IMG/VR virus record: IMGVR_UViG_3300005532_000002
From: a virus
DNA length: 59,884 nt
Reading direction: 5' to 3' (one strand)
A model generated the notes under the pieces. It was not told the DNA's origin and searched no databases. It was given only the letters and a program-made list of their open reading frames with translations. Both the position numbers and the translations under genes were made by a program. Positions 1-59,884 of this stretch are shown here, one piece after another; within the stretch, counting starts at the first letter, position 1, and each line of letters opens with the position of its first letter.

Positions 1-120
1 CCTCGCCCGTCGCAAATCACGTCGCATGAGTAGCGGTTTCCCGCAGAACGAACGGACAAGGCATTGAAATATAATGCTGGATGGGTGGCCGAGAGGTTTA
101 AGGCACCGGTCTTGAAAACC
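1..120 (+). repeat. Left copy of the 120-bp perfect direct repeat (attL core or assembly/DTR overlap)
   Basis: nt 1-120 read identical to nt 59765-59884. Confidence 0.9.
79..120 (+). pseudogene. 5' fragment of tRNA-Ser(UGA)-like gene, ending 3 nt into the 3' strand of the anticodon stem
   Basis: GGATGGG acceptor strand, long class-II D-arm GCCGAGAGGTTTAAGGC, anticodon stem-loop CCGGT-CTTGAAA-ACC. Downstream sequence (ttggtgtgaaccc) cannot finish the anticodon stem or supply a T-arm or acceptor 3' strand. Confidence 0.7.
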
Positions 121-232
121 TTGGTGTGAACCCTTGAAATCGGTCATTTCTCTAGGATTTCTGCGGGGAAAATCGCGAAAAACCGGTCACGAGTAGAGTT
201 GCGCACCGTCGCACAACCCGTCGCACTTTCTC
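121..232. promoter_or_regulatory. Candidate integrase/Xis arm-type sites
   Basis: CGTCGCA heptamer pairs 12 bp apart at 207/219, as at 8/20 inside the repeat. AAATCGCGAA at 170-179 recurs at 59754-59763. Confidence 0.3.
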
Positions 233-267
233 CCCACCTACGCCTCCGCCGCACCCACGCGATCGCC

Positions 268-417
268 TCACCTCTTGGGAGGCCTGGGCGGCGGAATCAG
301 CGCCAGGATCACGATGAGGAGGGCGAGGACCAGCGCTGCGATCGCGCCGCCGACATGCGGCGGAAACACAATCTCGACGACCGGTGCGCCGGCCACCGCC
401 GACGGATCAGCGGACAT
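268..417 (-). CDS. Small tail-anchored membrane protein (49 aa)
   Basis: Internal ATG of ORF 268..600. C-terminal TM GGAIAALVLALLIVILALI. Overlaps the preceding stop by 11 nt. Confidence 0.35.
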   Translation of the reverse strand: MSADPSAVAGAPVVEIVFPPHVGGAIAALVLALLIVILALIPPPRPPKR

Positions 418-691
418 CGTGGCGATGATGCACGCCGTCGCGCAGCGCATCGACCTGACGCCGCAATGCCTCGACTTGGTCGCGCAACCGCTCGGCCGCC
501 TGCCGCAGCTCGCGGCGCGAGATGTGAGGGACGGCCGGCGCGACGACAACCTGCGGCGGCTTGACGATGACCGGCGGCGCGGACGGTGCCGGCATGGCAT
601 GCGGTGGCGCAGCGGGTGCCGGCGGCTTGCCGCAGGCGGCCAGCGCCGCGGCCAGCGCCAGCGCGGCAGTGGAGCTAACGGACCGGCTCAT
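407..691 (-). CDS. Outer-membrane lipoprotein, o-spanin-like
   Basis: Internal ATG of ORF 407..1039. Signal plus lipobox ALALAAALAAC, then a Pro-rich segment. ATGA overlap with the upstream stop. Confidence 0.6.
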   Translation of the reverse strand: MSRSVSSTAALALAAALAACGKPPAPAAPPHAMPAPSAPPVIVKPPQVVVAPAVPHISRRELRQAAERLRDQVEALRRQVDALRDGVHHRHDVR

Positions 692-1029
692 CGCTTCAAC
701 ACCCTTCGCAGATCGTCGAGCTGCGCCGAGATCGTCGCGAGCGTCGAACTCATCGTGTCGAGACGCAGTGCCAGCGCGGCATCGGCCTGCCGGCGCGCCT
801 CGTTCTCTGCCCGCCGCTCGGCTTCGAGCGCATCGACCCGCGCCGACAGGCCGGACAGCGAGACGCGCTGGTCGGCAATCTGCCCTTCGATGCGATCGCC
901 CCAAGCGAGCGCGGCGAGCGCGATGAAGATGATCGTCGCCAGCGTCTGCAGGCCGTGGCCGAGCCAGTCGCGGCGCGGCGGCGGGGCTTCTTCTTGTTTG
1001 TAAGGGATTGGTGCCGTTCCGGGCATCAT
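688..1029 (-). CDS. Type-II membrane coiled-coil protein, i-spanin-like
   Basis: ORF 688..1029. TM LQTLATIIFIALAALAW followed by a coiled-coil region. Confidence 0.6.
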   Translation of the reverse strand: MMPGTAPIPYKQEEAPPPRRDWLGHGLQTLATIIFIALAALAWGDRIEGQIADQRVSLSGLSARVDALEAERRAENEARRQADAALALRLDTMSSTLATISAQLDDLRRVLKR

Positions 1030-1035
1030 GCGGCC

Positions 1036-1176
1036 TCAACCTGTGGTGAGGGCGAGGTTAACGGCCAGCGCGTAGAGAATCCCCTCGGCGTTGCCCGTCG
1101 GGCTGCCGTCGCTCAACCCCGTGATCGTGGTCTGCGCGGCAATCATCTCCAGGTTGCGATTGACGACGTCATCCAC
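1036..1176 (-). pseudogene. Truncated copy (46 codons) of the N-terminus of a gp11-like tail tubular protein A
   Basis: VVNRNLEMIAAQTTITGLSDGSPTGNAEGILYALAVNL matches VVNEALELIAAQTTITGLNDGSPAGNAAGVLYAPAVNL at the start of gene 18842..19411, then stops. Confidence 0.55.
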
Positions 1177-1344
1177 CCGCCCGGCCCGATCCCGGTCAGC
1201 GGGACCAGCATCCACCACCCGGATTTGATCGCGTAGTTCGAACGCGCGCGACCGTTGGCGCGATGGCGTATATCCACAGCGCCGTGGTTCACTGCCGTAA
1301 ATCATGGTCCATGGCGTGTGGGCGAGGGGGTATGGCGGTGGGGG

Positions 1345-2934
1345 TTAGCAGTGTGTAACAACACCAAGGGAGGTGGCGAAGGCGGCGGATGGTGCGCCGC
1401 TACAGGTTACTGCGGCTGTGCCGGCCACCACAACCCGCTGTCCCGGCTGGATGATAGTGGTTCCGGTGTCTGTTGAGTTATCGATAATCTGGGATGTCGT
1501 TGCATTTACGAGATTGCCCGTGATGGTATTGAGTGTTGTACCGTTATCCAATCCAATTCCTGTGTTTAGGGGGGCTCCGCCATCGACGCCAATGAAATTT
1601 CCAGTAATACTTATGCCCGCGGCTCCGGATTGCAGATGAATGCCATATAGTAATTCCTGTCCGACCACGCCCTCGCACGATGAAGCAATGATATTTCCAC
1701 TGACTATTGCATTGGCGGAGTTGATCGATAGCCCGGTAGCGGCATTGGCGCCGACTGCGTTTCCGCCGCCACATAGCGAGCTGCCGATGATTTGTGTGTC
1801 TGGGAATTGGATTGCGATATTGCCGCCACCTGATCCCATTTGACGAAATCCGATGATACGTAATCCGGTAACCGTGCCGCCAAACGGGTTTTCCGCGTAG
1901 ATGCCGGTGGCGTTATTCCATGTTCCGGCGCCCTTCCAGTTGCCGACATCGCCAGCCCAGCTATTGGATATTGATATTCCTTCGACCGTGCCGCCTGCGG
2001 CCGGTGCGATGTGTAGGCCGTCTGAGTATGTGCTATCGCCGAGGACGGTATGATCAAAAAACGTCCATTGCACAGTGGCGCCGGATGGCGGAGCGATTTT
2101 CGTGCCGATATTGGAGAACAGGATGTCGTTGCTTGTGACATAGCCGCCGCCGGCATTGACGAACAACATGCCTGTTCCATACGCGCCCGTGCCTGATGCG
2201 CTGTTGCCCTGCAGCGCGATCAGGTTGCCCTCGATGCGGGCATCGATGCTTTGAACCGCGGCGGTTCCAATTGTCATTCCGGTACAAGCCCCGTCGTTTG
2301 GTTCGTTGAACCCTGATACAACGTTGTAGAGATATTGGTTATTGTTTCCTATTTCGAGAATTCCATTGCATGGGTCAGTAAGCGATAATCCTGTGGTTAT
2401 GACATGATTGGCATTGACCGTAAGGACATATCCGGACGTATTCTGTCCGGAAGCGTTTGCAACGATCGCGAAATTTTCCAACGTGGTGCCATCCGCTCCG
2501 GCATTGACGGTCAACAGGTTGAGGTTTGGCGCGCAGGCTTTGAAGCCGCTGGTTATTGTACTGACTGTCTGAAATGGAGACTGGGCGCCAATAATCCTAA
2601 GTGGTTTTGACCATGATATTGATCGGATGCAGTAAAGTCTCTGTCCGAGATAAAGCGTTCCCCCCGCGCTTGGTGAGGTCGCGGCGTTGACAGCGGCTTG
2701 TACTGCGGCGGTGTCATCTGTTGTGCCGTTGCCGACCGCGCCGAAATCCATTGGCGTGATGATGCGGCTGGTGAGTGTCGACAGGCTCGATGCGGTGGTG
2801 CCCCCAGACGGCGTGACGGTGCCCGCGCCGATCGGACCGATGACGGGCGGGCCGCTGCTCACCTGCTGCGCCGCTGCGGGGCTGCAGCACAACAGTCCCG
2901 CAATCGCGCCGCAGAGGGCGGGGCGCAAACGCAT
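1345..2934 (-). CDS. Right-handed beta-helix protein (pectate-lyase superfamily; tailspike or polysaccharide depolymerase-like) with signal-peptide-like N-terminus
   Basis: DFGAVGNGTTDDTAAVQAAV motif, many G/N/T-rich repeats, N-terminus MRLRPALCGAIAGLLCCSPAAAQQ, SD GGAGGAG 7 nt before the ATG, visibly lower GC. Confidence 0.75.
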   Translation of the reverse strand: MRLRPALCGAIAGLLCCSPAAAQQVSSGPPVIGPIGAGTVTPSGGTTASSLSTLTSRIITPMDFGAVGNGTTDDTAAVQAAVNAATSPSAGGTLYLGQRLYCIRSISWSKPLRIIGAQSPFQTVSTITSGFKACAPNLNLLTVNAGADGTTLENFAIVANASGQNTSGYVLTVNANHVITTGLSLTDPCNGILEIGNNNQYLYNVVSGFNEPNDGACTGMTIGTAAVQSIDARIEGNLIALQGNSASGTGAYGTGMLFVNAGGGYVTSNDILFSNIGTKIAPPSGATVQWTFFDHTVLGDSTYSDGLHIAPAAGGTVEGISISNSWAGDVGNWKGAGTWNNATGIYAENPFGGTVTGLRIIGFRQMGSGGGNIAIQFPDTQIIGSSLCGGGNAVGANAATGLSINSANAIVSGNIIASSCEGVVGQELLYGIHLQSGAAGISITGNFIGVDGGAPLNTGIGLDNGTTLNTITGNLVNATTSQIIDNSTDTGTTIIQPGQRVVVAGTAAVTCSGAPSAAFATSLGVVTHC

Positions 2935-3154
2935 GGGATCTCTCCTCCGGATTACGGCTTAGGCGGTTCTTCTGCCGGGACGGCGCGCAACTCGTGCCGG
3001 GCGAGGTGCGGCTCGGCCGTGTCGCGCACCCGCCGGTGCAGCGGCGCGCGGGACGGCGGCGGCGTTTTCGTTGTCGGCCGCCTCCCGTGGGCCTTCAGCC
3101 CACGGACTTGATCCGCGGGGAAAGCCGGGATTGGCGGCGCGGATGGTTGCGGCA

Positions 3155-6100
3155 TCAGTGGAGAGCGGCCGCTCCCGAGGCCGCCTGTGGCCCGAGAAGC
3201 TGCGCCCGCTTGGCCGCGAGCGCGGCGCGGACAATGTCGGGATAGCGCATCATCACCAGGCTGCGCGCCGTCTCGCGGGCGCCGCGGATGGCGCTCGTCA
3301 GCATGTCGTGCTGCACGCCGGCCGGGAGCATCGCGAAGCCGGGCATACGCACGATCGCATCGACCCGCATCTTCGCCATGCGGCCGGCGGTGCGGGAAAA
3401 GAGGTCATATTGCTCGTCGGACAGCGCGACGCCGCGGATCTTGCGCGGCAGTTGCGCGGGAAAGACGCCGAGCCGCAGCAGCGCCTGGTTTGCCGGATCG
3501 GTGTTGATGCGGCTCTCATAGAGCGCCGTCACCTCGGGAACCAGCGCCTGCCGGTTCGGGATCGGCTGGCCCCAGATATCGTAGCGCGGCGGCAGGGTCT
3601 CCGAGACGAACGGGATCTTGGCCTTGATCGCGTCGAGCACGCTGCGCGTCTGCCGCATATAGGGATCGAGCGTGCGCGCGGTCTGCGACAGGCCGACCGA
3701 GAACGGCACGAAGGACGAAAAGAAGCCCTTGGCCCAACTCTCGCCGTGCTGCGTCGGCTCCTCGATCGCGCCGAGCAGCTCGGACGGCCCGCGCAGAAAG
3801 CTCTCGTCGAGGATGTTGCGCGCGACCGCGTGCACCGCCATCGCCGCGGTGTTGGCGAGGTCGCCCTTTGCGGCGTAGCCGGCGACGTCCCACAGATCGG
3901 CGGCGATGCCGAGCCCGATGCCGAGCACGCCGAGCCGATGGATCTGATAGTATATGTCGCCGATGCGCACCGAATAGGGCTGCCAGCCGGTCAGATACTT
4001 GACCGAGGCCTCGCGCGGGTCGGAAGGCGGCGAGCCGGTCAACAGCCCCTCGGCCGCGAGACTGCCGCCCAAGAGCATCAACGCCGAGCCGGCGATCATG
4101 CGCCCGGCCGCGAGATCCTGCGCCGCGCCGCCGTTGCGGCCCAGCAGATCGTCGCGGATGCGCGGCGACAACAGCCCGACCGGGGTGCGCTCGACAAGGG
4201 CGCTGTCCATGATGTTGGCGGTGATCGTCACGAACGGATCGACGAAGCGCAACGGGCGCAAGGTGCCGAGCGGCAGCGTGCGGCCGCCCGGCAGCGGCAC
4301 GTCGGGCAGGGCGACGCCGGCGTCGACCAGCGAGGCGAAGCGCTGGCGCAGGCTGCCGTAGGGCGCCTTCTGCATCATCGCGTCCTCGCCGGCCTCGGCG
4401 ATCGCCCGCCGCATCATGTCTTCGGTCGGGTCGACCGTCAGCGCGCGGATGCGGGCGGCGAGATCGTCGCCGGCGCGCCCTTCCTCGGCGGCGGTCCGGT
4501 ACGCCTGCGCCGCGATGCTGCGGGTGTAGCCGGCGGTGCGCGACAGCGCATGGATGGCATTGATCAGCCGCCCGGGCGATTCGAGGACCGTGCCGGCAAT
4601 GCCCGGGATGACGCGGGTGCGGAACGGCTTCGCCGCCATCTCCTCGCCCGGCAGAAGCTGCGTCTCGTTCGATTTGAACGCCCGCCAGGCAGCTTTCCAG
4701 CCGTCGCGCGCATAGCCGCGCATGAAGCCGTAGAGCCCGGCCGGCACTTCGCCGAAGCGCACGCGGTCGGCCGCCGCATCGCCCAAGAGGCCGCGCAGCT
4801 CGCCGACGATCGCCGCAGCGCCGCGCTCGGCCGTGCCCTTCCACAGGCTGAACAGCGCGTTGGCGACGGCATAGGTGCCGTGCGTCGCCGGGCCCGAGAT
4901 CAGCGCGTTGACGAAGAAGCTCTGCAGCCAATCGAACAGGCCGGTCTTGTCGCTGTCGGCGACGAATTTCGAGACCTGCGCCGGGGTGTCGAGCTCGAGG
5001 CCGAGCTGCGCCTCCCGGCGCATCTGGAACAAGGTCCGCCCGGTCGCGGTCTCGAGGAACTGCTCAAGCGGCTCGTCGCGCGCGCCCTTGAACGCGCGGA
5101 ACGCCCTGAGCGCCCGCCCGGCCTCGGCGGTGATCCCGGCCACCTGTCCCTGGATCATACGATGCCGCGCCTTCGCCTCGGCATAGCGCAGCACGTCTTC
5201 CTCGCTGCCGAAGGCGGCGCGGGCCATCGCGTCGCGCACCGCTGTCGCCGATTGGATCAAGAGTTTGCGCGCGGCCACGACCTGCTCGGCGTTGAAGGCC
5301 TCGCCGATCCGGCGCCGGTTCAGCTTCGCCGCGTCCATGCCGAGCGCGTCGGCGAGAGCGAGCACCTGCGCGTCCGAGACGACGCCGCGGCGCTCGGCGA
5401 CGAACGCGTCGTTCTCGTCGGCCGCGTCGCGGATCGCCTCGTTGACCGACTCGGGCGTGCCGAGCAGATCGAGCCGGATGTTGCCGGCCTTGTCTACGAA
5501 CTCGCTGCGTCCCCCAATGGTCCCTTTGGCATCGGGGAAGAAGTCGTTTGGTCCGTCTGGGGTCCCCGCGCGATCTGTGATCGCGCGGGGCTGGGGCGGC
5601 GGCTCTTCTGCCGTTGCGCCGCCGCGGCGAGCCCCAGCGCCGCCTCCGCCTGGTCGAGCGCCTTCTTGTATAGGAGCCTCACCGGCTGCGGCAGGTCCGG
5701 ATCGCCCAGCGCCGCCAGCGCCCGCTCGCGGCCTTCCAAGAGCTGCTCCTCGTCGATCGGCATTCTCGATGTCCTCAAGGCTCTGCGGCGTGCCGTATTC
5801 GAGTTCCGGGCGCCACTCGCGACCGTGCTCCTCGGCCCAATGCTGCGCCGCCCGATCGGCCTCGGCAAGCGCGCTCTCGTGCCGGATGGCGAGCCGCTCG
5901 GCCATCGTCTCGGCCGCTTCCAGGCCGACCCTGTCGGCGATCGCGTCGAAGAACTGTTCGCGCGAGAGGCCGCGCGGATCGACGCCGCGCTCCTGGGCGA
6001 GGCGGTCGATCTCCTCGTTCTGGGCCAGCGCCCGCTCGTATTCGGCGGCGGCGGCGCGGTCGTGCTCGGAATAGCGCGGGCGCTGTTTCAGGTCCTCTTC

Positions 6101-9100
6101 GATCGCATCGAGCAGCGATTGGATGTCCGGGCGCTCGGCGTATTCGGGCAGGTAGCCTTCTTCCCACGCCCGGAGCGCCGCCTCGTCGAGCGGCAGGCCG
6201 TTGCGGTTGACGAGCCCGATGCGGCCCCTGGCGCCGCCGATAATCGCGCGCACGTCGCCGCCTTCGTCGCGCACGCCGCCCTGCTGTTTCAGCCACGCGA
6301 CGAGGCGCAGCGGCTGGCGCGGCACGCGCTCGTAGGGCGTTATCTCCGGGGATCGGCGAGCTGCTGTTTCAGATGCGCGATGGCCTTGCGGCGCAACCTC
6401 GCCTCCGCCCGGTAGGAGCGCTCCTGCTCCTTCACGTGCGCCCGCAGTTCCGGCGACAGGTTCGGGCGCAGGCCCATGACGATCAGATGGTTCACCCGGC
6501 GGCGCGCCTCCGCCAACTCCTTCTCCTGGTGCGCCAATTCCTCGTGCGGCGATCTCATCCTTTACCTCCGGCGCGGTGCGCTCTTCGGTCTCGGCGCGCA
6601 CCTGCTCGGCGACCTGCGCCGCATGCGTCGGCAACGTGCGCGCGGCCGCGGCCTCGTGCGTGTCGGCCAAAGTGCGCGGCGGCTCTTCCTCGCGTGCGAT
6701 TATAGTCCGTCCCGGCTCGTGCGACAGCATGCGGTCGAACACGCCGCGGATGTCGTCGGTGATCGGCCGGCCGAGCTGCCTGGCGCTCTGATAGATCGCC
6801 GTGAGCCATTGACGGAACTGCGCGAATACTCTGGCAAGCGCTTGGCTGGGGGCGCGGCCCTCCCTCATGTATTGCTCGAAGCCGCGGGCGAAGCGCTCAT
6901 GCATGCGCGTGGTGATGTAGCCGTCCGGCTTTGTGCCGAGCCACTTGCGCACCGTCTCGGCATCGTCCTTGAGCGATTGCGGGGCGAGCGGGTGCGCGGC
7001 GTCGGCGACGAGGTTTTCGAGCCATGCATGTCCGGTCTCGTGAATGAAGGTCGAAGCGTCGGCATGCTCAAGGAGGGTGATGGTGGCGCGGGCCTGCTTC
7101 GTCGCGAGCCGGATTTTGCCGCGTTGGGCTTGCTCGAGCTCGTCTTCCGGTCCTATATTTGAGTTGCTGCTTTGGCTCCCTGGGTCGAAGGGAGACTCGC
7201 CTGACGGCGAGGAGACATCTGGGCCCGGTTGTCTCTGAAGCGGTGCGCTGCTCTGGCTCCCTGGGGAATTAAAGGGAGAACCGCCCTCCAGCGGCGAGGC
7301 GCCTGGACCCGGACGCCTCCAGAGCAGTTCTTGATTGCGGAAGTAGCTCGGGCGATACAGCCCCGCCGTGGTGACGGTCCAATGAGAGCCGTCCGCTGAC
7401 GGACGCAGCTCGACGACAGCAATCCGCACCCGCCCGTTTGGCTTCGCCAACAGTAGCCGGCCATCGCGTGCCTGATATATTTCGGCAAAGCCATTGGCGA
7501 CATCTGCGACGAGTTCGGCGGCATCTCTGTATCCGGCGGTCCGGATCTGGGTGCCGTGGCGCGCTTCGATGTGCCGCTCGCCATAGGCATCATTGCCTTC
7601 CGGCAGCCGGATCGGTGCCGCATCGCGGCCTACCGCAGCGGCTATATCCGGAGTGATCTCGCCCAGGGTATCGGAGCCGTCGGCGCGGGCGACGAAACGC
7701 TCGCCGCCGCGCTCGACATAGCGCGCCTCACCCTCGCCGATGGGTATTGGCTCCGGGCCGGGCACGCCCTGGGCATACTCCATCGCCCGTTTTGAGGCCC
7801 CGCGGCCGGCGACGATGCGCGGCGCATCGCGGGCATAGAGATCTTCCGGCGTGCCGAGCCGGCCGGCAAAGCGCGCGGCGCGCGTCTCGTAATAGGCGGC
7901 GACGAGTTGTCCGGCGGCGGTGGCCTCGTCCTGCGGGCGTCCGGCGGCGACGAGTTGCCGCGCCACGTCGCTGGCGATGCCGCCGGGCGGTAGCGGCTTC
8001 TTCTCTTGCAGAGCCGGCTTGCCGCCTTCCGGTTTTGGCTCGGCCGTTTGCGCCTCCGGCGGCGCGACGATCATCGGCGGCTCGGGGTGTTCCAGCGGCA
8101 GCTCGGCCTGCGTTTGCCCGGAAATCGCTTCCGGAGGCGCAGGGGGCGCGATTGCTGGTTCGGGCTGTTGGACGGCGGCCGCGGTTGCCTCGGCTGTCGG
8201 CGCCGCGGCGGTGGGGCTGGACGGCGCGATTTCCGGCCACGGCTGCGGCATCCGCGTCGCGGCCTCGCGGTAGGCAGCCGAGACATCGACCGCCAGATCG
8301 CGCATCCGGTAATCGGTCTGCATCAGCGCTTGGCGCACGCGCTGCATGTCCGGGGTGTCGCGGCTCGTCGCCGCGGCGATCGCCTCCTCGCGCGTCTCGG
8401 CGAGCGGCGCGCGCTGCTTTTCGAGATCGTCGATGCGCGCCTGGTAGATCTTCGTGCGGCGCGGATTGGTGCCTTCCAAGCGCTGCCGCTCGCGGGCGAT
8501 CTGCCGATCAAGGTCGGCGATCTCGGCGGTGTGCGGCGCGTTCGCCTCGGCATCGCGGCGCCGCACCTCGGCGAGATCGCCGAGCCAGCGCCGGAAGGTC
8601 TCTTTGCGCGCGGCAAGCGCGTCGTACTCCCTGAACGTGTCGGGCGCGATCTGGCGGGCGATAGTGTGAATGTCGGGTTCGGGCTCGGTTTCGCGCGCGC
8701 CGACATTGGGCTCTTCCGAGATGGTCTTGTCCGGTTCGGTCCCGGCCGGCGGCTGCTCCTCGGCGGTGGATTTCGTCGCGTCGGCGATCGCTGCGGCGTG
8801 CGCCTCTGCTGGTTCTCCTGTGGCCGGGGGCGGCTTTTCCTCTGCCGCTGTGCCATCCCATCCGTGTTCACCCTTGCCGATGACGCCGAGATCGCGCGCC
8901 GCACCGATCTCGCGTGGGCTGAGGGCGTGCGGCAGGTGCGGCGCCTCGGGCAGCAGCGCTTCCGGCAACGCCGCGATGTCGCGCGCCAGGGTCGGCGGCG
9001 CGCCGGCTTCGAGCGCGGTCTGTTCGGCCGCGCCTTGGGCGCCGCGGAAAGCGCCCTGGATCGCGCGGTTGACGACATCGATCGCCGTCGCCGCCGGTCG

Positions 9101-9469
9101 GATCAACGCCTCGTTGAACGAGCGGACGAGGCTCGCCTGGCCGCTCCGATAGTCGTTGAAGATGCCGGTCTTCTTGAGCCATGCCTCGCTGTCCGGCGAC
9201 AGGCCGAGCGGTTCCGAGCCCCATCCCTGCCCGTAGCCTTGCCCGAAGGCGGAGAGCACGCGCCCGGCGGCGCTGACGCCGGTCTGGAAATAATGATCGA
9301 GCGCGCCGCCTGCGCGCGCCCACAGCGAATCGCTCGGGGCGTTGGCGTGCGCGAGCAGGTCGTCGAGGCTCTTGAACGGCGGCGAGCTTGCGCCTGTGGA
9401 GGGCGGCGCGTTCTGCGGCCCAGCCTTGGCGAGCAGGTCGTCGAGGCTCCGGAAGGGTGCGTCGGGCAT
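3155..9469 (-). CDS. Giant (2104 aa) polyvalent internal/ejected virion protein
   Basis: Single ORF. HExxH motif FIHETGHAW, ERHIEARHG motif, hydrophobic C-terminal third. Sits after the gp16-like gene in T7-like gene order. Confidence 0.8.
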   Translation of the reverse strand: MPDAPFRSLDDLLAKAGPQNAPPSTGASSPPFKSLDDLLAHANAPSDSLWARAGGALDHYFQTGVSAAGRVLSAFGQGYGQGWGSEPLGLSPDSEAWLKKTGIFNDYRSGQASLVRSFNEALIRPAATAIDVVNRAIQGAFRGAQGAAEQTALEAGAPPTLARDIAALPEALLPEAPHLPHALSPREIGAARDLGVIGKGEHGWDGTAAEEKPPPATGEPAEAHAAAIADATKSTAEEQPPAGTEPDKTISEEPNVGARETEPEPDIHTIARQIAPDTFREYDALAARKETFRRWLGDLAEVRRRDAEANAPHTAEIADLDRQIARERQRLEGTNPRRTKIYQARIDDLEKQRAPLAETREEAIAAATSRDTPDMQRVRQALMQTDYRMRDLAVDVSAAYREAATRMPQPWPEIAPSSPTAAAPTAEATAAAVQQPEPAIAPPAPPEAISGQTQAELPLEHPEPPMIVAPPEAQTAEPKPEGGKPALQEKKPLPPGGIASDVARQLVAAGRPQDEATAAGQLVAAYYETRAARFAGRLGTPEDLYARDAPRIVAGRGASKRAMEYAQGVPGPEPIPIGEGEARYVERGGERFVARADGSDTLGEITPDIAAAVGRDAAPIRLPEGNDAYGERHIEARHGTQIRTAGYRDAAELVADVANGFAEIYQARDGRLLLAKPNGRVRIAVVELRPSADGSHWTVTTAGLYRPSYFRNQELLWRRPGPGASPLEGGSPFNSPGSQSSAPLQRQPGPDVSSPSGESPFDPGSQSSNSNIGPEDELEQAQRGKIRLATKQARATITLLEHADASTFIHETGHAWLENLVADAAHPLAPQSLKDDAETVRKWLGTKPDGYITTRMHERFARGFEQYMREGRAPSQALARVFAQFRQWLTAIYQSARQLGRPITDDIRGVFDRMLSHEPGRTIIAREEEPPRTLADTHEAAAARTLPTHAAQVAEQVRAETEERTAPEVKDEIAARGIGAPGEGVGGGAPPGEPSDRHGPAPEPVAGTAGAREGAGALLPGGGEVAPQGHRASETAARRSPEITPYERVPRQPLRLVAWLKQQGGVRDEGGDVRAIIGGARGRIGLVNRNGLPLDEAALRAWEEGYLPEYAERPDIQSLLDAIEEDLKQRPRYSEHDRAAAAEYERALAQNEEIDRLAQERGVDPRGLSREQFFDAIADRVGLEAAETMAERLAIRHESALAEADRAAQHWAEEHGREWRPELEYGTPQSLEDIENADRRGAALGRPRAGAGGAGRSGPAAAGEAPIQEGARPGGGGAGARRGGATAEEPPPQPRAITDRAGTPDGPNDFFPDAKGTIGGRSEFVDKAGNIRLDLLGTPESVNEAIRDAADENDAFVAERRGVVSDAQVLALADALGMDAAKLNRRRIGEAFNAEQVVAARKLLIQSATAVRDAMARAAFGSEEDVLRYAEAKARHRMIQGQVAGITAEAGRALRAFRAFKGARDEPLEQFLETATGRTLFQMRREAQLGLELDTPAQVSKFVADSDKTGLFDWLQSFFVNALISGPATHGTYAVANALFSLWKGTAERGAAAIVGELRGLLGDAAADRVRFGEVPAGLYGFMRGYARDGWKAAWRAFKSNETQLLPGEEMAAKPFRTRVIPGIAGTVLESPGRLINAIHALSRTAGYTRSIAAQAYRTAAEEGRAGDDLAARIRALTVDPTEDMMRRAIAEAGEDAMMQKAPYGSLRQRFASLVDAGVALPDVPLPGGRTLPLGTLRPLRFVDPFVTITANIMDSALVERTPVGLLSPRIRDDLLGRNGGAAQDLAAGRMIAGSALMLLGGSLAAEGLLTGSPPSDPREASVKYLTGWQPYSVRIGDIYYQIHRLGVLGIGLGIAADLWDVAGYAAKGDLANTAAMAVHAVARNILDESFLRGPSELLGAIEEPTQHGESWAKGFFSSFVPFSVGLSQTARTLDPYMRQTRSVLDAIKAKIPFVSETLPPRYDIWGQPIPNRQALVPEVTALYESRINTDPANQALLRLGVFPAQLPRKIRGVALSDEQYDLFSRTAGRMAKMRVDAIVRMPGFAMLPAGVQHDMLTSAIRGARETARSLVMMRYPDIVRAALAAKRAQLLGPQAASGAAALH

Positions 9470-12400
9470 CAGCGGACGCTCTCGGCGCCGATCCGGTTGA
9501 GCTGCTGTTCGGGTGTCTCACCGCGCGAATAGAACGTGCCAGGCTGCTCGGGTGGGGCGGTCGCCGATGCCGGTGCGGGCGGTTTCGTCGCCGGGGCAGC
9601 GATCCAACCGTGCGCGAGAGCAATCGCCTGCGCCTGATCGCGCGTGATGTGGCCGGCCTGGAACGCGGCGGCGAGCGCCTGCGGGGTGTCGATATCGGCC
9701 GCCGAAGCGGCCCCGCCGGGCGCGTTCTCGTTCAACAGATCCGATGTCCACTGCGACATCGGCCGTTTGAACGCGGCGATCGACTTGCCGATATAGTTCG
9801 GGCTATTGGGGTCGAAAATGTCGGACGGGGTTTTGCCCGCCGCTCGTGCCTTCTCGATCGCCGGCAAGGCCTGCGCCATGAATTTGAGGTACAGTTCCTC
9901 GCCCCGCGGATCCTTGATGTGCAGCCCGTCGTCGGCGCCCGAGATCTCGCCGTGCGCGGTGCGGAAGAACTGGCGCTCCATCTCGGTCCATGCCGCGGCC
10001 TCGGGCGTGCCGCGTCCGGCGATGATCTTCGACAGCGCATCGACGCCCTTCAAGGTCAGATCGCCGCCCGGGCCGGCGTGGCGCATGATCTCGGCTTGGT
10101 CGGTGATGCGCGTCGGATCGCCCGGCGGTGCCGTCACGCGCTTGTAGAGCGACCAGAAAGCCGGGCCATAGGTCTGCGTCGCCTCGGCGACGTCGCTGCC
10201 GCTCTGCTTGACGGCAAAGCGCTGGTACATGTCGAGGAGCGCCCGCCGCGTATCCGGCAGCAATGCCGGGTCGCTGCCGATCTGCGCCGCCGTCAGGGTC
10301 GGGTGGCCGCTCGACAGGTCGGCGATGATTTCGTTCGCGCGCGCCTGGCTGGCGTCGTGGAGCTGCTGTTCGTGCAGTTGCCGCGCGTGTTCCTGGTCGG
10401 CCCAGTGCGCGGCGTAGTTGACGCGGGCGAGATCAATCGCCTTGGCGAGGACCTGCGGATCCTGGATCTTGCGCGTCAGTTCGGCGATCTTGTCGGAGAG
10501 GCTCGGAACCTGCTCGTCGCTCGGCCGCTGTGCCGGCGCATTCGCGGCCGCCGGGATTCCCGTCGCACGCGTCTCGGCGCCGGGCTTGCCTGCCAAAGCC
10601 GCCGCCGGCGTGATGCTCGCCTCGCCGTTGTCGCCGACATGCAGGTATACGGTGCCGTACCTGTGGATCATGTCTTCGACCTGAGCCTTGAAGGTCGGCC
10701 ACTGGTTCCCGGCGATCGCGACGCAACCCTTGGTGATCAGCTCGTCGCTCGATCCGGCGTGAAGCTCGATCCCGACGCGGGCGCGCCCCAAGCGCGGGTC
10801 GTAGATGAAGTTGTTGTTGACCCCGATGGCGCCGTGCGCGCGCCCCCACGGGCCGACCGCGCCGGGCGTGATCGGATAGTTTCCCGGCGGGATCGGCGCG
10901 GCGCCCTTCTCGCCGCCGGAGCCCCATTGGTAGTGCCGCCCTTCGACGTCGATCGTGCCGCCGATGTGCGCCGGCGGCTGCCTCGGTGTCGTCGCGGCCT
11001 GCCGGCCAAGCGCGGCGATGGCCTGCTCGCGCAGCTTGTCGACTTCGGCGGGATGAATTCCGTCCTTTTGCCAACGGATGTTGGGTTCGAAGAAGACGGC
11101 GCCGTGCGCCTCGGCGAGCTGCCGCAGTTGCGCATTAACGGCGTCGCGGTTCGGCACGCCCGGGCCGACGCCGGGAACGACCGCGCGAGCGCCGGCCTTT
11201 TGCAGAAGGTCGAGTTCCTGCCCGACGATCGCCACCTGCGCCGGGTTGTTGCTGGTCCCGGGCGACAGGAAGATGGTCCGGCCCTTGAACTGCTCGGGCG
11301 GCGTCGCCTGTAGGCGGGCGAGCACCATCGCCGGCGTGTCGCCGATGACCGCGGTCGCGCCCCGCTGCTGCGCGAGCGCGCGCCCGCGCTGGCCTTCCTT
11401 GCCGCCGACGCCGTGGCGGATCTGCTGCACCGCGATCGAGTCGCCGAAAGCGAGATCGAATTTCGGCGGGGCGGCCGGGGCGGCGGCCGGCTCTGTCCCG
11501 GCACCGATGCCGCCGCCTCCTGAGCCTGTCGAAGGGCCGAGGGCGGCGCGCTCGTAGCGCTCGCGCCACAGATCGACGAAAGTCGACGCCGGCGCGTTCG
11601 GATCGCCGCCGTTGGCGCGGATGTTTTCGGGCAGCACGACCTTGCCGGCCGGCGTGCCCGGCGGCGCGTTCAGCAGCGCGACCGCACCCGGGACGCCCTG
11701 CTGATGCGCGAGATAGACTTCGGCGTTGGTCGGTTCGCGGCCAAGCGCCGCGCCGAGTTCGCTCTTGGTCTGCGCCAGCCAGCGGAGGCCGTTGTCGATC
11801 TGCGTGCCGCGATCGGCCATGTCGCCGCCGCCGGCCTTCCTCCACTCGTCCGGCCCGAGCTGGAAGATATTGCCGCGGGGCCCGAGGTTGCGGCCGAGGT
11901 CGCTCTCGAGCCGCGCCGTGCCGACGGCGAGCGAGGGGTCGATATTGAGGCGCTGCGCCCGGTCGGCGATCGTCTGCGCGACCGGGCCGCTCGGAGCGCC
12001 CGCGGGCGCTGAGCCTGTCGAAGGGCCGAACACCGCCCGCGTTGCCTCGGCATCGACGAGCTTTTCGTGGATACCGCGCTCCAATGCGTCGCGCTGCGCC
12101 GGGTCGATGTGCGGGCCGTATTGCTGTAGCAGTGTGTTGGCGGTCGCCCAATCCTCGCGCGCCATCGCGCCCTGGATCGCCGCGGTCGCACCGAGGCCGA
12201 CCGGGTCGTGCCCGACATAGCGCTTGTCGCCGAGATCGGACAGCCGTTGCATCTGGCGACCGATCGTCTGGAACTGGCTGTCGAGATAACCCGGATCGTT
12301 ATACTGGTTCGACACGCTCCGCAGGGCCGAGACGATCGCGGCGGTGCTGGTGTCGAGCGCGTTCGTGCGCACCGCTTCCGCCGCGGCGCGGCCGATTGCG

Positions 12401-12816
12401 CGCGAGAAGGCGACGCGCTGGTAATTCGTGCTGCGCGCGAAAAAGTTCTGCGCCTGCTCGTTGCCGAGACTGGCGCCGCTCTGCCGCCACAACTCGTCGA
12501 GCTGCTGCATGACCTGCGGGCGCGCCCGCAGAAAATCCGCGCCGGTCTTCGCGAACAGGCCGTTCTCGCCGTAGAGCAGATCGTTGGCCTTCTCGCTCCA
12601 ATCTACGGCGGCGTTCTCGGCGCTCGTCTCGTTGTGAAGCTGCTGGATCTGGATGGCGGCTTCCGCCATCGCATTGCCGCCGGCCTGGATCTCGCCGCCG
12701 GCGCGCTGCATCGCCGCGCCGACGACGTCGAGGCGCGGCATGTCGGGCCGATAGAAAACGGGCGCCGGGGCGGCCGGGCGAACATCGGGCGCGCCCTGAT
12801 AGACGACGCGGGCCAT
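9469..12816 (-). CDS. Internal virion protein with lytic transglycosylase, SGNH/GDSL hydrolase and YkuD/DUF2778 (Tlde1-like) domains
   Basis: ARLESDLG..YLAHQQG (SLT-like); FGDSIA..GTSNN..DGIHP (SGNH blocks); GNYPI..ELHAGSSDELITKGCVAI (H/C motif). Confidence 0.8.
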   Translation of the reverse strand: MARVVYQGAPDVRPAAPAPVFYRPDMPRLDVVGAAMQRAGGEIQAGGNAMAEAAIQIQQLHNETSAENAAVDWSEKANDLLYGENGLFAKTGADFLRARPQVMQQLDELWRQSGASLGNEQAQNFFARSTNYQRVAFSRAIGRAAAEAVRTNALDTSTAAIVSALRSVSNQYNDPGYLDSQFQTIGRQMQRLSDLGDKRYVGHDPVGLGATAAIQGAMAREDWATANTLLQQYGPHIDPAQRDALERGIHEKLVDAEATRAVFGPSTGSAPAGAPSGPVAQTIADRAQRLNIDPSLAVGTARLESDLGRNLGPRGNIFQLGPDEWRKAGGGDMADRGTQIDNGLRWLAQTKSELGAALGREPTNAEVYLAHQQGVPGAVALLNAPPGTPAGKVVLPENIRANGGDPNAPASTFVDLWRERYERAALGPSTGSGGGGIGAGTEPAAAPAAPPKFDLAFGDSIAVQQIRHGVGGKEGQRGRALAQQRGATAVIGDTPAMVLARLQATPPEQFKGRTIFLSPGTSNNPAQVAIVGQELDLLQKAGARAVVPGVGPGVPNRDAVNAQLRQLAEAHGAVFFEPNIRWQKDGIHPAEVDKLREQAIAALGRQAATTPRQPPAHIGGTIDVEGRHYQWGSGGEKGAAPIPPGNYPITPGAVGPWGRAHGAIGVNNNFIYDPRLGRARVGIELHAGSSDELITKGCVAIAGNQWPTFKAQVEDMIHRYGTVYLHVGDNGEASITPAAALAGKPGAETRATGIPAAANAPAQRPSDEQVPSLSDKIAELTRKIQDPQVLAKAIDLARVNYAAHWADQEHARQLHEQQLHDASQARANEIIADLSSGHPTLTAAQIGSDPALLPDTRRALLDMYQRFAVKQSGSDVAEATQTYGPAFWSLYKRVTAPPGDPTRITDQAEIMRHAGPGGDLTLKGVDALSKIIAGRGTPEAAAWTEMERQFFRTAHGEISGADDGLHIKDPRGEELYLKFMAQALPAIEKARAAGKTPSDIFDPNSPNYIGKSIAAFKRPMSQWTSDLLNENAPGGAASAADIDTPQALAAAFQAGHITRDQAQAIALAHGWIAAPATKPPAPASATAPPEQPGTFYSRGETPEQQLNRIGAESVR

Positions 12817-13424
12817 CAGGGGCCTCCGCTGAAATCCTGATTACCGACGTTTGGGCTGCCGGTCGGCATGAACGGACTGAAAAAGCCGCCGCCGGCCGGG
12901 GCGGCGCCAACGGTGGTCATCCAACTATATTTGGCGCCCACGTTGCTCAACCCGCCCATCAGCGAGCCCATCGCGCCCCACATGCCAGCCTGTTCGTCGG
13001 CGCTCGCCTCTGCGCTATAGAGCCCGGCTTGCGCCTGCTGGTTCGTGCCGGCAACCTCGTACTCGTAGCCCTGCACCTCGCCCTGTTGCATCACGGTCGC
13101 GGCGTTGGTGCGGCCGACGAGACGCTGGGTTTCCTGCGTCTGCTTGGCGCTGCCGGTGTTCGGGTCGATGCCGGAAGCACCCTGTTCGGCGGCGATCGCG
13201 GCGACGGCCTGCCGGTTTTGCAGGCTGGCGTTCTCGGCCTGCGCCTCGCCCGCCTCCTGTGCCGCGGTGGCCGATTGCTGCGCGGCGATGGCATTGTTGT
13301 TGGCGACTTGCGCCTGATAACGTGCCATCGCGGCTTCGGTTTGCCCTTGTTCAAAGGCCCCGATGGCCGAGATGCCGGTGCCGATGACGCCGAAGATCGG
13401 CGCCGCAGCGGCCAAGAGGCCCAT
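12816..13424 (-). CDS. Internal virion protein (Q/A-rich, hydrophobic N-terminus)
   Basis: Internal ATG (aa 43) of ORF 12816..13550. Its start lies 2 nt after the upstream stop. Confidence 0.6.
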   Translation of the reverse strand: MGLLAAAAPIFGVIGTGISAIGAFEQGQTEAAMARYQAQVANNNAIAAQQSATAAQEAGEAQAENASLQNRQAVAAIAAEQGASGIDPNTGSAKQTQETQRLVGRTNAATVMQQGEVQGYEYEVAGTNQQAQAGLYSAEASADEQAGMWGAMGSLMGGLSNVGAKYSWMTTVGAAPAGGGFFSPFMPTGSPNVGNQDFSGGP

Positions 13425-13425
13425 T

Positions 13426-13890
13426 TCAGGCCGCCTCCCACACGATGGCGCAAAGGCGCTCGCCGTGGCGGCCGAGCGCCTGCGGTTCGCCGATGCGGGC
13501 GCCCAACAGGCGCCAGAAGCGCAAGACGCGTTCGGCATCCTCCGGTCCACACGCGGAGACCGAACGGTAATGTGCGAGGGCGCAGTCGATCTGGGTTTGC
13601 ATGAAGCGCAGGAAGGCGAGCGGGCGGCGCTCGACGGCGGCCGTCGTCAGCAGCCACGCCCGCGCCTCGGCGCCCATCAGGCTCGCGACGAGGCCGCCCA
13701 GAGCCGCGATCTCGCCGTCGAGGAACAGCGCGCGGCAGTAGAGCGAGCAGCGGATCATATGCAGGACGGCCCGGCGCGGCCGCAGCACGATGGCGGCGAT
13801 CTCGCCCAACTCCTCGCGGCGCAGGCACGGCAGGATCAGCGCGGCGTGGCGCGGCCGGCCGGGGACGACTTCAATACCCTTTCGCGCCAT
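13426..13890 (-). CDS. Hypothetical virion-module protein
   Basis: ORF 13426..13968. ATG at 13890 has SD GAAGGG. Codons upstream of it have low GC3. Confidence 0.55.
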   Translation of the reverse strand: MARKGIEVVPGRPRHAALILPCLRREELGEIAAIVLRPRRAVLHMIRCSLYCRALFLDGEIAALGGLVASLMGAEARAWLLTTAAVERRPLAFLRFMQTQIDCALAHYRSVSACGPEDAERVLRFWRLLGARIGEPQALGRHGERLCAIVWEAA

Positions 13891-13993
13891 CTGCCCTTCG
13901 TCTATACTGATCAACGTCGCCCCCGATGAGGGAGGCGCGGATTGAAACAGCCAATTCGATTGCACCACAGCTCGCAGATCGTCGGTGTCGCTA

Positions 13994-16732
13994 TCATGTC
14001 GCCGCCGACATCTGCTGCTGCGGGCCGCCGCGCTGTTGCTGATCGCGCCCCGGCGTCATGCCGGCTTCGGGTAAGTCGCCCGGCAAAAACTCACTGATGA
14101 TGTCCACTACCTCAAGCGGCAGCGGATTCAGCTGCTGCACCGCGACTTGGCCCGATTTCTGCCAATCTGATCTTACGACCGCGCGCAGATCGCCGGTGAA
14201 GAGGTTGACACCCTGGCCGCCGCCGGCCGTGGTGAACGGCGTGCCCTGATCCGGCACGGCGGTCATGTTCGACCATGTCGGCGCGATAACGGGCGGGCTT
14301 TGCGCCGCCCCGTCCGGCTGGTTCGTGCCGACCTGAAGCTTGCACGAGTTCGTCACCCGCAGAGTCACCGCGTAAATGCTTTTGCGGCGTCCCTGAATGG
14401 TCGGCTGGCCGGCGTCGAGATAGAGGGTCTGGATCTGTGGCGTGAACTGGAGACCAAGCTTCACGTTGGCGGCCGGGAACGGCAACGTCACCGAGCCCGA
14501 GGCGGACACCGTCAGCGGTCCGATCGGCACGCCGTCGGCAAGCCCGACGACGCTCATGCCGATCAGATGCGTGAGCCCCGTCACTATGCTCGTCAATGCA
14601 CCGGAATAGGCGAGCCCGCAATCGACGCACCACGGATCGCCGACGGTCTGCCAGATGCGGTTGTCCATGCGCTCGACATAGTAGCGCTGCGCGCCGCCGA
14701 TCGTGCGCTGCACGACCAGATAGAGGGCGTCGATCGCGGCGACGCCCTGCATGCCCGGCAGCGGCTCGGAGACCGAGCATACCGACAGCACCGTGCCCTG
14801 CGTGTCGTGCCGCGCCCAGCCCCAGATCTCCTGTTCTTTGAGATAGGTCAGAGATAACAGGATACCGTCGTCGCGCACCGCCCAGATCACCTTGTAGGGC
14901 TCCTCGCACCACGCCCATTGCAGGATCGCGTGACCAAGAAACAGATGCGAAGACAGGATGGTGAGGTCCGTCCCGGTGTAGATCGAGACGAAGAAATTGT
15001 ATTGCAGGTCGCGGACGATCGAGCCCTTGCCCTGGACATAGACGATGTCGTAATTGATGCGGATCGGCGGCACGTATTGCGAGAAGCCGTTCTGCGCCTG
15101 CGGGATCGCCTGTACATTGCTGGGCGTGATCGGCTGCTGGTTGGCGCCAAATGAATTCGGCCCCTGCACCTGCCACGCCCCGACGCCGGTGCCGACGACG
15201 AGACCGCCCGGCATCGGGACCATCCAGTTGACGCCGTTGACCTGCTGCGACCAGGGCGTGGTCGTGATCGCGTCGTCGTCGGCCACCGGGATCGACACGT
15301 CGAAATTCGTGTAGTCGCCCGGCTTCGAGAAAAAGAGGGTGTCCGGATTGTTGGCGGTCGAGGCATAGGCGCGGCGCGTCTGGAAATAGGCGACGCACCC
15401 GGGATAGGTGCCGGTCTGCGGCGAGAAGCTGAGGGTTGCGGCCGCCCCGGAGCCGCCGCCGCCGGAAAAGGTGATCGTGTCGCTCGGCGCGTAATTCTGC
15501 CCCGGATTGGTGACGACGAAGGCAACCACTTGCCCGCTGGGCGGCACGACCGGGTAGCCCGCAAAGCCGGAGCCGGTCGTGGTGATGATCGTATAGGACG
15601 GATTGCTGGTGTAGCCCGAGCCGGGCGAGGTCATGTTGACCTCGATGATCGCCCCCGACGCGAACGGATTGGCGTATTGCGGCGGTGCCAGCGAGAAATC
15701 CGGAACCGTGTTGGTGTCGACATAAAGCGGCGCGTAGCTGGTGCCGATGTAGCCGTACACTTGCCCGACCGGCACGGCGCCGCCGAAGGTCACCGGCGCG
15801 CGGTAGATGTTGTAGGACGCGGCGCCGTTGACCCCGGTCCAGTTCACATCGACAGATCCCGCTTGCGCCCCCATGTTGACGCTGTTGCTGACGGTCTGGG
15901 CGCCGCTCGGCAGCGATTCATGGCCCTGGCCGTCGATCGCGGTCACGACATAGCTGTAGGAGGCCGGGTTCGTCGTCGTCGTGCTGGTCGCCGAGACGGC
16001 GAGACCGGAGGGCGGGTTCGGTGCCAAGCTGCCCGGGCTCAGCGGCGCGATCGTCCAACTTGCCGAGCCGAGGCGCGAGAGTTCCTGCGGCGCGTAGCTC
16101 TGATGCGCCAGCGACATCACGTCGGCCGATTGCGCATATTTGAGCAGCGCCAGATCGGCCGCTGCATAGGGCGTCGCGAGGGTAAAGAGGCGCGCGACCG
16201 TGCCGCCCGAGGTGTAGGCGCCGTAGCTCGTCGAATTGATCGGGTTGCCGTCGAGATCGGTCAGGGTGAAGGTCGATCCCGACTTGTTGGCGACGATGAA
16301 GGTCTGGCCGTTCAACTGCACCATGCCGCCGACGCCGCCGACGAACACCCAATCGCCGTTGGCGAAATTGTTGCCGGACGCGGTGATCTGGCACGGGTTC
16401 GCCTGGGTCGCGCCGGTGATGGCGAACGCCGACTCGGTGACATAGGAGCCGCGGAAGATGACCCGCATGTAGCGGTTGCCGAATTCGAGCGCATAGCCCT
16501 GGTAGAGCGAGAACTCGAACGGGATCAGCCGCGGCGGGTTAGGCAAGCCGGTCTGCAGCGAGCGGCCGACATAGGCGGTGCCGGCGCGCGACAGCACGCC
16601 GCCTCGATAATTCACGAATACATTTCTCGCCGTCGAGAGCCCGGCAGCGTATTTCGCCAGATCGACGCTGCCATAAAGGCTCGGCGCCATCTCGCCCGAC
16701 GAGAAGGCGGTTTTGATGACCGGGACAGGCAT
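13994..16732 (-). CDS. Tail tubular protein B / nozzle-like (T7 gp12 position)
   Basis: 912 aa. N-terminus FSSGEMAPSLYGSVDLAKYAAGL..GGVLSRAGT. Directly follows a gp11-like gene. Confidence 0.65.
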   Translation of the reverse strand: MPVPVIKTAFSSGEMAPSLYGSVDLAKYAAGLSTARNVFVNYRGGVLSRAGTAYVGRSLQTGLPNPPRLIPFEFSLYQGYALEFGNRYMRVIFRGSYVTESAFAITGATQANPCQITASGNNFANGDWVFVGGVGGMVQLNGQTFIVANKSGSTFTLTDLDGNPINSTSYGAYTSGGTVARLFTLATPYAAADLALLKYAQSADVMSLAHQSYAPQELSRLGSASWTIAPLSPGSLAPNPPSGLAVSATSTTTTNPASYSYVVTAIDGQGHESLPSGAQTVSNSVNMGAQAGSVDVNWTGVNGAASYNIYRAPVTFGGAVPVGQVYGYIGTSYAPLYVDTNTVPDFSLAPPQYANPFASGAIIEVNMTSPGSGYTSNPSYTIITTTGSGFAGYPVVPPSGQVVAFVVTNPGQNYAPSDTITFSGGGGSGAAATLSFSPQTGTYPGCVAYFQTRRAYASTANNPDTLFFSKPGDYTNFDVSIPVADDDAITTTPWSQQVNGVNWMVPMPGGLVVGTGVGAWQVQGPNSFGANQQPITPSNVQAIPQAQNGFSQYVPPIRINYDIVYVQGKGSIVRDLQYNFFVSIYTGTDLTILSSHLFLGHAILQWAWCEEPYKVIWAVRDDGILLSLTYLKEQEIWGWARHDTQGTVLSVCSVSEPLPGMQGVAAIDALYLVVQRTIGGAQRYYVERMDNRIWQTVGDPWCVDCGLAYSGALTSIVTGLTHLIGMSVVGLADGVPIGPLTVSASGSVTLPFPAANVKLGLQFTPQIQTLYLDAGQPTIQGRRKSIYAVTLRVTNSCKLQVGTNQPDGAAQSPPVIAPTWSNMTAVPDQGTPFTTAGGGQGVNLFTGDLRAVVRSDWQKSGQVAVQQLNPLPLEVVDIISEFLPGDLPEAGMTPGRDQQQRGGPQQQMSAAT

Positions 16733-16741
16733 TGTTATTCT

Positions 16742-17614
16742 TTAATACACGCCGCCATCGGGAAATGCGAACCCGGCCCAACCTTGAAACAGGATGCCGG
16801 GCCCGGCGTCATTCCATCCCGGTCCCCACCAGCCGCCGCCCGCGCCGCGCGCAGCGAGCCAGTCCGGCACGTGATCGGCCGTCTTCGGAAAGCCGGCGTC
16901 GTTGGCCGCGGCGGCGCGCGCGACGGCGAGCGCGTCCTTGGCGACCGCGATCTGCCGGTCGCGCAGGGTGAGGGCGAGCTTCTTGTCTTCGGCCGCGACC
17001 ATCGCGAGGCGCGCGGCCAGGGCCGCCACCATCGCCTCGCGGAACAGCGGGTCCCATTCCTCGATTTCGCGCGCGAGCTTCGTGTAGACGAGCAGCGCGT
17101 TCGCCATGTTGGTCAGCACCACGCGGCGCGCGAGGAGGCCCTGACCTTCGATGCCCGAGAGATCCGGCATCGATGCCCAATCGACCTCGCCGGCGACGAT
17201 CGGGTATTGCTCGCTCGAGGAGACAAGAAAGCGCGCCGGCCGGGTCGTGATCGCGGTGTTGGTCGGCGTGAGGCCGGTCATCTGCGGCCCCGGCGCCGTC
17301 GCATTGGGCGGCGTCTGGTACGGCATCCAGATCGCCTGAACACCGTCGTTCGGCCACGCATAGGCGTATTGCCAGGGCGGCTCGACGATGGTGCTCGCGC
17401 TCGGCGTTTGCCCGCTGGCGTCGCCGAGTAGAAGCAGGGGAGCCATCTTCCGCGCGAACCCCCAATGCGCCGCGCGCAGCAGGCCGCGCAGGGTTTGCCC
17501 ATACCAGCGGCGCGCCGCTTCCGAGACGCGCGTGCCGTCGCTGAGCGAGCCGATCGGCTCGACGGAGAGAGCGTCAAGGCTCTGGTTGACGATGTCGGCC
17601 GGAAGTTGCCGCAT
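16742..17614 (-). CDS. Tail tubular protein A / adaptor-like (T7 gp11-like), paralog 1
   Basis: DIVNQSLDALSVEPIGSLSDG..WGFAR..PPWQYAYAWP pattern parallels the T7 gp11 N-terminus (recalled from memory). Confidence 0.65.
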   Translation of the reverse strand: MRQLPADIVNQSLDALSVEPIGSLSDGTRVSEAARRWYGQTLRGLLRAAHWGFARKMAPLLLLGDASGQTPSASTIVEPPWQYAYAWPNDGVQAIWMPYQTPPNATAPGPQMTGLTPTNTAITTRPARFLVSSSEQYPIVAGEVDWASMPDLSGIEGQGLLARRVVLTNMANALLVYTKLAREIEEWDPLFREAMVAALAARLAMVAAEDKKLALTLRDRQIAVAKDALAVARAAAANDAGFPKTADHVPDWLAARGAGGGWWGPGWNDAGPGILFQGWAGFAFPDGGVY

Positions 17615-18149
17615 ATGATTTCTCTAAATACTCCAATGCTTTGCGTAGCCCTTCGATGCTGTCGCCCAGCATGCCAATTCCTGTGTTGCATTTGCTGCAA
17701 AGCAAGCCCCGCACAACACCCGTTTTGTGATCGTGGTCAAGACAGGCCGCGGTCTCGCCCTTACGGGCACAAAGAATGATGTAATCGCCGCATATCGGGC
17801 ATTTGTTCCCCTGCCGAGAAAGGAGATCTCGCGCATCCTCCAGTTCTAAGCTATACGCCCTTTGGAAAAGAACGTTCTTCTCACGTACCCTTTGGGCCGG
17901 ACGTCTGCTGGCTTCGCGACTACGCTTTCGCTCTTTATCTTTGTTATTGTGGTAGTATCGTTTTTGGGCGGCTCTGTAGACCTCCGGCTTTTTGGCGCGC
18001 GACACGCGGGTATCACGTGTAGAGCAGGCTCGACAATGAGGTTTCCGGCCCCACATCCCATTGGGGTGTTTCTGGAAGTTATCCAGGGATTTCCACTCGC
18101 CGCAGCCCGTGCAAATTCGTCCGGCCGGTGGTACACTCTGTTCGGTCAT
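17574..18149 (-). CDS. Endonuclease VII-family (HNH-like) homing-type endonuclease
   Basis: CPICG..CLDHDHKTGVVRGLLCSKCNTGIG motif, SD GGAGG, lower GC, overlaps the next gene by 41 nt. Confidence 0.8.
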   Translation of the reverse strand: MTEQSVPPAGRICTGCGEWKSLDNFQKHPNGMWGRKPHCRACSTRDTRVSRAKKPEVYRAAQKRYYHNNKDKERKRSREASRRPAQRVREKNVLFQRAYSLELEDARDLLSRQGNKCPICGDYIILCARKGETAACLDHDHKTGVVRGLLCSKCNTGIGMLGDSIEGLRKALEYLEKSYAATSGRHRQPEP

Positions 18150-18217
18150 TCGGGCGCCTCCAACGCTCGGATGGCAAGGGAGCTGCCGCCGATCCCAACG
18201 GTGACGGCTCCCGCATT

Positions 18218-18838
18218 TTACCCGGTTTTCGAAGAAGACGCCACTATTGCTGCTCCTTCGGAGAGATTTTCCTTTGCCGATACGGCTGACATTTGCCCCT
18301 GCAGAAGTGCCTTCGACAATTTGGATGCTAGAATTTTTATCAAAGCTTCAGTGTAGTCATTGTTCCAGGTTCCGGGGTCTGTGATCTGCCCGGTATAAAC
18401 CGCGATTGCCGAGGACGTGTTGGTCAAGATTACCTGTTGGGCCGGCGACAGCGTATCATCATTACAGAGGCGCCATACGCTCGGCTGCGGATCGAGATCG
18501 AACATCAGCCCTGGCGGCGCTACGATCGCGCCAAGCTTCAGGCAGTCGGAGGGGTAGGCGTATTCGTAGAGCCAGCCGGGCGGCGGATAGGCCGTCGTCC
18601 ACGGCTGGTTCGGGTTGAAGCCGCCGGGCGGCGGCGGCCCCTTGAGCAGGGTCAGGGCGAGCGTGCGGCGGGCGAAGGGCCAGTCGCGCGCGCGCAACAG
18701 CTCGTCCCGGGTCTGGCCGTAGGTCGCCAGCGCCGCGCGGGCGGCGGGGGAGCCCTCGTACAGATCGGCGATCAGGCGCTGTTGCCCGGCTTCGATGAGC
18801 GCGACATTGACGATATCTTCCGGGGCCGCATAAGGCAT
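18218..18838 (-). CDS. gp11-like tail tubular protein A, paralog 2
   Basis: DIVNVALIEAG..WPFARR..PPGWLYEYAYPSDCL..VILTN..AVYT shared with paralogs 1 and 3. Confidence 0.6.
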   Translation of the reverse strand: MPYAAPEDIVNVALIEAGQQRLIADLYEGSPAARAALATYGQTRDELLRARDWPFARRTLALTLLKGPPPPGGFNPNQPWTTAYPPPGWLYEYAYPSDCLKLGAIVAPPGLMFDLDPQPSVWRLCNDDTLSPAQQVILTNTSSAIAVYTGQITDPGTWNNDYTEALIKILASKLSKALLQGQMSAVSAKENLSEGAAIVASSSKTG

Positions 18839-18841
18839 GGA

Positions 18842-19411
18842 TCAGATCTCGTCCACCAGCTCGGCGAGCTGTGCGAAGGCTTGCGACTCTTCCAGGATCT
18901 CCTTGGCGAAGTCCGGCCGCCCGGCGAGCGCCATCGCCAGCGGATTGGCGAGCCGCCGCGCCACCGCCTCGATGAAAGCCGAGTCCCAAAGGTTTTCCTG
19001 CCCGACGCCCGGCATGCCGCTGGTATAGACGGCATAGGCGCTCGTGAGGTTGCAAACGACGACTTTTGCGGTTAGCCCGGCATCGAAGGCGACCTGGGCG
19101 CGCACCGGTTGCGGATCGTTCGCGACGACATTGGCCGGTGCGGGGCGCACTTGCCGGAGCCTCAGGCAGTCCGCCGGATAGAGATATTCCGCGCTCCACG
19201 GCGGCGGGATCGTGCCGCCCACGGCCGGGGCAAGCGCCGCGGTGCGCCGCGCGAAAGCGGGATCGAGCTGGCGCAGCAGCAGGTTGACCGCCGGCGCGTA
19301 CAACACGCCCGCGGCGTTGCCGGCCGGACTGCCGTCGTTGAGACCGGTGATCGTGGTCTGCGCCGCGATCAGTTCCAGGGCTTCGTTGACAACCGAAACA
19401 GATGTGACCAT
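18842..19411 (-). CDS. gp11-like tail tubular protein A, paralog 3
   Basis: VVNEALELIAAQ..FARR..PPWSAEYLYPADCL..CNLTSAYAVYT. Confidence 0.6.
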   Translation of the reverse strand: MVTSVSVVNEALELIAAQTTITGLNDGSPAGNAAGVLYAPAVNLLLRQLDPAFARRTAALAPAVGGTIPPPWSAEYLYPADCLRLRQVRPAPANVVANDPQPVRAQVAFDAGLTAKVVVCNLTSAYAVYTSGMPGVGQENLWDSAFIEAVARRLANPLAMALAGRPDFAKEILEESQAFAQLAELVDEI

Positions 19412-19437
19412 AGATCTTCTACAGGGCTCAACGGGGG

Positions 19438-20553
19438 ATGGCTGTTATGAGCGAAGACGAGGAACGCCTTATTATTGCGGCGCTCTATCCGGCTCTCCTC
19501 GGCAGAGATCCCGATCCCGACGGATCCCGCTATTTCATGCGCATGCTGCACGAGCAAGGGCTGCCGACCGGGCTGGCCGCGGTGCTGCATCACATGATCG
19601 GATCTCAAGAGCATCGGCAGCACAGCCAACTGTCGCAACATTCGGGTCTGATCTACGAAGCGGCCGCCTTTCTGGCGGAACGCACCGATCCGAAAATTCA
19701 ATACGAGAGCGGCGAACCGTCCCAACATCGTCCCGCCTGGCGACTGTGCACCGCCAAGCAGTTGCGCGACCCGGCCGCCGAATTCTGGCGGGCGGCGCGG
19801 CGCGCGCCACCGGGGATGCACCGGAAATCCTGGGAATGGGATTACATCCTGCAAAATTTGTGCAGCTTCGGAATGTTGCGGCCCCCGTGCAAGGGATTGG
19901 GGTTTGCGGTCGGCCGCGAACCCCTGGCCGCGGTCATGGCGGCCCGCGGCTGCACGATCGTGGCGACCGACGCCCCGCCCGCGTTGGCCGCGCTGGGCGG
20001 CTGGGCGCAAACCGCTCAGCACGCCAACAGACTGGATGACCTCAACGGCGAGGCCTTGTGCGATCCTGACGGGTTCCGCGAGAGGGTGAGGTTTCGGCAC
20101 GTCGATATGAACGATATCCCTGCGGATCTTGCCGGTTTCGACTTTCTTTGGTCATCCTGCGCCTTCGAACATCTCGGCTCGCTCGAACACGGCATGCGTT
20201 TTGTCGAGCGCGCCATGGATTGCCTGCGTCCGGGCGGTGTTGCCGTTCACACCACGGAGTTCAATCTCAGCTCGAACCGCCTGACGTTCGAGGGGCTGCC
20301 CACGAGCGTTTATCGCAAATGTGACATCGAGCAGCTTTATGTTCGTCTGCAAGACGCGGGACACCAACTCTTCCCGCTTAATCTCGCCGTTGGCGGCGAG
20401 CCGGAAGATCTGCACGTCGACACGCCACCCTATTTCCGGGCGATTCCCTATGGCGGCAGCGAGCCGGCGTCTCTCAAATTACTGACCCAGGATCGCAACC
20501 TCAGAATCATCGTCACTTCCCTGGGAATTGTGGTGCAACGCAAGATCGCCTGA
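19438..20553 (+). CDS. DUF4214-domain plus class-I SAM-dependent methyltransferase, opposite-strand insert in the late operon
   Basis: LYPALLGRDPDPDGSRYF (DUF4214-like); LGFAVGREP..FDFLWSSCAFEHLG..LRPGGVAVH (methyltransferase motifs). Confidence 0.75.
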   Translation: MAVMSEDEERLIIAALYPALLGRDPDPDGSRYFMRMLHEQGLPTGLAAVLHHMIGSQEHRQHSQLSQHSGLIYEAAAFLAERTDPKIQYESGEPSQHRPAWRLCTAKQLRDPAAEFWRAARRAPPGMHRKSWEWDYILQNLCSFGMLRPPCKGLGFAVGREPLAAVMAARGCTIVATDAPPALAALGGWAQTAQHANRLDDLNGEALCDPDGFRERVRFRHVDMNDIPADLAGFDFLWSSCAFEHLGSLEHGMRFVERAMDCLRPGGVAVHTTEFNLSSNRLTFEGLPTSVYRKCDIEQLYVRLQDAGHQLFPLNLAVGGEPEDLHVDTPPYFRAIPYGGSEPASLKLLTQDRNLRIIVTSLGIVVQRKIA

Positions 20554-20570
20554 ATCGGGGGCGCGGGTTC

Positions 20571-22631
20571 TCAATGCAGCTCCTGCACTGTGCCTGAAAC
20601 GTTGTGCTGAGTGAACGCATCGCCTGCGGCGCTGCTGGCCTGCGCCACATCGAACCAATATGCCGTGCCGTCCGTCAGCCCCGTGAGGCGGCCCATCAGA
20701 CAATAAGGCTCATTCCCGCTCGCCACCGGGCTGACCATCGACGTGGAATAGGGCGCGGCGGTCCCGGTCACCGCAGCACCATTGGTGGGGGCAGCCCCGG
20801 TGCCATAATAGATCTGCAAATTGCCGCCGGCGCCCGAAACCGCGTTCGCCGCCTGCCCGCAGATATTCACGATCACCGTCCCGGTATATTGCGGGATTAG
20901 GCTCATTGCGAGCCCCGTCATTACGAATGTCGTCGACGAAGTTCCGGGCGGCGAAGCGGTGGTGGCGAATCCGGTGTTGACTGCCTGATTAACGCAGGCT
21001 CCTTTTACGTTCGGGCGGGTGGTATAGGGGAAAAAGGTTGCCGCGATGCGCTGATTCATCGACGCGCTGCAATACACGTCGGCGCCGCTTGGCCCCCCGT
21101 TATTGGTGAACCAGCCGCCAACCTGAACCTGCGCTGTCGCGTCGTCGATCTCGATCCCGTAGCCGGAGGCGTAAATCGTTTGCCCAGCTATAGATATCTG
21201 GCAATTCGGGCATTGTTGTATGCGGACATTGGCGGCCCCTTGCGAGTTGCTGTCCCAGCCATCGAGGACGATCTGCTGAGAAGATTGCGCGACGGCCTCG
21301 TTTATCAGCACGTTGTAATTCGTGGCCGTGTCCAATGCGGACGGATCTTGCAGAACCAATTGCGCATTGGGGACGCTGGACAGAGTGTTATCGGCCTGGA
21401 CGTTAACCCCGTTCAACAGGATATCGCTGTTGACGATTATGGCGTTGCCGCCGCCGCCCAATCTGAGGCCGACCGCAGAATGTGCGAAGGTGCCACCGAT
21501 AAAGGTGTTGCTGACGGATGGGTTTGGCTGCGCATCGGGCGACCAGACATCGACGGCGTCATTGATCGCCGACGACGAGACGTTAATGATGTTCGGAGAG
21601 TTGTCCGACTGGAGACCAAGGCCGTTGTAGTCCTTGCCGGCCCCTTGGACCGCATCATCGCCGATTATGACGTTTTGGACAGTGCAATTCATGCACCCGA
21701 TCAAGCGGAAGGCATAACCTCCGCCCATTGTTACCGATGACGACAGGCGGAAGTTCTCGAATGTATTGCGATAGGACAGAGCGGAAGGAGTGTCGGCCCC
21801 GAATTTAATCAAATCCGTCGTGGTCGATGCGCCGCTGTAGACGAGGGCTGCGCCGGAGGCATCCACCGTCGCGCCGTTAACACCGCCCGATGTGGCGGCG
21901 GCAACCGGAGTTGTGAACGCGCATGTGGCGCCCGAGAGGACGGCCTTGCCGCTGTTGGCGGCGGCCCATGTGAATGCGTCGGTGACAATCGCGTCGTCAT
22001 GCGCAGCGAGGCCGGTACAGGCTGGCTCGTATTTCACCTTCCCGGGATAGAAAGGAACTGAAGATGACCATGAGGCATATCCCGACAACGTCGGATCGGT
22101 CGCAGAAAACGATAGGCCCGTGCCGTCGCGAACTGCGGTCGACCCGTTCCAGACGGCGGCATCGCCAGCGGCGGGAAATGGCGATGTCGGCGCGATGACG
22201 TTGCCATTGCCGGCGCCGGGGAATGGATAGGTCGTGCCGTTCAGATTGATGTTGAAGCTTGGTGCCAGCGTGCCGCCGAGGCCGGAGACGCTGAGCAGCG
22301 CATTGCCGTTGCCGTCGAAGCCCCAGCAGAATTGCGTGTACGGGCCGCTCGCATAGGCGCTCCACTGGCAGTTCCCGAGACCCGAGTTGACGATGCCGAG
22401 CCCCGTGGGCCGCGTGCCGGGCAACGCGCTGTTCTGCGGCGGCTGGTTCATCTGCGAGGGACCGCCGGCGTCCATGAGCTGGCCATTGCCGACGCCCATC
22501 AGCAGATGACCGTTCGTCACCGGCCCGAGCTGCTGCATGACGGCCTGCGCCAGGCCGACGGCAGCGGGCGCAAAAATCAGGGCCGCGGCGAGGGCGGCCC
22601 ACAGACGCGCGGCTTTCCTAACCCACGTCAT
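20571..22631 (-). CDS. Second beta-helix tailspike/depolymerase-like protein with signal-peptide-like N-terminus
   Basis: Internal ATG (aa 26) in an ATGA overlap with the HNH stop. MTWVRKAARLWAALAAALIFAPAAVGLAQA. G/N/T-rich beta-helix-like repeats. Confidence 0.7.
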   Translation of the reverse strand: MTWVRKAARLWAALAAALIFAPAAVGLAQAVMQQLGPVTNGHLLMGVGNGQLMDAGGPSQMNQPPQNSALPGTRPTGLGIVNSGLGNCQWSAYASGPYTQFCWGFDGNGNALLSVSGLGGTLAPSFNINLNGTTYPFPGAGNGNVIAPTSPFPAAGDAAVWNGSTAVRDGTGLSFSATDPTLSGYASWSSSVPFYPGKVKYEPACTGLAAHDDAIVTDAFTWAAANSGKAVLSGATCAFTTPVAAATSGGVNGATVDASGAALVYSGASTTTDLIKFGADTPSALSYRNTFENFRLSSSVTMGGGYAFRLIGCMNCTVQNVIIGDDAVQGAGKDYNGLGLQSDNSPNIINVSSSAINDAVDVWSPDAQPNPSVSNTFIGGTFAHSAVGLRLGGGGNAIIVNSDILLNGVNVQADNTLSSVPNAQLVLQDPSALDTATNYNVLINEAVAQSSQQIVLDGWDSNSQGAANVRIQQCPNCQISIAGQTIYASGYGIEIDDATAQVQVGGWFTNNGGPSGADVYCSASMNQRIAATFFPYTTRPNVKGACVNQAVNTGFATTASPPGTSSTTFVMTGLAMSLIPQYTGTVIVNICGQAANAVSGAGGNLQIYYGTGAAPTNGAAVTGTAAPYSTSMVSPVASGNEPYCLMGRLTGLTDGTAYWFDVAQASSAAGDAFTQHNVSGTVQELH

Positions 22632-23191
22632 AGCAAAAGCCCCTGTCCCGTGACCGGATCGAGCGGTCTGTCTTTCTTGCTGCAATTGCAGCTCCTGCAG
22701 GCGCACACGCTGTTCTCAATGGTATTCGACCCGCCCCTTGCAAGCGGGATAATATGATCGTGCGTCGGGCGCCGAGTCTTGGTCCAAGGTTTCCCGCACC
22801 AATAACATCGGGGCGACCGAGCAATGAGGGCTCGCCAATCCGCGGCCGTAAATTTACCAAGAGCAGCCCGCTTGAGGGCGCGGCGGCGCTGCGATTGCGC
22901 CTTAATTCTATCAGGATTGTCCTGGACCCATTCGCGTTTATATTCCCGAACGCGCTCAGGGAAAGTCGCCCGATAAACACGCGCGTAATTACGTTTTGGC
23001 TCTGGGTTGGCCGCATATTTGATGCGGCTTTGCTCGTTTATCTGTTCCCTGTTGGCTGCGTACCAGGCGCGCTTTCGTTCTTTTACAAGTTCGCGGTGGC
23101 GGGCATTCCAGCCCCTCATATATGCCCGATGATATGCGCGCCTTCGCTCTTGCGCGGTCGGCTTTTGGGATTCACAATCATCTTTGGTCAT
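22628..23191 (-). CDS. HNH homing-type endonuclease
   Basis: HDHIIPLARGGSNTIENSVCACRSCNCSK, SD AGGAG 7 nt before the ATG at 23191, lower GC. Confidence 0.8.
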   Translation of the reverse strand: MTKDDCESQKPTAQERRRAYHRAYMRGWNARHRELVKERKRAWYAANREQINEQSRIKYAANPEPKRNYARVYRATFPERVREYKREWVQDNPDRIKAQSQRRRALKRAALGKFTAADWRALIARSPRCYWCGKPWTKTRRPTHDHIIPLARGGSNTIENSVCACRSCNCSKKDRPLDPVTGQGLLL

Positions 23192-23276
23192 CGGTCTGCT
23201 CCTACAGATCGGTGGCAAGTGGCGGGTCGGAAGGTCGCACTTTCGGCCCGCCGCGCATTGTACTAGAATCATGGCG

Positions 23277-23627
23277 CTAGCCAAGAAATTCCAAGACCGT
23301 AAAGGGATTATTGGAGCCGCTCGCGGCCGCCGCATTCCAGGCGCAGCCGCACTGTCCGACGAGGCTGAAATAGGTGCCGGGGGCGATCGGAATCGAGCCG
23401 GCCCCGCCAGCGCTCACCGCATTGCCGTTGTTGTCGAGTGCCGGGCAGACATAGACCGTCACGGTGCCGGGGTTAGCGAAGGTGATGCCGGCGCGTGTCA
23501 GGTTCTGGCCGACGATCTGCACCGAGGTCGTGCCGAGCATGATCGGATAGACGATCGGCGAGGAGACGCGCGGGTTGGTCAGCACCTCGATGAAGGTGCC
23601 GGCATTTCCCGACAGCGGCACGCTCAA
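23277..23627 (-). CDS. Hypothetical beta-rich head/tail-module protein
   Basis: ORF 23277..23627, non-repetitive composition, overlaps the upstream gene by 4 nt. Confidence 0.55.
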   Translation of the reverse strand: MSVPLSGNAGTFIEVLTNPRVSSPIVYPIMLGTTSVQIVGQNLTRAGITFANPGTVTVYVCPALDNNGNAVSAGGAGSIPIAPGTYFSLVGQCGCAWNAAAASGSNNPFTVLEFLG

Positions 23628-23833
23628 TGGGGGATTCCGGTGCCGGTGCCGTCGGCCGGGTTGTCGCCCGGGTTCAAGCGCTCGACGTGGCTGCGGCGGT
23701 CGGAAAGCTCGGGGCCGATGTGCACGGTTGGCGGCGGCGCGGGGAGAGTGGGCGGATTGAGAATGGCCGCCGCTTCGGCTTCGGACAGGCCGGGGATACT
23801 CGCCTCCGCGCGTACGGCCTCAATCGTCGTCAT
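23624..23833 (-). CDS. Hypothetical protein
   Basis: ORF 23624..23833, syntenic and overlapping its neighbours. Confidence 0.45.
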   Translation of the reverse strand: MTTIEAVRAEASIPGLSEAEAAAILNPPTLPAPPPTVHIGPELSDRRSHVERLNPGDNPADGTGTGIPH

Positions 23834-24152
23834 CGTCGGGAGCCTCTTCGAGGTCTTCGTCTTCGACCGCTATGCGCGCCAGCACCATTTCTATCCGGCA
23901 ATGCGGCGTGCCATCCGGCCCCTGGCTCTTCGAGACGTTCGTCACCTTCGCCATCGCGAAGAGGTGCAGGTAGTCGCCGACCTCGACGTCCTCGTCGTCC
24001 AGATCCAGCTTTTCGAGATCGTTTTCGTCGAAGCAGATGGACAGGCCGAACGGGTACTCGTCCGGCGTGACGGTCGGGGCATTCATCTGCGCCAAGCGCT
24101 CCGCCCGCTCGGCCGGCGTGCGCTTCATCGACACCATATGGCGGAAGGCCAC
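23820..24152 (-). CDS. Small acidic head-module protein
   Basis: ORF 23820..24152, acidic C-terminus EDEDLEEAPDDDDD. Confidence 0.55.
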   Translation of the reverse strand: MAFRHMVSMKRTPAERAERLAQMNAPTVTPDEYPFGLSICFDENDLEKLDLDDEDVEVGDYLHLFAMAKVTNVSKSQGPDGTPHCRIEMVLARIAVEDEDLEEAPDDDDD

Positions 24153-24155
24153 GGC

Positions 24156-24671
24156 CTATTCCTCCTCGCCGCCGGCCGCGGGCGCCGACTGTGCGAGGGC
24201 GGGCTGTGCGGGTGCGCCGCCCTCGCCGGAGCCGCCCCGCGACATCTCCTCGCCCTCTTCGGCGTCCTGCAGGTCGGCCTCGTGGCGCTGGTGCAGCATG
24301 GCCCGCTCGCGCTCGTGCCGATGGCGCAGCTCGTGATGCTCGGCATGGTGCTCGCGGTGCAGGTTGTGGCGCTCGTGCTCGTGGCGGCGGTGCAGATGCA
24401 CGACCTGGCGATGCGTGGTCGCGGCCTCGTGCTCCTTCTCGTGCCGCTCGTGCAGCGTCCGATGCTCGTCGCGATGTTCGCGGTGCTGGGCGATCCGCTC
24501 GGCCTCGTGGCGGCCTTCCATCTCGGCCCGCTCGGTGGCGTGCCGGGCGCGGAAGCCGCCGGACGCGTCGGGCTTCTGCGTCTCGGTGCGGCGGGTCTCG
24601 ACCGTCTTGCCGTCCTTGTCGTCGCCGTAGCGGCCGCGCGCCCGCTCCTCGCGGCTCATTCCCTCTGCCAT
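24156..24671 (-). CDS. Histidine/glutamate/arginine-rich protein
   Basis: HREHRDEHRTLHERHEKEHE..HLHRRHEHERHNLHREHHAEHHELRHRHERE. In line with neighbouring genes. Confidence 0.6.
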   Translation of the reverse strand: MAEGMSREERARGRYGDDKDGKTVETRRTETQKPDASGGFRARHATERAEMEGRHEAERIAQHREHRDEHRTLHERHEKEHEAATTHRQVVHLHRRHEHERHNLHREHHAEHHELRHRHERERAMLHQRHEADLQDAEEGEEMSRGGSGEGGAPAQPALAQSAPAAGGEEE

Positions 24672-24675
24672 GTCC

Positions 24676-24984
24676 TTATGCTCCTATGCGGTGCGCGACC
24701 GAGGCTTTCGGCCGGCTGTAGCGACGATGGGCCTTGCCGTGATGCCAATGCTCCATCGTCTCGGCCCGGATCGCGTCGCGGCGGATCTCGGGATTGCGCG
24801 AGCGCGTCGCCTGTTCGAGGCGCTCCTTCGGGATCGTTTCGTCTTCGGGAATGCCGAGTTCGCGGTGCAGCTTCCCTTTCTTGCCGCCCGGGTTCCAGTC
24901 CTTCTTCTTCACCCAGCGATGCTTGCGCTTGCCTTCGGCCACGGTCGGCCTCCTTGCCATGTCGATGAGCGTGGGGCCGGTCAT
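24676..24984 (-). CDS. Hypothetical basic protein
   Basis: ORF 24676..24984, KGKLHRELGIPEDETIP segment. Confidence 0.55.
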   Translation of the reverse strand: MTGPTLIDMARRPTVAEGKRKHRWVKKKDWNPGGKKGKLHRELGIPEDETIPKERLEQATRSRNPEIRRDAIRAETMEHWHHGKAHRRYSRPKASVAHRIGA

Positions 24985-25187
24985 CCCCGCCTCCGCGGGG
25001 ACGCCGGCTTACGGTAGCGGGCGCGGGCGCGGCTCTTCTCGAACCGCTTGCACCAGTCGCCCGGATCGATCCGGCCGGCGACGATCGCGCAGGTGTGCGG
25101 CGGTTCAAAATGCCGGCACAGGCCGCAGTGGTTCGGGCCTTGGGCGGGATGCTCGAAGCCGACGTCAGCTTTTGCGAGTTTTGCCAT
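24981..25187 (-). CDS. Small Cys-containing protein
   Basis: ORF 24981..25187, HCGLCRHF..C..WC, 4-nt overlap with the next gene. Confidence 0.55.
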   Translation of the reverse strand: MAKLAKADVGFEHPAQGPNHCGLCRHFEPPHTCAIVAGRIDPGDWCKRFEKSRARARYRKPASPRRRG

Positions 25188-25362
25188 AGCGGCGTGCGGC
25201 TCGTTCGGCCCGTGTCGGCCCCTTGAAGTGCTTGCCAGCTTTCTGATCGGCCTTCACGAACTCCTCGCCGACCGATTGCGGCACTCCGGCACGCTTGGCC
25301 GCCTCCGGATCGTGGGCGATCATCTCCATGAAGCGGTGCTGACGACCGGAAGAGGAGGGCAT
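25165..25362 (-). CDS. Small basic protein (DUF3008-like)
   Basis: ORF 25165..25362. Confidence 0.45.
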   Translation of the reverse strand: MPSSSGRQHRFMEMIAHDPEAAKRAGVPQSVGEEFVKADQKAGKHFKGPTRAERAARRYGKTRKS

Positions 25363-25363
25363 A

Positions 25364-25708
25364 TCAACACGCGGCCGCCGACGAGATCAGTTGCCCGCTC
25401 GATGTGAAACAGGCGTAGGTGACCGCCGTGCCGCTCGGCAGGCTGCTGAATTTCAGCGAGGTCAGGTTGGCGGGCGCCGTCGCGGTATTGGCGAGCTGGC
25501 TGGCACTGGCGAAAACATGCAGCCCGGTCGCGGTATAGAGTTCGACCAGCTCGTTGCCGGTCATGCTCGCGATCAGCGGATAGACGGTTTGCGCCGCCGC
25601 GACCTCCAGGCCCCGGAGCAGCCCGGATTGCGGCGTGAGGAAGTCGAAGGCGATCAGCAACAGGATCGCCAGCTTCCACGGCCACAGCCGCTGTTTACCC
25701 TCTTTCAT
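25364..25708 (-). CDS. Secreted or membrane-anchored hypothetical protein
   Basis: N-terminal hydrophobic segment WPWKLAILLLIAFDF. Confidence 0.5.
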   Translation of the reverse strand: MKEGKQRLWPWKLAILLLIAFDFLTPQSGLLRGLEVAAAQTVYPLIASMTGNELVELYTATGLHVFASASQLANTATAPANLTSLKFSSLPSGTAVTYACFTSSGQLISSAAAC

Positions 25709-25802
25709 ATCAGTGTTCCTCCTGTGTTCCGCTTGTGGCGATGATGTCGCGCGCGCACCTCTCCTGCGCCGTGAGGGATGCGGCCAGAGGGAGAAGAAGA
25801 GC

Positions 25803-26150
25803 GTGAAGCTTGCCTTGATGGGCGCCGTTCTGTGTGGCGCTCTGCTTGCCTCGGTGCCGCAGGGGCATGCCTGCCCCGATTACCTCGGTTGCGCCGATCA
25901 TTCGCCGTTGTCACAGGCGTCCGCAGACGATCTGGATTACGGGGCGGCGCTCGATCAGGCGCGAACCGACGGCGAGGATCTCACCCGGTCCGAGATCGAC
26001 ATGAGCATTAATCCGGCGCAGGCCGGCGCCGATGGCGCGGCGCTGACCAACAACGAGACCGGGGCGGCGCTCGACGAGTTCGACCGCCGACCTAGGAGGG
26101 CGGCGCCCATGTCATCGCCGCCGCGCCGGTGGCGCTCAGGCGATAACTGA
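25803..26150 (+). CDS. Small secreted acidic protein, opposite-strand insert
   Basis: GTG in the frame of ORF 25635..26150, purine-rich GGGAGAAGAAGAG upstream, signal-like VKLALMGAVLCGALLASVPQGHA. Confidence 0.4.
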   Translation: MKLALMGAVLCGALLASVPQGHACPDYLGCADHSPLSQASADDLDYGAALDQARTDGEDLTRSEIDMSINPAQAGADGAALTNNETGAALDEFDRRPRRAAPMSSPPRRWRSGDN

Positions 26151-26454
26151 TCGTGCCGCTCGTATAGGTTGTGCAGGCGAGCTGATACAGCACGCCGCGC
26201 TCGGGCTCGTTGACGATGATCGATGTCGGAGCGGTAAAGGATGCTGGCTGCCCGGTGGCATCAATGGTGCGCATAATCCAGGTCGTACCGCCGTCGAAGC
26301 TGCGCTGCAACTGCACCGTGCCCGAGAAGGTGCCCCAGATCGACACGTTGAACGCGCCGTAGAGCAGGATGGTCTGCGACTGGCCGGCGGCGGTGAACTG
26401 GCCGCCGAGGACTTGGTTCGCCTGGTCGACGCCGCCGGGCGCGGGAATGCCCAT
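26092..26454 (-). CDS. Hypothetical beta-rich virion-module protein
   Basis: ORF 26092..26454. Confidence 0.55.
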   Translation of the reverse strand: MGIPAPGGVDQANQVLGGQFTAAGQSQTILLYGAFNVSIWGTFSGTVQLQRSFDGGTTWIMRTIDATGQPASFTAPTSIIVNEPERGVLYQLACTTYTSGTISYRLSATGAAAMTWAPPS

Positions 26455-26457
26455 CGC

Positions 26458-27111
26458 TCAGGGCCGCTCGACGGGCGCCGTGCCGTGGACGCGGCGCGGG
26501 CCGAGATAGACCTGCGGCTCGGCCGGCTTGTCCTCGTCTTCCAGCACCTGCACCTTGGCGGCGGCAAGCGTGCCGGGGCGCCCGAGCGGCGAGACGGTCG
26601 CTTCCTCGCCGATGACCTGCGCGAGCCGCGGGCGGCGCAGATAGGCTTCGTAGGACTGGTCGGCGAGGTCCGGCGTGCGCCCACCGATCGAGCGCATGTA
26701 GAGCGCCATGACGCGGCGCGCGGCCTCGTTCTTCGGCTCCATCGCCTCGTTCGGGATTTCGGGATAGCGGATGCGCCTGCCCTGCGGCACGAGCACGTCG
26801 TCGCAGAAGAAGTCGGCCCGCAGTTCGTAGAGCGGGACCTCGCCCTTCTCGCGCAGCTCTTCGAGCAGCTCCAGCATCTCAGCATGCGCCTTGGCGCGCT
26901 GGCGCAAGAGGGCCGGCGGCACGGACTTCGGGCCGGACGCATTGGCCTGCGTCAGGGAGGCGATGGCGGCGGCAAGCTGGTCGGCGAAGGCCGCGGGGTT
27001 GAGGCCGACCGCGCCGCCCAAGGCCTCGTCGTAATCGCGGCCCGGCGCCGGCGGCTTGCCGGGGACGACGGCCGCCGTTTCGTTCGGCGGCCCGTGGCGT
27101 TGCGATTGCAT
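26458..27111 (-). CDS. Hypothetical head-module protein
   Basis: ORF 26458..27111. Confidence 0.55.
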   Translation of the reverse strand: MQSQRHGPPNETAAVVPGKPPAPGRDYDEALGGAVGLNPAAFADQLAAAIASLTQANASGPKSVPPALLRQRAKAHAEMLELLEELREKGEVPLYELRADFFCDDVLVPQGRRIRYPEIPNEAMEPKNEAARRVMALYMRSIGGRTPDLADQSYEAYLRRPRLAQVIGEEATVSPLGRPGTLAAAKVQVLEDEDKPAEPQVYLGPRRVHGTAPVERP

Positions 27112-27121
27112 CGGCTATGCC

Positions 27122-27631
27122 TCAAGCAACCGAAAATCCACTCGGATAGTACTTACCCATGAACTCGTCCGGATCGAGCACGATGCCGGCGAAGGCGATG
27201 CTGCCCGCGGTGAACGTGCCGGCCGGCGTGTAGAGGAGCCGCACAAAGCGCACGAGCGCGCCGTCCGGCAGCGAGCGCGGCACGTCGAAGGTGCCGATGC
27301 GCGCGCCCGCGGTCAGCGAGGCGGTCGGGATCGCGCCGGTTTCGGCAAAGGTCGTGTAGGTGCCGGGCTGGTTCGAGCCGTTGTCCGGCGCGCCCTGGAA
27401 GCTGACGTTCAGCGACGTGCCGCCGGCAAAGGCGGTGCCGACGAGGCAGAAGACGCGCAGCGGCCGGCCCTCGCCGACGTCCTCGCCGAAGACGGCGCCG
27501 GTACCGAAGGTTCCGGACGGCGGGTTGCCGGCGCCGGTGCCGGCGAGGTCGATGATGTTGGTCGAGGGCGTCGCCGACGAGATCGCCAGCGCCTGGTTGA
27601 GCGAGAACGTGCTCTGAGAATCCAAGATCAC
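27122..27631 (-). CDS. Bbp16-like capsid cement/decoration protein
   Basis: MILDSQSTFSLNQALAISSATPSTNIIDL.. N-terminus typical of the Bbp16 family (from memory). Lies immediately after the capsid gene. Confidence 0.7.
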   Translation of the reverse strand: MILDSQSTFSLNQALAISSATPSTNIIDLAGTGAGNPPSGTFGTGAVFGEDVGEGRPLRVFCLVGTAFAGGTSLNVSFQGAPDNGSNQPGTYTTFAETGAIPTASLTAGARIGTFDVPRSLPDGALVRFVRLLYTPAGTFTAGSIAFAGIVLDPDEFMGKYYPSGFSVA

Positions 27632-27698
27632 GATCGGATCTCCTCACAAAAGACAAAGCCGCCCGCGGGCGGCTCAAAGGATTGGCGGCTTGCGCCGG

Positions 27699-28742
27699 TC
27701 AGACGACGCGCGCCTCGGTGTTCAGGATCGTGTCCTGCACGCGGATCGGGATGCCGCGGAAGCTGGTCACCGGCTCGCCGGCGTAGTCCTTCGGCCCGAG
27801 CAGCACGTTGCGATCGCGGATCGCCTGCAGGTCTGCGTATTCGCGCGCGGTGCGGTTCATGTAGATCGCCGGCCGGATGCCGAGCGCGGGCTCGGAGGGC
27901 GCGTCGGTTTTGGTGATGCCGGACTGCATGCGCGCCATCCGCGGCAGCCGCACGACCGCCTTCGACAGCAGCGCGAAGATGTCCGGCGCATTCGAGCCGG
28001 CGAGCCCGGCCGCGGTCGTGTCGAGATTGGCGATGCGCACGACATAGCGCCAGTCCCTGACCGCAAGCCCCGCGTCCCAACAGAACCAGCTCGTATAGGC
28101 GCGGAACGGGTTGCCGTTGGCGTCGTAGGCGGGCACGACGTCGCCGCGGTCCTCGAACACGAGACCGGCCTTGGAGCCGCGCGGGAACACGCCGAAGGCG
28201 GTGTCCTCGCCCCAGCCGACGAGCCAGATCGAGGTGTTCGCCGAGCCCGTGCCGCCGCCGTCGAGCACGTTGACCGCGTTGGCCGCATTGGCGGTGGACA
28301 CGGTATTGAACAGCGGCGAAAAGCCGGTGAACTGCGCCGGCGAGACGGTGGCGTTTCCGTACACGAAGGTCTTGGCGACCTGCTGCGACATGCCCTCCAT
28401 AAAGGCATTGTCCTCGGTGTAGCGGAACTTTGCTACGTCGCCCGAGATCTGCGCCTCCTTGTAGTCGATGACGCTGAGGGCTTCGAGCGTGCCGCAGCCG
28501 ATCGTCATCTGGGCGGTGGTGGACTTCGACACCTGCACGCCCTGGTTCAGGTAGCGCCAGGTGCCGCTGGGCAGCGAGGTGCGCAGCGTCATGCGATGAC
28601 CGGTCGGGAGGTTCCCTTCCTGCCACACCATGTCGTCGTAGAGCTCGTTCGCCTGACTCAATATTTCGCATATATCGTCGATCTGACCCTCGGGATCGAG
28701 CCGACGCCCGAGGTCCAGCAACGTTAAGAAGGCCCCTTGCAT
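27699..28742 (-). CDS. Major capsid protein
   Basis: 347 aa, between scaffold and cement genes. WRYVVRIANLD and the N-terminal LTLLDLGRRLDP pattern of BPP-1-type capsid proteins. Confidence 0.8.
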   Translation of the reverse strand: MQGAFLTLLDLGRRLDPEGQIDDICEILSQANELYDDMVWQEGNLPTGHRMTLRTSLPSGTWRYLNQGVQVSKSTTAQMTIGCGTLEALSVIDYKEAQISGDVAKFRYTEDNAFMEGMSQQVAKTFVYGNATVSPAQFTGFSPLFNTVSTANAANAVNVLDGGGTGSANTSIWLVGWGEDTAFGVFPRGSKAGLVFEDRGDVVPAYDANGNPFRAYTSWFCWDAGLAVRDWRYVVRIANLDTTAAGLAGSNAPDIFALLSKAVVRLPRMARMQSGITKTDAPSEPALGIRPAIYMNRTAREYADLQAIRDRNVLLGPKDYAGEPVTSFRGIPIRVQDTILNTEARVV

Positions 28743-28745
28743 GGC

Positions 28746-29603
28746 CTAACTCCCTTGGGTTGTGGAATACCGGCGTTCATAGCGATTCCGCGCCGGCGCG
28801 GGTTGTGAAGCCGGGACCGGTCCCGGCTCGCGGTGGAGCTGCGCCAGCCCCTTGGCCGCATTGGCGAACCAGCGGATGACCGCCGGATGATCGCCGGCGC
28901 CGGTGAAGTCGAGGACGCGGGCGAATTCCTTGAGATGCGCGTCGTCGGTCGCGAACCGGTCGCGCAGCGCGCGCACCGCGGCGAGCGTGGTGTTGAGCCG
29001 GTTGCCGCCGATCTCGCGGTCCTCCGTCACCGCCTTGCGCCAGGCGGCGCGGGTCTCGCCGAAGACGCGGTGCTGCTCGGCCGCCATCTGCTCGTGAAAA
29101 TGCCGGACCTCGTCGGCGTAGAGGTCGATCAACTTCTGGCCCTGCTCCTGCGTCAGCCCGGCCTCGCCGATCAGATCGGTGAAGGCGGTCATGCGCTCGT
29201 CGTCGGGCGCGCCGACGTCGTCGGGCAGCTTGAACGGCTCATAGGTGAGCTTCGCCGGCTCCGGCGGCTCCTGAGCGGCAGTCGAAGGATCGGGCTGCGG
29301 CTCGCCCTCTTGCGGCTTCGGCTTCTCGGCCTCGCCGCCGAGCATCGACGGCTTGCCGTCGGGGACGGTTCCCGGTTCTGGCACCGGGGAAGGTTCTGCA
29401 GGGGCGGCCGCGCCGCCATCCGGCGCTGTCGATGCGGCGGGTTCGGATGTGGGGGCGCCAGTGTCAGCAGCGAGCGCGGCAGGCGCCGACGCGGTCTCGG
29501 ATGCCGCGGGAACAGAAACGGCCGCCTCTGTCGAAGCGGCCGGTCCTGAGCTTGTCAAAGGGGCGGGCGCGGCAGGCACTGCCGCCGGGGCGTCAGGTGG
29601 CAT
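28746..29603 (-). CDS. Scaffolding protein
   Basis: Ala/Pro/Glu-rich N-terminus and helical C-terminus, directly upstream of the capsid gene. Confidence 0.65.
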   Translation of the reverse strand: MPPDAPAAVPAAPAPLTSSGPAASTEAAVSVPAASETASAPAALAADTGAPTSEPAASTAPDGGAAAPAEPSPVPEPGTVPDGKPSMLGGEAEKPKPQEGEPQPDPSTAAQEPPEPAKLTYEPFKLPDDVGAPDDERMTAFTDLIGEAGLTQEQGQKLIDLYADEVRHFHEQMAAEQHRVFGETRAAWRKAVTEDREIGGNRLNTTLAAVRALRDRFATDDAHLKEFARVLDFTGAGDHPAVIRWFANAAKGLAQLHREPGPVPASQPAPARNRYERRYSTTQGS

Positions 29604-29952
29604 GCTCGGAGATCATCGTTGCCGTCAGATTCGGATGGTCGCGCAACAGCGTGCGCAGGATCTGCAACCCCACCTCGCGCTGGCCGAGATGGAAAAAGGT
29701 CGCGCTCTGCTGCTCGTGGCCGCTGGGCGCGACGCCGAAACGCGGATCCCACACGTGGCACAGCTCGTTGAGGACGCCGTAGAGCCAGTCCCGGCCGCCC
29801 GGGTCGACGAGCATGCGGGCGAGGAATTCCTGCCGCCGCTTCTCGCGCAGCTTCGCGTTCTTGCGGCGCTCGCGCACCTGCTTGGGATCGTTCGGGTCAT
29901 AGGCGGCTTCGGGTTGGGCGCCCTCTTCCGGGGCGATCGGATCGTCTGCCAT
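29593..29952 (-). CDS. Hypothetical head-module protein
   Basis: ORF 29593..29952. Confidence 0.55.
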   Translation of the reverse strand: MADDPIAPEEGAQPEAAYDPNDPKQVRERRKNAKLREKRRQEFLARMLVDPGGRDWLYGVLNELCHVWDPRFGVAPSGHEQQSATFFHLGQREVGLQILRTLLRDHPNLTATMISEHAT

Positions 29953-29955
29953 CGC

Positions 29956-30561
29956 CTATGCCCCGGGGGCGCGCAGAAACGGCACGGCGAGTTCGCCGAG
30001 ATGCAGCACGTCGCGCGACAGGTCGAGATCGCACCACACCGAAGCCCCGGCGGCGCGGGCGGCGCGGCAGAAGTTGACGTCCTCGCCGGTGATCGCGCCG
30101 GCCGCATCGTAACTATTGCGATACCACGGGCGCGGGAAGGCGCGGTAGACGGCGGCCCGGACCAGCATCAGCCCGGCCGGTAACCATTCGGCCTCGACGA
30201 GACCGCCGGCCGCGAGGTCGTGCGTCGGATCGAGAAAGCTGCCGGCGACCGGAAAGGGCGGCCAGCGCCCGCGATAGGTCGCCGCCGCAATGTCCGTGTC
30301 GTGCCCCAATAGCCGCAGCAGCGCTTCGGGCGGGAAGCGGTGGTCGGTGTCGAGCCACAACAGCCAGTCCGGCCGCCACGCCATCGCCTCTTCGACAAGA
30401 AGATTGCGGGCCTCCTCGACAAGCGTCCCTTTGCGATTCCACACGCCGATCTGCGTCGTGCCCATACTGTGGGCGACGAGCGCCGACAGCGCGATCGCGA
30501 AATCGGCGTGCACCATCGTGCCCGAAGGGATACACACAGCGACGCGCGGACGCTCGCTCAT
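29956..30561 (-). CDS. GT-A fold (family-2-like) glycosyltransferase
   Basis: Internal ATG (aa 141) in an ATGA overlap. VAVCIPSGTMVHADF..WLLWLDTDH (DxD-like motif). Confidence 0.6.
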   Translation of the reverse strand: MSERPRVAVCIPSGTMVHADFAIALSALVAHSMGTTQIGVWNRKGTLVEEARNLLVEEAMAWRPDWLLWLDTDHRFPPEALLRLLGHDTDIAAATYRGRWPPFPVAGSFLDPTHDLAAGGLVEAEWLPAGLMLVRAAVYRAFPRPWYRNSYDAAGAITGEDVNFCRAARAAGASVWCDLDLSRDVLHLGELAVPFLRAPGA

Positions 30562-30974
30562 GCCGACCTCGGCAGGATCAGCGTGCCGGGCGTGCCGGTC
30601 TTGCGCTCGGCGAGGTGTTGCACCTTGTCGCCGAGCGCGGCATAGACCTCGGCGAGGCGCCGCCAGCGCTGCGGGATCGGCACGGCGCCGGGCGCCACGA
30701 TCGGCGCGACAAGGCGCGCCCGCGCCAGATCCTCGGCGCGGCGCTGCACCGCGCCGTAGGCGCGCGCCTGCACGAGCCAGCGGGCATCGCCGCGCAGCAG
30801 CACCGCCATCTGCCGGCAGCCGCCTTCGAGGCGCTTGTTGATCGCGCCAAGGGCGCGCAGCTCGGAGCCATAGGTCGCGGTCAGGCTCGACGCCAGGGCG
30901 AGGCGGCGCGCGCACTCGGCGGCGTGGCGGTGATCCTCGATCAGCCGCGCCAGCACCTCGCGCTCGGTCAGCAT
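30558..30974 (-). CDS. Hypothetical protein
   Basis: ORF 30558..30974, start overlaps the portal stop by 1 nt. Confidence 0.55.
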   Translation of the reverse strand: MLTEREVLARLIEDHRHAAECARRLALASSLTATYGSELRALGAINKRLEGGCRQMAVLLRGDARWLVQARAYGAVQRRAEDLARARLVAPIVAPGAVPIPQRWRRLAEVYAALGDKVQHLAERKTGTPGTLILPRSA

Positions 30975-32812
30975 TACGCATTGCCTTGCGGTGCGTTGCC
31001 GATCAGTGCGCCGAGAGCGTTCTGGCCGCCGACCGGCGTCGTCCCGAGGTTCTTGGCCGCAACGGTGGCGGCCATCGCGGTCTGCGCCGCGGCCGCGGCC
31101 TGCTGCTGCTGCGCCCGCTGCTGGCGCACCCGCTGCATCTGCTCTCGGGCGACGAAGATCTTGGCCGGCACGCTGAGATCATCGCCGTAGAGGCGGATCA
31201 CCGCGTCGATGTCGAAATTGTCCATGACCTCGGGATGGGCGGCGTAGAGATTGCCGGCCAATGCCAGAGTGCGCTCGATCGCGGCGGTCTCGGCGGCGCG
31301 CTGCGCCATCGCCAGCATCGACACGTATTCGATCTGCACCGGGACGCCGCGCAGTGACGGCGGCGGCGGCGGCAACAGACCGCGCCGCTGCATGATCGCG
31401 AGATGCCGACGAATGCGCGGGGAGAGACACTCGTTCTGCAGGCGCTCGACGACGGGCCCCAACTGCGTCAGCTTCTCTTCGCGCCGCGCGTCGATCTCGG
31501 TCGCGGTGCGCACCGTGTCGAGCTGCGAGATCATCATGAACACGTCGTTGTAGAAGGCACCGCGAATGCGCTGCTGGATCTCCTTGATGTCTTCGACCAT
31601 GCCCGCGATGTTGGGCTGCACCTCGAACACCGGCCGCATGCCGGTCTGCGGGGTCAATGTCGGGACGTAGGTGATGTTGCCGGGCAGGCTCGAAGCCGGC
31701 TCGTTGCGCAGGCTCGCATCGGCGAGCAGCGGCGGCCGTACCTGCTTCTCGATCGCCTCGGCCTTGCGCCGGGTCTCGAGCTGCAGCTGCATGATGTCGG
31801 GCAGCGCGTCCATGCCGGGCGAGCGGCCGTAGGGATCGTTCGACACGGTCGACCAGCGCGGTGCCACAAACGGCTGCTCGTGAAAACCGCGCAGGCTCAG
31901 CGGCCGGATGCCGGGATCGCCGCGCAGCCAATAGGCCTCGCGATAGGTCCACTCGCCGCGCAGGGCTTGCGACGAGCCGCCGCCCTTGGCGCGCACCGGG
32001 AAATTCGGCTCGATCGCGTGCGCGACGATGCGCTCCTGGTCGAGCGCGCCGCCCTTGGTCTCCCACAGCGCCTGGATGTCCGGGCCGCAGTTTTCGAGGC
32101 CGAACATTTCGACGATCTGCGCCGTCGTCAGCGTGAACTCGCGATAGAAGCTCTCCTCGCGGAACTGGAAGCCCGCGGCGAGGAAATACTCGCCGGCGCA
32201 CGGATTGTAGCAGCGCAGAATGTCTTCCTCGTCCTCGTAGTCGATGACCGGCGCGGTGCCGAACACGACGAGGTCCTCGTACATCTGCGCGAGACTGTCG
32301 TAGAAATTGCTTTCGGCCTGGACGAAGCGCAGCCGCTCCTCGATCTCCTCGAACCAGAGCTGCCCGGCGCGGTCGAGCGGGTAGTTCGGGATCGCCGGGG
32401 TCAGCCGGAACCAGCGGCGGTTCGGGCTCGTGAGGCCGCTCATCAGCCCTGCGGCGCATACCCGCATCGCCAGCGTGCCGGTGGTATCGACGATGTCGCG
32501 GTTGATCGCGAAACCGCGGTTCATCGTATTGGGGGCGATGATAAAATGATATCGGCGCGGCAGGATGTAGCGCGCCAGCAACGCCCAATGCTCCCACCAC
32601 GAATTGCGCCACGAACGCAGGCTGGCGAGGCGGGTTTCGAGATGCGCCGACAGATCGGCCCAGGCCGGATCAGGCCGCTGCGCACGCGCGCGCGGCGCCA
32701 ATGCCGGCTCGGCCGCCAGCAGGGTCGGGCCACCGCGCTCATAATGCACGCGCGCCCCACTCGGCGCGCTCACTGAGCGCGCGGGGACCCCGGCAGCACG
32801 AGTGCTTTGCAT
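30974..32812 (-). CDS. Portal (head-tail connector) protein, podovirus type
   Basis: 612 aa downstream of TerL. SWRNSWWEHWALLARYILPRR pattern. Confidence 0.8.
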   Translation of the reverse strand: MQSTRAAGVPARSVSAPSGARVHYERGGPTLLAAEPALAPRARAQRPDPAWADLSAHLETRLASLRSWRNSWWEHWALLARYILPRRYHFIIAPNTMNRGFAINRDIVDTTGTLAMRVCAAGLMSGLTSPNRRWFRLTPAIPNYPLDRAGQLWFEEIEERLRFVQAESNFYDSLAQMYEDLVVFGTAPVIDYEDEEDILRCYNPCAGEYFLAAGFQFREESFYREFTLTTAQIVEMFGLENCGPDIQALWETKGGALDQERIVAHAIEPNFPVRAKGGGSSQALRGEWTYREAYWLRGDPGIRPLSLRGFHEQPFVAPRWSTVSNDPYGRSPGMDALPDIMQLQLETRRKAEAIEKQVRPPLLADASLRNEPASSLPGNITYVPTLTPQTGMRPVFEVQPNIAGMVEDIKEIQQRIRGAFYNDVFMMISQLDTVRTATEIDARREEKLTQLGPVVERLQNECLSPRIRRHLAIMQRRGLLPPPPPSLRGVPVQIEYVSMLAMAQRAAETAAIERTLALAGNLYAAHPEVMDNFDIDAVIRLYGDDLSVPAKIFVAREQMQRVRQQRAQQQQAAAAAQTAMAATVAAKNLGTTPVGGQNALGALIGNAPQGNA

Positions 32813-32821
32813 GTAACCCCG

Positions 32822-33067
32822 TCAGCCGCCCAAGAGCGAGCGCGTCGGGCCGGCCGGGTTCTTGAGCGCGGGCCGCGCCACGCGTGCGCCGGGCGCGCCC
32901 TGCGGTCCGGTCAGCATCGTGTTGGCAAAGCCGGCGCCGCTGAGCGCCGCCTCCTCGGCCGACTGGATGCCCTGCTGCATCGCCGGATTGGCGATCGTCG
33001 GCGGCGCGGGTGGCGGAGGCGGGGGAGGTGGGGGCGGGGGCAGCTTGGGTCCGCCAAAAAGGCCCAT
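32822..33067 (-). CDS. Small protein with an 11-proline run
   Basis: MGLFGGPKLPPPPPPPPPPPAPP.., between TerL and portal. Confidence 0.5.
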   Translation of the reverse strand: MGLFGGPKLPPPPPPPPPPPAPPTIANPAMQQGIQSAEEAALSGAGFANTMLTGPQGAPGARVARPALKNPAGPTRSLLGG

Positions 33068-33070
33068 TGC

Positions 33071-34513
33071 TCAATACCTCATCTGCGGCCTTCCCGCGTC
33101 TGGCAGCTTCCACAGGTCGGCGAACGGGTCGTAGTCCTGCGGCTGGCGCGGGCGCGGCGGCTGCCATTTCGGGCGCGGCGTCACCGGCGCGGCGAAGGTC
33201 AGCGCCAGCGCGTCGGCGTGATCCGGCGAGAAGCCGAGGCGCTCTTTGAGTTGCTCTTTGTCTTCGAGCAGCAATCGATCGCCGCGAAACGAATAGGTCG
33301 TCTGCGTCAGCGCCTGCGTCAGCTCCGGGCATTCCGGCAACTGGCCGCCGCGGCCGATCCATTCGACCAGCAGAAAATACATCTCGGCGCGCTTGTTGTA
33401 GTAGCGCGGATCGGCCGGCCTGGCCGAGAACTGCACGCCGATCGGATCGCGCTTCAGCCGGCGCAGCGCATCGACCCAGCCCGCGCCGTAGCCGCCGGTC
33501 TCGTCGACAAAGCAGGCGTCGGCCTCCCAATCGGCCCATTTGCGCGCGACCGCGCCGGCGCCCTGCATACTGTCGAGATTACGATATACCTTCGGCTCGA
33601 AGGCGATGATGCCTTGGCGCGGGAAAATCACCGAGGCGTCGTCGCCGAAGCGGCCGACGTCGACGCCGAGGATGCGCGCCTCGTGCTGCGCTGCGGTCGG
33701 ATGATGGCGGCGGCGCATGGCTTCGGCGATCGCATCGGGACCGATCAGCGTGTTCAGCGACCCCGGCGGGAACTTGCCGAGGACGTTCACCATGACGAAT
33801 GGGTTGTCGCGCCCGTATTTCTGGATCTGCTGCCGCGCCCATTCGATGTCGACGCGGCTGGCGCGGTTCGGGTCGTCCGGGTCGCCCGAGATCTCGACGA
33901 CATGCCACAGCGCCCGCTCGCTGGTGCAGGCCCGATAGAGCGGCCCCTCGAGCCGCGTCGGGTTGCCGGCCTGCACGATGTGGCATTCGATGCCGGTGGC
34001 GAGCGCCGCTTCCGCCGCGGCCATCACCGCGTCGGGAATGCCGCCGGTCTCGTCAAGCAGAAACAGCGTGTAATCGGCGTGCAGTCCGGCGAGCGTATCG
34101 GCCTGTTGCTGGGGGTCGGCGGATTGCGACCAGGCGCGCGCCGACATCCACCAGGTTTCCGGATGGTCCTTGGCGAAGATGCGCTCTTTCGTCCACTCGA
34201 ACGCGGCCTGCAACAACGGGCTTTTGGCGCGCCATTTGGCGAGCTCGGCCCACAGGCAATCACGCAGGTTGTCGCGGCTGATCGAGGTTGCGGCGATCTT
34301 CGGATGCGGCCGGGTCAGCAGAAAATTCCAGCCGATCCACGCGAGGACCGTCGATTTCCCGGGCCCCTTACTCGCCTTCATCGCGAGGCGCGGCGAGGCC
34401 GGGAACGCGCGCAGGACTTCGTCCTGCCACGGATCGGGCGTGGCGCCGAACACCTCGCGCACGAACAAATCAGGTCGCTCGCGCCAGCGGCGCAAGGCCT
34501 CGGCGGCGGCCAT
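33071..34513 (-). CDS. terL: Terminase large subunit
   Basis: Internal ATG (aa 40) overlapping the TerS stop. Walker A KASKGPGKS. Nuclease-type C-terminal half. Confidence 0.85.
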   Translation of the reverse strand: MAAAEALRRWRERPDLFVREVFGATPDPWQDEVLRAFPASPRLAMKASKGPGKSTVLAWIGWNFLLTRPHPKIAATSISRDNLRDCLWAELAKWRAKSPLLQAAFEWTKERIFAKDHPETWWMSARAWSQSADPQQQADTLAGLHADYTLFLLDETGGIPDAVMAAAEAALATGIECHIVQAGNPTRLEGPLYRACTSERALWHVVEISGDPDDPNRASRVDIEWARQQIQKYGRDNPFVMVNVLGKFPPGSLNTLIGPDAIAEAMRRRHHPTAAQHEARILGVDVGRFGDDASVIFPRQGIIAFEPKVYRNLDSMQGAGAVARKWADWEADACFVDETGGYGAGWVDALRRLKRDPIGVQFSARPADPRYYNKRAEMYFLLVEWIGRGGQLPECPELTQALTQTTYSFRGDRLLLEDKEQLKERLGFSPDHADALALTFAAPVTPRPKWQPPRPRQPQDYDPFADLWKLPDAGRPQMRY

Positions 34514-34968
34514 CAATCCTGCTTTGGTGGCACGAGGCTCTGCGCCACCAACTGCTCGAGCGTCAGAGTGCCGCTGTGCTCGACTTCCTGCTTGTCCCGC
34601 CAGCGTCGCGGCTGGCGGTTGCGCAGCCACAGCGAGGCGGCTTGCGTGTCGGGCGGGTAGTGCTCGGTATAGGGCGCATACACCGGCTCTTCCGCGCCGG
34701 CCGGCATGAAGATCTTGACCGCCTCGTGACTGTAGCCAAGGGCGCGCATGTAGAGCCGCTCGGCCACGTTCGCATCGGCGACCTCACGGCCTTCTAGGAT
34801 GGAGGCTCGAAACTCCGGATGTCGCTCTTTCCAGCGCTGGACCGTCGCTTCGCCGACCTTGAAAAAGCCAGCAATATCCTCGTCGGTCGCACCGAGCAGG
34901 CAGAGCTTGCGCACTTGCTCGGCATACTCCGGACGATAGGACGAGGGACGGCCGCCGGGGTGAGGCAT
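34513..34968 (-). CDS. terS: Terminase small subunit
   Basis: GRPSSYRPEYAEQVRKLCLLGATDEDIAGFFKVGEATVQRWKERHPEF. Confidence 0.8.
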   Translation of the reverse strand: MPHPGGRPSSYRPEYAEQVRKLCLLGATDEDIAGFFKVGEATVQRWKERHPEFRASILEGREVADANVAERLYMRALGYSHEAVKIFMPAGAEEPVYAPYTEHYPPDTQAASLWLRNRQPRRWRDKQEVEHSGTLTLEQLVAQSLVPPKQD

Positions 34969-34977
34969 GGCTTTGGA

Positions 34978-35334
34978 TCAGGGGATCGCGACAACCGTCC
35001 CGGCCGCGCCGAGCATGCCGCCGATGCCGAGCAGCGGCCCGAGCTTGGCGACGATCGGGAGCACGATCGGAGCACAAGAGCCTTCCGACTGGATGACGGC
35101 GACGCGGTAGACTTCGAGTGCCGTCGCGGCACCGATCTGCTGGCCGCTTTGGAACGCCTGAACGGCGGGGGCGAGATTACCCCAGCAGGTGGCACCTTGC
35201 GTGTCGCCGCCGGCCTGGGCGATCGCCTGTGCGGTGGCGACGTCGGCGGCGGCGATGCCGGCGACCGGGCGGCCGGGCTGCGCACAAGCGGCGAGGGCCG
35301 CGAACGCGGCGGCGGCGACGAGATGGCGGATCAT
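34978..35334 (-). CDS. Lipoprotein
   Basis: Internal ATG (aa 15) in an ATGA overlap. MIRHLVAAAAFAALAAC lipobox. Confidence 0.6.
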   Translation of the reverse strand: MIRHLVAAAAFAALAACAQPGRPVAGIAAADVATAQAIAQAGGDTQGATCWGNLAPAVQAFQSGQQIGAATALEVYRVAVIQSEGSCAPIVLPIVAKLGPLLGIGGMLGAAGTVVAIP

Positions 35335-35525
35335 GCGGTTTTGCCTTCCTTCAAAAACACCGCGACGGCACTGCAACCGGCGCCGACCGCGGCGATGGCC
35401 GCGCCGGCGGCGGTGAAGCCGGCGCCGATCAGCGAGGCGCCGAGGCCGCCGCAGAAGGCGGCGAAGCCGGCCCAGGTGCTGGGTTCGCGCAGGCGTGCCC
35501 AGAGAAAGGCGAGGGTCGGGCTCAC
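35331..35525 (-). CDS. Small glycine-rich two-TM membrane protein, holin candidate
   Basis: GTG in a GTGA overlap with the upstream stop. WAGFAAFCGGLGASLIGAGFTAAGAAIAAVGAG. Confidence 0.5.
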   Translation of the reverse strand: MSPTLAFLWARLREPSTWAGFAAFCGGLGASLIGAGFTAAGAAIAAVGAGCSAVAVFLKEGKTA

Positions 35526-36007
35526 GAGATCACCTCGAGGTAAGGCGAGATCAGCAGCAACAGATCGTCGGGGTCGATCTTGTTGACCGGGCAGGGCAGC
35601 GCCCACGGGCGCGGCCAGAAGCCGCCCTCGATCAGGGCGGCCGCGGCCAATTCCGAACAGAACCAGGCGTCCGGATCGCGCCAATTGCGCTCGACGAAAA
35701 AGGCGACGATGGCGGTATGATCGTATGCCTTGCCGATTTGCGCGCGCGCATAGCCGTAGACTGCGGCCGCGGTTTGTGTCGGCACGGCGACGACGAGACG
35801 GCGCGCGAAACTCTGATAATTGGCCGGGCGGATCTGCACGCCGCGGCCGTAGCCGCCCGGATTGTCGGCGCGCGCGCCGAGCAACCGGCCATCGGGCAAG
35901 ACGAGATCGACGTGACTCCACGACCCGTCATGCCCGAACCAGCGGATGACGGCCGAGCCGACGCCTTGTCCCAGCGAGAATTGCAGGACGACGCGATCCA
36001 GGTTCAA
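35522..36007 (-). CDS. Permuted papain-fold (YiiX/C92-like) cysteine peptidase/amidase
   Basis: TTG start in the frame of ORF 35522..36655. WSHVDLVL..GKAYD..WFCSELAAAAL (His before Cys). Confidence 0.55.
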   Translation of the reverse strand: MNLDRVVLQFSLGQGVGSAVIRWFGHDGSWSHVDLVLPDGRLLGARADNPGGYGRGVQIRPANYQSFARRLVVAVPTQTAAAVYGYARAQIGKAYDHTAIVAFFVERNWRDPDAWFCSELAAAALIEGGFWPRPWALPCPVNKIDPDDLLLLISPYLEVIS

Positions 36008-36015
36008 TGGGGCGC

Positions 36016-36207
36016 CTACCGCCAACGGATATCCACGAGGCCTGGCACCTGCAGCAGGATCAGGATCACAACCAATACAGCGACGACCACGACCGCGATG
36101 TTGACCGCCTGTGCGATCGGCGGCGGCAACGGCAACTGCCGCACAACCCACAGAACGAGGGCGATCACGATGACGACGATCAGCAAGTAGATCAGCAGTG
36201 CGATCAT
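36016..36207 (-). CDS. Very hydrophobic two-TM membrane protein, second holin candidate
   Basis: MIALLIYLLIVVIVIALVLWVV..IAVVVVAVLVVILILL. Confidence 0.6.
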   Translation of the reverse strand: MIALLIYLLIVVIVIALVLWVVRQLPLPPPIAQAVNIAVVVVAVLVVILILLQVPGLVDIRWR

Positions 36208-36216
36208 CGCCTGTCC

Positions 36217-36945
36217 TCACGCGCCGCGCGGCACGCTGCGGCGCCATCGGGAGCGCGGCAGCAGGCGACGATGGCGGCGGCTGCCGGCGGCCGGCACCAT
36301 GCGCGGGTGGCGCAGGCGCAGGTCGGTCAACTGCGTCCACGGGCCGCCCTGGCCGACATCGAAGACCCCGATATATCCCCCCTCCAGCAGCGCCGGCAGC
36401 GGCTTGGCGAGTTGGCCGAGGTGATCGAACGGCGGCGCCGGCGTCGCGCCGGGCGTGCCGGGTTGGAAATAGGACGGCAGCACGAAATCGCTGACCGGCA
36501 CGCCGTCGATGTCGTAGATGACCTCTTCGACCGCGTCGCACACTTCGTACATGTAGAGCTTGCCGGTCGTCTCGCCGTCCTGAACAAAGACCGTCAGGTT
36601 GATCTCGGGATCGGCCAGCATTTCGAGCAGTTCGTGTGAGGCGGTGACGGTCCACGATCCGCCGCTCTGAATTGTGGTCCGGGCGAACACTTTGCCGAGC
36701 GGCAGGCCGGCGGCGGTCGTCTCGTGATAGCCGAGGGCGTCGGCTTGGTCGCTGTCGTCGAGGATGACGAGCTGCCAGAACGCTTGGTTCGGCTGAATCT
36801 CTTTCGGAATCCAGTGCAACGCGGCGTCAATGCCCCAGGCTGCAGCGAACTCGCTGCTCACTTGCTTTTGCAGAGCGGCGACAACGGCCGGCATGTCGGC
36901 GTCGGTGACGGCGGTCGATTCGTTGATGACCGCGACGGCGATCAT
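36217..36945 (-). CDS. Hypothetical protein in the lysis cluster
   Basis: ORF 36217..36945, ATGA overlap with the amidase stop. Confidence 0.6.
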   Translation of the reverse strand: MIAVAVINESTAVTDADMPAVVAALQKQVSSEFAAAWGIDAALHWIPKEIQPNQAFWQLVILDDSDQADALGYHETTAAGLPLGKVFARTTIQSGGSWTVTASHELLEMLADPEINLTVFVQDGETTGKLYMYEVCDAVEEVIYDIDGVPVSDFVLPSYFQPGTPGATPAPPFDHLGQLAKPLPALLEGGYIGVFDVGQGGPWTQLTDLRLRHPRMVPAAGSRRHRRLLPRSRWRRSVPRGA

Positions 36946-37511
36946 GGAGTTCCTTTCGGATTATGCTCGCCGGCCAGCGCGGCGGTGAGGCGCGCGACGA
37001 TGTCGGCTTTCTCGATTTTTAGCCCCGGGCAGTCCCGGTGCGTCGTCCGCGGATCCTCGCGATGGAAGCGCAGCGTCGAGGGGCTCAGGCCGAGCGCGGC
37101 GTGCAATGTGGCGAGCGCCGCAATCGTATTCGCCGCCACCTGCGCGCCGGGGCCGCTCGCGAAGTCCTCGACATCGTAGTCGCCGACCATCTCGACGCCC
37201 CAAGACAGCAAGTTCCAACTCGGCGAATGGACGCCGGAGGTGGTGAGCGGCGTAAATACCCAGATCAGATCCGGCGCGACGAACAGATGCGGTCCGGCCG
37301 ACCAGTGCAGTTCGTCGCGGTAATAGTGGACGAGGTTCTGTATGCGCTCGGCCGCCGGGGGGCCGGCGCGCCATTGCGCCAATGTCGGCGCGCCGGTGTG
37401 GTGCAAGACCACGAGGTGCGGGCGCCAACTTACCCAGCGCAGGCCATTGACGTAATTGACGAAAGCGTCGGGGGTGAAGCCCTTGCCGACAATGCCTTTC
37501 CAGGCGAGCAT
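36942..37511 (-). CDS. N-acetylmuramoyl-L-alanine amidase (Amidase_2/PGRP type) endolysin
   Basis: LVVLHHTGAP..GPHLFV..WGVEMVGDYD..HRDCPG. Confidence 0.8.
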   Translation of the reverse strand: MLAWKGIVGKGFTPDAFVNYVNGLRWVSWRPHLVVLHHTGAPTLAQWRAGPPAAERIQNLVHYYRDELHWSAGPHLFVAPDLIWVFTPLTTSGVHSPSWNLLSWGVEMVGDYDVEDFASGPGAQVAANTIAALATLHAALGLSPSTLRFHREDPRTTHRDCPGLKIEKADIVARLTAALAGEHNPKGTP

Positions 37512-37512
37512 A

Positions 37513-37701
37513 TCACTCTCGCAGCGCCATCACCGCGGCCAGCATGTCAATCGCCGACCAGCGCGCATGCTCGACGCGCTTGCCCTCGCCGAACGTCTCG
37601 ACGGGCCGCTCGGCGATGTCCTCGACGAGGCCGACCAGCGCGGCGGCGAGCTTGTGCGCCTCGGCGATCAGTTCGGACCGAGGCGGCGCGGACATGTCCA
37701 T
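37513..37701 (-). CDS. Hypothetical protein
   Basis: ORF 37513..37701. Confidence 0.45.
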   Translation of the reverse strand: MDMSAPPRSELIAEAHKLAAALVGLVEDIAERPVETFGEGKRVEHARWSAIDMLAAVMALRE

Positions 37702-37704
37702 GCT

Positions 37705-37938
37705 CTACGGCAGCGGCGGGATCAGCGCGGACGGGGCGACGCCGAGCGCGGCGGCGAGCCGCAGGAACGGCCCTACCCTCAATTTCAACTCGCCGCTCTC
37801 GTAGCGGCAGAGACTGGCCGGCCACAGGGCGGCCCGGTGCGCAACCCGATATTGCCGCAGCCCCGCCGCTTGGCGCGCCGCGACTAGGTTGCGGCCGAGC
37901 GCGACGTACCAGGCCTCGGAGTCGCCGGCAGGGTTCAA
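37705..37938 (-). CDS. Small HTH (XRE-like) protein
   Basis: TTG in a TTGA overlap with the upstream stop. LGRNLVAARQAAGLRQYRVAHRAALWPASLCRYESG. Confidence 0.45.
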   Translation of the reverse strand: MNPAGDSEAWYVALGRNLVAARQAAGLRQYRVAHRAALWPASLCRYESGELKLRVGPFLRLAAALGVAPSALIPPLP

Positions 37939-38480
37939 GTGGCCCGCCCGTATTGCTGACCGGCGAGCGCGCCGAGGGCCGCGATGAGAATGCCGGAGGC
38001 CGCTTCCTGGCTGATTCGACGGCCATTCCAGCCCTGTTCGATGGCCCATTGTTTGATTGACTGTTCCGCGCCGACGACGTGCCAGAGACAGGACCCGGCC
38101 GGCGAGGCGATGCCGCCGACGAGCTGGATCTGTCGCCACACGGCCTTTTTGGCGTCCTCGACGCGGGCGCCGTCGGCTTGCTCGCGATGCGGGCCGCTGC
38201 GGCCGCCATGCGGCAGGCGCAGCCGATCATAGTCCATGCCATGCAGGCGATGATGATGGGCGAGCGCGAACACGTTGCGAAAGTCCTCGCCGGCCTGCCG
38301 CATCTCGGCCGTAATCGAGCCGCGGCGCTCCATCATGGCGAGGGTATCGATGCAGCGGTAGGGCCGCGCCGGGCGCCCGGCCTCGTCGGCGATGGCGCGC
38401 GGGACCGCTTCGATGCGATCGTGGCGGCGGCGTTCGAGGGTGGGCTCGACGAGCGGCGTGGCAACGGCAGTGCGGGGCAT
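37935..38480 (-). CDS. First gene of the late operon, possible regulator
   Basis: ATG at 38480 (aa 13 of ORF 37935..38516) with GAGG upstream. Confidence 0.55.
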   Translation of the reverse strand: MPRTAVATPLVEPTLERRRHDRIEAVPRAIADEAGRPARPYRCIDTLAMMERRGSITAEMRQAGEDFRNVFALAHHHRLHGMDYDRLRLPHGGRSGPHREQADGARVEDAKKAVWRQIQLVGGIASPAGSCLWHVVGAEQSIKQWAIEQGWNGRRISQEAASGILIAALGALAGQQYGRAT

Positions 38481-38536
38481 CGGACCTCGGCACCGCGCCG
38501 CCGGGGGTCGGCGCACAATTTAAACAGGATAGCGCC

Positions 38537-38564
38537 GGTATATCGGTTACATCCGAGTTGTCAA
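38537..38564 (-). promoter_or_regulatory. Sigma70-like promoter for the late operon
   Basis: Minus strand: TTGACA, 16 nt, TATACC, about 50 nt upstream of the ATG at 38480. Confidence 0.5.
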
Positions 38565-38617
38565 GCAACATTTACGGTGCCCGGCGGCGGCGGCGCATAA
38601 AAGTTAGTTAAAGCCCA

Positions 38618-38644
38618 CCCCGCGCGAGCGTTGCTTGCGCGGGG
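38618..38644 (-). terminator. Stem-loop terminator ending the leftward early operon
   Basis: ccccgcgcgagc-gtt-gcttgcgcgggg (12-bp stem with one G-U), 48 nt after the stop at 38692, T-rich tract follows on the minus strand. Confidence 0.5.
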
Positions 38645-38691
38645 CCCCCAAAGGCGCGGCCTCAGCGGTGCAGCCGGATGCGGACAAGACA

Positions 38692-39126
38692 TCAATGGAT
38701 GAGCTTCGCCACCGCGACAACGACGCCGGTCAGCGCCAGCACCGCGGCGACCCCGGTGCCGACCACCCACCGGATCAATCGCGCCTCGATCTCGCGGGTT
38801 TCGGCCCGGAGCTTCTCGATCTCGGTGCGCAGAGAGGCGTCGCCGATCGCCATCTCGCCGCGCAGGCCCGCGATCTCGGTCCGCACCTCGCCGCGCAGTT
38901 CTGCAATCTCGGTCCGGACCGAGCCGATTTCGGTCCGCATCTCGCCGCGCAGATCGGAAATCTCGGCGCGCAGCTCGGCAACGGCGACCTGGAGATCCTG
39001 CCGGGTCGCGACATCGCCGCTTGCCGCCTCGGCGATCGCGCTCGCCACGTCGTGCGCCTGGCGCGCCGGCATGCCGGCGGCTTCGAGCCGATCGGCGAGC
39101 TTGAGCGTGTCGAACAGGACGGCCAC
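38692..39126 (-). CDS. DUF1640/CCDC90-like coiled-coil protein with C-terminal TM
   Basis: FDTLKLADRLEAAGMPARQAH, 11-aa repeats RTEIxxLRGEM, TM VVGTGVAAVLALTGVVVAV. Confidence 0.65.
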   Translation of the reverse strand: MAVLFDTLKLADRLEAAGMPARQAHDVASAIAEAASGDVATRQDLQVAVAELRAEISDLRGEMRTEIGSVRTEIAELRGEVRTEIAGLRGEMAIGDASLRTEIEKLRAETREIEARLIRWVVGTGVAAVLALTGVVVAVAKLIH

Positions 39127-39128
39127 AA

Positions 39129-39452
39129 CTATTCCCCGTTGAGCACGCGCTTGGCCGCGCGCACTTCCCCGACGGGAAGCTCAATATGCTCGGCCTCATC
39201 AAGGTCGGGCAAGGTCAGATCCTCGAAATCCTGGACCGAGTCGGGCAGCGCCGCCGCCGCCTCGGCGAACGGTCGCAGCGCTGCCCGCAGCGCGTCGCGT
39301 TCGGCGAGTATGACGGCGATCTTGGAGACGGCGCGATCCTCGGCCAAATCACGAGCGCGGCCCCAGTTCTCTTGGGTTGGTTCGACGCGTTCGGAATCGC
39401 GATGCCTATCGGGCGCGCCTGGCGGCTGGCGCGAACCGAGGCGACAGGTCAT
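39129..39452 (-). CDS. Hypothetical protein
   Basis: ORF 39129..39452, ATGA overlap with the DHH gene stop. Confidence 0.5.
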   Translation of the reverse strand: MTCRLGSRQPPGAPDRHRDSERVEPTQENWGRARDLAEDRAVSKIAVILAERDALRAALRPFAEAAAALPDSVQDFEDLTLPDLDEAEHIELPVGEVRAAKRVLNGE

Positions 39453-40339
39453 GACGCGCCCGCCGTCGCCCCGTGCACCGGCGCATCCGCCGTAAAGCCG
39501 GCCGCGTTCTCATGGCCGCCGCCGCCGAATTGTTTGGCGATAACACTGACATCAAAACCATTCCGCGACCGCAGCGAGTAATACCAGCGGCCCCGGGCGA
39601 TCTCGAAATAGCAGGCGCCGAAATCATGCCCGCGCTCGGCCAACTCGCCTGCGACCTCGCTGGCGAAGGCATAGGGCGCATTGGCGATCCACAGCGGACG
39701 GCCGCCGAGCGTGCTTTCGTAGGCCGCTCGTTTGAAGTCCTCGACACGCAAACGGTAATATCGGTGGATGCTGCGGCCCTCGGCGATCAGCGGCATTGGG
39801 CCGCCGGCGACGAGATCATCCCACACGGCAAAGTCCTGCGGATAGGAACGCAGCGCCAGCGTGAACAAATCGATATCCGGCAGGCTCTTGCGCCACAGAT
39901 CGCGGTCCTCGATGTAGTTGATGAAGGGCAATCTCGGCGCGCCGCCGCGCAGATAATCCCACGTCAGCCCGGCCCCGCTGCGGCGCATATCGAACAGCGC
40001 CGCAACCCGGACGCGGGCGGAAAGATCGCCGCACCATGCCGCCGCCTGCCAAGCCGGCCAGGACGGCGGTTCGGCGATCCCCGCCAGGTCCTCGGCCGCC
40101 GTTTTGTGGTGATCAATAATCAGGATCGAATGCGCCGTCTCGGCCATGCGCTCCAGCACTGCCCGCGGATAGCTGAAATCGACGATTAGCACGTTGCGCC
40201 CGCTCACGTCGGGCGGCTCGGTCTGATACTGCGCGGCACAGAAATCAACATTGTCGGCGCCGAGCACATGCCACACCACCCAAGCCGCGGCAACGCCGTC
40301 ATCGCAATGACCATGAAAAATACAAAGAGGTTTCATCAA
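39449..40339 (-). CDS. DHH/DHHA1-family phosphoesterase
   Basis: HGHCDDG, IIDHHKT, GGGGHENAAGF motifs. Confidence 0.8.
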   Translation of the reverse strand: MMKPLCIFHGHCDDGVAAAWVVWHVLGADNVDFCAAQYQTEPPDVSGRNVLIVDFSYPRAVLERMAETAHSILIIDHHKTAAEDLAGIAEPPSWPAWQAAAWCGDLSARVRVAALFDMRRSGAGLTWDYLRGGAPRLPFINYIEDRDLWRKSLPDIDLFTLALRSYPQDFAVWDDLVAGGPMPLIAEGRSIHRYYRLRVEDFKRAAYESTLGGRPLWIANAPYAFASEVAGELAERGHDFGACYFEIARGRWYYSLRSRNGFDVSVIAKQFGGGGHENAAGFTADAPVHGATAGAS

Positions 40340-40524
40340 ATCAACCCTTTATCCAGCGCCAGCCATTCTGGCATGGCGATTGTGCCGTCGTCGCCGATTT
40401 CGATCTGTGAGCGCGGCAACCAAACTGTAGTTTTACCGTCGTATACTTGAACGGCCTTTGCGGTCTGGGCTCGGATCTCGCAAGGGATGTCCACGAGATC
40501 GCTGCGACCGCTGGTCTTGCTCAT
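40336..40524 (-). CDS. Small conserved phage protein
   Basis: ORF 40336..40524, AKAVQVYDGKTTVWLPRSQI. Confidence 0.55.
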   Translation of the reverse strand: MSKTSGRSDLVDIPCEIRAQTAKAVQVYDGKTTVWLPRSQIEIGDDGTIAMPEWLALDKGLI

Positions 40525-40826
40525 GGCACGCCCCCTGAGCCCGTCGAAGGGGCCGCCGTCACGCCCAGCTCGGCTTGCGCCGCAGCCAGGGCGGCCGCAT
40601 CCGTGCGGCGCCGACGCTCAGCGTCCTCCGCCTGCTCGATCCGCGCCGTGTGTAGCCGCGCCTCGCGATGGCGAGCGAGGCGAGCGAGCTCCGGCAAGAT
40701 CTCGTCGGCAGGGCGCCGCGGCCGGCCGGCCGCGGCCTGAAGGCGAGTGAGCGCCTCGTCGAGGTCGAGACCTCCGATCTTGAGTGGCTGAAAGACGCGA
40801 AGCGAACGAGCGCTTCGCGAAGCCAT
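40521..40826 (-). CDS. Hypothetical protein
   Basis: Internal ATG (aa 41). The longer ORF would start at a TTG inside the iteron array. Confidence 0.45.
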   Translation of the reverse strand: MASRSARSLRVFQPLKIGGLDLDEALTRLQAAAGRPRRPADEILPELARLARHREARLHTARIEQAEDAERRRRTDAAALAAAQAELGVTAAPSTGSGGVP

Positions 40827-40895
40827 GAGCGAAGCGAAGCGCTCGGGGTGAATTACCCCGTAGCCCCCCTTTAGGGGGGCGTAGGGGTAAGAGGG

Positions 40896-41062
40896 GGTCA
40901 ACGCAAGGTCAACGCAAAGCATTTTCAACGACTTATCCGAGGTCAACGCAGGTCAACGCAAGGTCAACGCACAAAGGTCAACGCACAACGATTTCAACGT
41001 CTTAGCTCCTTTTTTGCGTTGACCTTGGCCAAACCGGAAAGGTCAACGCAGAGGTCAACGCC
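40896..41062. repeat. Iteron array (GGTCAACGCA, eight direct copies and one inverted), putative replication origin
   Basis: Copies at 40896, 40907, 40941, 40951, 40962, 40976, 41041, 41053; inverted copy at 41015; degenerate TTTCAACG at about 40923 and 40992; A/T-rich tract 41063-41082. Confidence 0.75.
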
Positions 41063-41097
41063 AATTTTTTTCTGTAAAATGGCGTGCAGAGGGATGC

Positions 41098-42273
41098 TCA
41101 TTCGGGTTTCCCCTCTTCCGGCAGGACGACCCCGGCCGGCTTGATGACGGTGCGAAGGCGTCGATCGTTTCCCTTCGCGGCGACGATCACGAGACGCCCT
41201 TTTTCGAGAAGCCTGTCCTTTGCGGCATCAAGATCGTTGAATGAATAGCGCCGCGAGCGCGAGCCGGCTTCGACGGCCCGGGTGACATAGGTGCGCGAGA
41301 AGCGGTCGGGGCTCATCCGCGTGCCGCTTTTGGTCAGATCCATAACCCTGTCGAATACATAGCTTTCAATGGCAACAGAACCGACGAGGCCGCTTACCTC
41401 GCTCGGCATGTTGCGCACAAAAACCCCATTCTCCCAAATCAGCGGTAAAATTCCATGTCCCGGCCCCTGATTGTTTTTCATCGTTTTTAAAATGCGCTCA
41501 TTCGTCCCATCTTCTTCTTCGAATTGGTCTTCTTCCTTTTTTCGAGGCTTGGTCAAATAGAGGCGCGAGCGAACGGAATTGTTCCAGGCCGTTGAGCCTG
41601 ACAGTCCGGTTCCGTTGTTCATGCCCTGAAGGCTCGGATGCGCAGTCAGAATGACGCATCCTTGGATTTGCACCGCCAGGCGGCGCAATTCTGTGATGAA
41701 TCGGCGCACCTGATTGCGCACAATCTCATTGCCGCCATAGGCGTCGGCGATCGTGTCGATCACGACAAGCTGGGCGCCAAAATCCAGGACCGCAGTGCGC
41801 AGTTGATCCCATAGCGGCGTTGGCAATGCGCGATCGGTGCGCCTGTCGAACTCCACCAATACGTTTTCCATCCCGACGCGCGAGACATACAGGGTTTCTA
41901 CGTCGGGATATTCACAATCGTAATGCTCGTTTATGCGCGCCTGGCGGCGGTGCAATTCGTCTTTGTCGTCTTCACAGAAGAAACCGAAACCCTTGCATTT
42001 CTGTGTCTTAAGGCCAAGCCAATCCTTGCCGATCGCGGCGGCTGTCAATAGCTGCTGCATCAGCAAAGACTTTCCGATTCCACCGTCGCCGGACAGCATT
42101 CCGACAGTGCCGCGCAATAGACAACCCTCCACCATCCAATCGTATGGCGGAGGGTCTTTGAGGTACCATTCGGCTGGCGAGAACGCGCCGAACGGCTCGG
42201 CAGGGCGCGGCCTTGCGCTTGATGCGCCATTGGGGAACCGCGAAATGTTGCTGTCATTCCAACGGCCCTGCAT
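41098..42273 (-). CDS. RepA/AAA_25-type (RecA-fold) replicative helicase
   Basis: Walker A GDGGIGKS, Walker B LVVIDTIADAYGG, next to the primase gene, lower GC. Confidence 0.75.
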   Translation of the reverse strand: MQGRWNDSNISRFPNGASSARPRPAEPFGAFSPAEWYLKDPPPYDWMVEGCLLRGTVGMLSGDGGIGKSLLMQQLLTAAAIGKDWLGLKTQKCKGFGFFCEDDKDELHRRQARINEHYDCEYPDVETLYVSRVGMENVLVEFDRRTDRALPTPLWDQLRTAVLDFGAQLVVIDTIADAYGGNEIVRNQVRRFITELRRLAVQIQGCVILTAHPSLQGMNNGTGLSGSTAWNNSVRSRLYLTKPRKKEEDQFEEEDGTNERILKTMKNNQGPGHGILPLIWENGVFVRNMPSEVSGLVGSVAIESYVFDRVMDLTKSGTRMSPDRFSRTYVTRAVEAGSRSRRYSFNDLDAAKDRLLEKGRLVIVAAKGNDRRLRTVIKPAGVVLPEEGKPE

Positions 42274-42285
42274 GGCCGCACACCC

Positions 42286-43212
42286 CTAGCTTTGCCTGGA
42301 TTGCAGCCATTCGTTGAAATCAGAGAATTCCGGCGGCGGGAACTCGACGATGGTTTCGAGCCCCTGCGCCTCGTATCCTTCGCGCGCCCGCTCCGCGGCC
42401 TTTTCACCGACTTCGCCATTATCGGCGAAGATGATGATGCGACCGACGCATTCTGGGATCGTGATGCGCCCCAACCTGGGGGCGCCGAGCACCGCCCACA
42501 CGGGCAGGGAATAGAGCGCGCGGGCGGCGAGTGCCGTCTCTATTCCTTCGGCGATGCCCAAGGTCATGCCAACAATGCGCGCCAGACGCACCGCCCCGTC
42601 GCCCATCGGGCCGAGTGTCTTCTTGGCGACCTTGACATCCGCCTTCATGTTCGGCTGTAGCGGCACGCCGTTCTCGCAGGCATAGCGCGAGCGCACCCAA
42701 ATGCGCTGGATGGCGGTTATGCGGCCGCCGCCATCCTGGATAGCGCCGACAAGCGCCGGTAGGGGCCTCTTGACTTCGGTGTTGTAGAGCGCGGGATGGA
42801 AGCGCAGGCTCGGCGGGATGTAGCCGCCGAGGCCTCGGCTCCAGAGATAGAGACGCGCCGGATCGTTGCCGATCGGCCGAGAATTGCGCCAGATTTCCCG
42901 AGCGGCACGCATCGCCGCTTGCTCGTCTTCATCAAGGTCGGCCGGCGCTGGGTGCGTGCGCGGCTTGAACTCGCGTTTTATCCCGAAATCGTCGCGGGAG
43001 GGCCACAGGCCGCGCGCCCGCAGCGCGTCGAGCACCGCATCCTGCGGGCAGCCGGCAAAGCATTTCACGAGGACGCGGTTGTATTTCTCGCAGACGGACA
43101 GGGCGTCGCTTTTGTTGCCGTGCGCGGGGCACGGGCAGACGCCATAGCCGCGATACCAGTGTCCCTTGAGCGCCCGAACGATGTCGCGGGCGGAGACCTG
43201 CTCGGCGCTCAT
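42286..43212 (-). CDS. Zinc-binding plus Toprim DNA primase
   Basis: Internal ATG (aa 41). CPCPAHGNKSDALSV..CFAGC; IIIFADNGEVGEKAA. Confidence 0.7.
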   Translation of the reverse strand: MSAEQVSARDIVRALKGHWYRGYGVCPCPAHGNKSDALSVCEKYNRVLVKCFAGCPQDAVLDALRARGLWPSRDDFGIKREFKPRTHPAPADLDEDEQAAMRAAREIWRNSRPIGNDPARLYLWSRGLGGYIPPSLRFHPALYNTEVKRPLPALVGAIQDGGGRITAIQRIWVRSRYACENGVPLQPNMKADVKVAKKTLGPMGDGAVRLARIVGMTLGIAEGIETALAARALYSLPVWAVLGAPRLGRITIPECVGRIIIFADNGEVGEKAAERAREGYEAQGLETIVEFPPPEFSDFNEWLQSRQS

Positions 43213-43481
43213 TTTGCCGCCCTCTCGGGGTCGCGGTGATCGTGAACGCCGATGGAGGCCGGCTTCCCCGCGGCGAGGTAATGCGCGTTGAGCGCATCTC
43301 GGATGAGCCGCGCGCCGAGCGCGACGCCGCAATCCGGGTGCAGCGCGATGGCGCGCCCGGAGCCATACCAGAGCGCCGCCAAGCCAGCCAAAGGCTTGCC
43401 GCAGAAAAAACAGGCATCCGGCGTATGATCGCCGAAGAAGTCGGTCAGACCGGACAGATGGTCAAGGTTTTCGACGCTCAA
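43209..43481 (-). CDS. Hypothetical protein
   Basis: TTG start with SD AAGGAG 8 nt upstream. Stop overlaps the primase ATG. Confidence 0.6.
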   Translation of the reverse strand: MSVENLDHLSGLTDFFGDHTPDACFFCGKPLAGLAALWYGSGRAIALHPDCGVALGARLIRDALNAHYLAAGKPASIGVHDHRDPERAAK

Positions 43482-43738
43482 CGCGGGATCTCCTTATTTC
43501 AGAGATCCGCTGGTTCGGGCGCCCAAACGCGAGCATTCCCGCCGTGCGGAACGACGGGCTTGACGGCGACCAGGCCATATGTAGGATGCTGCCCATCGGG
43601 CGGCGAACTCCTGCTGATGAGACCAGCGGACAGTAGGCCGAGCCTTGCGGCTCGGTGTGCGTCGGCTGCTACCGACGCACCCGCCCACAATGCCACACGC
43701 CAAATTCAATGGCAAGCGCCGACCTTGCGCCGGCGCTA

Positions 43739-44065
43739 TCATGGCCGCCACGATTGCCGCCCTCCCTCGTAAGCCCGCACCTCGACATGCCCGGTCAGAT
43801 CGGCCGGGATCAGATCGGCATGCGCCGCCAACGCGGCGCGCACCTGGCGCTCGGTGCAGTGGGGACGCTTGCTCGAGCCGCCGTTGCTGTCGTGCGGCGT
43901 GAGCCCGGTGCCGTCGGCCGCCGTCCAGATCACGAGCGGCTGGCGCTTGGGCGCCTCGGCCATGAGTTTCTTCAGCCAATGCCGCACGGTCGCGGCGTCC
44001 TCGCGGTAGGCGATCGCTTCGAGGAATTTCGCCACGGCGAAGCTGCGGCGTTCGGCCGAGGTCAT
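43739..44065 (-). CDS. Hypothetical protein
   Basis: Internal ATG (aa 62) in an ATGA overlap. Confidence 0.5.
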   Translation of the reverse strand: MTSAERRSFAVAKFLEAIAYREDAATVRHWLKKLMAEAPKRQPLVIWTAADGTGLTPHDSNGGSSKRPHCTERQVRAALAAHADLIPADLTGHVEVRAYEGGRQSWRP

Positions 44066-44304
44066 GGCGGCACCACGGCGACGGCATAGCCGAGCCTCCG
44101 CATCGCGCCTTCGGCTTGGCGCAGCTCGGGATAGACCCGGTTGGAGTGCGCATAGAGCCGCCGGCAGCGGCAACGGCGGACGATTCGGTATCCGCCCTCT
44201 GGCGCGAAATTGGCGTGTTGGCGAGCCGGCCGCGGCTGGTCTGGCCACGGCACGAATTCGATGTGCGGGTGAACGAGGCTATTGCAGATGCGCCACGTTC
44301 TCAT
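44062..44304 (-). CDS. Hypothetical protein
   Basis: Internal ATG (aa 14), overlaps the GIY-YIG gene stop by 4 nt. Confidence 0.45.
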   Translation of the reverse strand: MRTWRICNSLVHPHIEFVPWPDQPRPARQHANFAPEGGYRIVRRCRCRRLYAHSNRVYPELRQAEGAMRRLGYAVAVVPP

Positions 44305-45200
44305 GACCGATTCTCTTGACGTTTTGCGCGGCGGGTTTCCCACCCCTTTCGCGCGCGATCATTGAGTTGTTCTAATGTTTGTGACGCAATTGAACGGAGG
44401 GCGCGGGCGCTCCGTTCTTCTGGGGTTAATTTTTCCCAACTGGCTCGGGTTCGGGCGCTGCGCTCTTCTGAGGTCGCGGATGCATCACGGGAGCGGCGAA
44501 TACGGGCGCTCCGTTCTTCCGGAGATAATCTTGCCCAACCGGCGCGGGCGCGAGCGCTCCGTTCTTCTGGTGTCCAAGGCATTTGAGCAGCGCGGGCGCG
44601 GGCGCTGCGCTCTTCTCGCGTAAATTTGGCCTGTCCCTTTTTTCCGTTGGCGATACGTTGTTCCGGCGGAATACTTAATGAGGCTTTGAGGGCATTGACT
44701 CTGCGCTCTTCCGGGGATTTTTTTGCCCACATCATACGTCTGCGAGCGTTACGCTCTTCCGGCGGTATGGCTGCTTCGCGAGCGCGAGCGATAGCACTGC
44801 GCTCTTCCGGGGTTCGTGATGCATTTGCGCGCCTGGCGCGGGCGCTAAATTGTTCCGGAGTAAGACCCGGAACCCCATCGCCGCCGTCCGTCATGTTGCA
44901 TAACGGTCCATTAGGATAACGGCCAATGGCTTTGATAAATGCCATCTCAATCGAGAACGCTTCTTCTTCCAAAAGATTTTCCAGAATCTTGATTTTGGGA
45001 ATTTCGCCAAGCATGCTCCACGTCTTCTCAATGAAACAAGATTTCAGGATGTTTATGGAAGCGGCTTCTCGTTCATGCCGCAACCAACGATCACCCGTTC
45101 CCTTTCCGATATATCGGGGAATACCAAGCCAATCGAAAAGCACATAGATATAAAACCGCCGGGCACTGGCGTGTGTCTTCTGTATTGCGAGCGGTCTCAC
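44301..45200 (-). CDS. GIY-YIG homing-type endonuclease with ten 16-aa NUMOD3-like repeats
   Basis: FYIYVLFD..RYIGKGTGDRWLRH..EEEAFSIEMAFI, then tandem tPEERSARaRa repeats. GTG in a GTGA overlap. Low-GC N-terminal part. Confidence 0.8.
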   Translation of the reverse strand: MRPLAIQKTHASARRFYIYVLFDWLGIPRYIGKGTGDRWLRHEREAASINILKSCFIEKTWSMLGEIPKIKILENLLEEEAFSIEMAFIKAIGRYPNGPLCNMTDGGDGVPGLTPEQFSARARRANASRTPEERSAIARAREAAIPPEERNARRRMMWAKKSPEERRVNALKASLSIPPEQRIANGKKGQAKFTREERSARARAAQMPWTPEERSARARAGWARLSPEERSARIRRSRDASATSEERSARTRASWEKLTPEERSARALRSIASQTLEQLNDRARKGWETRRAKRQENRS

Positions 45201-45484
45201 CGCGACCTCAGCCAGAACGGACCGCCGCAAAGCCGATGATAGGCTTCGCGCGTCACGGCGAGCGGATCGGGCGGCGGTGGATCCGCCTTGTTGTTGGGAC
45301 AGTTGAGTGTGCCGCCGCCATCCCTCAGACCGAGAGGATGCGAGGCGTAGCACGGGCAGGGATCGTCGGGGGCGGCATAATAGGGCTTGCCGGCGCGCCG
45401 ATAGCAGACGGCATGCGCGAGGATGCGCCGCCGCTCGACAGCAATGGCGTCGTAGTTTTCGACGATCGGGACGCTGTTGGACAT
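45197..45484 (-). CDS. Hypothetical Cys-containing protein
   Basis: Internal ATG (aa 45) of ORF 45197..45616. Confidence 0.5.
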   Translation of the reverse strand: MSNSVPIVENYDAIAVERRRILAHAVCYRRAGKPYYAAPDDPCPCYASHPLGLRDGGGTLNCPNNKADPPPPDPLAVTREAYHRLCGGPFWLRSR

Positions 45485-45591
45485 TACCAACCCTCCCAAT
45501 CCGAGGGCGGCGGCGCGAACACGATGGCGAGCAACGCAGCCGCCGCGACGATCAGAATTCCGGTGACGACGCCGGCGGCAAAGACGATCAT
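45484..45591 (-). CDS. 35-aa single-TM peptide
   Basis: MIVFAAGVVTGILIVAAAALLAIVFAPPPSDWEGW. ATGA and TAATG overlaps with both neighbours. Too short for the ORF track. Confidence 0.35.
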   Translation of the reverse strand: MIVFAAGVVTGILIVAAAALLAIVFAPPPSDWEGW

Positions 45592-45770
45592 GCGGCCTCT
45601 CCGACGCATGGCACATGGCTTCCGACAGCGAAGCGCGGCATATCCGAATTTTTACGCATGGCTCGCGGCGGGTTTTCCGATGGAGACGCGGACGAAATGG
45701 CGATTTCCCGCGGCTTTGTTGCGGCGGAGATATGCAGATATGCGCACAAATTTCGGGAAATTGGTTCCAT
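45588..45770 (-). CDS. Hypothetical small protein
   Basis: Internal ATG of ORF 45588..45875. Its stop overlaps the next ATG. Confidence 0.25.
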   Translation of the reverse strand: MEPISRNLCAYLHISAATKPREIAISSASPSENPPRAMRKNSDMPRFAVGSHVPCVGEAA

Positions 45771-45778
45771 ATCCGGAC

Positions 45779-45964
45779 CTATTGACGCATACGTGCATAA
45801 CACCGCCGCGGCGAGGGCGGCGACCGTGGCGGCGCGCACGCCCCAGGTGGCGAGTCGCGCCCGCTGTCGTGGCAACCATCCGAGCGGGTCAAAAAGGCGA
45901 TGAGCAACAGCGCCTCGACGACGAAGCCGAGACCGAGGATGAGGGCGGCGTAGGGGTCGATCAT
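45779..45964 (-). CDS. Small N-terminal-TM protein
   Basis: MIDPYAALILGLGFVVEALLLIAFL. ATGA overlap with the VRR-NUC stop. Confidence 0.35.
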   Translation of the reverse strand: MIDPYAALILGLGFVVEALLLIAFLTRSDGCHDSGRDSPPGACAPPRSPPSPRRCYARMRQ

Positions 45965-46350
45965 GCGGCGGCTCCAGAGTGCGGTATGGAATTGGCCGGC
46001 CTTACGGCCAGGCGCAGCGGAATTCGCCACTCCTGCAACTTGGCGATAGCCTCGTCGAGCGAGCGCACGACGGCGACCATGCCGCCGGCCCGCGCAAGGC
46101 GGTCGAACATGGCGCGCTGGGCCGGCGACAGCTCGCCGCGCGCGGATTTCAGCTCCAGGCCGTAATAGCGGCAGCGGTAGACGATCTGGATATCGGGCCA
46201 GCCGGCCTTCAGGCCGGCGCCGTTGAGAATGGCGCCGCGCACGCGGCCGCCGCCGCCCGCCGGGAAGGTCGTCCACACCGCGGGCTCGCACAGAGCCGCG
46301 TCGAGGAGTTGCGCAATCGCGCGCTGCAACTGCAGTTCGTCGCGCCTCAT
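45961..46350 (-). CDS. VRR-NUC domain nuclease
   Basis: Internal ATG (aa 43). ELQLQRAIAQLL..GLKAGWPDIQIV..GLELKSARGELSPAQ. Confidence 0.7.
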   Translation of the reverse strand: MRRDELQLQRAIAQLLDAALCEPAVWTTFPAGGGGRVRGAILNGAGLKAGWPDIQIVYRCRYYGLELKSARGELSPAQRAMFDRLARAGGMVAVVRSLDEAIAKLQEWRIPLRLAVRPANSIPHSGAAA

Positions 46351-46577
46351 CGCAGCGTCCCGGCGGGGTGATCGGCCGGCCCCGCGCCCTCCGGCCGATC
46401 TGCGGGGCGACCGGGCCGAGGAGCGCCCGCGCGGGCCGCATGCTGTTGCCGCTTGTGCTCGACCCACACCGTCCAAGAGCGGAAGCTGTCGACCTCCGGA
46501 TCGTATCCGTCATCATCGGGGTCCCCGCGGGATCCCCATGGACCCTTGGGATCCCGCGGGGCTGGGGCGATCGTCAT
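46347..46577 (-). CDS. Hypothetical protein carrying the palindromic GGGATCCCGCGGGG pair and the left 28-bp inverted repeat
   Basis: Internal ATG (aa 51), ATGA overlaps on both sides. Confidence 0.5.
   Translation of the reverse strand: MTIAPAPRDPKGPWGSRGDPDDDGYDPEVDSFRSWTVWVEHKRQQHAARAGAPRPGRPADRPEGAGPADHPAGTLR
46507..46534. repeat. Left arm of the 28-bp perfect inverted repeat
   Basis: ccgtcatcatcggggtccccgcgggatc is the reverse complement of 47947-47974. Confidence 0.85.
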
Positions 46578-47152
46578 GCCGCCCTCGCCGGGCGCTGCGG
46601 CAGCGCGTCGGGCGCGCGCCACACGATCGCATGGTGTGCGGCGCAATAGGATGAGCCCGGCGCGCACGGCTTGCCGCAGTACATGTCGGGGCGCAGCGGC
46701 AGCGGCGCGCCGACGATCCAGCGGCAACCCGCCGCCGGGATCGCGGCGATGAGCGCGCCCGGCCGCGGCGGCGGGGCGTGGTCGCGCAGGCCTCGCCGAT
46801 CGATGCGGCCGATCACCATATTCTTGGTGATTCGCACGCCATAAATATCGCTCAGACGCGCGGCGATCCGAGCGGTGGACAGCCCCGTTTCAAGAAGATC
46901 TTTGATCTCCTCGTCGCCGATCCGCCGCCACGGTGACGCAGAGGGCAATCCGCCCCGCAGCCGCCGCAGCCCCAACACCGTGTAGCCGATGTGCTGGGTG
47001 CGGAAGGGCGAGACGCCGAGCCGGCGCGCGATCGCCGCGTAATCGAGCCCGGCGGCGACGCCGTCGCGCACCGCCGCAATCTCCGCCGCGGTGCAGCGGC
47101 GCCACGGGCGTTTACCATTGCTCTTCGCTGTGCTATCGATGGTCCCTGTCAT
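46574..47152 (-). CDS. GcrA-like cell-cycle regulator homolog with a duplicated N-terminal HTH
   Basis: ITKNMVIGRIDRRGL and CRWIVGAP..YCGKPC..YCAAHHAIVW match GcrA signatures. An extra HTH-like segment lies upstream. Confidence 0.7.
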   Translation of the reverse strand: MTGTIDSTAKSNGKRPWRRCTAAEIAAVRDGVAAGLDYAAIARRLGVSPFRTQHIGYTVLGLRRLRGGLPSASPWRRIGDEEIKDLLETGLSTARIAARLSDIYGVRITKNMVIGRIDRRGLRDHAPPPRPGALIAAIPAAGCRWIVGAPLPLRPDMYCGKPCAPGSSYCAAHHAIVWRAPDALPQRPARAA

Positions 47153-47576
47153 TTGCAGTTTCCCACCTTTCGCGCCGCGGCCCGTCCGCGGCGTTCTTTT
47201 TCACTGCGCCCACCGGGCGAGGCGGCGGCCGATCCGGCGCAGCCACGGGCGGCGTTTTGAGAATTTCGAGACTATCCACACCAGATTGCGCAGCCCCCGC
47301 CGCCACACCGTCCCCATCGCGTCTCACTCTTTCAAGGGCGCGCCGGAGGGGCGCCCGCTCTTCCTGTTCTTGCCGGTCGAACTCCGCTATGGCGGCCTCG
47401 AGCAGTTCGCGCGTGCCTTGTTCCGAGCAGTGCACATTGAGCCAGTGCTTGATCGTCGGCGCCGGGCGCCCGGTGAGGATCTGCAGGCGCTTGACGGCAT
47501 GGCTCTTGAACACGAGGCGCACGATTTCGCGCACGCTCAGCTCGCGCTCATCCTTCCTGGGTGAAGACAACTCCAT
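47133..47576 (-). CDS. Hypothetical HTH-like protein
   Basis: Internal ATG (aa 114) of ORF 47133..47915. The start is uncertain because the frame stays open to 47915. Confidence 0.4.
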   Translation of the reverse strand: MELSSPRKDERELSVREIVRLVFKSHAVKRLQILTGRPAPTIKHWLNVHCSEQGTRELLEAAIAEFDRQEQEERAPLRRALERVRRDGDGVAAGAAQSGVDSLEILKTPPVAAPDRPPPRPVGAVKKNAADGPRRERWETANDRDHR

Positions 47577-47946
47577 TTCTCCCCGCCATCTATGAGCCGA
47601 TGGCGGAGCGACGACAGAGACGGCTGAGAGAGCGCGTTCGCGAGTCATCCCGCGGCGCAGTGACGATGCGCCGGAAGGATGGGCGCCCGGGGCCCGGCTT
47701 GAGCGGTCAAAGCCCCGGGCGCTTTCGGCCAGCCCCCCGGCGTGGCCGAAATGGGAATCCTCGTCGAGAGCGTGCTGGTCGCCCTGCCCGGCCCACGCCA
47801 GCGCTCGCCCGACGGCCATGCCGAGCGGCAGCGAGGCGGTGCACCACGCCGACAGGGCGAGCAGCGCCGTGTTCATGCGGCGGCTCGCCCAGCCCCGCGG
47901 GAGGGGGCACCCCACACGATTTTCAATCGCGTGGGGACCTCTCTCC

Positions 47947-47974
47947 GATCCCGCGGGGACCCCGATGATGACGG
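47947..47974. repeat. Right arm of the 28-bp perfect inverted repeat
   Basis: gatcccgcggggaccccgatgatgacgg, in an ORF-poor gap. Confidence 0.8.
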
Positions 47975-48231
47975 TTTCAATCCGCGCCCCCGCACTGGGG
48001 GCGACGCTCGCGATGACGGAAGCGGCCCACAGGGCGTGTTCAGCGCGCCTGTGGGCCGCGTTCCCGGCCGCCGTTCAAAGCGCCTCTCCGGAGGGACGCG
48101 GGAGGCGGCGGATGACAGCGTTAACCGGCATGTCCATGGACGCGAGCGGAGCCCGGCATCACAACTCACGCTGTCTGTCGGGACGCCGCCGCGCGCCCCA
48201 TGGGGGGGGTGCCCCGCCCGGTTCGTATTCG

Positions 48232-48444
48232 TCATTGGATCCACCGCGGCACTGCGCTGTTGGACGCGCTCTCTTCGGCGCGCGGCCTGTCGAGCGAGGC
48301 GAGGCAGGCGCAACCTTCCGCGGCCAGCGCGCGCCATTCCTCGGCGAGGTGGCGCCAGAAGCGCACGCGGCGACGCTGATGCCAGGCGGCAACACCGGCG
48401 ACGAGCGCGGCGAGCCACGGCGCGAGGAGGAAGGCGGTTGTCAT
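48232..48444 (-). CDS. Small N-terminal-TM protein
   Basis: Internal ATG (aa 36) in an ATGA overlap. MTTAFLLAPWLAALVAGVAAW. Confidence 0.45.
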   Translation of the reverse strand: MTTAFLLAPWLAALVAGVAAWHQRRRVRFWRHLAEEWRALAAEGCACLASLDRPRAEESASNSAVPRWIQ

Positions 48445-48653
48445 GGAGGGGGCGCCTTCCGCGCCGCCGCCAGCATCTCGGCGGCGGCATCCATGGCACT
48501 GTCCGGATCGCGCAACGGCCCGCGCACGCGCTTGCCGACGAACGCCCACCAGGCCGGCGGCGTATTTGGAAAGGTGTCGATGAAGCGCACCTCGGCGCCC
48601 TTGGTGCGGTAGAGATTTGGTGAGACGCCGTGCCAGGAGATGCGCGCGCTCAT
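48441..48653 (-). CDS. Hypothetical protein
   Basis: ORF 48441..48653, coupled to its neighbours. Confidence 0.5.
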   Translation of the reverse strand: MSARISWHGVSPNLYRTKGAEVRFIDTFPNTPPAWWAFVGKRVRGPLRDPDSAMDAAAEMLAAARKAPPP

Positions 48654-48880
48654 GCCGCGGAATCTCCGGGATCGTCTTGCGGAAGAGCCGTCATGCGCCG
48701 CAGCGGGATCACCGCCGCCGGGCGCGGGTCGGGCTCTTCACCGAAATGTCTGACCGCGGCGCGCGCGCACGGCCGGCAAATGCCGATGCTCGGCGTGTGT
48801 CGGCTCGCGAACAGCCCGCCGCGCGCCAGCGTGTACGCCGCCGGGTCCTCGCAAAAGGCGCAACGGCAGTCGCCGATCAT
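48650..48880 (-). CDS. Small zinc-finger-like protein
   Basis: CRCAFC..CRPC. Confidence 0.5.
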   Translation of the reverse strand: MIGDCRCAFCEDPAAYTLARGGLFASRHTPSIGICRPCARAAVRHFGEEPDPRPAAVIPLRRMTALPQDDPGDSAA

Positions 48881-49029
48881 GCGGCGCCCCCATCCTCTCC
48901 CGGTCCGGTCAGCACCGCGAGCGCGTCGGCAAAGAGCTCCTGCCGCCGGGTCAGCGCGCGCACGCGCAAGAAGAGGTAGACGATTGCCGCGGCATCAAGC
49001 GCGGCCAGGATCAGCGCTGCAAGGATCAT
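48877..49029 (-). CDS. 50-aa single-TM protein
   Basis: Internal ATG (aa 22). MILAALILAALDAAAIVYLFL. Confidence 0.4.
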   Translation of the reverse strand: MILAALILAALDAAAIVYLFLRVRALTRRQELFADALAVLTGPGEDGGAA

Positions 49030-49274
49030 GCCGCCTTCTCCTCGGCCGGCGGCCGTTCGACACCTTCTGGCCATTCGAGACCATGCGGCCAATTGGCGGA
49101 GAACCAGCGCATGATCCGGTTGTAGCGGCCGATCGTAATACCGCCGCCGCGCGCGACGTGATCGAGCGTCTTGCCGTCGTTGGCGGCAAGGGTCGAAACC
49201 CGCGCTCGGCCACGTTTGGTCGCGGCGCCGTAGCGATCGGCGACAATCAGGAGTGCTTCGGCGTCATATCTCAT
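49026..49274 (-). CDS. First gene of the leftward early operon (Cro position)
   Basis: ATG at 49274 lies 9 nt after a CATAAT -10 box. Divergent from the repressor gene. Confidence 0.5.
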   Translation of the reverse strand: MRYDAEALLIVADRYGAATKRGRARVSTLAANDGKTLDHVARGGGITIGRYNRIMRWFSANWPHGLEWPEGVERPPAEEKAA

Positions 49275-49363
49275 GTCCCGCACATTATGCGGGATAAATC
49301 CCGCAATCGTCAACGGGAAACATACCGAATGATTCGGCAGGAATGCTGCGGTAAATTAACCTC
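49275..49363. promoter_or_regulatory. Immunity switch: divergent promoters and operator palindromes
   Basis: Minus strand: TTGACG (49313-49308), 18 nt, CATAAT (49289-49284). Plus strand: TAAATT 49352-49357. Palindromes cccgca-N5-tgcggg 49277-49293, gcgggataaatcccgc 49289-49304, ccgaat-g-attcgg 49325-49337. Confidence 0.55.
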
Positions 49364-49831
49364 GTGATGACGCGAAATGAATTGCTCCGCCGCATCGATG
49401 CGGCCAAGGCCAAGAAGGGATGGTCGGATCGGCGGGCTTCGAACGAAGCCGGGCTCGGCCCGGACTTTATCCGCGATCTGCGGCGCCATCCGCTCTCCAA
49501 GATCGCGGTCCACAAGTTGGTGGCGCTGGCGCGCGCGCTCGATTTGCCGACCGCCTATCTGATCGAGGAAAACGCCGACCTGCTGACGCGCGATCGCCCG
49601 GAATCGCTCGATCCCGACCGGCTGCGCCGCGCCACGCTGGCGGCCGAACGCGCCGTCCGCGACGTGAGCGAGGACAGACGCGAGATCGTGAAAGCCGATC
49701 TGATCTATGAAATCTATGAGGTATTGAGCGAGCGCGCCCGCGCCGGCGAGGAACCGGACGACGAGCAGGCGCTCGGCCTGATCGATGCGCTGATCCGGCG
49801 CATGGTGCTCAGCCGGGTAAATCCCCGCTGA
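49364..49831 (+). CDS. XRE-family HTH repressor (CI-like), no S24 peptidase motif seen
   Basis: RRIDAAKAKKGWSDRRASNEAGLGPDFIRDLRR..KLVALARALDLPTAYL. GTG at 49364, ATG at 49367. Confidence 0.7.
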   Translation: MMTRNELLRRIDAAKAKKGWSDRRASNEAGLGPDFIRDLRRHPLSKIAVHKLVALARALDLPTAYLIEENADLLTRDRPESLDPDRLRRATLAAERAVRDVSEDRREIVKADLIYEIYEVLSERARAGEEPDDEQALGLIDALIRRMVLSRVNPR

Positions 49832-50149
49832 CCCATCCCCAACGCCAAGCGGCACAAAAGAAAGACCGGCGTCAGCGCCGCCTCGCTCCCGTGGCGTAAG
49901 AGGCCGGATGCTGTTTTCCGCGCGGGTGGCGGCGTCGGCGCCCCCCATTTCGCGACAAAACGCGCATAATCTTGATATTGGGGCAGTTCTCGTACGACGA
50001 GAACTAATAGCCTATGCTCAGCTTCCGTTAGCAATGTTCGTGTCCTGATAGGTTTTATGAGCATATATCAACCAATGATTTTGCGAAGGGGCGATCGTTT
50101 GGAAGACGTGTAAAATCAGCGAATGCGGGATTCGCCCCGCTGATTCCGA

Positions 50150-50178
50150 TTGACGCGGTATTTTAACCGCGGTATATT
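50150..50178 (+). promoter_or_regulatory. Strong sigma70-like promoter of the rightward operon
   Basis: TTGACG, 17 nt, TATATT. GGGAGGA SD then GTG at 50209. Confidence 0.6.
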
Positions 50179-50208
50179 TCCCCCATCAATCGCCGATGGG
50201 AGGAAACG

Positions 50209-50469
50209 GTGTCCCCCGCACAGCATCTCACGGAAGCCTCTCTGAGCCTTTGGCGCGCGGCCGAAGAGCCGCGCCTCGGGCTCGCCTACCGCGCCCATCT
50301 CAGCCATGCCGCCACGGCGCTGATGCGCGCCGGCGAGTGTCGTCTTGCCGTCCGGGTGCGCCGCATCCGCGACGGCCGCGGCGCCGCTTTCTGCGGCATC
50401 TGGGCTTTGCGGGAGGCCGTCAAGGCGCGCGCCGCCGAATTTGCGGCCAGTGAGTGGAGGGCGGCATGA
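50209..50469 (+). CDS. Hypothetical protein, first gene of the rightward operon
   Basis: GTG with GGAGG 5 nt upstream. Confidence 0.55.
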   Translation: MSPAQHLTEASLSLWRAAEEPRLGLAYRAHLSHAATALMRAGECRLAVRVRRIRDGRGAAFCGIWALREAVKARAAEFAASEWRAA

Positions 50470-50720
50470 GCACCGCCCTCGAACGCAACGCTCCGGCCCC
50501 CGGCGCGAGCTGGGAACCGCCCGAGGAGTACGGCTCCGGCATCCTGCCGCTCGCCGCCGAGGTCTATGTCGAGCGGGCGCTCGAACACGCCGCGGCGGAA
50601 CTGCGCGGGCTGATCGCGCTCTATCCGAATCACCACGCCCTGGCGCTCAGGTGTCGTCGTCTCTACGACACCCTCGACGCGATCGCCGAGGAGCTGCAGG
50701 TACGGAGGCCGCGGCGATGA
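50466..50720 (+). CDS. Hypothetical protein
   Basis: ATG (aa 5 of ORF 50454..50720) in an ATGA overlap. Confidence 0.5.
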   Translation: MSTALERNAPAPGASWEPPEEYGSGILPLAAEVYVERALEHAAAELRGLIALYPNHHALALRCRRLYDTLDAIAEELQVRRPRR

Positions 50721-50968
50721 CCGCGCCCGATCATCTGCGGCTCGTGCCGCGCTTCCCCGAGCCGCGCTGCTGCGTCGGCTGCGAGTTCCGGGGCCACTGC
50801 CCGCCGGATCTGTGCATCGCCGCCGCGATCCGCGCCGGGCTTGCCGCGAGCGAGCGGCATTGGTGGCCGCGGCTGCAGCATGCGCTCGACTGCGCCGCCG
50901 CCTTCGCGGGCGGCCTCGGGCTCGCTTGGGCGTCGGTCGTGCTGCTGCGGTTCTGGGGGCTGTTGTGA
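50717..50968 (+). CDS. Cys-rich protein with C-terminal TM
   Basis: Internal ATG (aa 125 of ORF 50345..50968) in an ATGA overlap. CCVGCEFRGHC. Confidence 0.45.
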   Translation: MTAPDHLRLVPRFPEPRCCVGCEFRGHCPPDLCIAAAIRAGLAASERHWWPRLQHALDCAAAFAGGLGLAWASVVLLRFWGLL

Positions 50969-51468
50969 CCGATCTCACCGCCGTCGTCCAAGCGCACCGC
51001 ACACTCGCCGCCCAGATCCGCGAGGCGTTCCCGGAGGAGGACGAGGTGGCCCTCGCCGACAGCATCGACGCCGCGACTGAGCTTGACGCCGCAATCCTCG
51101 CTGTGCTGCGTGCCGCGCTGGAGCGTGAGGCGATGGCCGAGGCGCTCGGCGGCATGATCAAGCAGATGAGCGAGCGCAAGCGGCGGCTCGAAGAGGGCGC
51201 CGCCGGCATGCGTGCCGCCTGTCTGCAGGCCATGCTCAATGTCGGCTGGAAGCGGCTGCCGGCGGCGGCGCCAGATCTTACCGTCACGGTCGGCAATGGG
51301 CGACCGAAGGTGATCGTCACCGACGAAGCAGCATTGCCCTGCGATCTCGTCGAGATCGTCGCCAAGCCGAACAAGAAGGCGATCGCCGCGGCGCTGGCGG
51401 CCGGGCGGGGGGTGCCCGGCGCGGTCCTCGGCAATGCCGAACCCCATTTGATCGTATCGAGGAGGTAG
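50965..51468 (+). CDS. Siphovirus Gp157-like protein
   Basis: GTGA overlap. C-terminus LTVTVGNGRPKVIVTDEAALP..KPNKKAIAAALAAGRGVPGAVL. Precedes ERF. Confidence 0.55.
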   Translation: MTDLTAVVQAHRTLAAQIREAFPEEDEVALADSIDAATELDAAILAVLRAALEREAMAEALGGMIKQMSERKRRLEEGAAGMRAACLQAMLNVGWKRLPAAAPDLTVTVGNGRPKVIVTDEAALPCDLVEIVAKPNKKAIAAALAAGRGVPGAVLGNAEPHLIVSRR

Positions 51469-51470
51469 AG

Positions 51471-52271
51471 GTGGATATGGACGCTATGCCGTCCTGCTGC
51501 GCGGTCATGCAGAGCGCCGAGATCGGCGAACTCGCCGCGGCGCTGGCGAAGGCGATGGGCGAGGTGCAGAACCCGGCGCGAGATCGCACCGTCACGATCC
51601 CCGGACGACCAAACTACTCTTACGCCACTCTGAACGCGGTGTTCGACGCGATCCGCCGGCCGCTCGCCGCCAATGGCCTCTGGCCGTCGCAAGGACTGAT
51701 CGAACGTGGCGGCAAGACCTGTCTGCGCACGGTCCTGCTGCACTCGTCGGGCCAATGGATCGCCAGCGAGGCACCGCTGCTGCCACAGGGTCAGGGCAGC
51801 CAAGCTTTCGGGTCGGCCCTCACTTACATGCGCCGCTATGCACTGTGTGCGCTGCTCGGCGTCGTCGCCGACGAGGACGACGATGCGAACGCGGCCGACG
51901 ACAATGCGGCCAAGACCGCGCCGCGGGCGCTGCGCGCCGCCAAGGCCGCCCCCGCGCCACCGGCGTCGCCTGCCAAAGCGGGCGCCGCGCCCGCCGTGTC
52001 GCCCGGCCGTCCGCAACTTCTTGCGCTCGCCAAAGAGCGCGCTAGGGAATTCGGTTTCGACGCGTTTAAATCGTGGTGGTGGGAGATCGACGAGAAGGAT
52101 CGCGCGGCGCTGAAACCGCACGAAGCCGAGCTGGCGAAGATCGCCAGAGAGGCCGATGCGGCGGGCGCCAAAAAGGCTAAGCCGCCGCCCCATCCGGATG
52201 AGAGCGCCAAGCTCGACAGCGAGCCCGACTTTGTCGGCGAGGACGACGCCGAGCGGGTGCTGGCACCGTGA
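51471..52271 (+). CDS. erf: ERF-family single-strand annealing protein
   Basis: YSYATLNAVFDAIRRPLAANGL..GSALTYMRRYALCALLGVVADEDDDAN. Confidence 0.75.
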   Translation: MDMDAMPSCCAVMQSAEIGELAAALAKAMGEVQNPARDRTVTIPGRPNYSYATLNAVFDAIRRPLAANGLWPSQGLIERGGKTCLRTVLLHSSGQWIASEAPLLPQGQGSQAFGSALTYMRRYALCALLGVVADEDDDANAADDNAAKTAPRALRAAKAAPAPPASPAKAGAAPAVSPGRPQLLALAKERAREFGFDAFKSWWWEIDEKDRAALKPHEAELAKIAREADAAGAKKAKPPPHPDESAKLDSEPDFVGEDDAERVLAP

Positions 52272-53047
52272 AAGACGCGATCCTCGTGCGCAAGGCGCCG
52301 GCGCCGCCCGGCGCGCCGCACAAAGACATGCTATTGCCGGCCGACAGCCACGCCGCCGCGGCGCTCGCGGCGCTGCCGATCGCCGAGACGATCGCCGTCA
52401 AGGTGGTGCGTGAGCGCTCGCTGCCGATGCACCGCCTGTTCTTCGGCATTTTGCAGCATGTCGCCGAGAACTCGCGATTCGAGACGGCCGAGAGGCTGCT
52501 CGTCGCCCTGAAGATCCGACTTGGACGGTATGACCTCTGCCGCCTGCCGAACGGCCGCTGCGTGCCGGTGCCGCAGTCAATCAGCTTTGCGGCGATGGAT
52601 CAGACGGAATTCCGCCGCTTCTTCGACGACGCCGTGAAGTTGATCTGTGAGGAAGTGCTGGGCGGCATGGACAGCGCGCAGTTGATCCGTGACGTCGAGG
52701 CCATGCTCGGGCTGCCGCCGCTTCCCCAATCCGAACCGACGCCCGCGGCAGAGGGCGCCGGGACCGCGGCGCGCGGCCCTGAGCCTGTCGAAGGATCGCG
52801 CGGGGACCCCGGTGAGGACGTCGCAATCCCGATCTTTTCGTTCCGCGCCGGCGCTGGCCCGCGCGACAAGGCCAACGCCTTTCACTACTGGATCGAGGCG
52901 ATCGACAACCGCGCCGATCTGTTGCGCTTGCAGAACCGCAACGCCGCCGCGCTGGTCGAACTCGGCAAGAGCGCGCCGGCCGAATACGACGAGGTCATGG
53001 CCGCGTTCCGGGCACGGCATGTGGCGCTTGGGGGCGCGGCGGGATGA
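52268..53047 (+). CDS. Hypothetical early protein (possibly DUF1367-like)
   Basis: GTGA overlap with the erf stop. Confidence 0.5.
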   Translation: MKDAILVRKAPAPPGAPHKDMLLPADSHAAAALAALPIAETIAVKVVRERSLPMHRLFFGILQHVAENSRFETAERLLVALKIRLGRYDLCRLPNGRCVPVPQSISFAAMDQTEFRRFFDDAVKLICEEVLGGMDSAQLIRDVEAMLGLPPLPQSEPTPAAEGAGTAARGPEPVEGSRGDPGEDVAIPIFSFRAGAGPRDKANAFHYWIEAIDNRADLLRLQNRNAAALVELGKSAPAEYDEVMAAFRARHVALGGAAG

Positions 53048-53406
53048 CCGCGCCCGCTTGGACCCCAGGCCCGTGGGCCGTCACGGAGGAAAATCATCGT
53101 CTCTATGTGTCGCCCGTGCGGAGCTTTGATGGCGAGATCAGGGCGTGCAGCTATCCCCGGCTCGCCGATTTCCACGAGCCCAAAAGCGGCGCCGGGCGTG
53201 GAATGTCGCCGCGATGGCACGGCTTTGACGCGGAGACGCGGGCCAATGCCGCCCTGATCGCCGCCGCGCCGGAGCTGTATGCGGCGCTGGTTGCGGCCCG
53301 CGACATGCTCGCCGCGACTTGGTACGACAATGGCGAGACACTCGGTGGCCCGGATCTATTGGCCTGCCTCGATGCGGCGCTTGCCAAGGCCAGAGGCGAG
53401 CCATGA
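53044..53406 (+). CDS. Hypothetical protein
   Basis: ORF 53044..53406, NAALIAAAPELYAAL segment. Confidence 0.55.
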   Translation: MTAPAWTPGPWAVTEENHRLYVSPVRSFDGEIRACSYPRLADFHEPKSGAGRGMSPRWHGFDAETRANAALIAAAPELYAALVAARDMLAATWYDNGETLGGPDLLACLDAALAKARGEP

Positions 53407-53666
53407 CGACACGGGTCATCATCTGCCGTTGGTGCGGCACTGCGATCGAGCCCAATGCCGCACGATATCGGCTGTTCCAATCGCGCTCCACCAAGGCGGT
53501 CGGTCGCTGGATCGCGCATTCCCACCCCTCCTGCGGTCGCGAATTGCTGAAAGTGGTCGCGGCCATCCGTGGCGTGCCGAATGAGGCGCTCGGCGCGCAT
53601 TACGGCGATCCCTGCGCGGTTGTGACATTGCCGCCTCGCGGACATGTGCGCAGAGAGCCCGCATGA
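53403..53666 (+). CDS. Small Cys-containing protein
   Basis: Internal ATG (aa 29) in an ATGA overlap. Confidence 0.45.
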   Translation: MTTRVIICRWCGTAIEPNAARYRLFQSRSTKAVGRWIAHSHPSCGRELLKVVAAIRGVPNEALGAHYGDPCAVVTLPPRGHVRREPA

Positions 53667-54001
53667 CCGACCTGCAGCACTACGCCAAGGCGCGCCGCGG
53701 CTGCCTCGCCGTCGTCGAACGGCAACGCAACGCCGTATCCATATCGCCGCCGAGTTTCGCGAAATGGTCCGAATACTTGCCGGCCACGATCGTCTCGGTC
53801 ACCCGCGACGGCAGCGTGAAGCTCGTCAAGCTGTACAACGATATCCCGCTCAAGGCCGACCGCGTCGTTGGCTGGTCGGCGATCTGGGTAACGGACCTTC
53901 CGGCCGCGCCGATCATGGCGGCGCTCGGTAACGCATCGTGGAAGAGCCTCGACGAGGCGCGCGCGGCCATCGCCAAGGCGCGGGACGGAGCGGTGGCATG
54001 A
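53663..54001 (+). CDS. Hypothetical protein
   Basis: ORF 53663..54001. Confidence 0.5.
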   Translation: MTDLQHYAKARRGCLAVVERQRNAVSISPPSFAKWSEYLPATIVSVTRDGSVKLVKLYNDIPLKADRVVGWSAIWVTDLPAAPIMAALGNASWKSLDEARAAIAKARDGAVA

Positions 54002-54207
54002 CTCTCGACGAGGCCCGCGCACAAATCGGCAATGTCGTCGATTGGATCTATTCGCCCGAGAGCGGCCATAGCCGCCTCGCCACGATCGACGGCATCAGCA
54101 AGCGGACCGGCAAGGTCGTGATCTACACGCTATCAAGCATCCGCCGTGGCCGCTACACGCGGCGCCTGGTCGATGCCGGGGAATTGCGAGCGCGGCAGCG
54201 GGGCTAG
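53998..54207 (+). CDS. Hypothetical protein
   Basis: Internal ATG (aa 21) in an ATGA overlap. Confidence 0.45.
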   Translation: MTLDEARAQIGNVVDWIYSPESGHSRLATIDGISKRTGKVVIYTLSSIRRGRYTRRLVDAGELRARQRG

Positions 54208-55782
54208 ATGACAATGTCGTTCGACGCCACCCCGCAGTCGGTGAAGAGCGCGCTGGTCGCTGATCTGTTCTGCGGCGCCGGCGGCTCAAGTACGGGCGCC
54301 CGGCGGGCGCTTGCCCGTCTCGGATATCGGATGAATCTGGTGGCCGTGAATCATTGGCCCGTCGCGATCGAAACGCACCAACGAAACCATCCCGGCGCAC
54401 GCCACTTCTGCCAGGACGTCAACGCCGCAAAGCCGGCCGATCTGGTCCCGGAAGGCAAGCTCGATCTGCTGATGGCCTCGCCGACCTGCACCTTTCACTC
54501 TCGCGCCCGCGGCGCAAAGCCGATTAACGACCAGGGACGCATGGATCCCTGGGCGATCGTCCACTGGGCGACGGAACTCCGCGTCAAGCGCATCCTCGTC
54601 GAGAACGTCCCGGAGTTCGTCGAGTGGGGTCCGCTTGATCTGCGCACCGGCCGGCCGATCAAGCGGCGCAAGGGAGAATATTTCCGGGCTTGGCTCAAGG
54701 CGTTCGAAGCGATCGGCTTCCGCGCCGGATGGCGCATCCTGAATGCTGCCGACTTCGGCGACGCGACCACGCGCGAGCGTTTCTTTTTGATGGCGCGGTC
54801 CGACGGCCGCCGCATCCGCTGGCCGGAGCCGACGCACAGTCGCGACGGGATCGACCTTCTGGGGCAGCGCGTGCGCAAATGGCGCGCCGCTCGTGAGATC
54901 ATCGACTGGTCGGTCGAGGGCCGTTCGATCTTCGACCGCCGACGCCCGCTGGCGCCGAAGACCCTGGCGCGCATCTATGCCGGAGCGGTGAAATTCCGCT
55001 GGCCGGAGCCGTTCCTCGTCGTCCTGCGCCAACACATGGATGCGCAGAGCCTTGATGCGCCGCTGCCGACCGTGTGCGCCGGCGGGACGCATATCGGGCT
55101 CGCCGAGCCGTTCCTGCTGAACCGGCATGGCGACCACAATGGCGGCGCTCGCGTCCGCCCCCTCGAAGCCCCAATGACCACAGCGACCGGCAGCGGCGCC
55201 GGATACCTCGTCGAGCCGTTTATCCTGTCTCAGGCTTCCGGTGGGGCGCCGCGCGCCGTCGCAGAGCCGGTCCCGACGATCCCAACGGGCGGCGCACATG
55301 CTCTCATAGCACCCTATTACGGCTCGGGATCGGGCAAGAGCTGCCGCAATGCCGAATGCCCGCTGCCGACCGTGACGACACGCGATCGCTTCGGCCTCGT
55401 CATGCCGGTGACACACTGCGACGGCAGCAACCGGGCGCGCTCGGTCGATGACCCGCTCCCGATAGTGACGACCGCGGCGCGCGGCGAACTCGCCTTCATC
55501 ACCGCCGCGTTCGGCGCGCGGGTGCATGACATCGCCGAGCCGGCGCCGACGATCTGCGCCCAGGGGCGCATCCAGCTCGTCGATCCGGTGGCGGACCGCC
55601 GCCGCTACGATATCCGCTTCCGGATGCTCGAGCCGCGGGAATTGGCTCGGGCAATGGGATTCAAGGACGAAGAGACGGAATACGAATTCGTCGGCACGAA
55701 AACCGAGATCGTCAAGCAGATCGGCAATGCCGTTTGTGTTAATATTGCGGCAGCGCTGGTGACAGCTCTTTTTAAAACTTGA
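54208..55782 (+). CDS. DNA (cytosine-5)-methyltransferase, no cognate restriction enzyme seen
   Basis: Motif I DLFCGAGG, motif IV-like ASPTCTFHS, ENVPEF, motif X QIGNAV. Confidence 0.8.
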   Translation: MTMSFDATPQSVKSALVADLFCGAGGSSTGARRALARLGYRMNLVAVNHWPVAIETHQRNHPGARHFCQDVNAAKPADLVPEGKLDLLMASPTCTFHSRARGAKPINDQGRMDPWAIVHWATELRVKRILVENVPEFVEWGPLDLRTGRPIKRRKGEYFRAWLKAFEAIGFRAGWRILNAADFGDATTRERFFLMARSDGRRIRWPEPTHSRDGIDLLGQRVRKWRAAREIIDWSVEGRSIFDRRRPLAPKTLARIYAGAVKFRWPEPFLVVLRQHMDAQSLDAPLPTVCAGGTHIGLAEPFLLNRHGDHNGGARVRPLEAPMTTATGSGAGYLVEPFILSQASGGAPRAVAEPVPTIPTGGAHALIAPYYGSGSGKSCRNAECPLPTVTTRDRFGLVMPVTHCDGSNRARSVDDPLPIVTTAARGELAFITAAFGARVHDIAEPAPTICAQGRIQLVDPVADRRRYDIRFRMLEPRELARAMGFKDEETEYEFVGTKTEIVKQIGNAVCVNIAAALVTALFKT

Positions 55783-55800
55783 AGCATCGAGGAGCGCTGA

Positions 55801-56061
55801 GTGATGTCCGACATCGACGCCCAGATCGACATTGTCCGGCGCGGGATCGCGCAGATGGAAGAGGTGCGCCAGCAATTCGTGGATGCCGGCATAAGCACAG
55901 CCGGCGGCGACGAGGGCATCGCCGCCATGCGCGCCGTGCTGCGCACGCTGATGGCGGCGAAGGCGTGGGCCGCGGCGGCCGAGAGCATCGGCCTCGATCT
56001 GATCGACAATGACGACGATCTGATGGCGCTGTTCCGCGCCATCAAAGGGAGACCGAAATGA
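55801..56061 (+). CDS. Hypothetical protein
   Basis: ORF 55801..56061. Confidence 0.5.
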   Translation: MMSDIDAQIDIVRRGIAQMEEVRQQFVDAGISTAGGDEGIAAMRAVLRTLMAAKAWAAAAESIGLDLIDNDDDLMALFRAIKGRPK

Positions 56062-56675
56062 CCGACACCGACGAGGCCGCCGTCGAGCGGATGGCGCGGG
56101 CAATACCAATGATTCTGTTTTGTCCGGCCTGTGGATTACAGCACATCGATCAGGCGGAGCCGGAATGCGGATGGGATAACCCGCCGCACCGCTCGCATCT
56201 TTGTCGCGGGTGCGGACATATCTGGCGCCCAGCCGACATGGCGACGACGGGCGTCGAGAACATCAACACGGCTGGATCGTCGGACAGTCCTGCGATCCGC
56301 GGCCAAGCCCTCTGCGCCGGCCCACTGCCGCGCGCGGTGTTGCGGCGGGCTGTGGAAGAGATGCGACAGCCGAGTGCGGAGGTGATCGCGGCTGGGCGGA
56401 CTGAGATCAAGCCGGATCACTTGCCGGCCGACGATGGAGATGCCGCGCAATGCTGGCGCGCAATGATCGATGCCCGACTTGCCGAGTTGGCGTGCGAGGA
56501 GGCGGCGATGTCGCGTGACGATCCCCACGACAATTTCCCCGATGACGAGGATTGGTCAACCGACGATGAAAACCCCGGAGCCGAGTGCGGCCGATGGAGC
56601 AATGGACGACTCACGAAGTGGTGCGCTCTCGCCGGAACCGAGTTCTGCGATTTCGAGTGCCCCTACCGTGACTGA
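56058..56675 (+). CDS. Zinc-ribbon protein
   Basis: CPACG..CRGCG. Confidence 0.5.
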   Translation: MTDTDEAAVERMARAIPMILFCPACGLQHIDQAEPECGWDNPPHRSHLCRGCGHIWRPADMATTGVENINTAGSSDSPAIRGQALCAGPLPRAVLRRAVEEMRQPSAEVIAAGRTEIKPDHLPADDGDAAQCWRAMIDARLAELACEEAAMSRDDPHDNFPDDEDWSTDDENPGAECGRWSNGRLTKWCALAGTEFCDFECPYRD

Positions 56676-57252
56676 CCCGGTCCCGGACCCTGTCGCGCGG
56701 GCGACCACCATCTACGACCGCGCCATCGCCGCCTGCAATGCCGCCGGGACATGCAGCGAGCCGCATTACCGCGCCGCCATCATCCGCGAGATTGCCACGC
56801 TGCTCGCCGAGCACGAGCGCCGCGTGGCCGAGTTGCTGGCGCACAATACCGCCGGGGTCAAGCGCCGTCGCGCCGTCGAGGCTGAATTGGCGAAATGGCG
56901 TGATCTGTTCCCGTCGAACCCGGACGGGAGCCCGCAAACGTTGGATTATGCGCTGCATTACCACCGTGAACTATATCGGCGCCTGCGCGAGGTCGAAGCC
57001 GAGCGCGACCGGCTGCGCGACAGACTGCGCATCCCGGACGCGCCCCCAATCGACGGCAATTGCCGCGCCTACCTGGATCGCGATGGCCGGCCCTGGTGCT
57101 GGCCCACTGAGTACACGATCGAATGGTGGAACATGACCGGCTCGTTCGAGAACGCGCGCCAGTTCCGCGACACGCTGGCCGGGGTCCCGGAGCCGTCACG
57201 GCGTCTCAATCGCGCGCTGCTCGCACGATCCGAACAGAGGGACACGCCATGA
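56668..57252 (+). CDS. Hypothetical coiled-coil protein
   Basis: GTG (aa 67 of ORF 56470..57252) overlapping the upstream stop by 8 nt. Start uncertain. Confidence 0.4.
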   Translation: MTDPVPDPVARATTIYDRAIAACNAAGTCSEPHYRAAIIREIATLLAEHERRVAELLAHNTAGVKRRRAVEAELAKWRDLFPSNPDGSPQTLDYALHYHRELYRRLREVEAERDRLRDRLRIPDAPPIDGNCRAYLDRDGRPWCWPTEYTIEWWNMTGSFENARQFRDTLAGVPEPSRRLNRALLARSEQRDTP

Positions 57253-57473
57253 TCTGTCCGTCTTGTCACGGCCGCGGCGGCCGGCACGTGATCCGCGACG
57301 CTCCAGTGAACGGACATCCGACGAGGTTCGCGCAGTGGGTTCCGTGCGAAGCGTGCCTAGGCGGGATCGCGTCGTGCTGCGATATGGCTGGCGAAAGCGG
57401 TCCGTGCACGAATCCAGCGCCGCAGCAATTGGCTCTTGATCTGCGAACGAAGGACAGAAGCGATGTCTCGTGA
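57249..57473 (+). CDS. Small CxxCxGxG zinc-finger protein
   Basis: MICPSCHGRGGRH. ATGA overlap. Confidence 0.45.
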   Translation: MICPSCHGRGGRHVIRDAPVNGHPTRFAQWVPCEACLGGIASCCDMAGESGPCTNPAPQQLALDLRTKDRSDVS

Positions 57474-57732
57474 GGTCGCCGCGCTGCTGCGCCGCGCCCG
57501 TGAGCTGCAGGCTCTCCACGATGAGCCGGACCCGCTCGCGGCGCTCCGGGTCGCCGCTGAGGAGCGGCAGGCAAGTGACGAGTTGAAGATTGTCGCTCTC
57601 TTTGCGCTTCGGGGCACGCGACCTTACGAGATCCGAAGCCTCTCGGAATGGGCGCGCAAGCCCGGCCGCACGCTCGCCGAGGCGCTCGCGTTGCTCGACA
57701 AAGCGATTGCCGCGGAGGAAGGCAATGGCTGA
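57463..57732 (+). CDS. Hypothetical protein
   Basis: Internal ATG (aa 10 of ORF 57436..57732). Confidence 0.45.
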   Translation: MSREVAALLRRARELQALHDEPDPLAALRVAAEERQASDELKIVALFALRGTRPYEIRSLSEWARKPGRTLAEALALLDKAIAAEEGNG

Positions 57733-58033
57733 GTGTCCCGACTGCCGCGGCGACGGCACGTTCACAGCGCTTGTCCGAACGACGCGCGGGTGCCAGCGCG
57801 AGCTAATCCGCTGTGGTCGCTGCAAAGGCAGCGGGCAGATCGATTCGCAACAGGAAGAATGGATCAGGATCGGCGGCACGCACCGCACGTGGCGCGTCGC
57901 CCAGCACGAGTCGATCGGCGAGTGCGCCCGCCGGCTCGGGATCACCGGCGCCGAGTTGTCGGACATGGAGCATGGGCGCGCCGATCCGACGATGCTGATT
58001 GCCGATACGCCAGAGGTGCTGCGCGATGGCTGA
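57725..58033 (+). CDS. CxxCxGxG zinc-finger plus HTH protein
   Basis: MAECPDCRGDG..CGRCKGSG..ECARRLGITGAELSDMEHG. Confidence 0.5.
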   Translation: MAECPDCRGDGTFTALVRTTRGCQRELIRCGRCKGSGQIDSQQEEWIRIGGTHRTWRVAQHESIGECARRLGITGAELSDMEHGRADPTMLIADTPEVLRDG

Positions 58034-58541
58034 GCGCCTGCCGCCTGGCAACGCCGCTGTAACACTGCCCGCATGCACGATCTGGCAGCCTTGGGCAAGC
58101 CTGATCATCGAAGGGCTCAAGCCTTACGAGTTCCGCCAATGGCCGGCACCACGGTCGATGCGCGGCCGGCGCATTGCGATTCATGCTGGCGCGCGTTTAG
58201 TCAGGCGTGCGGAGGTTGCGGATCTGCTCGCTCGCCTGCGCAACGACGGCGAAGCATGGACGACGGGGCTCGTGGCCGAGCCGGCACTCGCCCTGTTGGA
58301 ACGCGTGCATCTTTCTCCCGGCATCCTGCCGCTGTCGTCCGTGCTCGGAACAGCCGTTCTCGGCACCCCGATCCGGGCGAGCGAGATCACCGACCTCGGA
58401 ACGCCGATCGCCGACTCCGACCGGATCGATCAGCACGTGCAGGCATGGCCGTTGCGGGATATCGAGCGGTTTGCCGTGCCTGTACCGGCTCGAGGCGCGC
58501 AGGGGTTTTGGCTTTGGCGATATGAGCGCGTCGATGCCTGA
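58026..58541 (+). CDS. ASCH-domain protein
   Basis: IWQPWASLIIEGLKPYEFRQW..RRIAIHAG. Confidence 0.6.
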   Translation: MAERLPPGNAAVTLPACTIWQPWASLIIEGLKPYEFRQWPAPRSMRGRRIAIHAGARLVRRAEVADLLARLRNDGEAWTTGLVAEPALALLERVHLSPGILPLSSVLGTAVLGTPIRASEITDLGTPIADSDRIDQHVQAWPLRDIERFAVPVPARGAQGFWLWRYERVDA

Positions 58542-58836
58542 ATTGATCCGGCCCGGCGTGGCGGCCGCGATTTGCGGGATCTCGACAAAGACGCTCGCCA
58601 AACTGGCGCGCGACGGCAAAATACCCGGAGCGGCCGAGTTGCTGCCGGGGCTGTGGCGGTTCGACGAGGCCGAGCTCAGGGCGTGGATCAGACGACGGAA
58701 GACGGCATGTCAAGAGAAGGAGTCCCCCACCTCTACAAACGGGGTCGGACCTATGCCTACCGGGTGCAAATTGACGGAAAGAACGTTACGCGAAGCCTAC
58801 GAACAGGCTCTAAGCCCGAAGCGCTCAAGAGGCTGA
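58522..58836 (+). CDS. xis: Excisionase/AlpA-like HTH protein
   Basis: ELIRPGVAAAICGISTKTLAKLARDGKIPGAAEL..WRFDEAELRAWI. The frame runs 130 nt into int. Confidence 0.55.
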   Translation: MSASMPELIRPGVAAAICGISTKTLAKLARDGKIPGAAELLPGLWRFDEAELRAWIRRRKTACQEKESPTSTNGVGPMPTGCKLTERTLREAYEQALSPKRSRG

Positions 58837-59750
58837 AGCAACTCGAGGCCGAGACGGAGCACCGCCGCTTTCATGGCGAGGCCCGGCATCGCTGGGAAGA
58901 GGCGGTCGTGTCCTGGCTCGCCGATGCCGTTGGGCAATATCGGCTGAAGACTTTGGAGCGGTACAAATTCTCGCTCGCCAAGGTGCGCGGTATCCTCGAC
59001 GGTCTCTATGTCGATCAGATCGACCTGCGCACGATCGCGAAGATTGCGCGGCGCCCGGGTGTGACGCATGCGACCCGCCGACGGGACATCACCGCCGTCT
59101 CGGCCGTCCTGCGCTGGTGCGTCGCGCAGGGGTGGCGGCAGGACAACCCCGCGCAGCTCTGGGACCGCACCACGATCCGCGAGACGCGCGAGCCGATCCG
59201 CCTTCCGGAGCCCTACGACATCGAATGCGCCATCGCCGCGGCGCCCCGAGCGATGGCTCCTCTGATCCGCTTCGCGCAGTATACCGGAATGCGCCAGGAG
59301 GAGATCGCGAGCCTCGAATGGCCGCAGATCGACAAGGCCGGCCGCACCGCCACCCTGACCCGCACGAAGAGCGGAAGGACCCGAGTCGTGACCCTCGACG
59401 AGCGGGCGGCCGTCGCACTTGCCGTCGCAGTTCGGCACGTCCGCTCGCCGGTCGTGTTCTGGCACGACGACGGACAGCGCTACCACAACCTCGCCAGCCA
59501 ATTCGGCGCCGTCATGCGCCGCGCGATTGCCTTGGCGAAGAAGGAGCGCCGCCCGATCCCACAGCGATTCCGCTTTCACGATCTGCGGCATTGGTACGCG
59601 GTGGACTATCTCCGCGCCGGCGGGAACATCTATAGGTTGTCGAAAACGCTCGGTCACACCTCGGTCAAAACGACCGAGATTTATCTCGACTTCCTGCCGC
59701 CGGAAGCGCAAGAGAGGGCGAAGTTTGGGGAGGGCCTGGCGTCGCAGTGA
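58707..59750 (+). CDS. int: Tyrosine recombinase / phage integrase
   Basis: Internal ATG (aa 46 of ORF 58572..59750). HDLRHWYAVDYL..LGHTSVKTTEIYLDF. Confidence 0.9.
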   Translation: MSREGVPHLYKRGRTYAYRVQIDGKNVTRSLRTGSKPEALKRLKQLEAETEHRRFHGEARHRWEEAVVSWLADAVGQYRLKTLERYKFSLAKVRGILDGLYVDQIDLRTIAKIARRPGVTHATRRRDITAVSAVLRWCVAQGWRQDNPAQLWDRTTIRETREPIRLPEPYDIECAIAAAPRAMAPLIRFAQYTGMRQEEIASLEWPQIDKAGRTATLTRTKSGRTRVVTLDERAAVALAVAVRHVRSPVVFWHDDGQRYHNLASQFGAVMRRAIALAKKERRPIPQRFRFHDLRHWYAVDYLRAGGNIYRLSKTLGHTSVKTTEIYLDFLPPEAQERAKFGEGLASQ

Positions 59751-59764
59751 CGCAAATCGCGAAC

Positions 59765-59884
59765 CCTCGCCCGTCGCAAATCACGTCGCATGAGTAGCGG
59801 TTTCCCGCAGAACGAACGGACAAGGCATTGAAATATAATGCTGGATGGGTGGCCGAGAGGTTTAAGGCACCGGTCTTGAAAACC
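59765..59884 (+). repeat. Right copy of the 120-bp direct repeat (attR core or terminal overlap)
   Basis: Identical to 1-120. Begins 15 nt after the int stop. Confidence 0.9.
59843..59884 (+). tRNA. 5' part of tRNA-Ser(UGA)-like gene, cut by the window end
   Basis: Same 42 nt as 79-120. Whether an intact 3' half follows cannot be seen. Confidence 0.55.

What the first reader, a model, noticed from the sequence alone, without database searches (positions are those of the whole stretch)
10627..11463. Virion protein carries SGNH esterase and Tlde1-like L,D-transpeptidase-fold domains alongside its transglycosylase
Downstream of the SLT-like domain the same 1115-aa protein has GDS / GTSNN / DGIHP blocks (SGNH hydrolase, possibly a peptidoglycan de-O-acetylase). 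It then has GNYPI..ELHAGSSDELITKGCVAI, which matches the His/Cys signature of YkuD/DUF2778 (Tlde1) domains, best known as type VI secretion cell-wall toxins. Three different peptidoglycan-active chemistries in one ejected protein is unusual.
Basis: partly seen in the sequence, partly recalled or inferred. Interest (0 to 1): 0.7.

Follow-up and report, generated by a model that had tools for sequence, protein, structure and literature searches.

The report
Phage ejection protein with three wall-cutting domains
A protein that a T7-like phage probably injects into its host combines a sugar-chain cutter with two further likely cell-wall enzymes, an esterase and a cysteine peptidase distantly related to bacterial L,D-transpeptidases, and the peptidase belongs to a large, unnamed, phage-only family.

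Summary
All six motifs lie in one 1115-aa ORF (window 9469-12816, minus strand). That ORF sits in the gp15 position of a T7-like module: tail tube, gp14-like, this ORF, 2104-aa gp16-like, fibre.

**Cysteine peptidase domain (aa 615-737).** This is a distinct, unannotated family of 275 clusters.
- G645, D673, H686, G697 and C698 are invariant in 150 sequences. C698 is the protein's only cysteine.
- Two independent family profiles hit only YkuD-fold enzymes in the PDB: Csd6 (E 2e-4 and 7e-4), Tlde1a and Pgp2.
- R680/H686/T695/G697/C698 align to Tlde1a R115/H121/S128/G130/C131.
- The TKGCVAI motif matches L,D-carboxypeptidases (Csd6 TKGCIAI), not transpeptidases (SHGCVR).
- It fails the Pfam Tlde1 cut-off (14 vs 30.1 bits).
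- A pLDDT-94 model gives no significant Foldseek hit.
- Carriers are phage tape-measure, lytic-tail and ejection proteins. None is a type VI secretion protein.

**SGNH-like domain (aa 452-600).** S460, G492, N523, D585 and H588 are invariant in 15 homologs. Profile and fold support is only sub-threshold.

**SLT-like domain (aa 283-423).** Support is transitive, through Rhizobium phage RHEph01.

The three-domain combination is unique among 150 representatives. All enzyme activities are inferred. I rate it a new variant of virion-associated peptidoglycan hydrolases.

The parts
9469..12816 (-). Whole 1115-aa ORF in the gp15 (internal virion / ejection protein) position of a T7-like structural module
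   Evidence: ORF list. The identical product is called on 3 public contigs. Neighbours are the tail tubular B protein (phrog_376), a gp14-like protein (phrog_418; T7_gp14 weak), a 2104-aa protein (phrog_6651, internal virion protein) and a tail fibre.
12007..12816 (-). N-terminal domain (aa 1-270) shared with large phage virion 'endolysin'-labelled families
   Evidence: phrog_10475 matches aa 33-268 at E 6.7e-9, and phrog_1044 matches aa 43-177 at E 6.6e-8.
11548..11970 (-). SLT-like lytic transglycosylase domain (aa 283-423); proposed catalytic Glu304 in the 'LES' motif (codon 11905-11907)
   Evidence: The region is 33% identical (E 5e-19) to the N-terminus of Rhizobium phage RHEph01 gp48. 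That N-terminus scores 34.7 bits on Pfam SLT, above the 21.3-bit cut-off. The region also matches internal virion proteins of several phages. There is no direct Pfam SLT hit.
11017..11463 (-). SGNH/GDSL-like esterase domain (aa 452-600). Block I is S460 (codon 11437-11439), block II G492 (11341-11343), block III N523 (11248-11250), block V D585 (11062-11064) and H588 (11053-11055).
   Evidence: All five residues are invariant in 15 homologs. Pfam Lipase_GDSL_2 scores E 1.8e-4 over profile positions 1-171 of 178, below the cut-off. The best PDB profile hit is the OatA SGNH domain at E 0.083. Foldseek on a low-confidence model is led by TesA.
10606..10974 (-). YkuD-superfamily (Tlde1/Csd6-like) Cys-His peptidase domain (aa 615-737). 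Key residues are the IPPGNY motif (aa 642-647), D673 (codon 10798-10800), R680 (10777-10779), H686 (10759-10761), T695 (10732-10734), G697 (10726-10728) and C698 (10723-10725).
   Evidence: There are 275 homologous clusters. Invariant residues are shown. PDB profile hits are Csd6, Tlde1a and Pgp2. The AF2 model has pLDDT 94. Foldseek is not significant.
9472..10524 (-). C-terminal mostly helical region (aa 765-1115) of unknown role, probably the scaffold or channel part of the ejection protein
   Evidence: aa 852-1013 are 31.5% identical to a hypothetical protein of an uncultured podovirus-sized genome (H4). There is no family hit.
12816..13550 (-). Upstream gp14-like internal virion protein. 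Its stop overlaps the start of the target ORF.
   Evidence: phrog_418 at E 4e-12. PF24072 T7_gp14 (weak) on the public gene call.
3155..9469 (-). Downstream 2104-aa gp16-position internal virion protein. Its start overlaps the stop of the target ORF.
   Evidence: phrog_6651 internal virion protein at E 5e-23, and phrog_9880 at E 2e-53.

Best explanation
**What it is.** The ORF is the middle internal-core (gp15-position) protein of a new T7-like podovirus. It is built as beads on Ala/Pro/Gly-rich linkers, in this order:
1. a virion-incorporation domain
2. an SLT-type lytic transglycosylase
3. a minimal SGNH-type serine esterase
4. a Cys-His peptidase of the YkuD (L,D-transpeptidase, MEROPS C82-like) superfamily
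5. a helical C-terminal part

**How it most likely works.** By analogy with T7, it is ejected through the tail into the periplasm, where the three enzyme modules open the sacculus locally for the DNA-ejection conduit.
- The transglycosylase cuts glycan strands.
- The esterase most plausibly removes C6-O-acetyl groups from MurNAc, which otherwise block transglycosylases.
- The Cys-His domain most plausibly hydrolyses a bond at the L-centre of meso-DAP. Candidates are L,D-carboxypeptidase action, L,D-endopeptidase action on 3-3 cross-links, or DpaA-like cleavage of protein-peptidoglycan tethers. Making cross-links is less likely.

**Shown here:** domain boundaries, conserved catalytic residues, family relationships and phage context.

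**Inferred:** virion location and ejection, all substrates, and hydrolysis versus transfer.
For: **Context.** The gene order follows T7: gp11/12-like, gp14-like, target ORF, gp16-like, fibre. Portal, primase and helicase genes lie in the same window.

**YkuD-like domain.**
- It has 275 clusters, with G645, D673, H686, G697 and C698 invariant.
- C698 is the sole Cys of the protein, and of the domain in 139 of 150 members.
- Two non-overlapping family profiles hit essentially only YkuD-fold enzymes among 177,635 PDB sequences. These are Csd6 at 2.3e-4 and 6.9e-4, Tlde1a at 0.036 and 0.017, and Pgp2; one further hit, 7o21, is unnamed.
- The alignment places R680/H686/T695/G697/C698 on Tlde1a R115/H121/S128/G130/C131 (numbering from PMC9638812). 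It places H686/C698 on Csd6 His-160/Cys-176 (PMC4599014).
- Pfam hits among members are Tlde1_dom (15 of 60), DUF5675 (13 of 60) and YkuD (10 of 60).
- hhalign to E. coli DpaA is in register over 74 columns.

**Hydrolase rather than transpeptidase.** The T-K-G-C-V-A-I motif equals Csd6 TKGCIAI and Pgp2 TRGCIAL. It lacks the His at C-2 and the Arg/Asn at C+2 of LdtB SHGCVRL. Tlde1a H129 is needed mainly for cross-linking (PMC9638812).

**Cell-wall role.** Full-length relatives carry tape-measure, phage-lysozyme, glucosaminidase, Hydrolase_2, VanY, Amidase_2 and SLT domains. IMG/VR carriers are tape-measure, lytic-tail and DNA-ejection proteins.

**SGNH.** The catalytic set is invariant and Lipase_GDSL_2 scores E 1.8e-4. 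Foldseek is led by TesA, GDSL lipases and PatB. The module co-occurs with SLT-like and M15 peptidase domains elsewhere. A C6-O-acetyl group precludes transglycosylase action, and Ape esterases are SGNH enzymes (PMC6174289).

**SLT.**
Against: - The pLDDT-94 model of the Cys-His domain finds no significant structural neighbour. The best PDB hit is LdtMt1 at E 0.26 with TM 0.25-0.35. The best BFVD hit is an unnamed protein at E 0.016.
- The domain is below the gathering cut-off of every Pfam family.
- The His-to-Cys spacing is 12 residues, shorter than the canonical H-x-x14-19-C.
- SGNH support from profiles and structure is sub-threshold. Only 4 of 15 members touch Lipase_GDSL_2. No PDB hit is significant, and Ape1 was not retrieved. 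The only model covering it has pLDDT 47.
- There is no direct Pfam SLT hit.
- No sequence homology to T7 gp15 itself was detected, so ejection rests on gene position.
- The host and its peptidoglycan chemistry (O-acetylation, 3-3 cross-links) are unknown.
Confidence: 0.6

Rival explanations
1. The Cys-His domain acts as a transferase, as canonical L,D-transpeptidases or the toxin Tlde1 do. It might exchange D-amino acids, make 3-3 cross-links, or covalently anchor the ejection conduit (or itself) to meso-DAP of the sacculus, rather than cutting the wall.
For: The domain shares the acyl-enzyme catalytic set with transpeptidases. It also keeps the Tlde1a residues R115 and G130, which are tied to D-amino-acid exchange (PMC9638812). 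YkuD enzymes attach Lpp and outer-membrane proteins to peptidoglycan (established knowledge).
Against: The position equivalent to Tlde1a H129 / Ldt SHGC is variable in the family (E, A, Q or K), and the C+2 Arg/Asn is absent. The motif equals those of the carboxypeptidases Csd6 and Pgp2. The partner domains in relatives are all lytic enzymes.
Confidence: 0.12
2. The SGNH-like module does not act on peptidoglycan. It may be a lipase or lysophospholipase, or a deacetylase of another envelope polymer. It would then help the ejected proteins cross a membrane or the lipopolysaccharide, or modify a polysaccharide.
For: The best structural matches are thioesterase/lysophospholipase TesA and generic GDSL lipases. 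Known phage SGNH esterases are tailspike deacetylases of surface polysaccharides (literature list). Ape1 was not retrieved from the PDB.
Against: The module sits directly after a transglycosylase in an internal, not external, virion protein. Its larger homologs carry SLT/muramidase-like or M15 peptidoglycan-peptidase domains. The best sequence-profile PDB hit, though non-significant, is the peptidoglycan O-acetyltransferase OatA SGNH domain.
Confidence: 0.2
3. One or both extra modules are non-enzymatic: binding or scaffold domains, or a self-processing protease that matures the internal virion protein.
For: No activity has been measured. There is no significant structural match for the Cys-His domain. 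Some phage ejection and tape-measure proteins are proteolytically processed (general knowledge).
Against: Complete catalytic sets are strictly conserved across 150 and 15 divergent sequences. A single invariant Cys in a Cys-free protein is typical of a working nucleophile. Standalone 140-260-aa versions exist with nothing to process.
Confidence: 0.06

Closest known systems
Helicobacter pylori Csd6 and Campylobacter jejuni Pgp2 (L,D-carboxypeptidases with the L,D-transpeptidase fold; PDB 4XZZ, 6XJ6)
   Same: Csd6 is the best PDB profile hit (E 2.3e-4 and 6.9e-4). Both share the upstream P-x-G-x-Y block, the Asp, the catalytic His and a near-identical T-K/R-G-C-I-A-I/L nucleophile motif. Csd6 also has a single catalytic Cys (PMC4599014).
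   Different: The phage domain is a bare ~125-aa module without the dimerisation and NTF2-like domains. Its His-Cys spacing is 12 rather than 16. It sits inside a phage virion protein. No structural superposition could be obtained.
Tlde1a (Salmonella type VI secretion effector; Pfam PF10908 Tlde1_dom; PDB 7UMA)
   Same: It is the second-best PDB hit. R115, H121, S128, G130 and C131 are all matched by conserved residues. The His-Cys spacing is short (10 vs 12). Both are delivered into a target cell's periplasm by a contractile or ejection machine (PMC9638812).
   Different: The phage domain scores 14 bits against the 30.1-bit Pfam cut-off. The H129 equivalent is not conserved. There is no immunity gene and no type VI secretion context. 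Relatives are tape-measure and ejection proteins.
DUF5675 (PF18925), recently described as a 'C82-like' phage lysin domain
   Same: 13 of 60 family members touch this Pfam model (best E 8.1e-5). A 2026 preprint (10.64898/2026.04.11.717860) places a DUF5675 lysin next to C82 peptidases by structure, so YkuD-like domains in phage lytic proteins are starting to be recognised.
   Different: The window's domain does not hit DUF5675 itself. The family here is fused to virion ejection and tape-measure proteins rather than described as an endolysin.
T7 gp16 and related internal virion proteins with an N-terminal SLT domain (e.g. Rhizobium phage RHEph01 gp48); phiKMV gp36-type virion lysozymes
   Same: These are ejected core proteins carrying a peptidoglycan-cleaving domain. 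The gene order is the same, and the SLT domain is 33% identical to RHEph01 gp48.
   Different: Here the lytic domain is in the middle (gp15-position) protein and is followed by two additional enzyme-like modules. None of the phage records searched has either extra module in this position.
O-acetylpeptidoglycan esterase Ape1 and the PatB/OatA SGNH domains
   Same: They share the SGNH block I/II/III/V residues. The functional logic also matches: de-O-acetylation is a prerequisite for transglycosylase action (PMC6174289). OatA-C is the top PDB sequence hit and PatB is in the Foldseek list.
   Different: The similarity is not significant, and Ape1 was not retrieved. The phage module is about 150 aa with an insertion between blocks I and II. 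Its substrate is untested.

Membership tests
SGNH/GDSL hydrolase superfamily | Block I GDS with the Ser nucleophile | tested here: met
   G458-D459-S460 followed by I-A is invariant in 15 of 15 homologs. It aligns to the start of the Lipase_GDSL_2 profile.
SGNH/GDSL hydrolase superfamily | Block II Gly and block III Asn (oxyanion hole) | tested here: met
   G492 and N523 (in G-T-S-N) are invariant in 15 of 15. Block definitions follow PMC6174289.
SGNH/GDSL hydrolase superfamily | Block V D-x-x-H | tested here: met
   D585 and H588 are invariant in 15 of 15.
SGNH/GDSL hydrolase superfamily | Profile score above the curated cut-off | tested here: not met
   Lipase_GDSL_2 scores 22.5 bits (E 1.8e-4) against a 32.9-bit cut-off. 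Only 4 of 15 members hit at E<1.
SGNH/GDSL hydrolase superfamily | Three-layer alpha/beta/alpha fold | tested here: inconclusive
   The only model is single-sequence, with overall pLDDT 47 and 50-86 in the core. Foldseek is led by TesA (E 8.6e-3, prob 1.0), GDSL lipases and PatB, but nothing reaches E <= 1e-3.
O-acetylpeptidoglycan esterase (Ape) | Specific similarity to Ape1, and esterase activity on O-acetyl-MurNAc | tested here: not met
   The family profile did not retrieve Ape1 from the PDB at E <= 10. Activity cannot be tested with these tools.
YkuD / L,D-transpeptidase-fold superfamily (MEROPS C82-like) | Invariant catalytic His and Cys, with Ser/Thr at C-3 and Gly at C-1 | tested here: met
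   H686, G697 and C698 are kept in 150 of 150, and position 695 is S/T in 149 of 150. They are in register with Csd6, Tlde1a, Pgp2, DpaA, LdtB and LdtD.
YkuD / L,D-transpeptidase-fold superfamily (MEROPS C82-like) | Canonical spacing H-(S/G/D)-x14-19-C | tested here: not met
   The sequence is H686-A687-x10-C698. This is shorter than canonical and closer to Tlde1a H121-C131 (PMC4599014, PMC9638812).
YkuD / L,D-transpeptidase-fold superfamily (MEROPS C82-like) | Significant profile similarity to solved members | tested here: met
   Csd6 scores E 2.3e-4 (60-sequence profile) and 6.9e-4 (an independent 46-sequence profile). The remaining hits are Tlde1a and Pgp2, plus 7o21, an unnamed protein whose fold I did not check.
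YkuD / L,D-transpeptidase-fold superfamily (MEROPS C82-like) | Three-dimensional fold superposes on known members | tested here: inconclusive
   The model has pLDDT 94. The top Foldseek PDB hit is LdtMt1 at E 0.26 with TM 0.25-0.35, and there is no significant hit in PDB or BFVD.
L,D-transpeptidases proper (cross-link-forming Ldts) | [ST]-H-G-C-[IVL]-[RN] motif | tested here: not met
   The window has T-K-G-C-V-A. The family has E/A/Q/K at C-2 and A/G/V at C+2. E. coli LdtB has SHGCVRL.
Tlde1 (Pfam PF10908; type VI secretion effector) | Pfam gathering score | tested here: not met
   It scores 13.6-14.0 bits against a 30.1-bit cut-off. 15 of 60 family members hit only weakly, with best E 0.0036.
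Tlde1 (Pfam PF10908; type VI secretion effector) | Type VI secretion context with a cognate immunity gene | tested here: not met
   The gene lies in a phage structural operon. Seventy full-length relatives show phage tape-measure and lysin domains and no PAAR, VgrG or Rhs. The contexts examined are all phage contigs.
Tlde1 (Pfam PF10908; type VI secretion effector) | Active-site residues R115, H121, S128, H129, G130 and C131 | tested here: inconclusive
   Five of the six are matched (R680, H686, T695, G697, C698). The H129 equivalent is K696 and is variable in the family.
SLT (family 1) lytic transglycosylase | Pfam SLT match and catalytic Glu-Ser | tested here: inconclusive
   There is no direct Pfam hit. 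Transitively, the region is 33% identical (E 5e-19) to the RHEph01 gp48 N-terminus, which scores 34.7 bits against a 21.3-bit cut-off. L-E304-S305 aligns with I-E-S.
T7-like internal virion (ejected core) protein gp15 | Gene position between the gp14-like and gp16-like genes, downstream of the tail tube genes | tested here: met
T7-like internal virion (ejected core) protein gp15 | Sequence homology to T7 gp15; presence in virions and ejection into the host | not testable with these tools
   No Pfam, NCBIfam or PDB hit to gp15 was found. Virion proteomics and ejection assays are needed.

The most novel reading that the evidence does not exclude
The Cys-His module defines a previously unrecognised and widespread class of phage virion-delivered L,D-peptidases. 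On this reading phages use the YkuD fold 'in reverse' at entry. They would cut 3-3 (meso-DAP to meso-DAP) cross-links, or the covalent tethers between peptidoglycan and outer-membrane proteins, as DpaA does. In this protein that chemistry is coupled to an esterase that unblocks O-acetylated glycan for the adjacent transglycosylase. The result would be a self-contained three-step wall-opening tool.
Probability: 0.3. Interest if true: 0.75.

Novelty: new variant of a known kind. Interest (0 to 1): 0.6.

Why it matters
Virion-associated peptidoglycan hydrolases are known as glycosidases, amidases and metallo- or CHAP/NlpC-type endopeptidases. A YkuD-fold cysteine peptidase would add a new catalytic class to that list.

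The family is not rare. It has 275 clusters at 50% identity, fused to tape-measure, lytic-tail and ejection proteins of unrelated phages. Yet it is absent from 50,697 GenBank phage records, from PHROGs hits and from Pfam. Current annotation therefore misses it.

It would also give a natural source of enzymes specific for L,D-linkages. These include 3-3 cross-links, which underlie beta-lactam tolerance in mycobacteria and are abundant in Rhizobiales, and outer-membrane tethers.

The fusion of a transglycosylase with an SGNH esterase gives a directly testable idea for how phages cope with O-acetylated peptidoglycan.

Tried and rejected
- **Whole-protein searches.** Pfam, NCBIfam and PDB searches gave nothing useful. 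Domain-wise searches were needed.
- **Word-indexed homolog search.** It found only 2 SGNH relatives, and only 7 YkuD-like relatives even with a profile. The exhaustive representative search was decisive.
- **Single-sequence AF2 of aa 448-745.** The model was poor, with pLDDT 47.
- **Foldseek of the good model.** Searches against PDB and BFVD gave no significant hit.
- **hhalign against single E. coli sequences.** Family profiles against TesA, LdtB, LdtD and DpaA gave low probabilities. The alignments were in register but not decisive.
- **PDB search with the 70 full-length relatives.** It returned only coiled-coil noise from the tape-measure parts.
- **SGNH profiles against the PDB.** The 4-sequence profile hit unrelated proteins. 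The 15-sequence profile put OatA first, but at E 0.083.
- **tblastn and megablast against GenBank phages.** The YkuD-like domain gave no match even at E <= 1. The first 25 kb of the window gave no match.
- **IMG/VR scans.** The first two, with the 60-sequence alignment and with the single protein, failed. A 10-sequence alignment worked.
- **Genome scan.** It found one alphaproteobacterial MAG only, so the host could not be inferred.
- **Type VI secretion toxin reading.** Rejected, because every context is phage.
- **Chance-motif reading.** Rejected on conservation.
Full report
**1. The observation**

The window encodes a 1115-aa ORF on the minus strand at 9469-12816. The finding's coordinates correspond to aa 452-730.

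The ORF is real. An identical product is called on three public contigs. Its start and stop overlap the neighbouring ORFs by one base.

**2. Genomic context**

On the minus strand the genes run in this order:
- tail-tubular-A-like genes (phrog_394)
- tail tubular B (phrog_376, E 9e-163)
- a gp14-like internal virion protein (phrog_418; PF24072 weak)
- the target ORF
- a 2104-aa protein with an internal-virion-protein match (phrog_6651)
- a tail fibre

A T7-type portal, a Toprim primase and an AAA_25 helicase lie further along. This is the T7 gene order gp11-12-14-15-16-17, so the target sits in the gp15 position. Ejection into the host is inferred from that analogy and is not shown.

The phage is new. 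Megablast of the first 25 kb of the window finds no phage record, and the tail tube B protein is at most 38.8% identical to known phages.

**3. Architecture**

Ala/Pro/Gly-rich linkers at aa 424-451, 601-614 and 738-764 separate five parts:
- an N-terminal region shared with large virion 'endolysin'-labelled PHROGs (aa 33-268)
- an SLT-like domain (aa 283-423)
- an SGNH-like domain (aa 452-600)
- a Cys-His domain (aa 615-737)
- a helical C-terminal part

**4. The Cys-His domain**

*Family size and conservation.* Searched alone against 1.84 billion representative proteins, the domain finds 275 clusters at E <= 1e-3, of which 177 are at E <= 1e-10. In an alignment of 150 of them, G645, D673, H686, G697 and C698 are invariant. 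Position 695 is Ser or Thr in 149, and R680 is present in 145. C698 is the only cysteine in the whole 1115-aa protein. The invariant Cys is the only Cys of the domain in 139 of 150 members.

*Profile evidence.* A 60-sequence profile searched against all PDB sequences returns six sequences: Csd6 (4XZZ, E 2.3e-4), two Tlde1a constructs (0.036), two Pgp2 constructs and 7O21. A second profile, built from 46 different family members without the window sequence, returns the same six (Csd6 6.9e-4, Tlde1a 0.017). Csd6, Tlde1a and Pgp2 are all L,D-transpeptidase-fold enzymes.

*Residue register.* The alignments place H686 and C698 on Tlde1a H121 and C131. They place R680, T695 and G697 on R115, S128 and G130, using the numbering of PMC9638812. 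They also place H686 and C698 on Csd6 His-160 and Cys-176, allowing a constant offset of 9 in the deposited sequence (PMC4599014).

*Pfam.* Scanned individually against Pfam, family members touch only Tlde1_dom (15 of 60), DUF5675 (13 of 60) and YkuD (10 of 60), all weakly. The window's own score on Tlde1_dom is 14 bits against a cut-off of 30.1.

*Conclusion and weak point.* The domain is a distant member of the YkuD superfamily. It forms its own family and is not a Tlde1 family member. AlphaFold2 with the 60-sequence alignment gives a confident model (pLDDT 94, pTM 0.87). Foldseek nevertheless finds nothing significant. The top PDB hit is M. tuberculosis LdtMt1 at E 0.26 with TM 0.25-0.35. 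The top viral hit is an unnamed 118-aa protein at E 0.016. I could not superpose the model directly, so fold-level confirmation is still open.

**5. Hydrolase or transpeptidase?**

Cross-linking Ldts carry [ST]-H-G-C-[IVL]-[RN]; E. coli LdtB has SHGCVRL. The phage family has T/S-x-G-C-[VFI]-[AGV]-[IV]. The C-2 position is variable and there is no Arg or Asn at C+2.

The window's TKGCVAI is almost the same as Csd6 TKGCIAI and Pgp2 TRGCIAL, both L,D-carboxypeptidases. It also shares the upstream P-x-G-x-Y block with Csd6, Tlde1a and the Lpp-releasing amidase DpaA. In Tlde1a, H129 at the C-2 position matters mainly for cross-linking (PMC9638812).

I therefore infer hydrolysis at the L-centre of meso-DAP. 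Whether the enzyme is a carboxypeptidase, a 3-3 endopeptidase or a tether amidase cannot be decided here.

**6. Where the family lives**

- Seventy full-length relatives carry PhageMin_Tail (5), Phage_lysozyme2 (3), Phage_lysozyme (2) and Glucosaminidase (2). Hydrolase_2, VanY, Amidase_2, DPBB_1, TMP_3 and SLT each occur once. None has a type VI secretion marker.
- Ten IMG/VR loci carry the domain on tape-measure, 'lytic tail' and 'DNA ejection' proteins. They share nothing else with this phage.
- Standalone 159-aa and 261-aa versions lie just after tail-fibre genes on phage contigs.
- The domain is therefore a mobile, phage-borne module of proteins that reach the periplasm at infection.
- tblastn finds no copy in 50,697 GenBank phage records even at E <= 1. 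PHROGs gave no hit over this region. The genome scan found one alphaproteobacterial MAG.
- The literature held no paper linking YkuD or transpeptidase domains to tape-measure or internal virion proteins. A 2026 preprint does describe the related DUF5675 as a 'C82-like' lysin domain.

**7. The SGNH-like domain**

*Homologs and conservation.* Homologs are few. They are two metagenomic proteins at 45-47% identity, a 1196-aa protein of Synechococcus phage S-H38 and eleven short proteins found with a profile. Across all 15, the defining residues of blocks I, II, III and V are invariant: S460, G492, N523, D585 and H588 (block definitions from PMC6174289).

*Profile and fold support.*
- Lipase_GDSL_2 matches at E 1.8e-4 over profile positions 1-171 of 178, below the cut-off. 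Only 4 of 15 members touch it.
- The best PDB sequence hit of the family profile is the SGNH domain of the peptidoglycan O-acetyltransferase OatA, at a non-significant E 0.083.
- The single-sequence model is poor. Its Foldseek list is led by TesA (E 8.6e-3), CrmE10, GDSL lipases and PatB, interleaved with unrelated folds at similar E-values.

I regard the SGNH assignment as probable.

*Link to the cell wall.* This link is circumstantial. The module follows a transglycosylase here. It is joined to a weak SLT/muramidase-like region in P0001, and to Peptidase_M15_4 in the cyanophage protein. A C6-O-acetyl group on MurNAc precludes transglycosylase action, and Gram-negative bacteria use an SGNH esterase (Ape) to remove it (PMC6174289). 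That gives a coherent but untested role.

**8. The SLT-like domain**

There is no direct Pfam hit. The region is 33% identical (E 5e-19) to the N-terminus of RHEph01 gp48. That N-terminus exceeds the Pfam SLT cut-off, and its I-E-S aligns with L-E304-S305.

**9. Is the combination unusual?**

Among the 150 best representatives of the Cys-His family, only the window's own protein has the SGNH-like module. Only two others have this SLT type. The three-enzyme arrangement appears unique so far.

**10. Verdict**

- The domain is YkuD-superfamily. It is closest to Csd6 by profile E-value and by the nucleophile motif, with Tlde1a the second-best hit. It is not a Tlde1 family member.
- It belongs to a phage family, not a type VI secretion family.
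- It is more likely a hydrolase than a transpeptidase.
- Structural confirmation is lacking.
- The SGNH substrate is unknown.

I rate it a new variant of virion-associated peptidoglycan hydrolases, with interest 0.6.

Noticed in passing
window 16742-19411 (- strand): Three separate tail-tubular-A-like ORFs (phrog_394) lie in tandem at 18842-19411, 18218-18838 and 16742-17614. An endonuclease VII/HNH ORF (17574-18149) sits between the second and third. T7-like phages normally have one such gene.
   Followed up: no
window 3155-9469 (- strand); motifs at 7028-7042 and 7553-7582: The 2104-aa gp16-position protein has no Pfam hit. It contains an HExxH motif (HETGH, aa 810) inside a strong phrog_9880 match (aa 781-916), and a GERHIEARHG motif at aa 630. 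These may be further enzyme modules in a 'polyvalent' ejection protein.
   Followed up: partly
window 10723-10725 (codon of C698): C698 is the only cysteine in the entire 1115-aa protein. In 139 of 150 family members the invariant Cys is the only Cys of the domain.
   Followed up: yes
window 20571-22706 (- strand): A 711-aa ORF between the tail-tube genes and the portal region has no PHROG or Pfam hit. An HNH endonuclease ORF abuts it at 22628-23335.
   Followed up: no
window 54208-55782 (+ strand): A C-5 cytosine DNA methylase (PF00145, E 2e-30) lies on the opposite strand to the phage structural and replication genes.
   Followed up: no
L001 1282-4872 (Synechococcus phage S-H38, MW117965.1): A 1196-aa hypothetical protein of a cyanomyovirus carries the same rare SGNH-like module (36% identity) together with a Peptidase_M15_4 domain. 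It is the only GenBank phage with this module.
   Followed up: partly
proteins P0019, P0062, P0085, P0108, P0146: Some relatives contain two matched stretches of the YkuD-like domain, suggesting tandem duplication within one virion protein.
   Followed up: no
L010 7929-10223: In one IMG/VR contig the YkuD-like domain sits at the N-terminus of a protein whose remainder matches phrog_26400 'DNA ejection protein' (E 2.5e-48). The module has therefore been recruited independently by a different ejection-protein lineage.
   Followed up: partly

Follow-up and report, generated by a model that had tools for sequence, protein, structure and literature searches.

The REP/BIME repeats with their RAYT enzymes and the IS200/IS605 elements use HUH (Y1) enzymes, and they are extragenic and lineage-specific. 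The Rickettsia palindromic elements (RPE) are selfish DNA located inside protein-coding genes (reviewed in PMC10969869). In the Ssn/NTS/SRM system, described by Chenal et al. 2025, Nat Commun (PMC11893778), the nucleases of the Ssn clade (cd10448) cut one strand only of their repeat, the NTS is found inside genes rarely (2%), and the NTS-gene-NTS arrangement modulates recombination, which ties a repeat-gene-repeat layout to recombination control.

The element considered here, with the 19-nt core CTGAGCCTGTCGAAGGGCC, shares features with each of these systems. Like the Ssn NTS/SRM, it is short, oriented, present in many copies across several phyla and copy-rich in sphingomonads, and it brackets small single-domain GIY-YIG genes in an IS-like arrangement. 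Unlike the NTS, it often lies in frame inside genes. The nucleases it flanks have UPF0213 proteins (1zg2, 1ywl) as their nearest solved structures, and NCBIfam gives them no informative family name. It resembles RPE in being a dispersed family put in frame into many unrelated genes, adding peptide where the fold tolerates it, but RPE are about 100-150 bp long, palindromic and restricted to Rickettsia, whereas this element has a unit of some 15-24 nt, is often found as a single copy and keeps an identical core across phyla, phages included. With REP/BIME-RAYT, it has in common short repeats, in its own case putatively hairpin-forming, tied to the small nuclease gene that they flank; unlike that system and IS200/IS605, its associated gene is of the GIY-YIG type and its core is common to distant phyla.

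Two copies lie in a virion protein gene of the viral DNA analysed here, a stretch of 59,884 nt from the source sample of ENA analysis ERZ27279673, referred to below as the window. An earlier note on this DNA had read them as the borders of a domain cassette gained or lost by recombination. We consider it likely that each of the 21-mers is one copy of a small repeat dispersed over many genomes, tolerated as a linker insertion, and not a scar of domain gain or loss.

Two 21-mers in a gene for an internal virion protein

Exact copies of the 21-mer CTGAGCCTGTCGAAGGGCCGA lie on either side of the transglycosylase domain, at 11520-11540 and 12009-12029 of the plus strand; 489 nt (163 codons) separate their first bases. 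As the earlier note had stated, the copies are identical and in frame, and its calculation that recombination from repeat to repeat would take out exactly 163 codons is also correct, the repeats lying just outside the fold. Each is read (F/L)GPSTGS(A/G) in the minus-strand gene 9469-12816, at residues 263-270 and 426-433. The identity ends sharply at both edges, with C against G at position -1 and G against A at position +22, and each copy has one mismatch to the 21-nt family consensus CCCTGAGCCTGTCGAAGGGCC (copy A at 11518-11538, copy B at 12007-12027). The gene is organized as follows.

9469..12816, minus strand: whole gene, 1115 aa, for a multi-enzyme internal virion (ejection) protein
12031..12816, minus strand: aa 1-262, a conserved N-terminal domain that anchors the family
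12009..12029, plus strand: repeat copy B, the 19-nt core followed by GA, in the linker between N-terminal domain and transglycosylase; minus-strand reading F-GPSTGS-A, aa 263-270
11545..11985, minus strand: aa 278-424, the folded domain, a lytic transglycosylase of phiKZ gp144 / GH23 type with the Glu-Ser motif E304-S305
11520..11540, plus strand: repeat copy A, the same 21-mer, in the linker between transglycosylase and GDSL-like domain; reading L-GPSTGS-G, aa 426-433
11002..11472, minus strand: GDSL/SGNH-like hydrolase segment, aa 449-605, motif FGDSIA
10612..10986, minus strand: possible Tlde1/YkuD-like (L,D-transpeptidase-fold) segment, aa 611-735, with a faint match to Pfam PF10908 (E 0.12)

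The gene is located between a gp14-like gene (12816-13424), whose T7_gp14 match is weak, and the gene for a 2104-aa internal virion protein (3155-9469). Matches to phrog_418 and phrog_6651 point to internal virion proteins, and the sole match in a phage database search, 78 nt long, is named 'putative internal virion protein'. PHROG matches in the N-terminal part of the protein span aa 33-268, and a search with the profile of this domain (A2) reaches 8371 representative proteins at E <= 1e-3.

On the evidence of profile and structure prediction, the enclosed segment is a lytic transglycosylase with a lysozyme-like helical fold and a catalytic-type Glu-Ser. Its profile (A1) matches phiKZ gp144 in the PDB (3bkh, E 4.6e-12) and also T7 gp16 (E 0.007); the AlphaFold model has a pLDDT of 96, Foldseek returns 3bkh as the best hit at probability 1.0, followed by MltC, MltE and MltF, and E304 (E34 of the alignment) is invariant. 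The earlier identification as a transglycosylase therefore holds, in gp144-like form: the Pfam SLT model (PF01464) gives no match to the domain even at E 10, and is matched by some distant relatives of the protein. The domain shares both fold and Glu-Ser motif with the N-terminal domain of T7 gp16 and with phiKZ gp144, both virion-borne, and it likewise is part of an internal virion protein, encoded beside a gp14-like gene. Unlike in gp16 and gp144, it follows a 262-aa N-terminal domain and precedes the GDSL-like and possibly Tlde1-like segments. The transglycosylase motif of T7 gp16 is dispensable under optimal conditions.

The GDSL segment matches Pfam PF13472 below the gathering score (E 2.4e-4) and is conserved in many relatives. 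The segment at aa 611-735, whose H...GC motif we take to be Tlde1/YkuD-like, is absent from the 175 relatives compared and is unique to this protein among them. In the AlphaFold model, both GPSTGS copies lie in disordered linkers at the borders of the transglycosylase.

Two trivial sources of the repeats were rejected. A chance origin of the 21-mer pair is unlikely because no shuffle reproduces the two-21-mer pattern, and a duplicated 21-mer of any kind turns up in just 2 out of 200 triplet-shuffled versions of the window. An assembly artefact is contradicted by a second, independent ENA contig that carries the same repeats and has the same sequence, with one mismatch in 15.3 kb, located elsewhere than in the repeats.

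Inverted repeats of 7-8 bp flank both copies in the gene, at a frequency of 1-3% under the window null. These are not built upon here, since public single copies lack them and since linker codons for Ala (GCC) and for Gly (GGC) are complementary to each other.

Relatives and the age of the transglycosylase domain

If the transglycosylase domain had entered, or were lost, by recombination between the linker repeats, their exactness, their common frame and their position just outside the fold would be accounted for, and the family does vary at this place. Among 159 proteins sharing the N-terminal domain, the slot that follows it holds a gp144-like domain in 51, a classical SLT domain in 30 and a Phage_lysozyme2 domain in 7; it is wholly missing in three, with the N-terminal domain leading directly to GDSL in P0142 and P0148 and to the C-terminal region in P0095, and P0012 and P0028 have their domains in swapped order. 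Because the slot holds different muralytic domains or none across these relatives, the region is, as far as their sequences tell, modular at the level of the family. To this extent the cassette proposed in the earlier note stands, and the comparison of homologues that it had suggested did bring out variants without the domain.

The part of the proposal that does not stand is gain or loss through these repeats. The repeat is at no junction in any relative: GPSTGS, PSTGSG and PEPVEG occur in none of the 175, and the linkers at the N-terminal-GDSL junctions of P0142 and P0148 are unrelated to it. The closest relative, P0002, has the transglycosylase domain and neither repeat, and its contig (L002) carries no copies of the element. 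Identity to P0002 at four-fold degenerate sites is 0.566 in the N-terminal domain, 0.571 in the transglycosylase and 0.534 in the GDSL segment, so a history of the domain separate from that of its flanks is not borne out. Since synonymous divergence is equal across the three, the domain is, by this measure, co-inherited with its flanks and older than the repeats, which are 100% identical. The domain is intact in each of the three contigs that encode this protein. In addition, the 21-mer belongs to a dispersed repeat of hundreds of unrelated genomes, genome-wide and pan-bacterial, with three other copies in unrelated genes of this phage. Taken with these points, an origin or loss of the domain through the repeats is very improbable. 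Both linkers are unalignable with P0002 (only 63% identical), and insertion is therefore not directly demonstrable in this gene.

A dispersed repeat in bacteria and their phages

Over 120 contigs from genomes and over 120 from metagenomes contain the 19-nt core, both figures being lower bounds, as do 58 viral stretches, against none for each of two control 19-mers. The taxa that carry it include Actinomycetota, Bacteroidales, Dehalococcoidia, sphingomonads and Treponema. The consensus drawn from 254 public contexts has C at position -1 in 96% and at -2 in 82%, with nothing conserved beyond, and the left edge of identity of the window repeats coincides with the left edge of this consensus. The core occurs as inverted copies around small GIY-YIG genes, as gene-less, putative hairpin pairs, as tandem arrays and as single copies; by arrangement, 144 stand alone, 85 are close pairs in direct orientation and 57 are close pairs in inverted orientation. 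An inverted partner lies within 150 nt of 70 of 263 copies, and a copy on its own is not predicted to fold more stably than its shuffled versions (z about -0.4). All five small GIY-YIG ORFs in 1.69 Mb of fetched loci abut the element at 0-4 nt, and most are bracketed by inverted copies. In 15 element-bearing loci, Rfam finds nothing but tRNAs, and a full-text search returned no publication containing the core DNA, its variants or its six translations.

Inside genes, alignment to orthologues shows insertion of the element in GatB and methylmalonyl-CoA mutase. In a phage portal gene, the carrier reads SAGPSTGSGS where nine relatives have SAGQS, a gain of 15 nt that resembles patch-like replacement with microhomology rather than cut-and-paste. 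The inserted patches in these three genes measure about 15-45 nt. The commonest reading in long ORFs, many of which have a coding GC pattern, is GPSTGS, usually GPSTGSG, and other frames are used in other genes.

The window as a whole holds five copies of the element at up to four mismatches, against 0.1 expected. All are on the plus strand; the genes that read them lie on either strand and use two different frames. Besides copies A and B, they are the following.

29544..29564, plus strand: diverged copy TCCTGAGCTTGTCAAAGGGGC, 4 mismatches, in the Ala/Pro-rich N-terminal region of a minus-strand protease/scaffold-like gene (28746-29603), read APLTSSG
40533..40553, plus strand: copy CCCTGAGCCCGTCGAAGGGGC, 2 mismatches, in the C-terminal tail of a minus-strand ORF (APSTGSGGVP-stop), adjoining the start of the following gene
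52777..52797, plus strand: copy CCCTGAGCCTGTCGAAGGATC, 2 mismatches, following the NinB domain in a NinB/Orf-like gene of the plus strand (52268-53047), where a different frame gives GPEPVEGS

Taken alone, the near-copy at 52779 is a 17-mer match within the background of the window; the copy at 52777-52797 is accepted as a family member because it has the consensus CC prefix and matches the family profile (five hits against 0.1 expected). The window contains no GIY-YIG nuclease gene, no tRNA gene (a tRNA-Ser-like fragment lies at 79-120) and no Rfam match, and its GC skew is uninformative on replication direction.

The details of the two copies in the virion gene bear on how they arose. Both share a GA tail that departs from the consensus, with G at +19 in 45% and A at +20 in 16% of public copies, and at -1 copy B departs from the C of 96% of public copies by having G. 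As read from the sequence, this fits one copy templated from the other rather than two imports, and a course in which one 21-mer was imported and the second was templated within the gene by template switching or gene conversion, as a recent intragenic event, would also agree with the patch-like portal example and its microhomology. The same data are also compatible with two imports from one source copy, and the other three window copies show repeated acquisition by the phage; local copying is possible, if on the doubtful side.

A role for the peptide itself would be suggested by the location of both copies in disordered linkers at domain borders, and by the protease-like head protein that the phage encodes: GPSTGS could be a protease site through which the transglycosylase is freed once ejected, or a linker under selection to be flexible. 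Such a role is scarcely credible given that the peptide is conserved in none of the relatives, that the copies are identical in nucleotides down to their rare codons (of the 7 codons of the repeat, 3 have A or T in third position, while the gene has a third-position GC of 0.87), and that another window gene reads this DNA as PEPVEG, with further frames in use elsewhere.

The orientation of the copies raises the matter of the DNA strand. By analogy with IS200/IS605, strand-specific single-strand chemistry would explain the orientation bias of the element. Selection on one DNA strand would likewise lead to co-orientation if the copies were targets or decoys of an Ssn-type strand-specific single-strand nuclease, or recombination hot spots; all five window copies do lie on one strand whatever the strand of the gene, exact copies within other viral contigs are always co-oriented, and the strand-specific cutting and recombination effects of the Ssn system (PMC11893778) offer a precedent. 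Against this, the sample of co-oriented viral contigs is small (about five independent ones), the window is without a nuclease gene and the published SRM pattern does not describe the element, and a function as a DNA site is unlikely.

Identity with the published SRM repeat was rejected on that pattern. HGTCWYN(0-2)YYVSBRHN(0-5)WNVSBRGN(0-2)RNCYNB matches 2 of 263 public contexts, both of which are true NTS copies nearby, and has no match in the window. It does match the NTS, which served as positive control.

A probable linker insertion and its possible consequences

The repeat, with its core usually preceded by CC, is widespread in bacteria and their phages, and in the explanation that we favour, its GPSTGSG reading is a harmless flexible peptide in the loops and linkers of genuine proteins. 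Five co-oriented copies would have survived in this phage where extra residues are tolerated, two of them having settled in the disordered linkers that border the transglycosylase; the domain came first and the repeats later. Spread may be due to a GIY-YIG nuclease, probably host-encoded, or to single-strand, strand-specific copying. With 21 bp of homology, the two copies could incidentally allow the domain to be lost in frame on rare occasions.

A more far-reaching form of this explanation, which we regard as improbable, would make the element a mobile pan-bacterial linker spread via ssDNA by small GIY-YIG nucleases. As the element is so often read GPSTGSG at domain borders, it would supply frame-compatible homology for domain swaps and deletions, and the transglycosylase would have been caught between two such joints; the element might also mark one strand of the phage DNA for a host single-strand nuclease.

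Under the favoured explanation of tolerated insertion, a story of a domain cassette with recombination scars is replaced by a better supported one, that of a short dispersed repeat in the only residue-tolerant places of a virion protein. The 21-bp repeats nevertheless predict a specific 489-bp in-frame deletion, which is relevant before engineering the lysin-bearing protein. An identical 19-nt core across distant phyla and phages, tied to GIY-YIG genes and in frame in housekeeping and phage structural genes, is noteworthy in itself. Provided that the gap in Rfam and in the literature is real, the element carries the Ssn/NTS theme over into phages and coding regions, and linker peptides, annotation artefacts and short-homology rearrangements could be traced to it in a testable way.

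An identical repeat pair around a predicted lytic transglycosylase

The 21-mer CTGAGCCTGTCGAAGGGCCGA occurs exactly twice in the window, on the plus strand and 489 nt apart, and since the neighbouring bases differ between the copies, the repeat is exactly 21 nt long. An ENA contig of 59,905 nt, assembled independently, has the same sequence, and among 200 triplet shuffles of the window just 2 gave any duplicated 21-mer. This confirms the two identical direct repeats described in the earlier note, and the in-frame encoding of GPSTGS that it claimed also holds for both copies. The genome is podovirus-like, with a GC content of 66.5%, and the gene carrying the pair has a gp14-like internal virion protein gene on one side and the gene for a 2104-aa internal virion protein on the other, with genes for tail tube, major capsid, protease/scaffold, portal and terminase further on along the same strand.

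Features of the repeat pair and its gene
9469-12816, minus strand: gene encoding the 1115-aa protein
11520-11540, plus strand: copy A, read on the minus strand as L-GPSTGS-G (aa 426-433)
12009-12029, plus strand: copy B, read on the minus strand as F-GPSTGS-A (aa 263-270)

Modules of the 1115-aa protein, in order
aa 1-262: conserved N-terminal domain
repeat-enclosed segment: predicted lytic transglycosylase
GDSL-like module: Pfam PF13472, E 2.4e-4, under the gathering score
aa 611-735 (window 10612-10986): faint Tlde1 hint, E 0.12
C-terminal domain

A profile of 27 homologous enclosed segments matched phiKZ gp144 (3bkh, E 4.6e-12), T7 gp16 (E 0.007) and MltE, MltF and MltC, and Foldseek with the AlphaFold model (pLDDT 96) returned 3bkh as the best hit with a probability of 1.0. 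Profile and model thus agree with the SLT-like assignment made earlier, predicting a lytic transglycosylase of the phiKZ gp144 type in which Glu304-Ser305 is invariant or almost so. The modelled helices span aa 278-424, which places both GPSTGS peptides just outside the fold, so that the repeats do bracket the domain. The segment at aa 611-735, with an H...GC motif and the faint hint of an L,D-transpeptidase fold (Tlde1), was seen in this protein alone among the 176 family members examined; should it prove real, one protein would combine three different peptidoglycan-directed activities.

A 16-nt perfect palindrome, AGCGCCCGCGGGCGCT, at 11995-12010 abuts copy B and overlaps its first two bases, its half-site CGCCCGCG recurs just past copy B, and copy A is also flanked by complementary GCCGCC/GGCGGC runs; all of these may be mere complementarity of Ala and Gly codons. 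Elsewhere in the window, the gene for the 2104-aa protein contains an exact 21-nt in-frame direct repeat, GCGAGCAGGTCGTCGAGGCTC (9351-9371 and 9429-9449), encoding F(R/K)SLDDLLA twice near the N-terminus, 26 codons apart and with PPSTGAS in between; its sequence is unrelated to that of the dispersed element described below. CCGTCATCATCGGGGTCCCCGCGGGATC forms an exact inverted repeat of 28 nt whose arms (46507-46534 and 47947-47974) are separated by 1.4 kb. We attribute the 120-nt identical terminal repeat (1-120 and 59765-59884) to k-mer overlap in a circular k141 assembly, given the length of the ENA contig. Within it, a fragment of about 42 nt (79-120) looks like the 5′ portion of a tRNA-Ser(UGA) gene and may be an attP-like core; neither ARAGORN nor Rfam found a complete tRNA.

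Modularity of the muralytic region among relatives

The earlier note suggested that the transglycosylase domain is a cassette gained or lost by recombination between the two repeats. The domain adjoins the N-terminal domain in every protein possessing the latter among 39 word-indexed homologues, none of which contains GPSTGS. A profile of the N-terminal domain, used in an exhaustive search, returned 8371 representative proteins, and the slot following this domain was classified in 159 examined sequences.

Content of the slot after the N-terminal domain
gp144-like domain: 51/159
classical SLT domain: 30/159 (Pfam-confirmed in the four checked)
Phage_lysozyme2: 7/159
unrecognised segment: 68/159
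slot absent: 3/159 (P0142, P0148 and P0095)

In P0142 and P0148, the N-terminal domain is joined directly to the GDSL module, beyond which lies another lysozyme-like segment, and in P0095 it is joined to the C-terminal domain. Judged from these sequences, an architecture resembling the predicted deletion product occurs naturally, and the varied contents together with the three slotless proteins indicate that the muralytic region is modular at the family level. In P0002, the closest relative at 63% identity, the domain is present with unrelated linkers, and GPSTGS, PSTGSG and PEPVEG are found in none of 175 relatives. Identity with P0002 at four-fold degenerate sites is equal across the N-terminal (0.566), transglycosylase (0.571) and GDSL (0.534) modules, compared with 0.36 expected from composition, and the three therefore have a common history. 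The domain is far older than repeats that are still 21/21 identical, and the repeats would not be the vehicle of the modularity. The repeat observation is confirmed and the cassette interpretation partly supported: the modularity of the slot stands, but not the exchange through these repeats.

A dispersed element in public DNA and within genes

Both 21-mers belong to a dispersed repeat, hereafter the element, whose 19-nt core was found by exact search in at least 120 metagenome contigs and at least 120 genome contigs, the matches listed including Actinomycetota, Acidobacteriota, Bacteroidales, Dehalococcoidia, Chloroflexota, sphingomonads, Burkholderiales and Treponema. Viral contigs gave 58 stretches with the core and 0 for either control, the reversed core and a nearby 19-mer from the gene with the repeat pair. 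The 254 distinct public contexts have nothing in common except the element, with the consensus CCG-Y-K-S-K-CC + core + G (C at -1 in 96% and at -2 in 82%). Single copies of the core number 144, close direct pairs or arrays (period about 23-30 nt) 85, and inverted pairs lying close together 57.

Five copies within four mismatches of CCCTGAGCCTGTCGAAGGGCC are present in the window, against 0.1 expected.

Element copies in the window
11518, 12007, 29544, 40533 and 52777, all plus strand

Minus-strand genes read four of them in a PSTGS-type frame, at the two linkers, an N-terminal low-complexity region of a protease/scaffold-like protein and a C-terminal tail, and the fifth is read as GPEPVEGS by a plus-strand NinB/Orf-like gene, past the NinB domain. 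The 13-kb contig of the closest relative carries no copy. The copy at 40533 lies 200 nt from a region (40715-40990) where gene orientation switches from minus to plus. There, the 22-nt sequence GCCGCGGCCGGCCGGCCGCGGC at 40715 is a perfect palindrome, and GGTCAACGCA recurs in some six iteron-like units at 40896-40990; this may be an origin or regulatory region.

Exact copies are also co-oriented within each of the other viral contigs (−−−, +++, −−, ++, −−), and one contig has six copies in 11 kb in the same direction despite mixed gene directions. Co-orientation regardless of the strand of the reading gene hints, in a small sample of about five independent cases (the window; L005; L249/L276/L281; L003/L287/L295; L260), at some process acting on one strand, for instance replication or the exposure of single-stranded DNA.

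Five small GIY-YIG ORFs are present in the 1.69 Mb fetched (one matches Pfam PF01541 with E 1.8e-16), each with the element immediately next to it or on both sides. The nearest solved relatives of these nucleases are UPF0213 proteins; the window has no GIY-YIG gene. At two loci, the element has canonical Neisseria-type NTS copies (CGTCATTCCCGCGAAAGCGGGAATCCAG) no more than 60 nt away.

Public core occurrences in ORFs of at least 250 aa, many of which have a genuine coding GC pattern, number 151 and are most commonly read as GPSTGS (51), then PEPVEG (35). In viral contigs, GPSTGSG is read in portal-like, integrase-like and other ORFs. Three in-gene cases were compared with orthologues. One GatB has about 15 extra loop residues (GPSTGSGQAAPAG...) relative to the Pseudomonas aeruginosa structure 4wj3, and one methylmalonyl-CoA mutase has SGPSTGSGRNLL in place of human SGD-G-NIL. 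In a portal gene (L301 501-1652, IMGVR_UViG_3300009095_002264, compared with L302-L317), SAGPSTGSGS replaces the SAGQS of nine relatives at 74-81% identity, through a clean, lineage-specific 15-nt gain from GGG CAG AGC to GGC CCT TCG ACA GGC TCA GGA TCG. The change looks like a patch with microhomology, GGG and CAG being common to the old sequence, and not like a cut-and-paste insertion; there is no target-site duplication. A second dispersed element (...GATTGCTTCGTTCCTCGCAATGACG..., read SLRGTKQSR) adjoins a GPSTGSG insert at two Bacteroidales loci, in the linker of a DNA polymerase I-like gene (L035) and in another ORF (L078).

Origin and meaning of the probable linker insertions

Most likely, both 21-mers are tolerated linker insertions of the element, which flank the transglycosylase because linkers accept seven extra residues unharmed. 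The tests favour neither the cassette model nor a functional peptide or functional DNA site. The common non-consensus GA tail of copies A and B, and the lack of the usual C at -1 in copy B, favour local copying of one from the other, but both may have been imported. As a result, 468 nt of the gene are now enclosed by perfect direct homology of 21 bp; in T7, repeats of about 21 bp reportedly support deletions at measurable frequency. Spread of the element by a process that would be single-stranded, microhomology-using and driven in trans is suggested by the GIY-YIG association, the shared orientation of the copies and the patch-like insertion in the portal gene.

The element is akin to two known kinds of repeat. 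Like the repeats described in 2025 for Ssn nucleases (NTS/SRM; PMC11893778), it flanks small GIY-YIG genes, but the SRM pattern as published is not matched by its core. Its in-frame insertion in genes has its nearest described parallel in the Rickettsia palindromic elements (PMC10969869), which, unlike the element, are larger and confined to one genus. Searches of Rfam and of a full-text paper library found no family and no paper for the core or its translations, and for this reason the dispersed element matters more than the original cassette finding.
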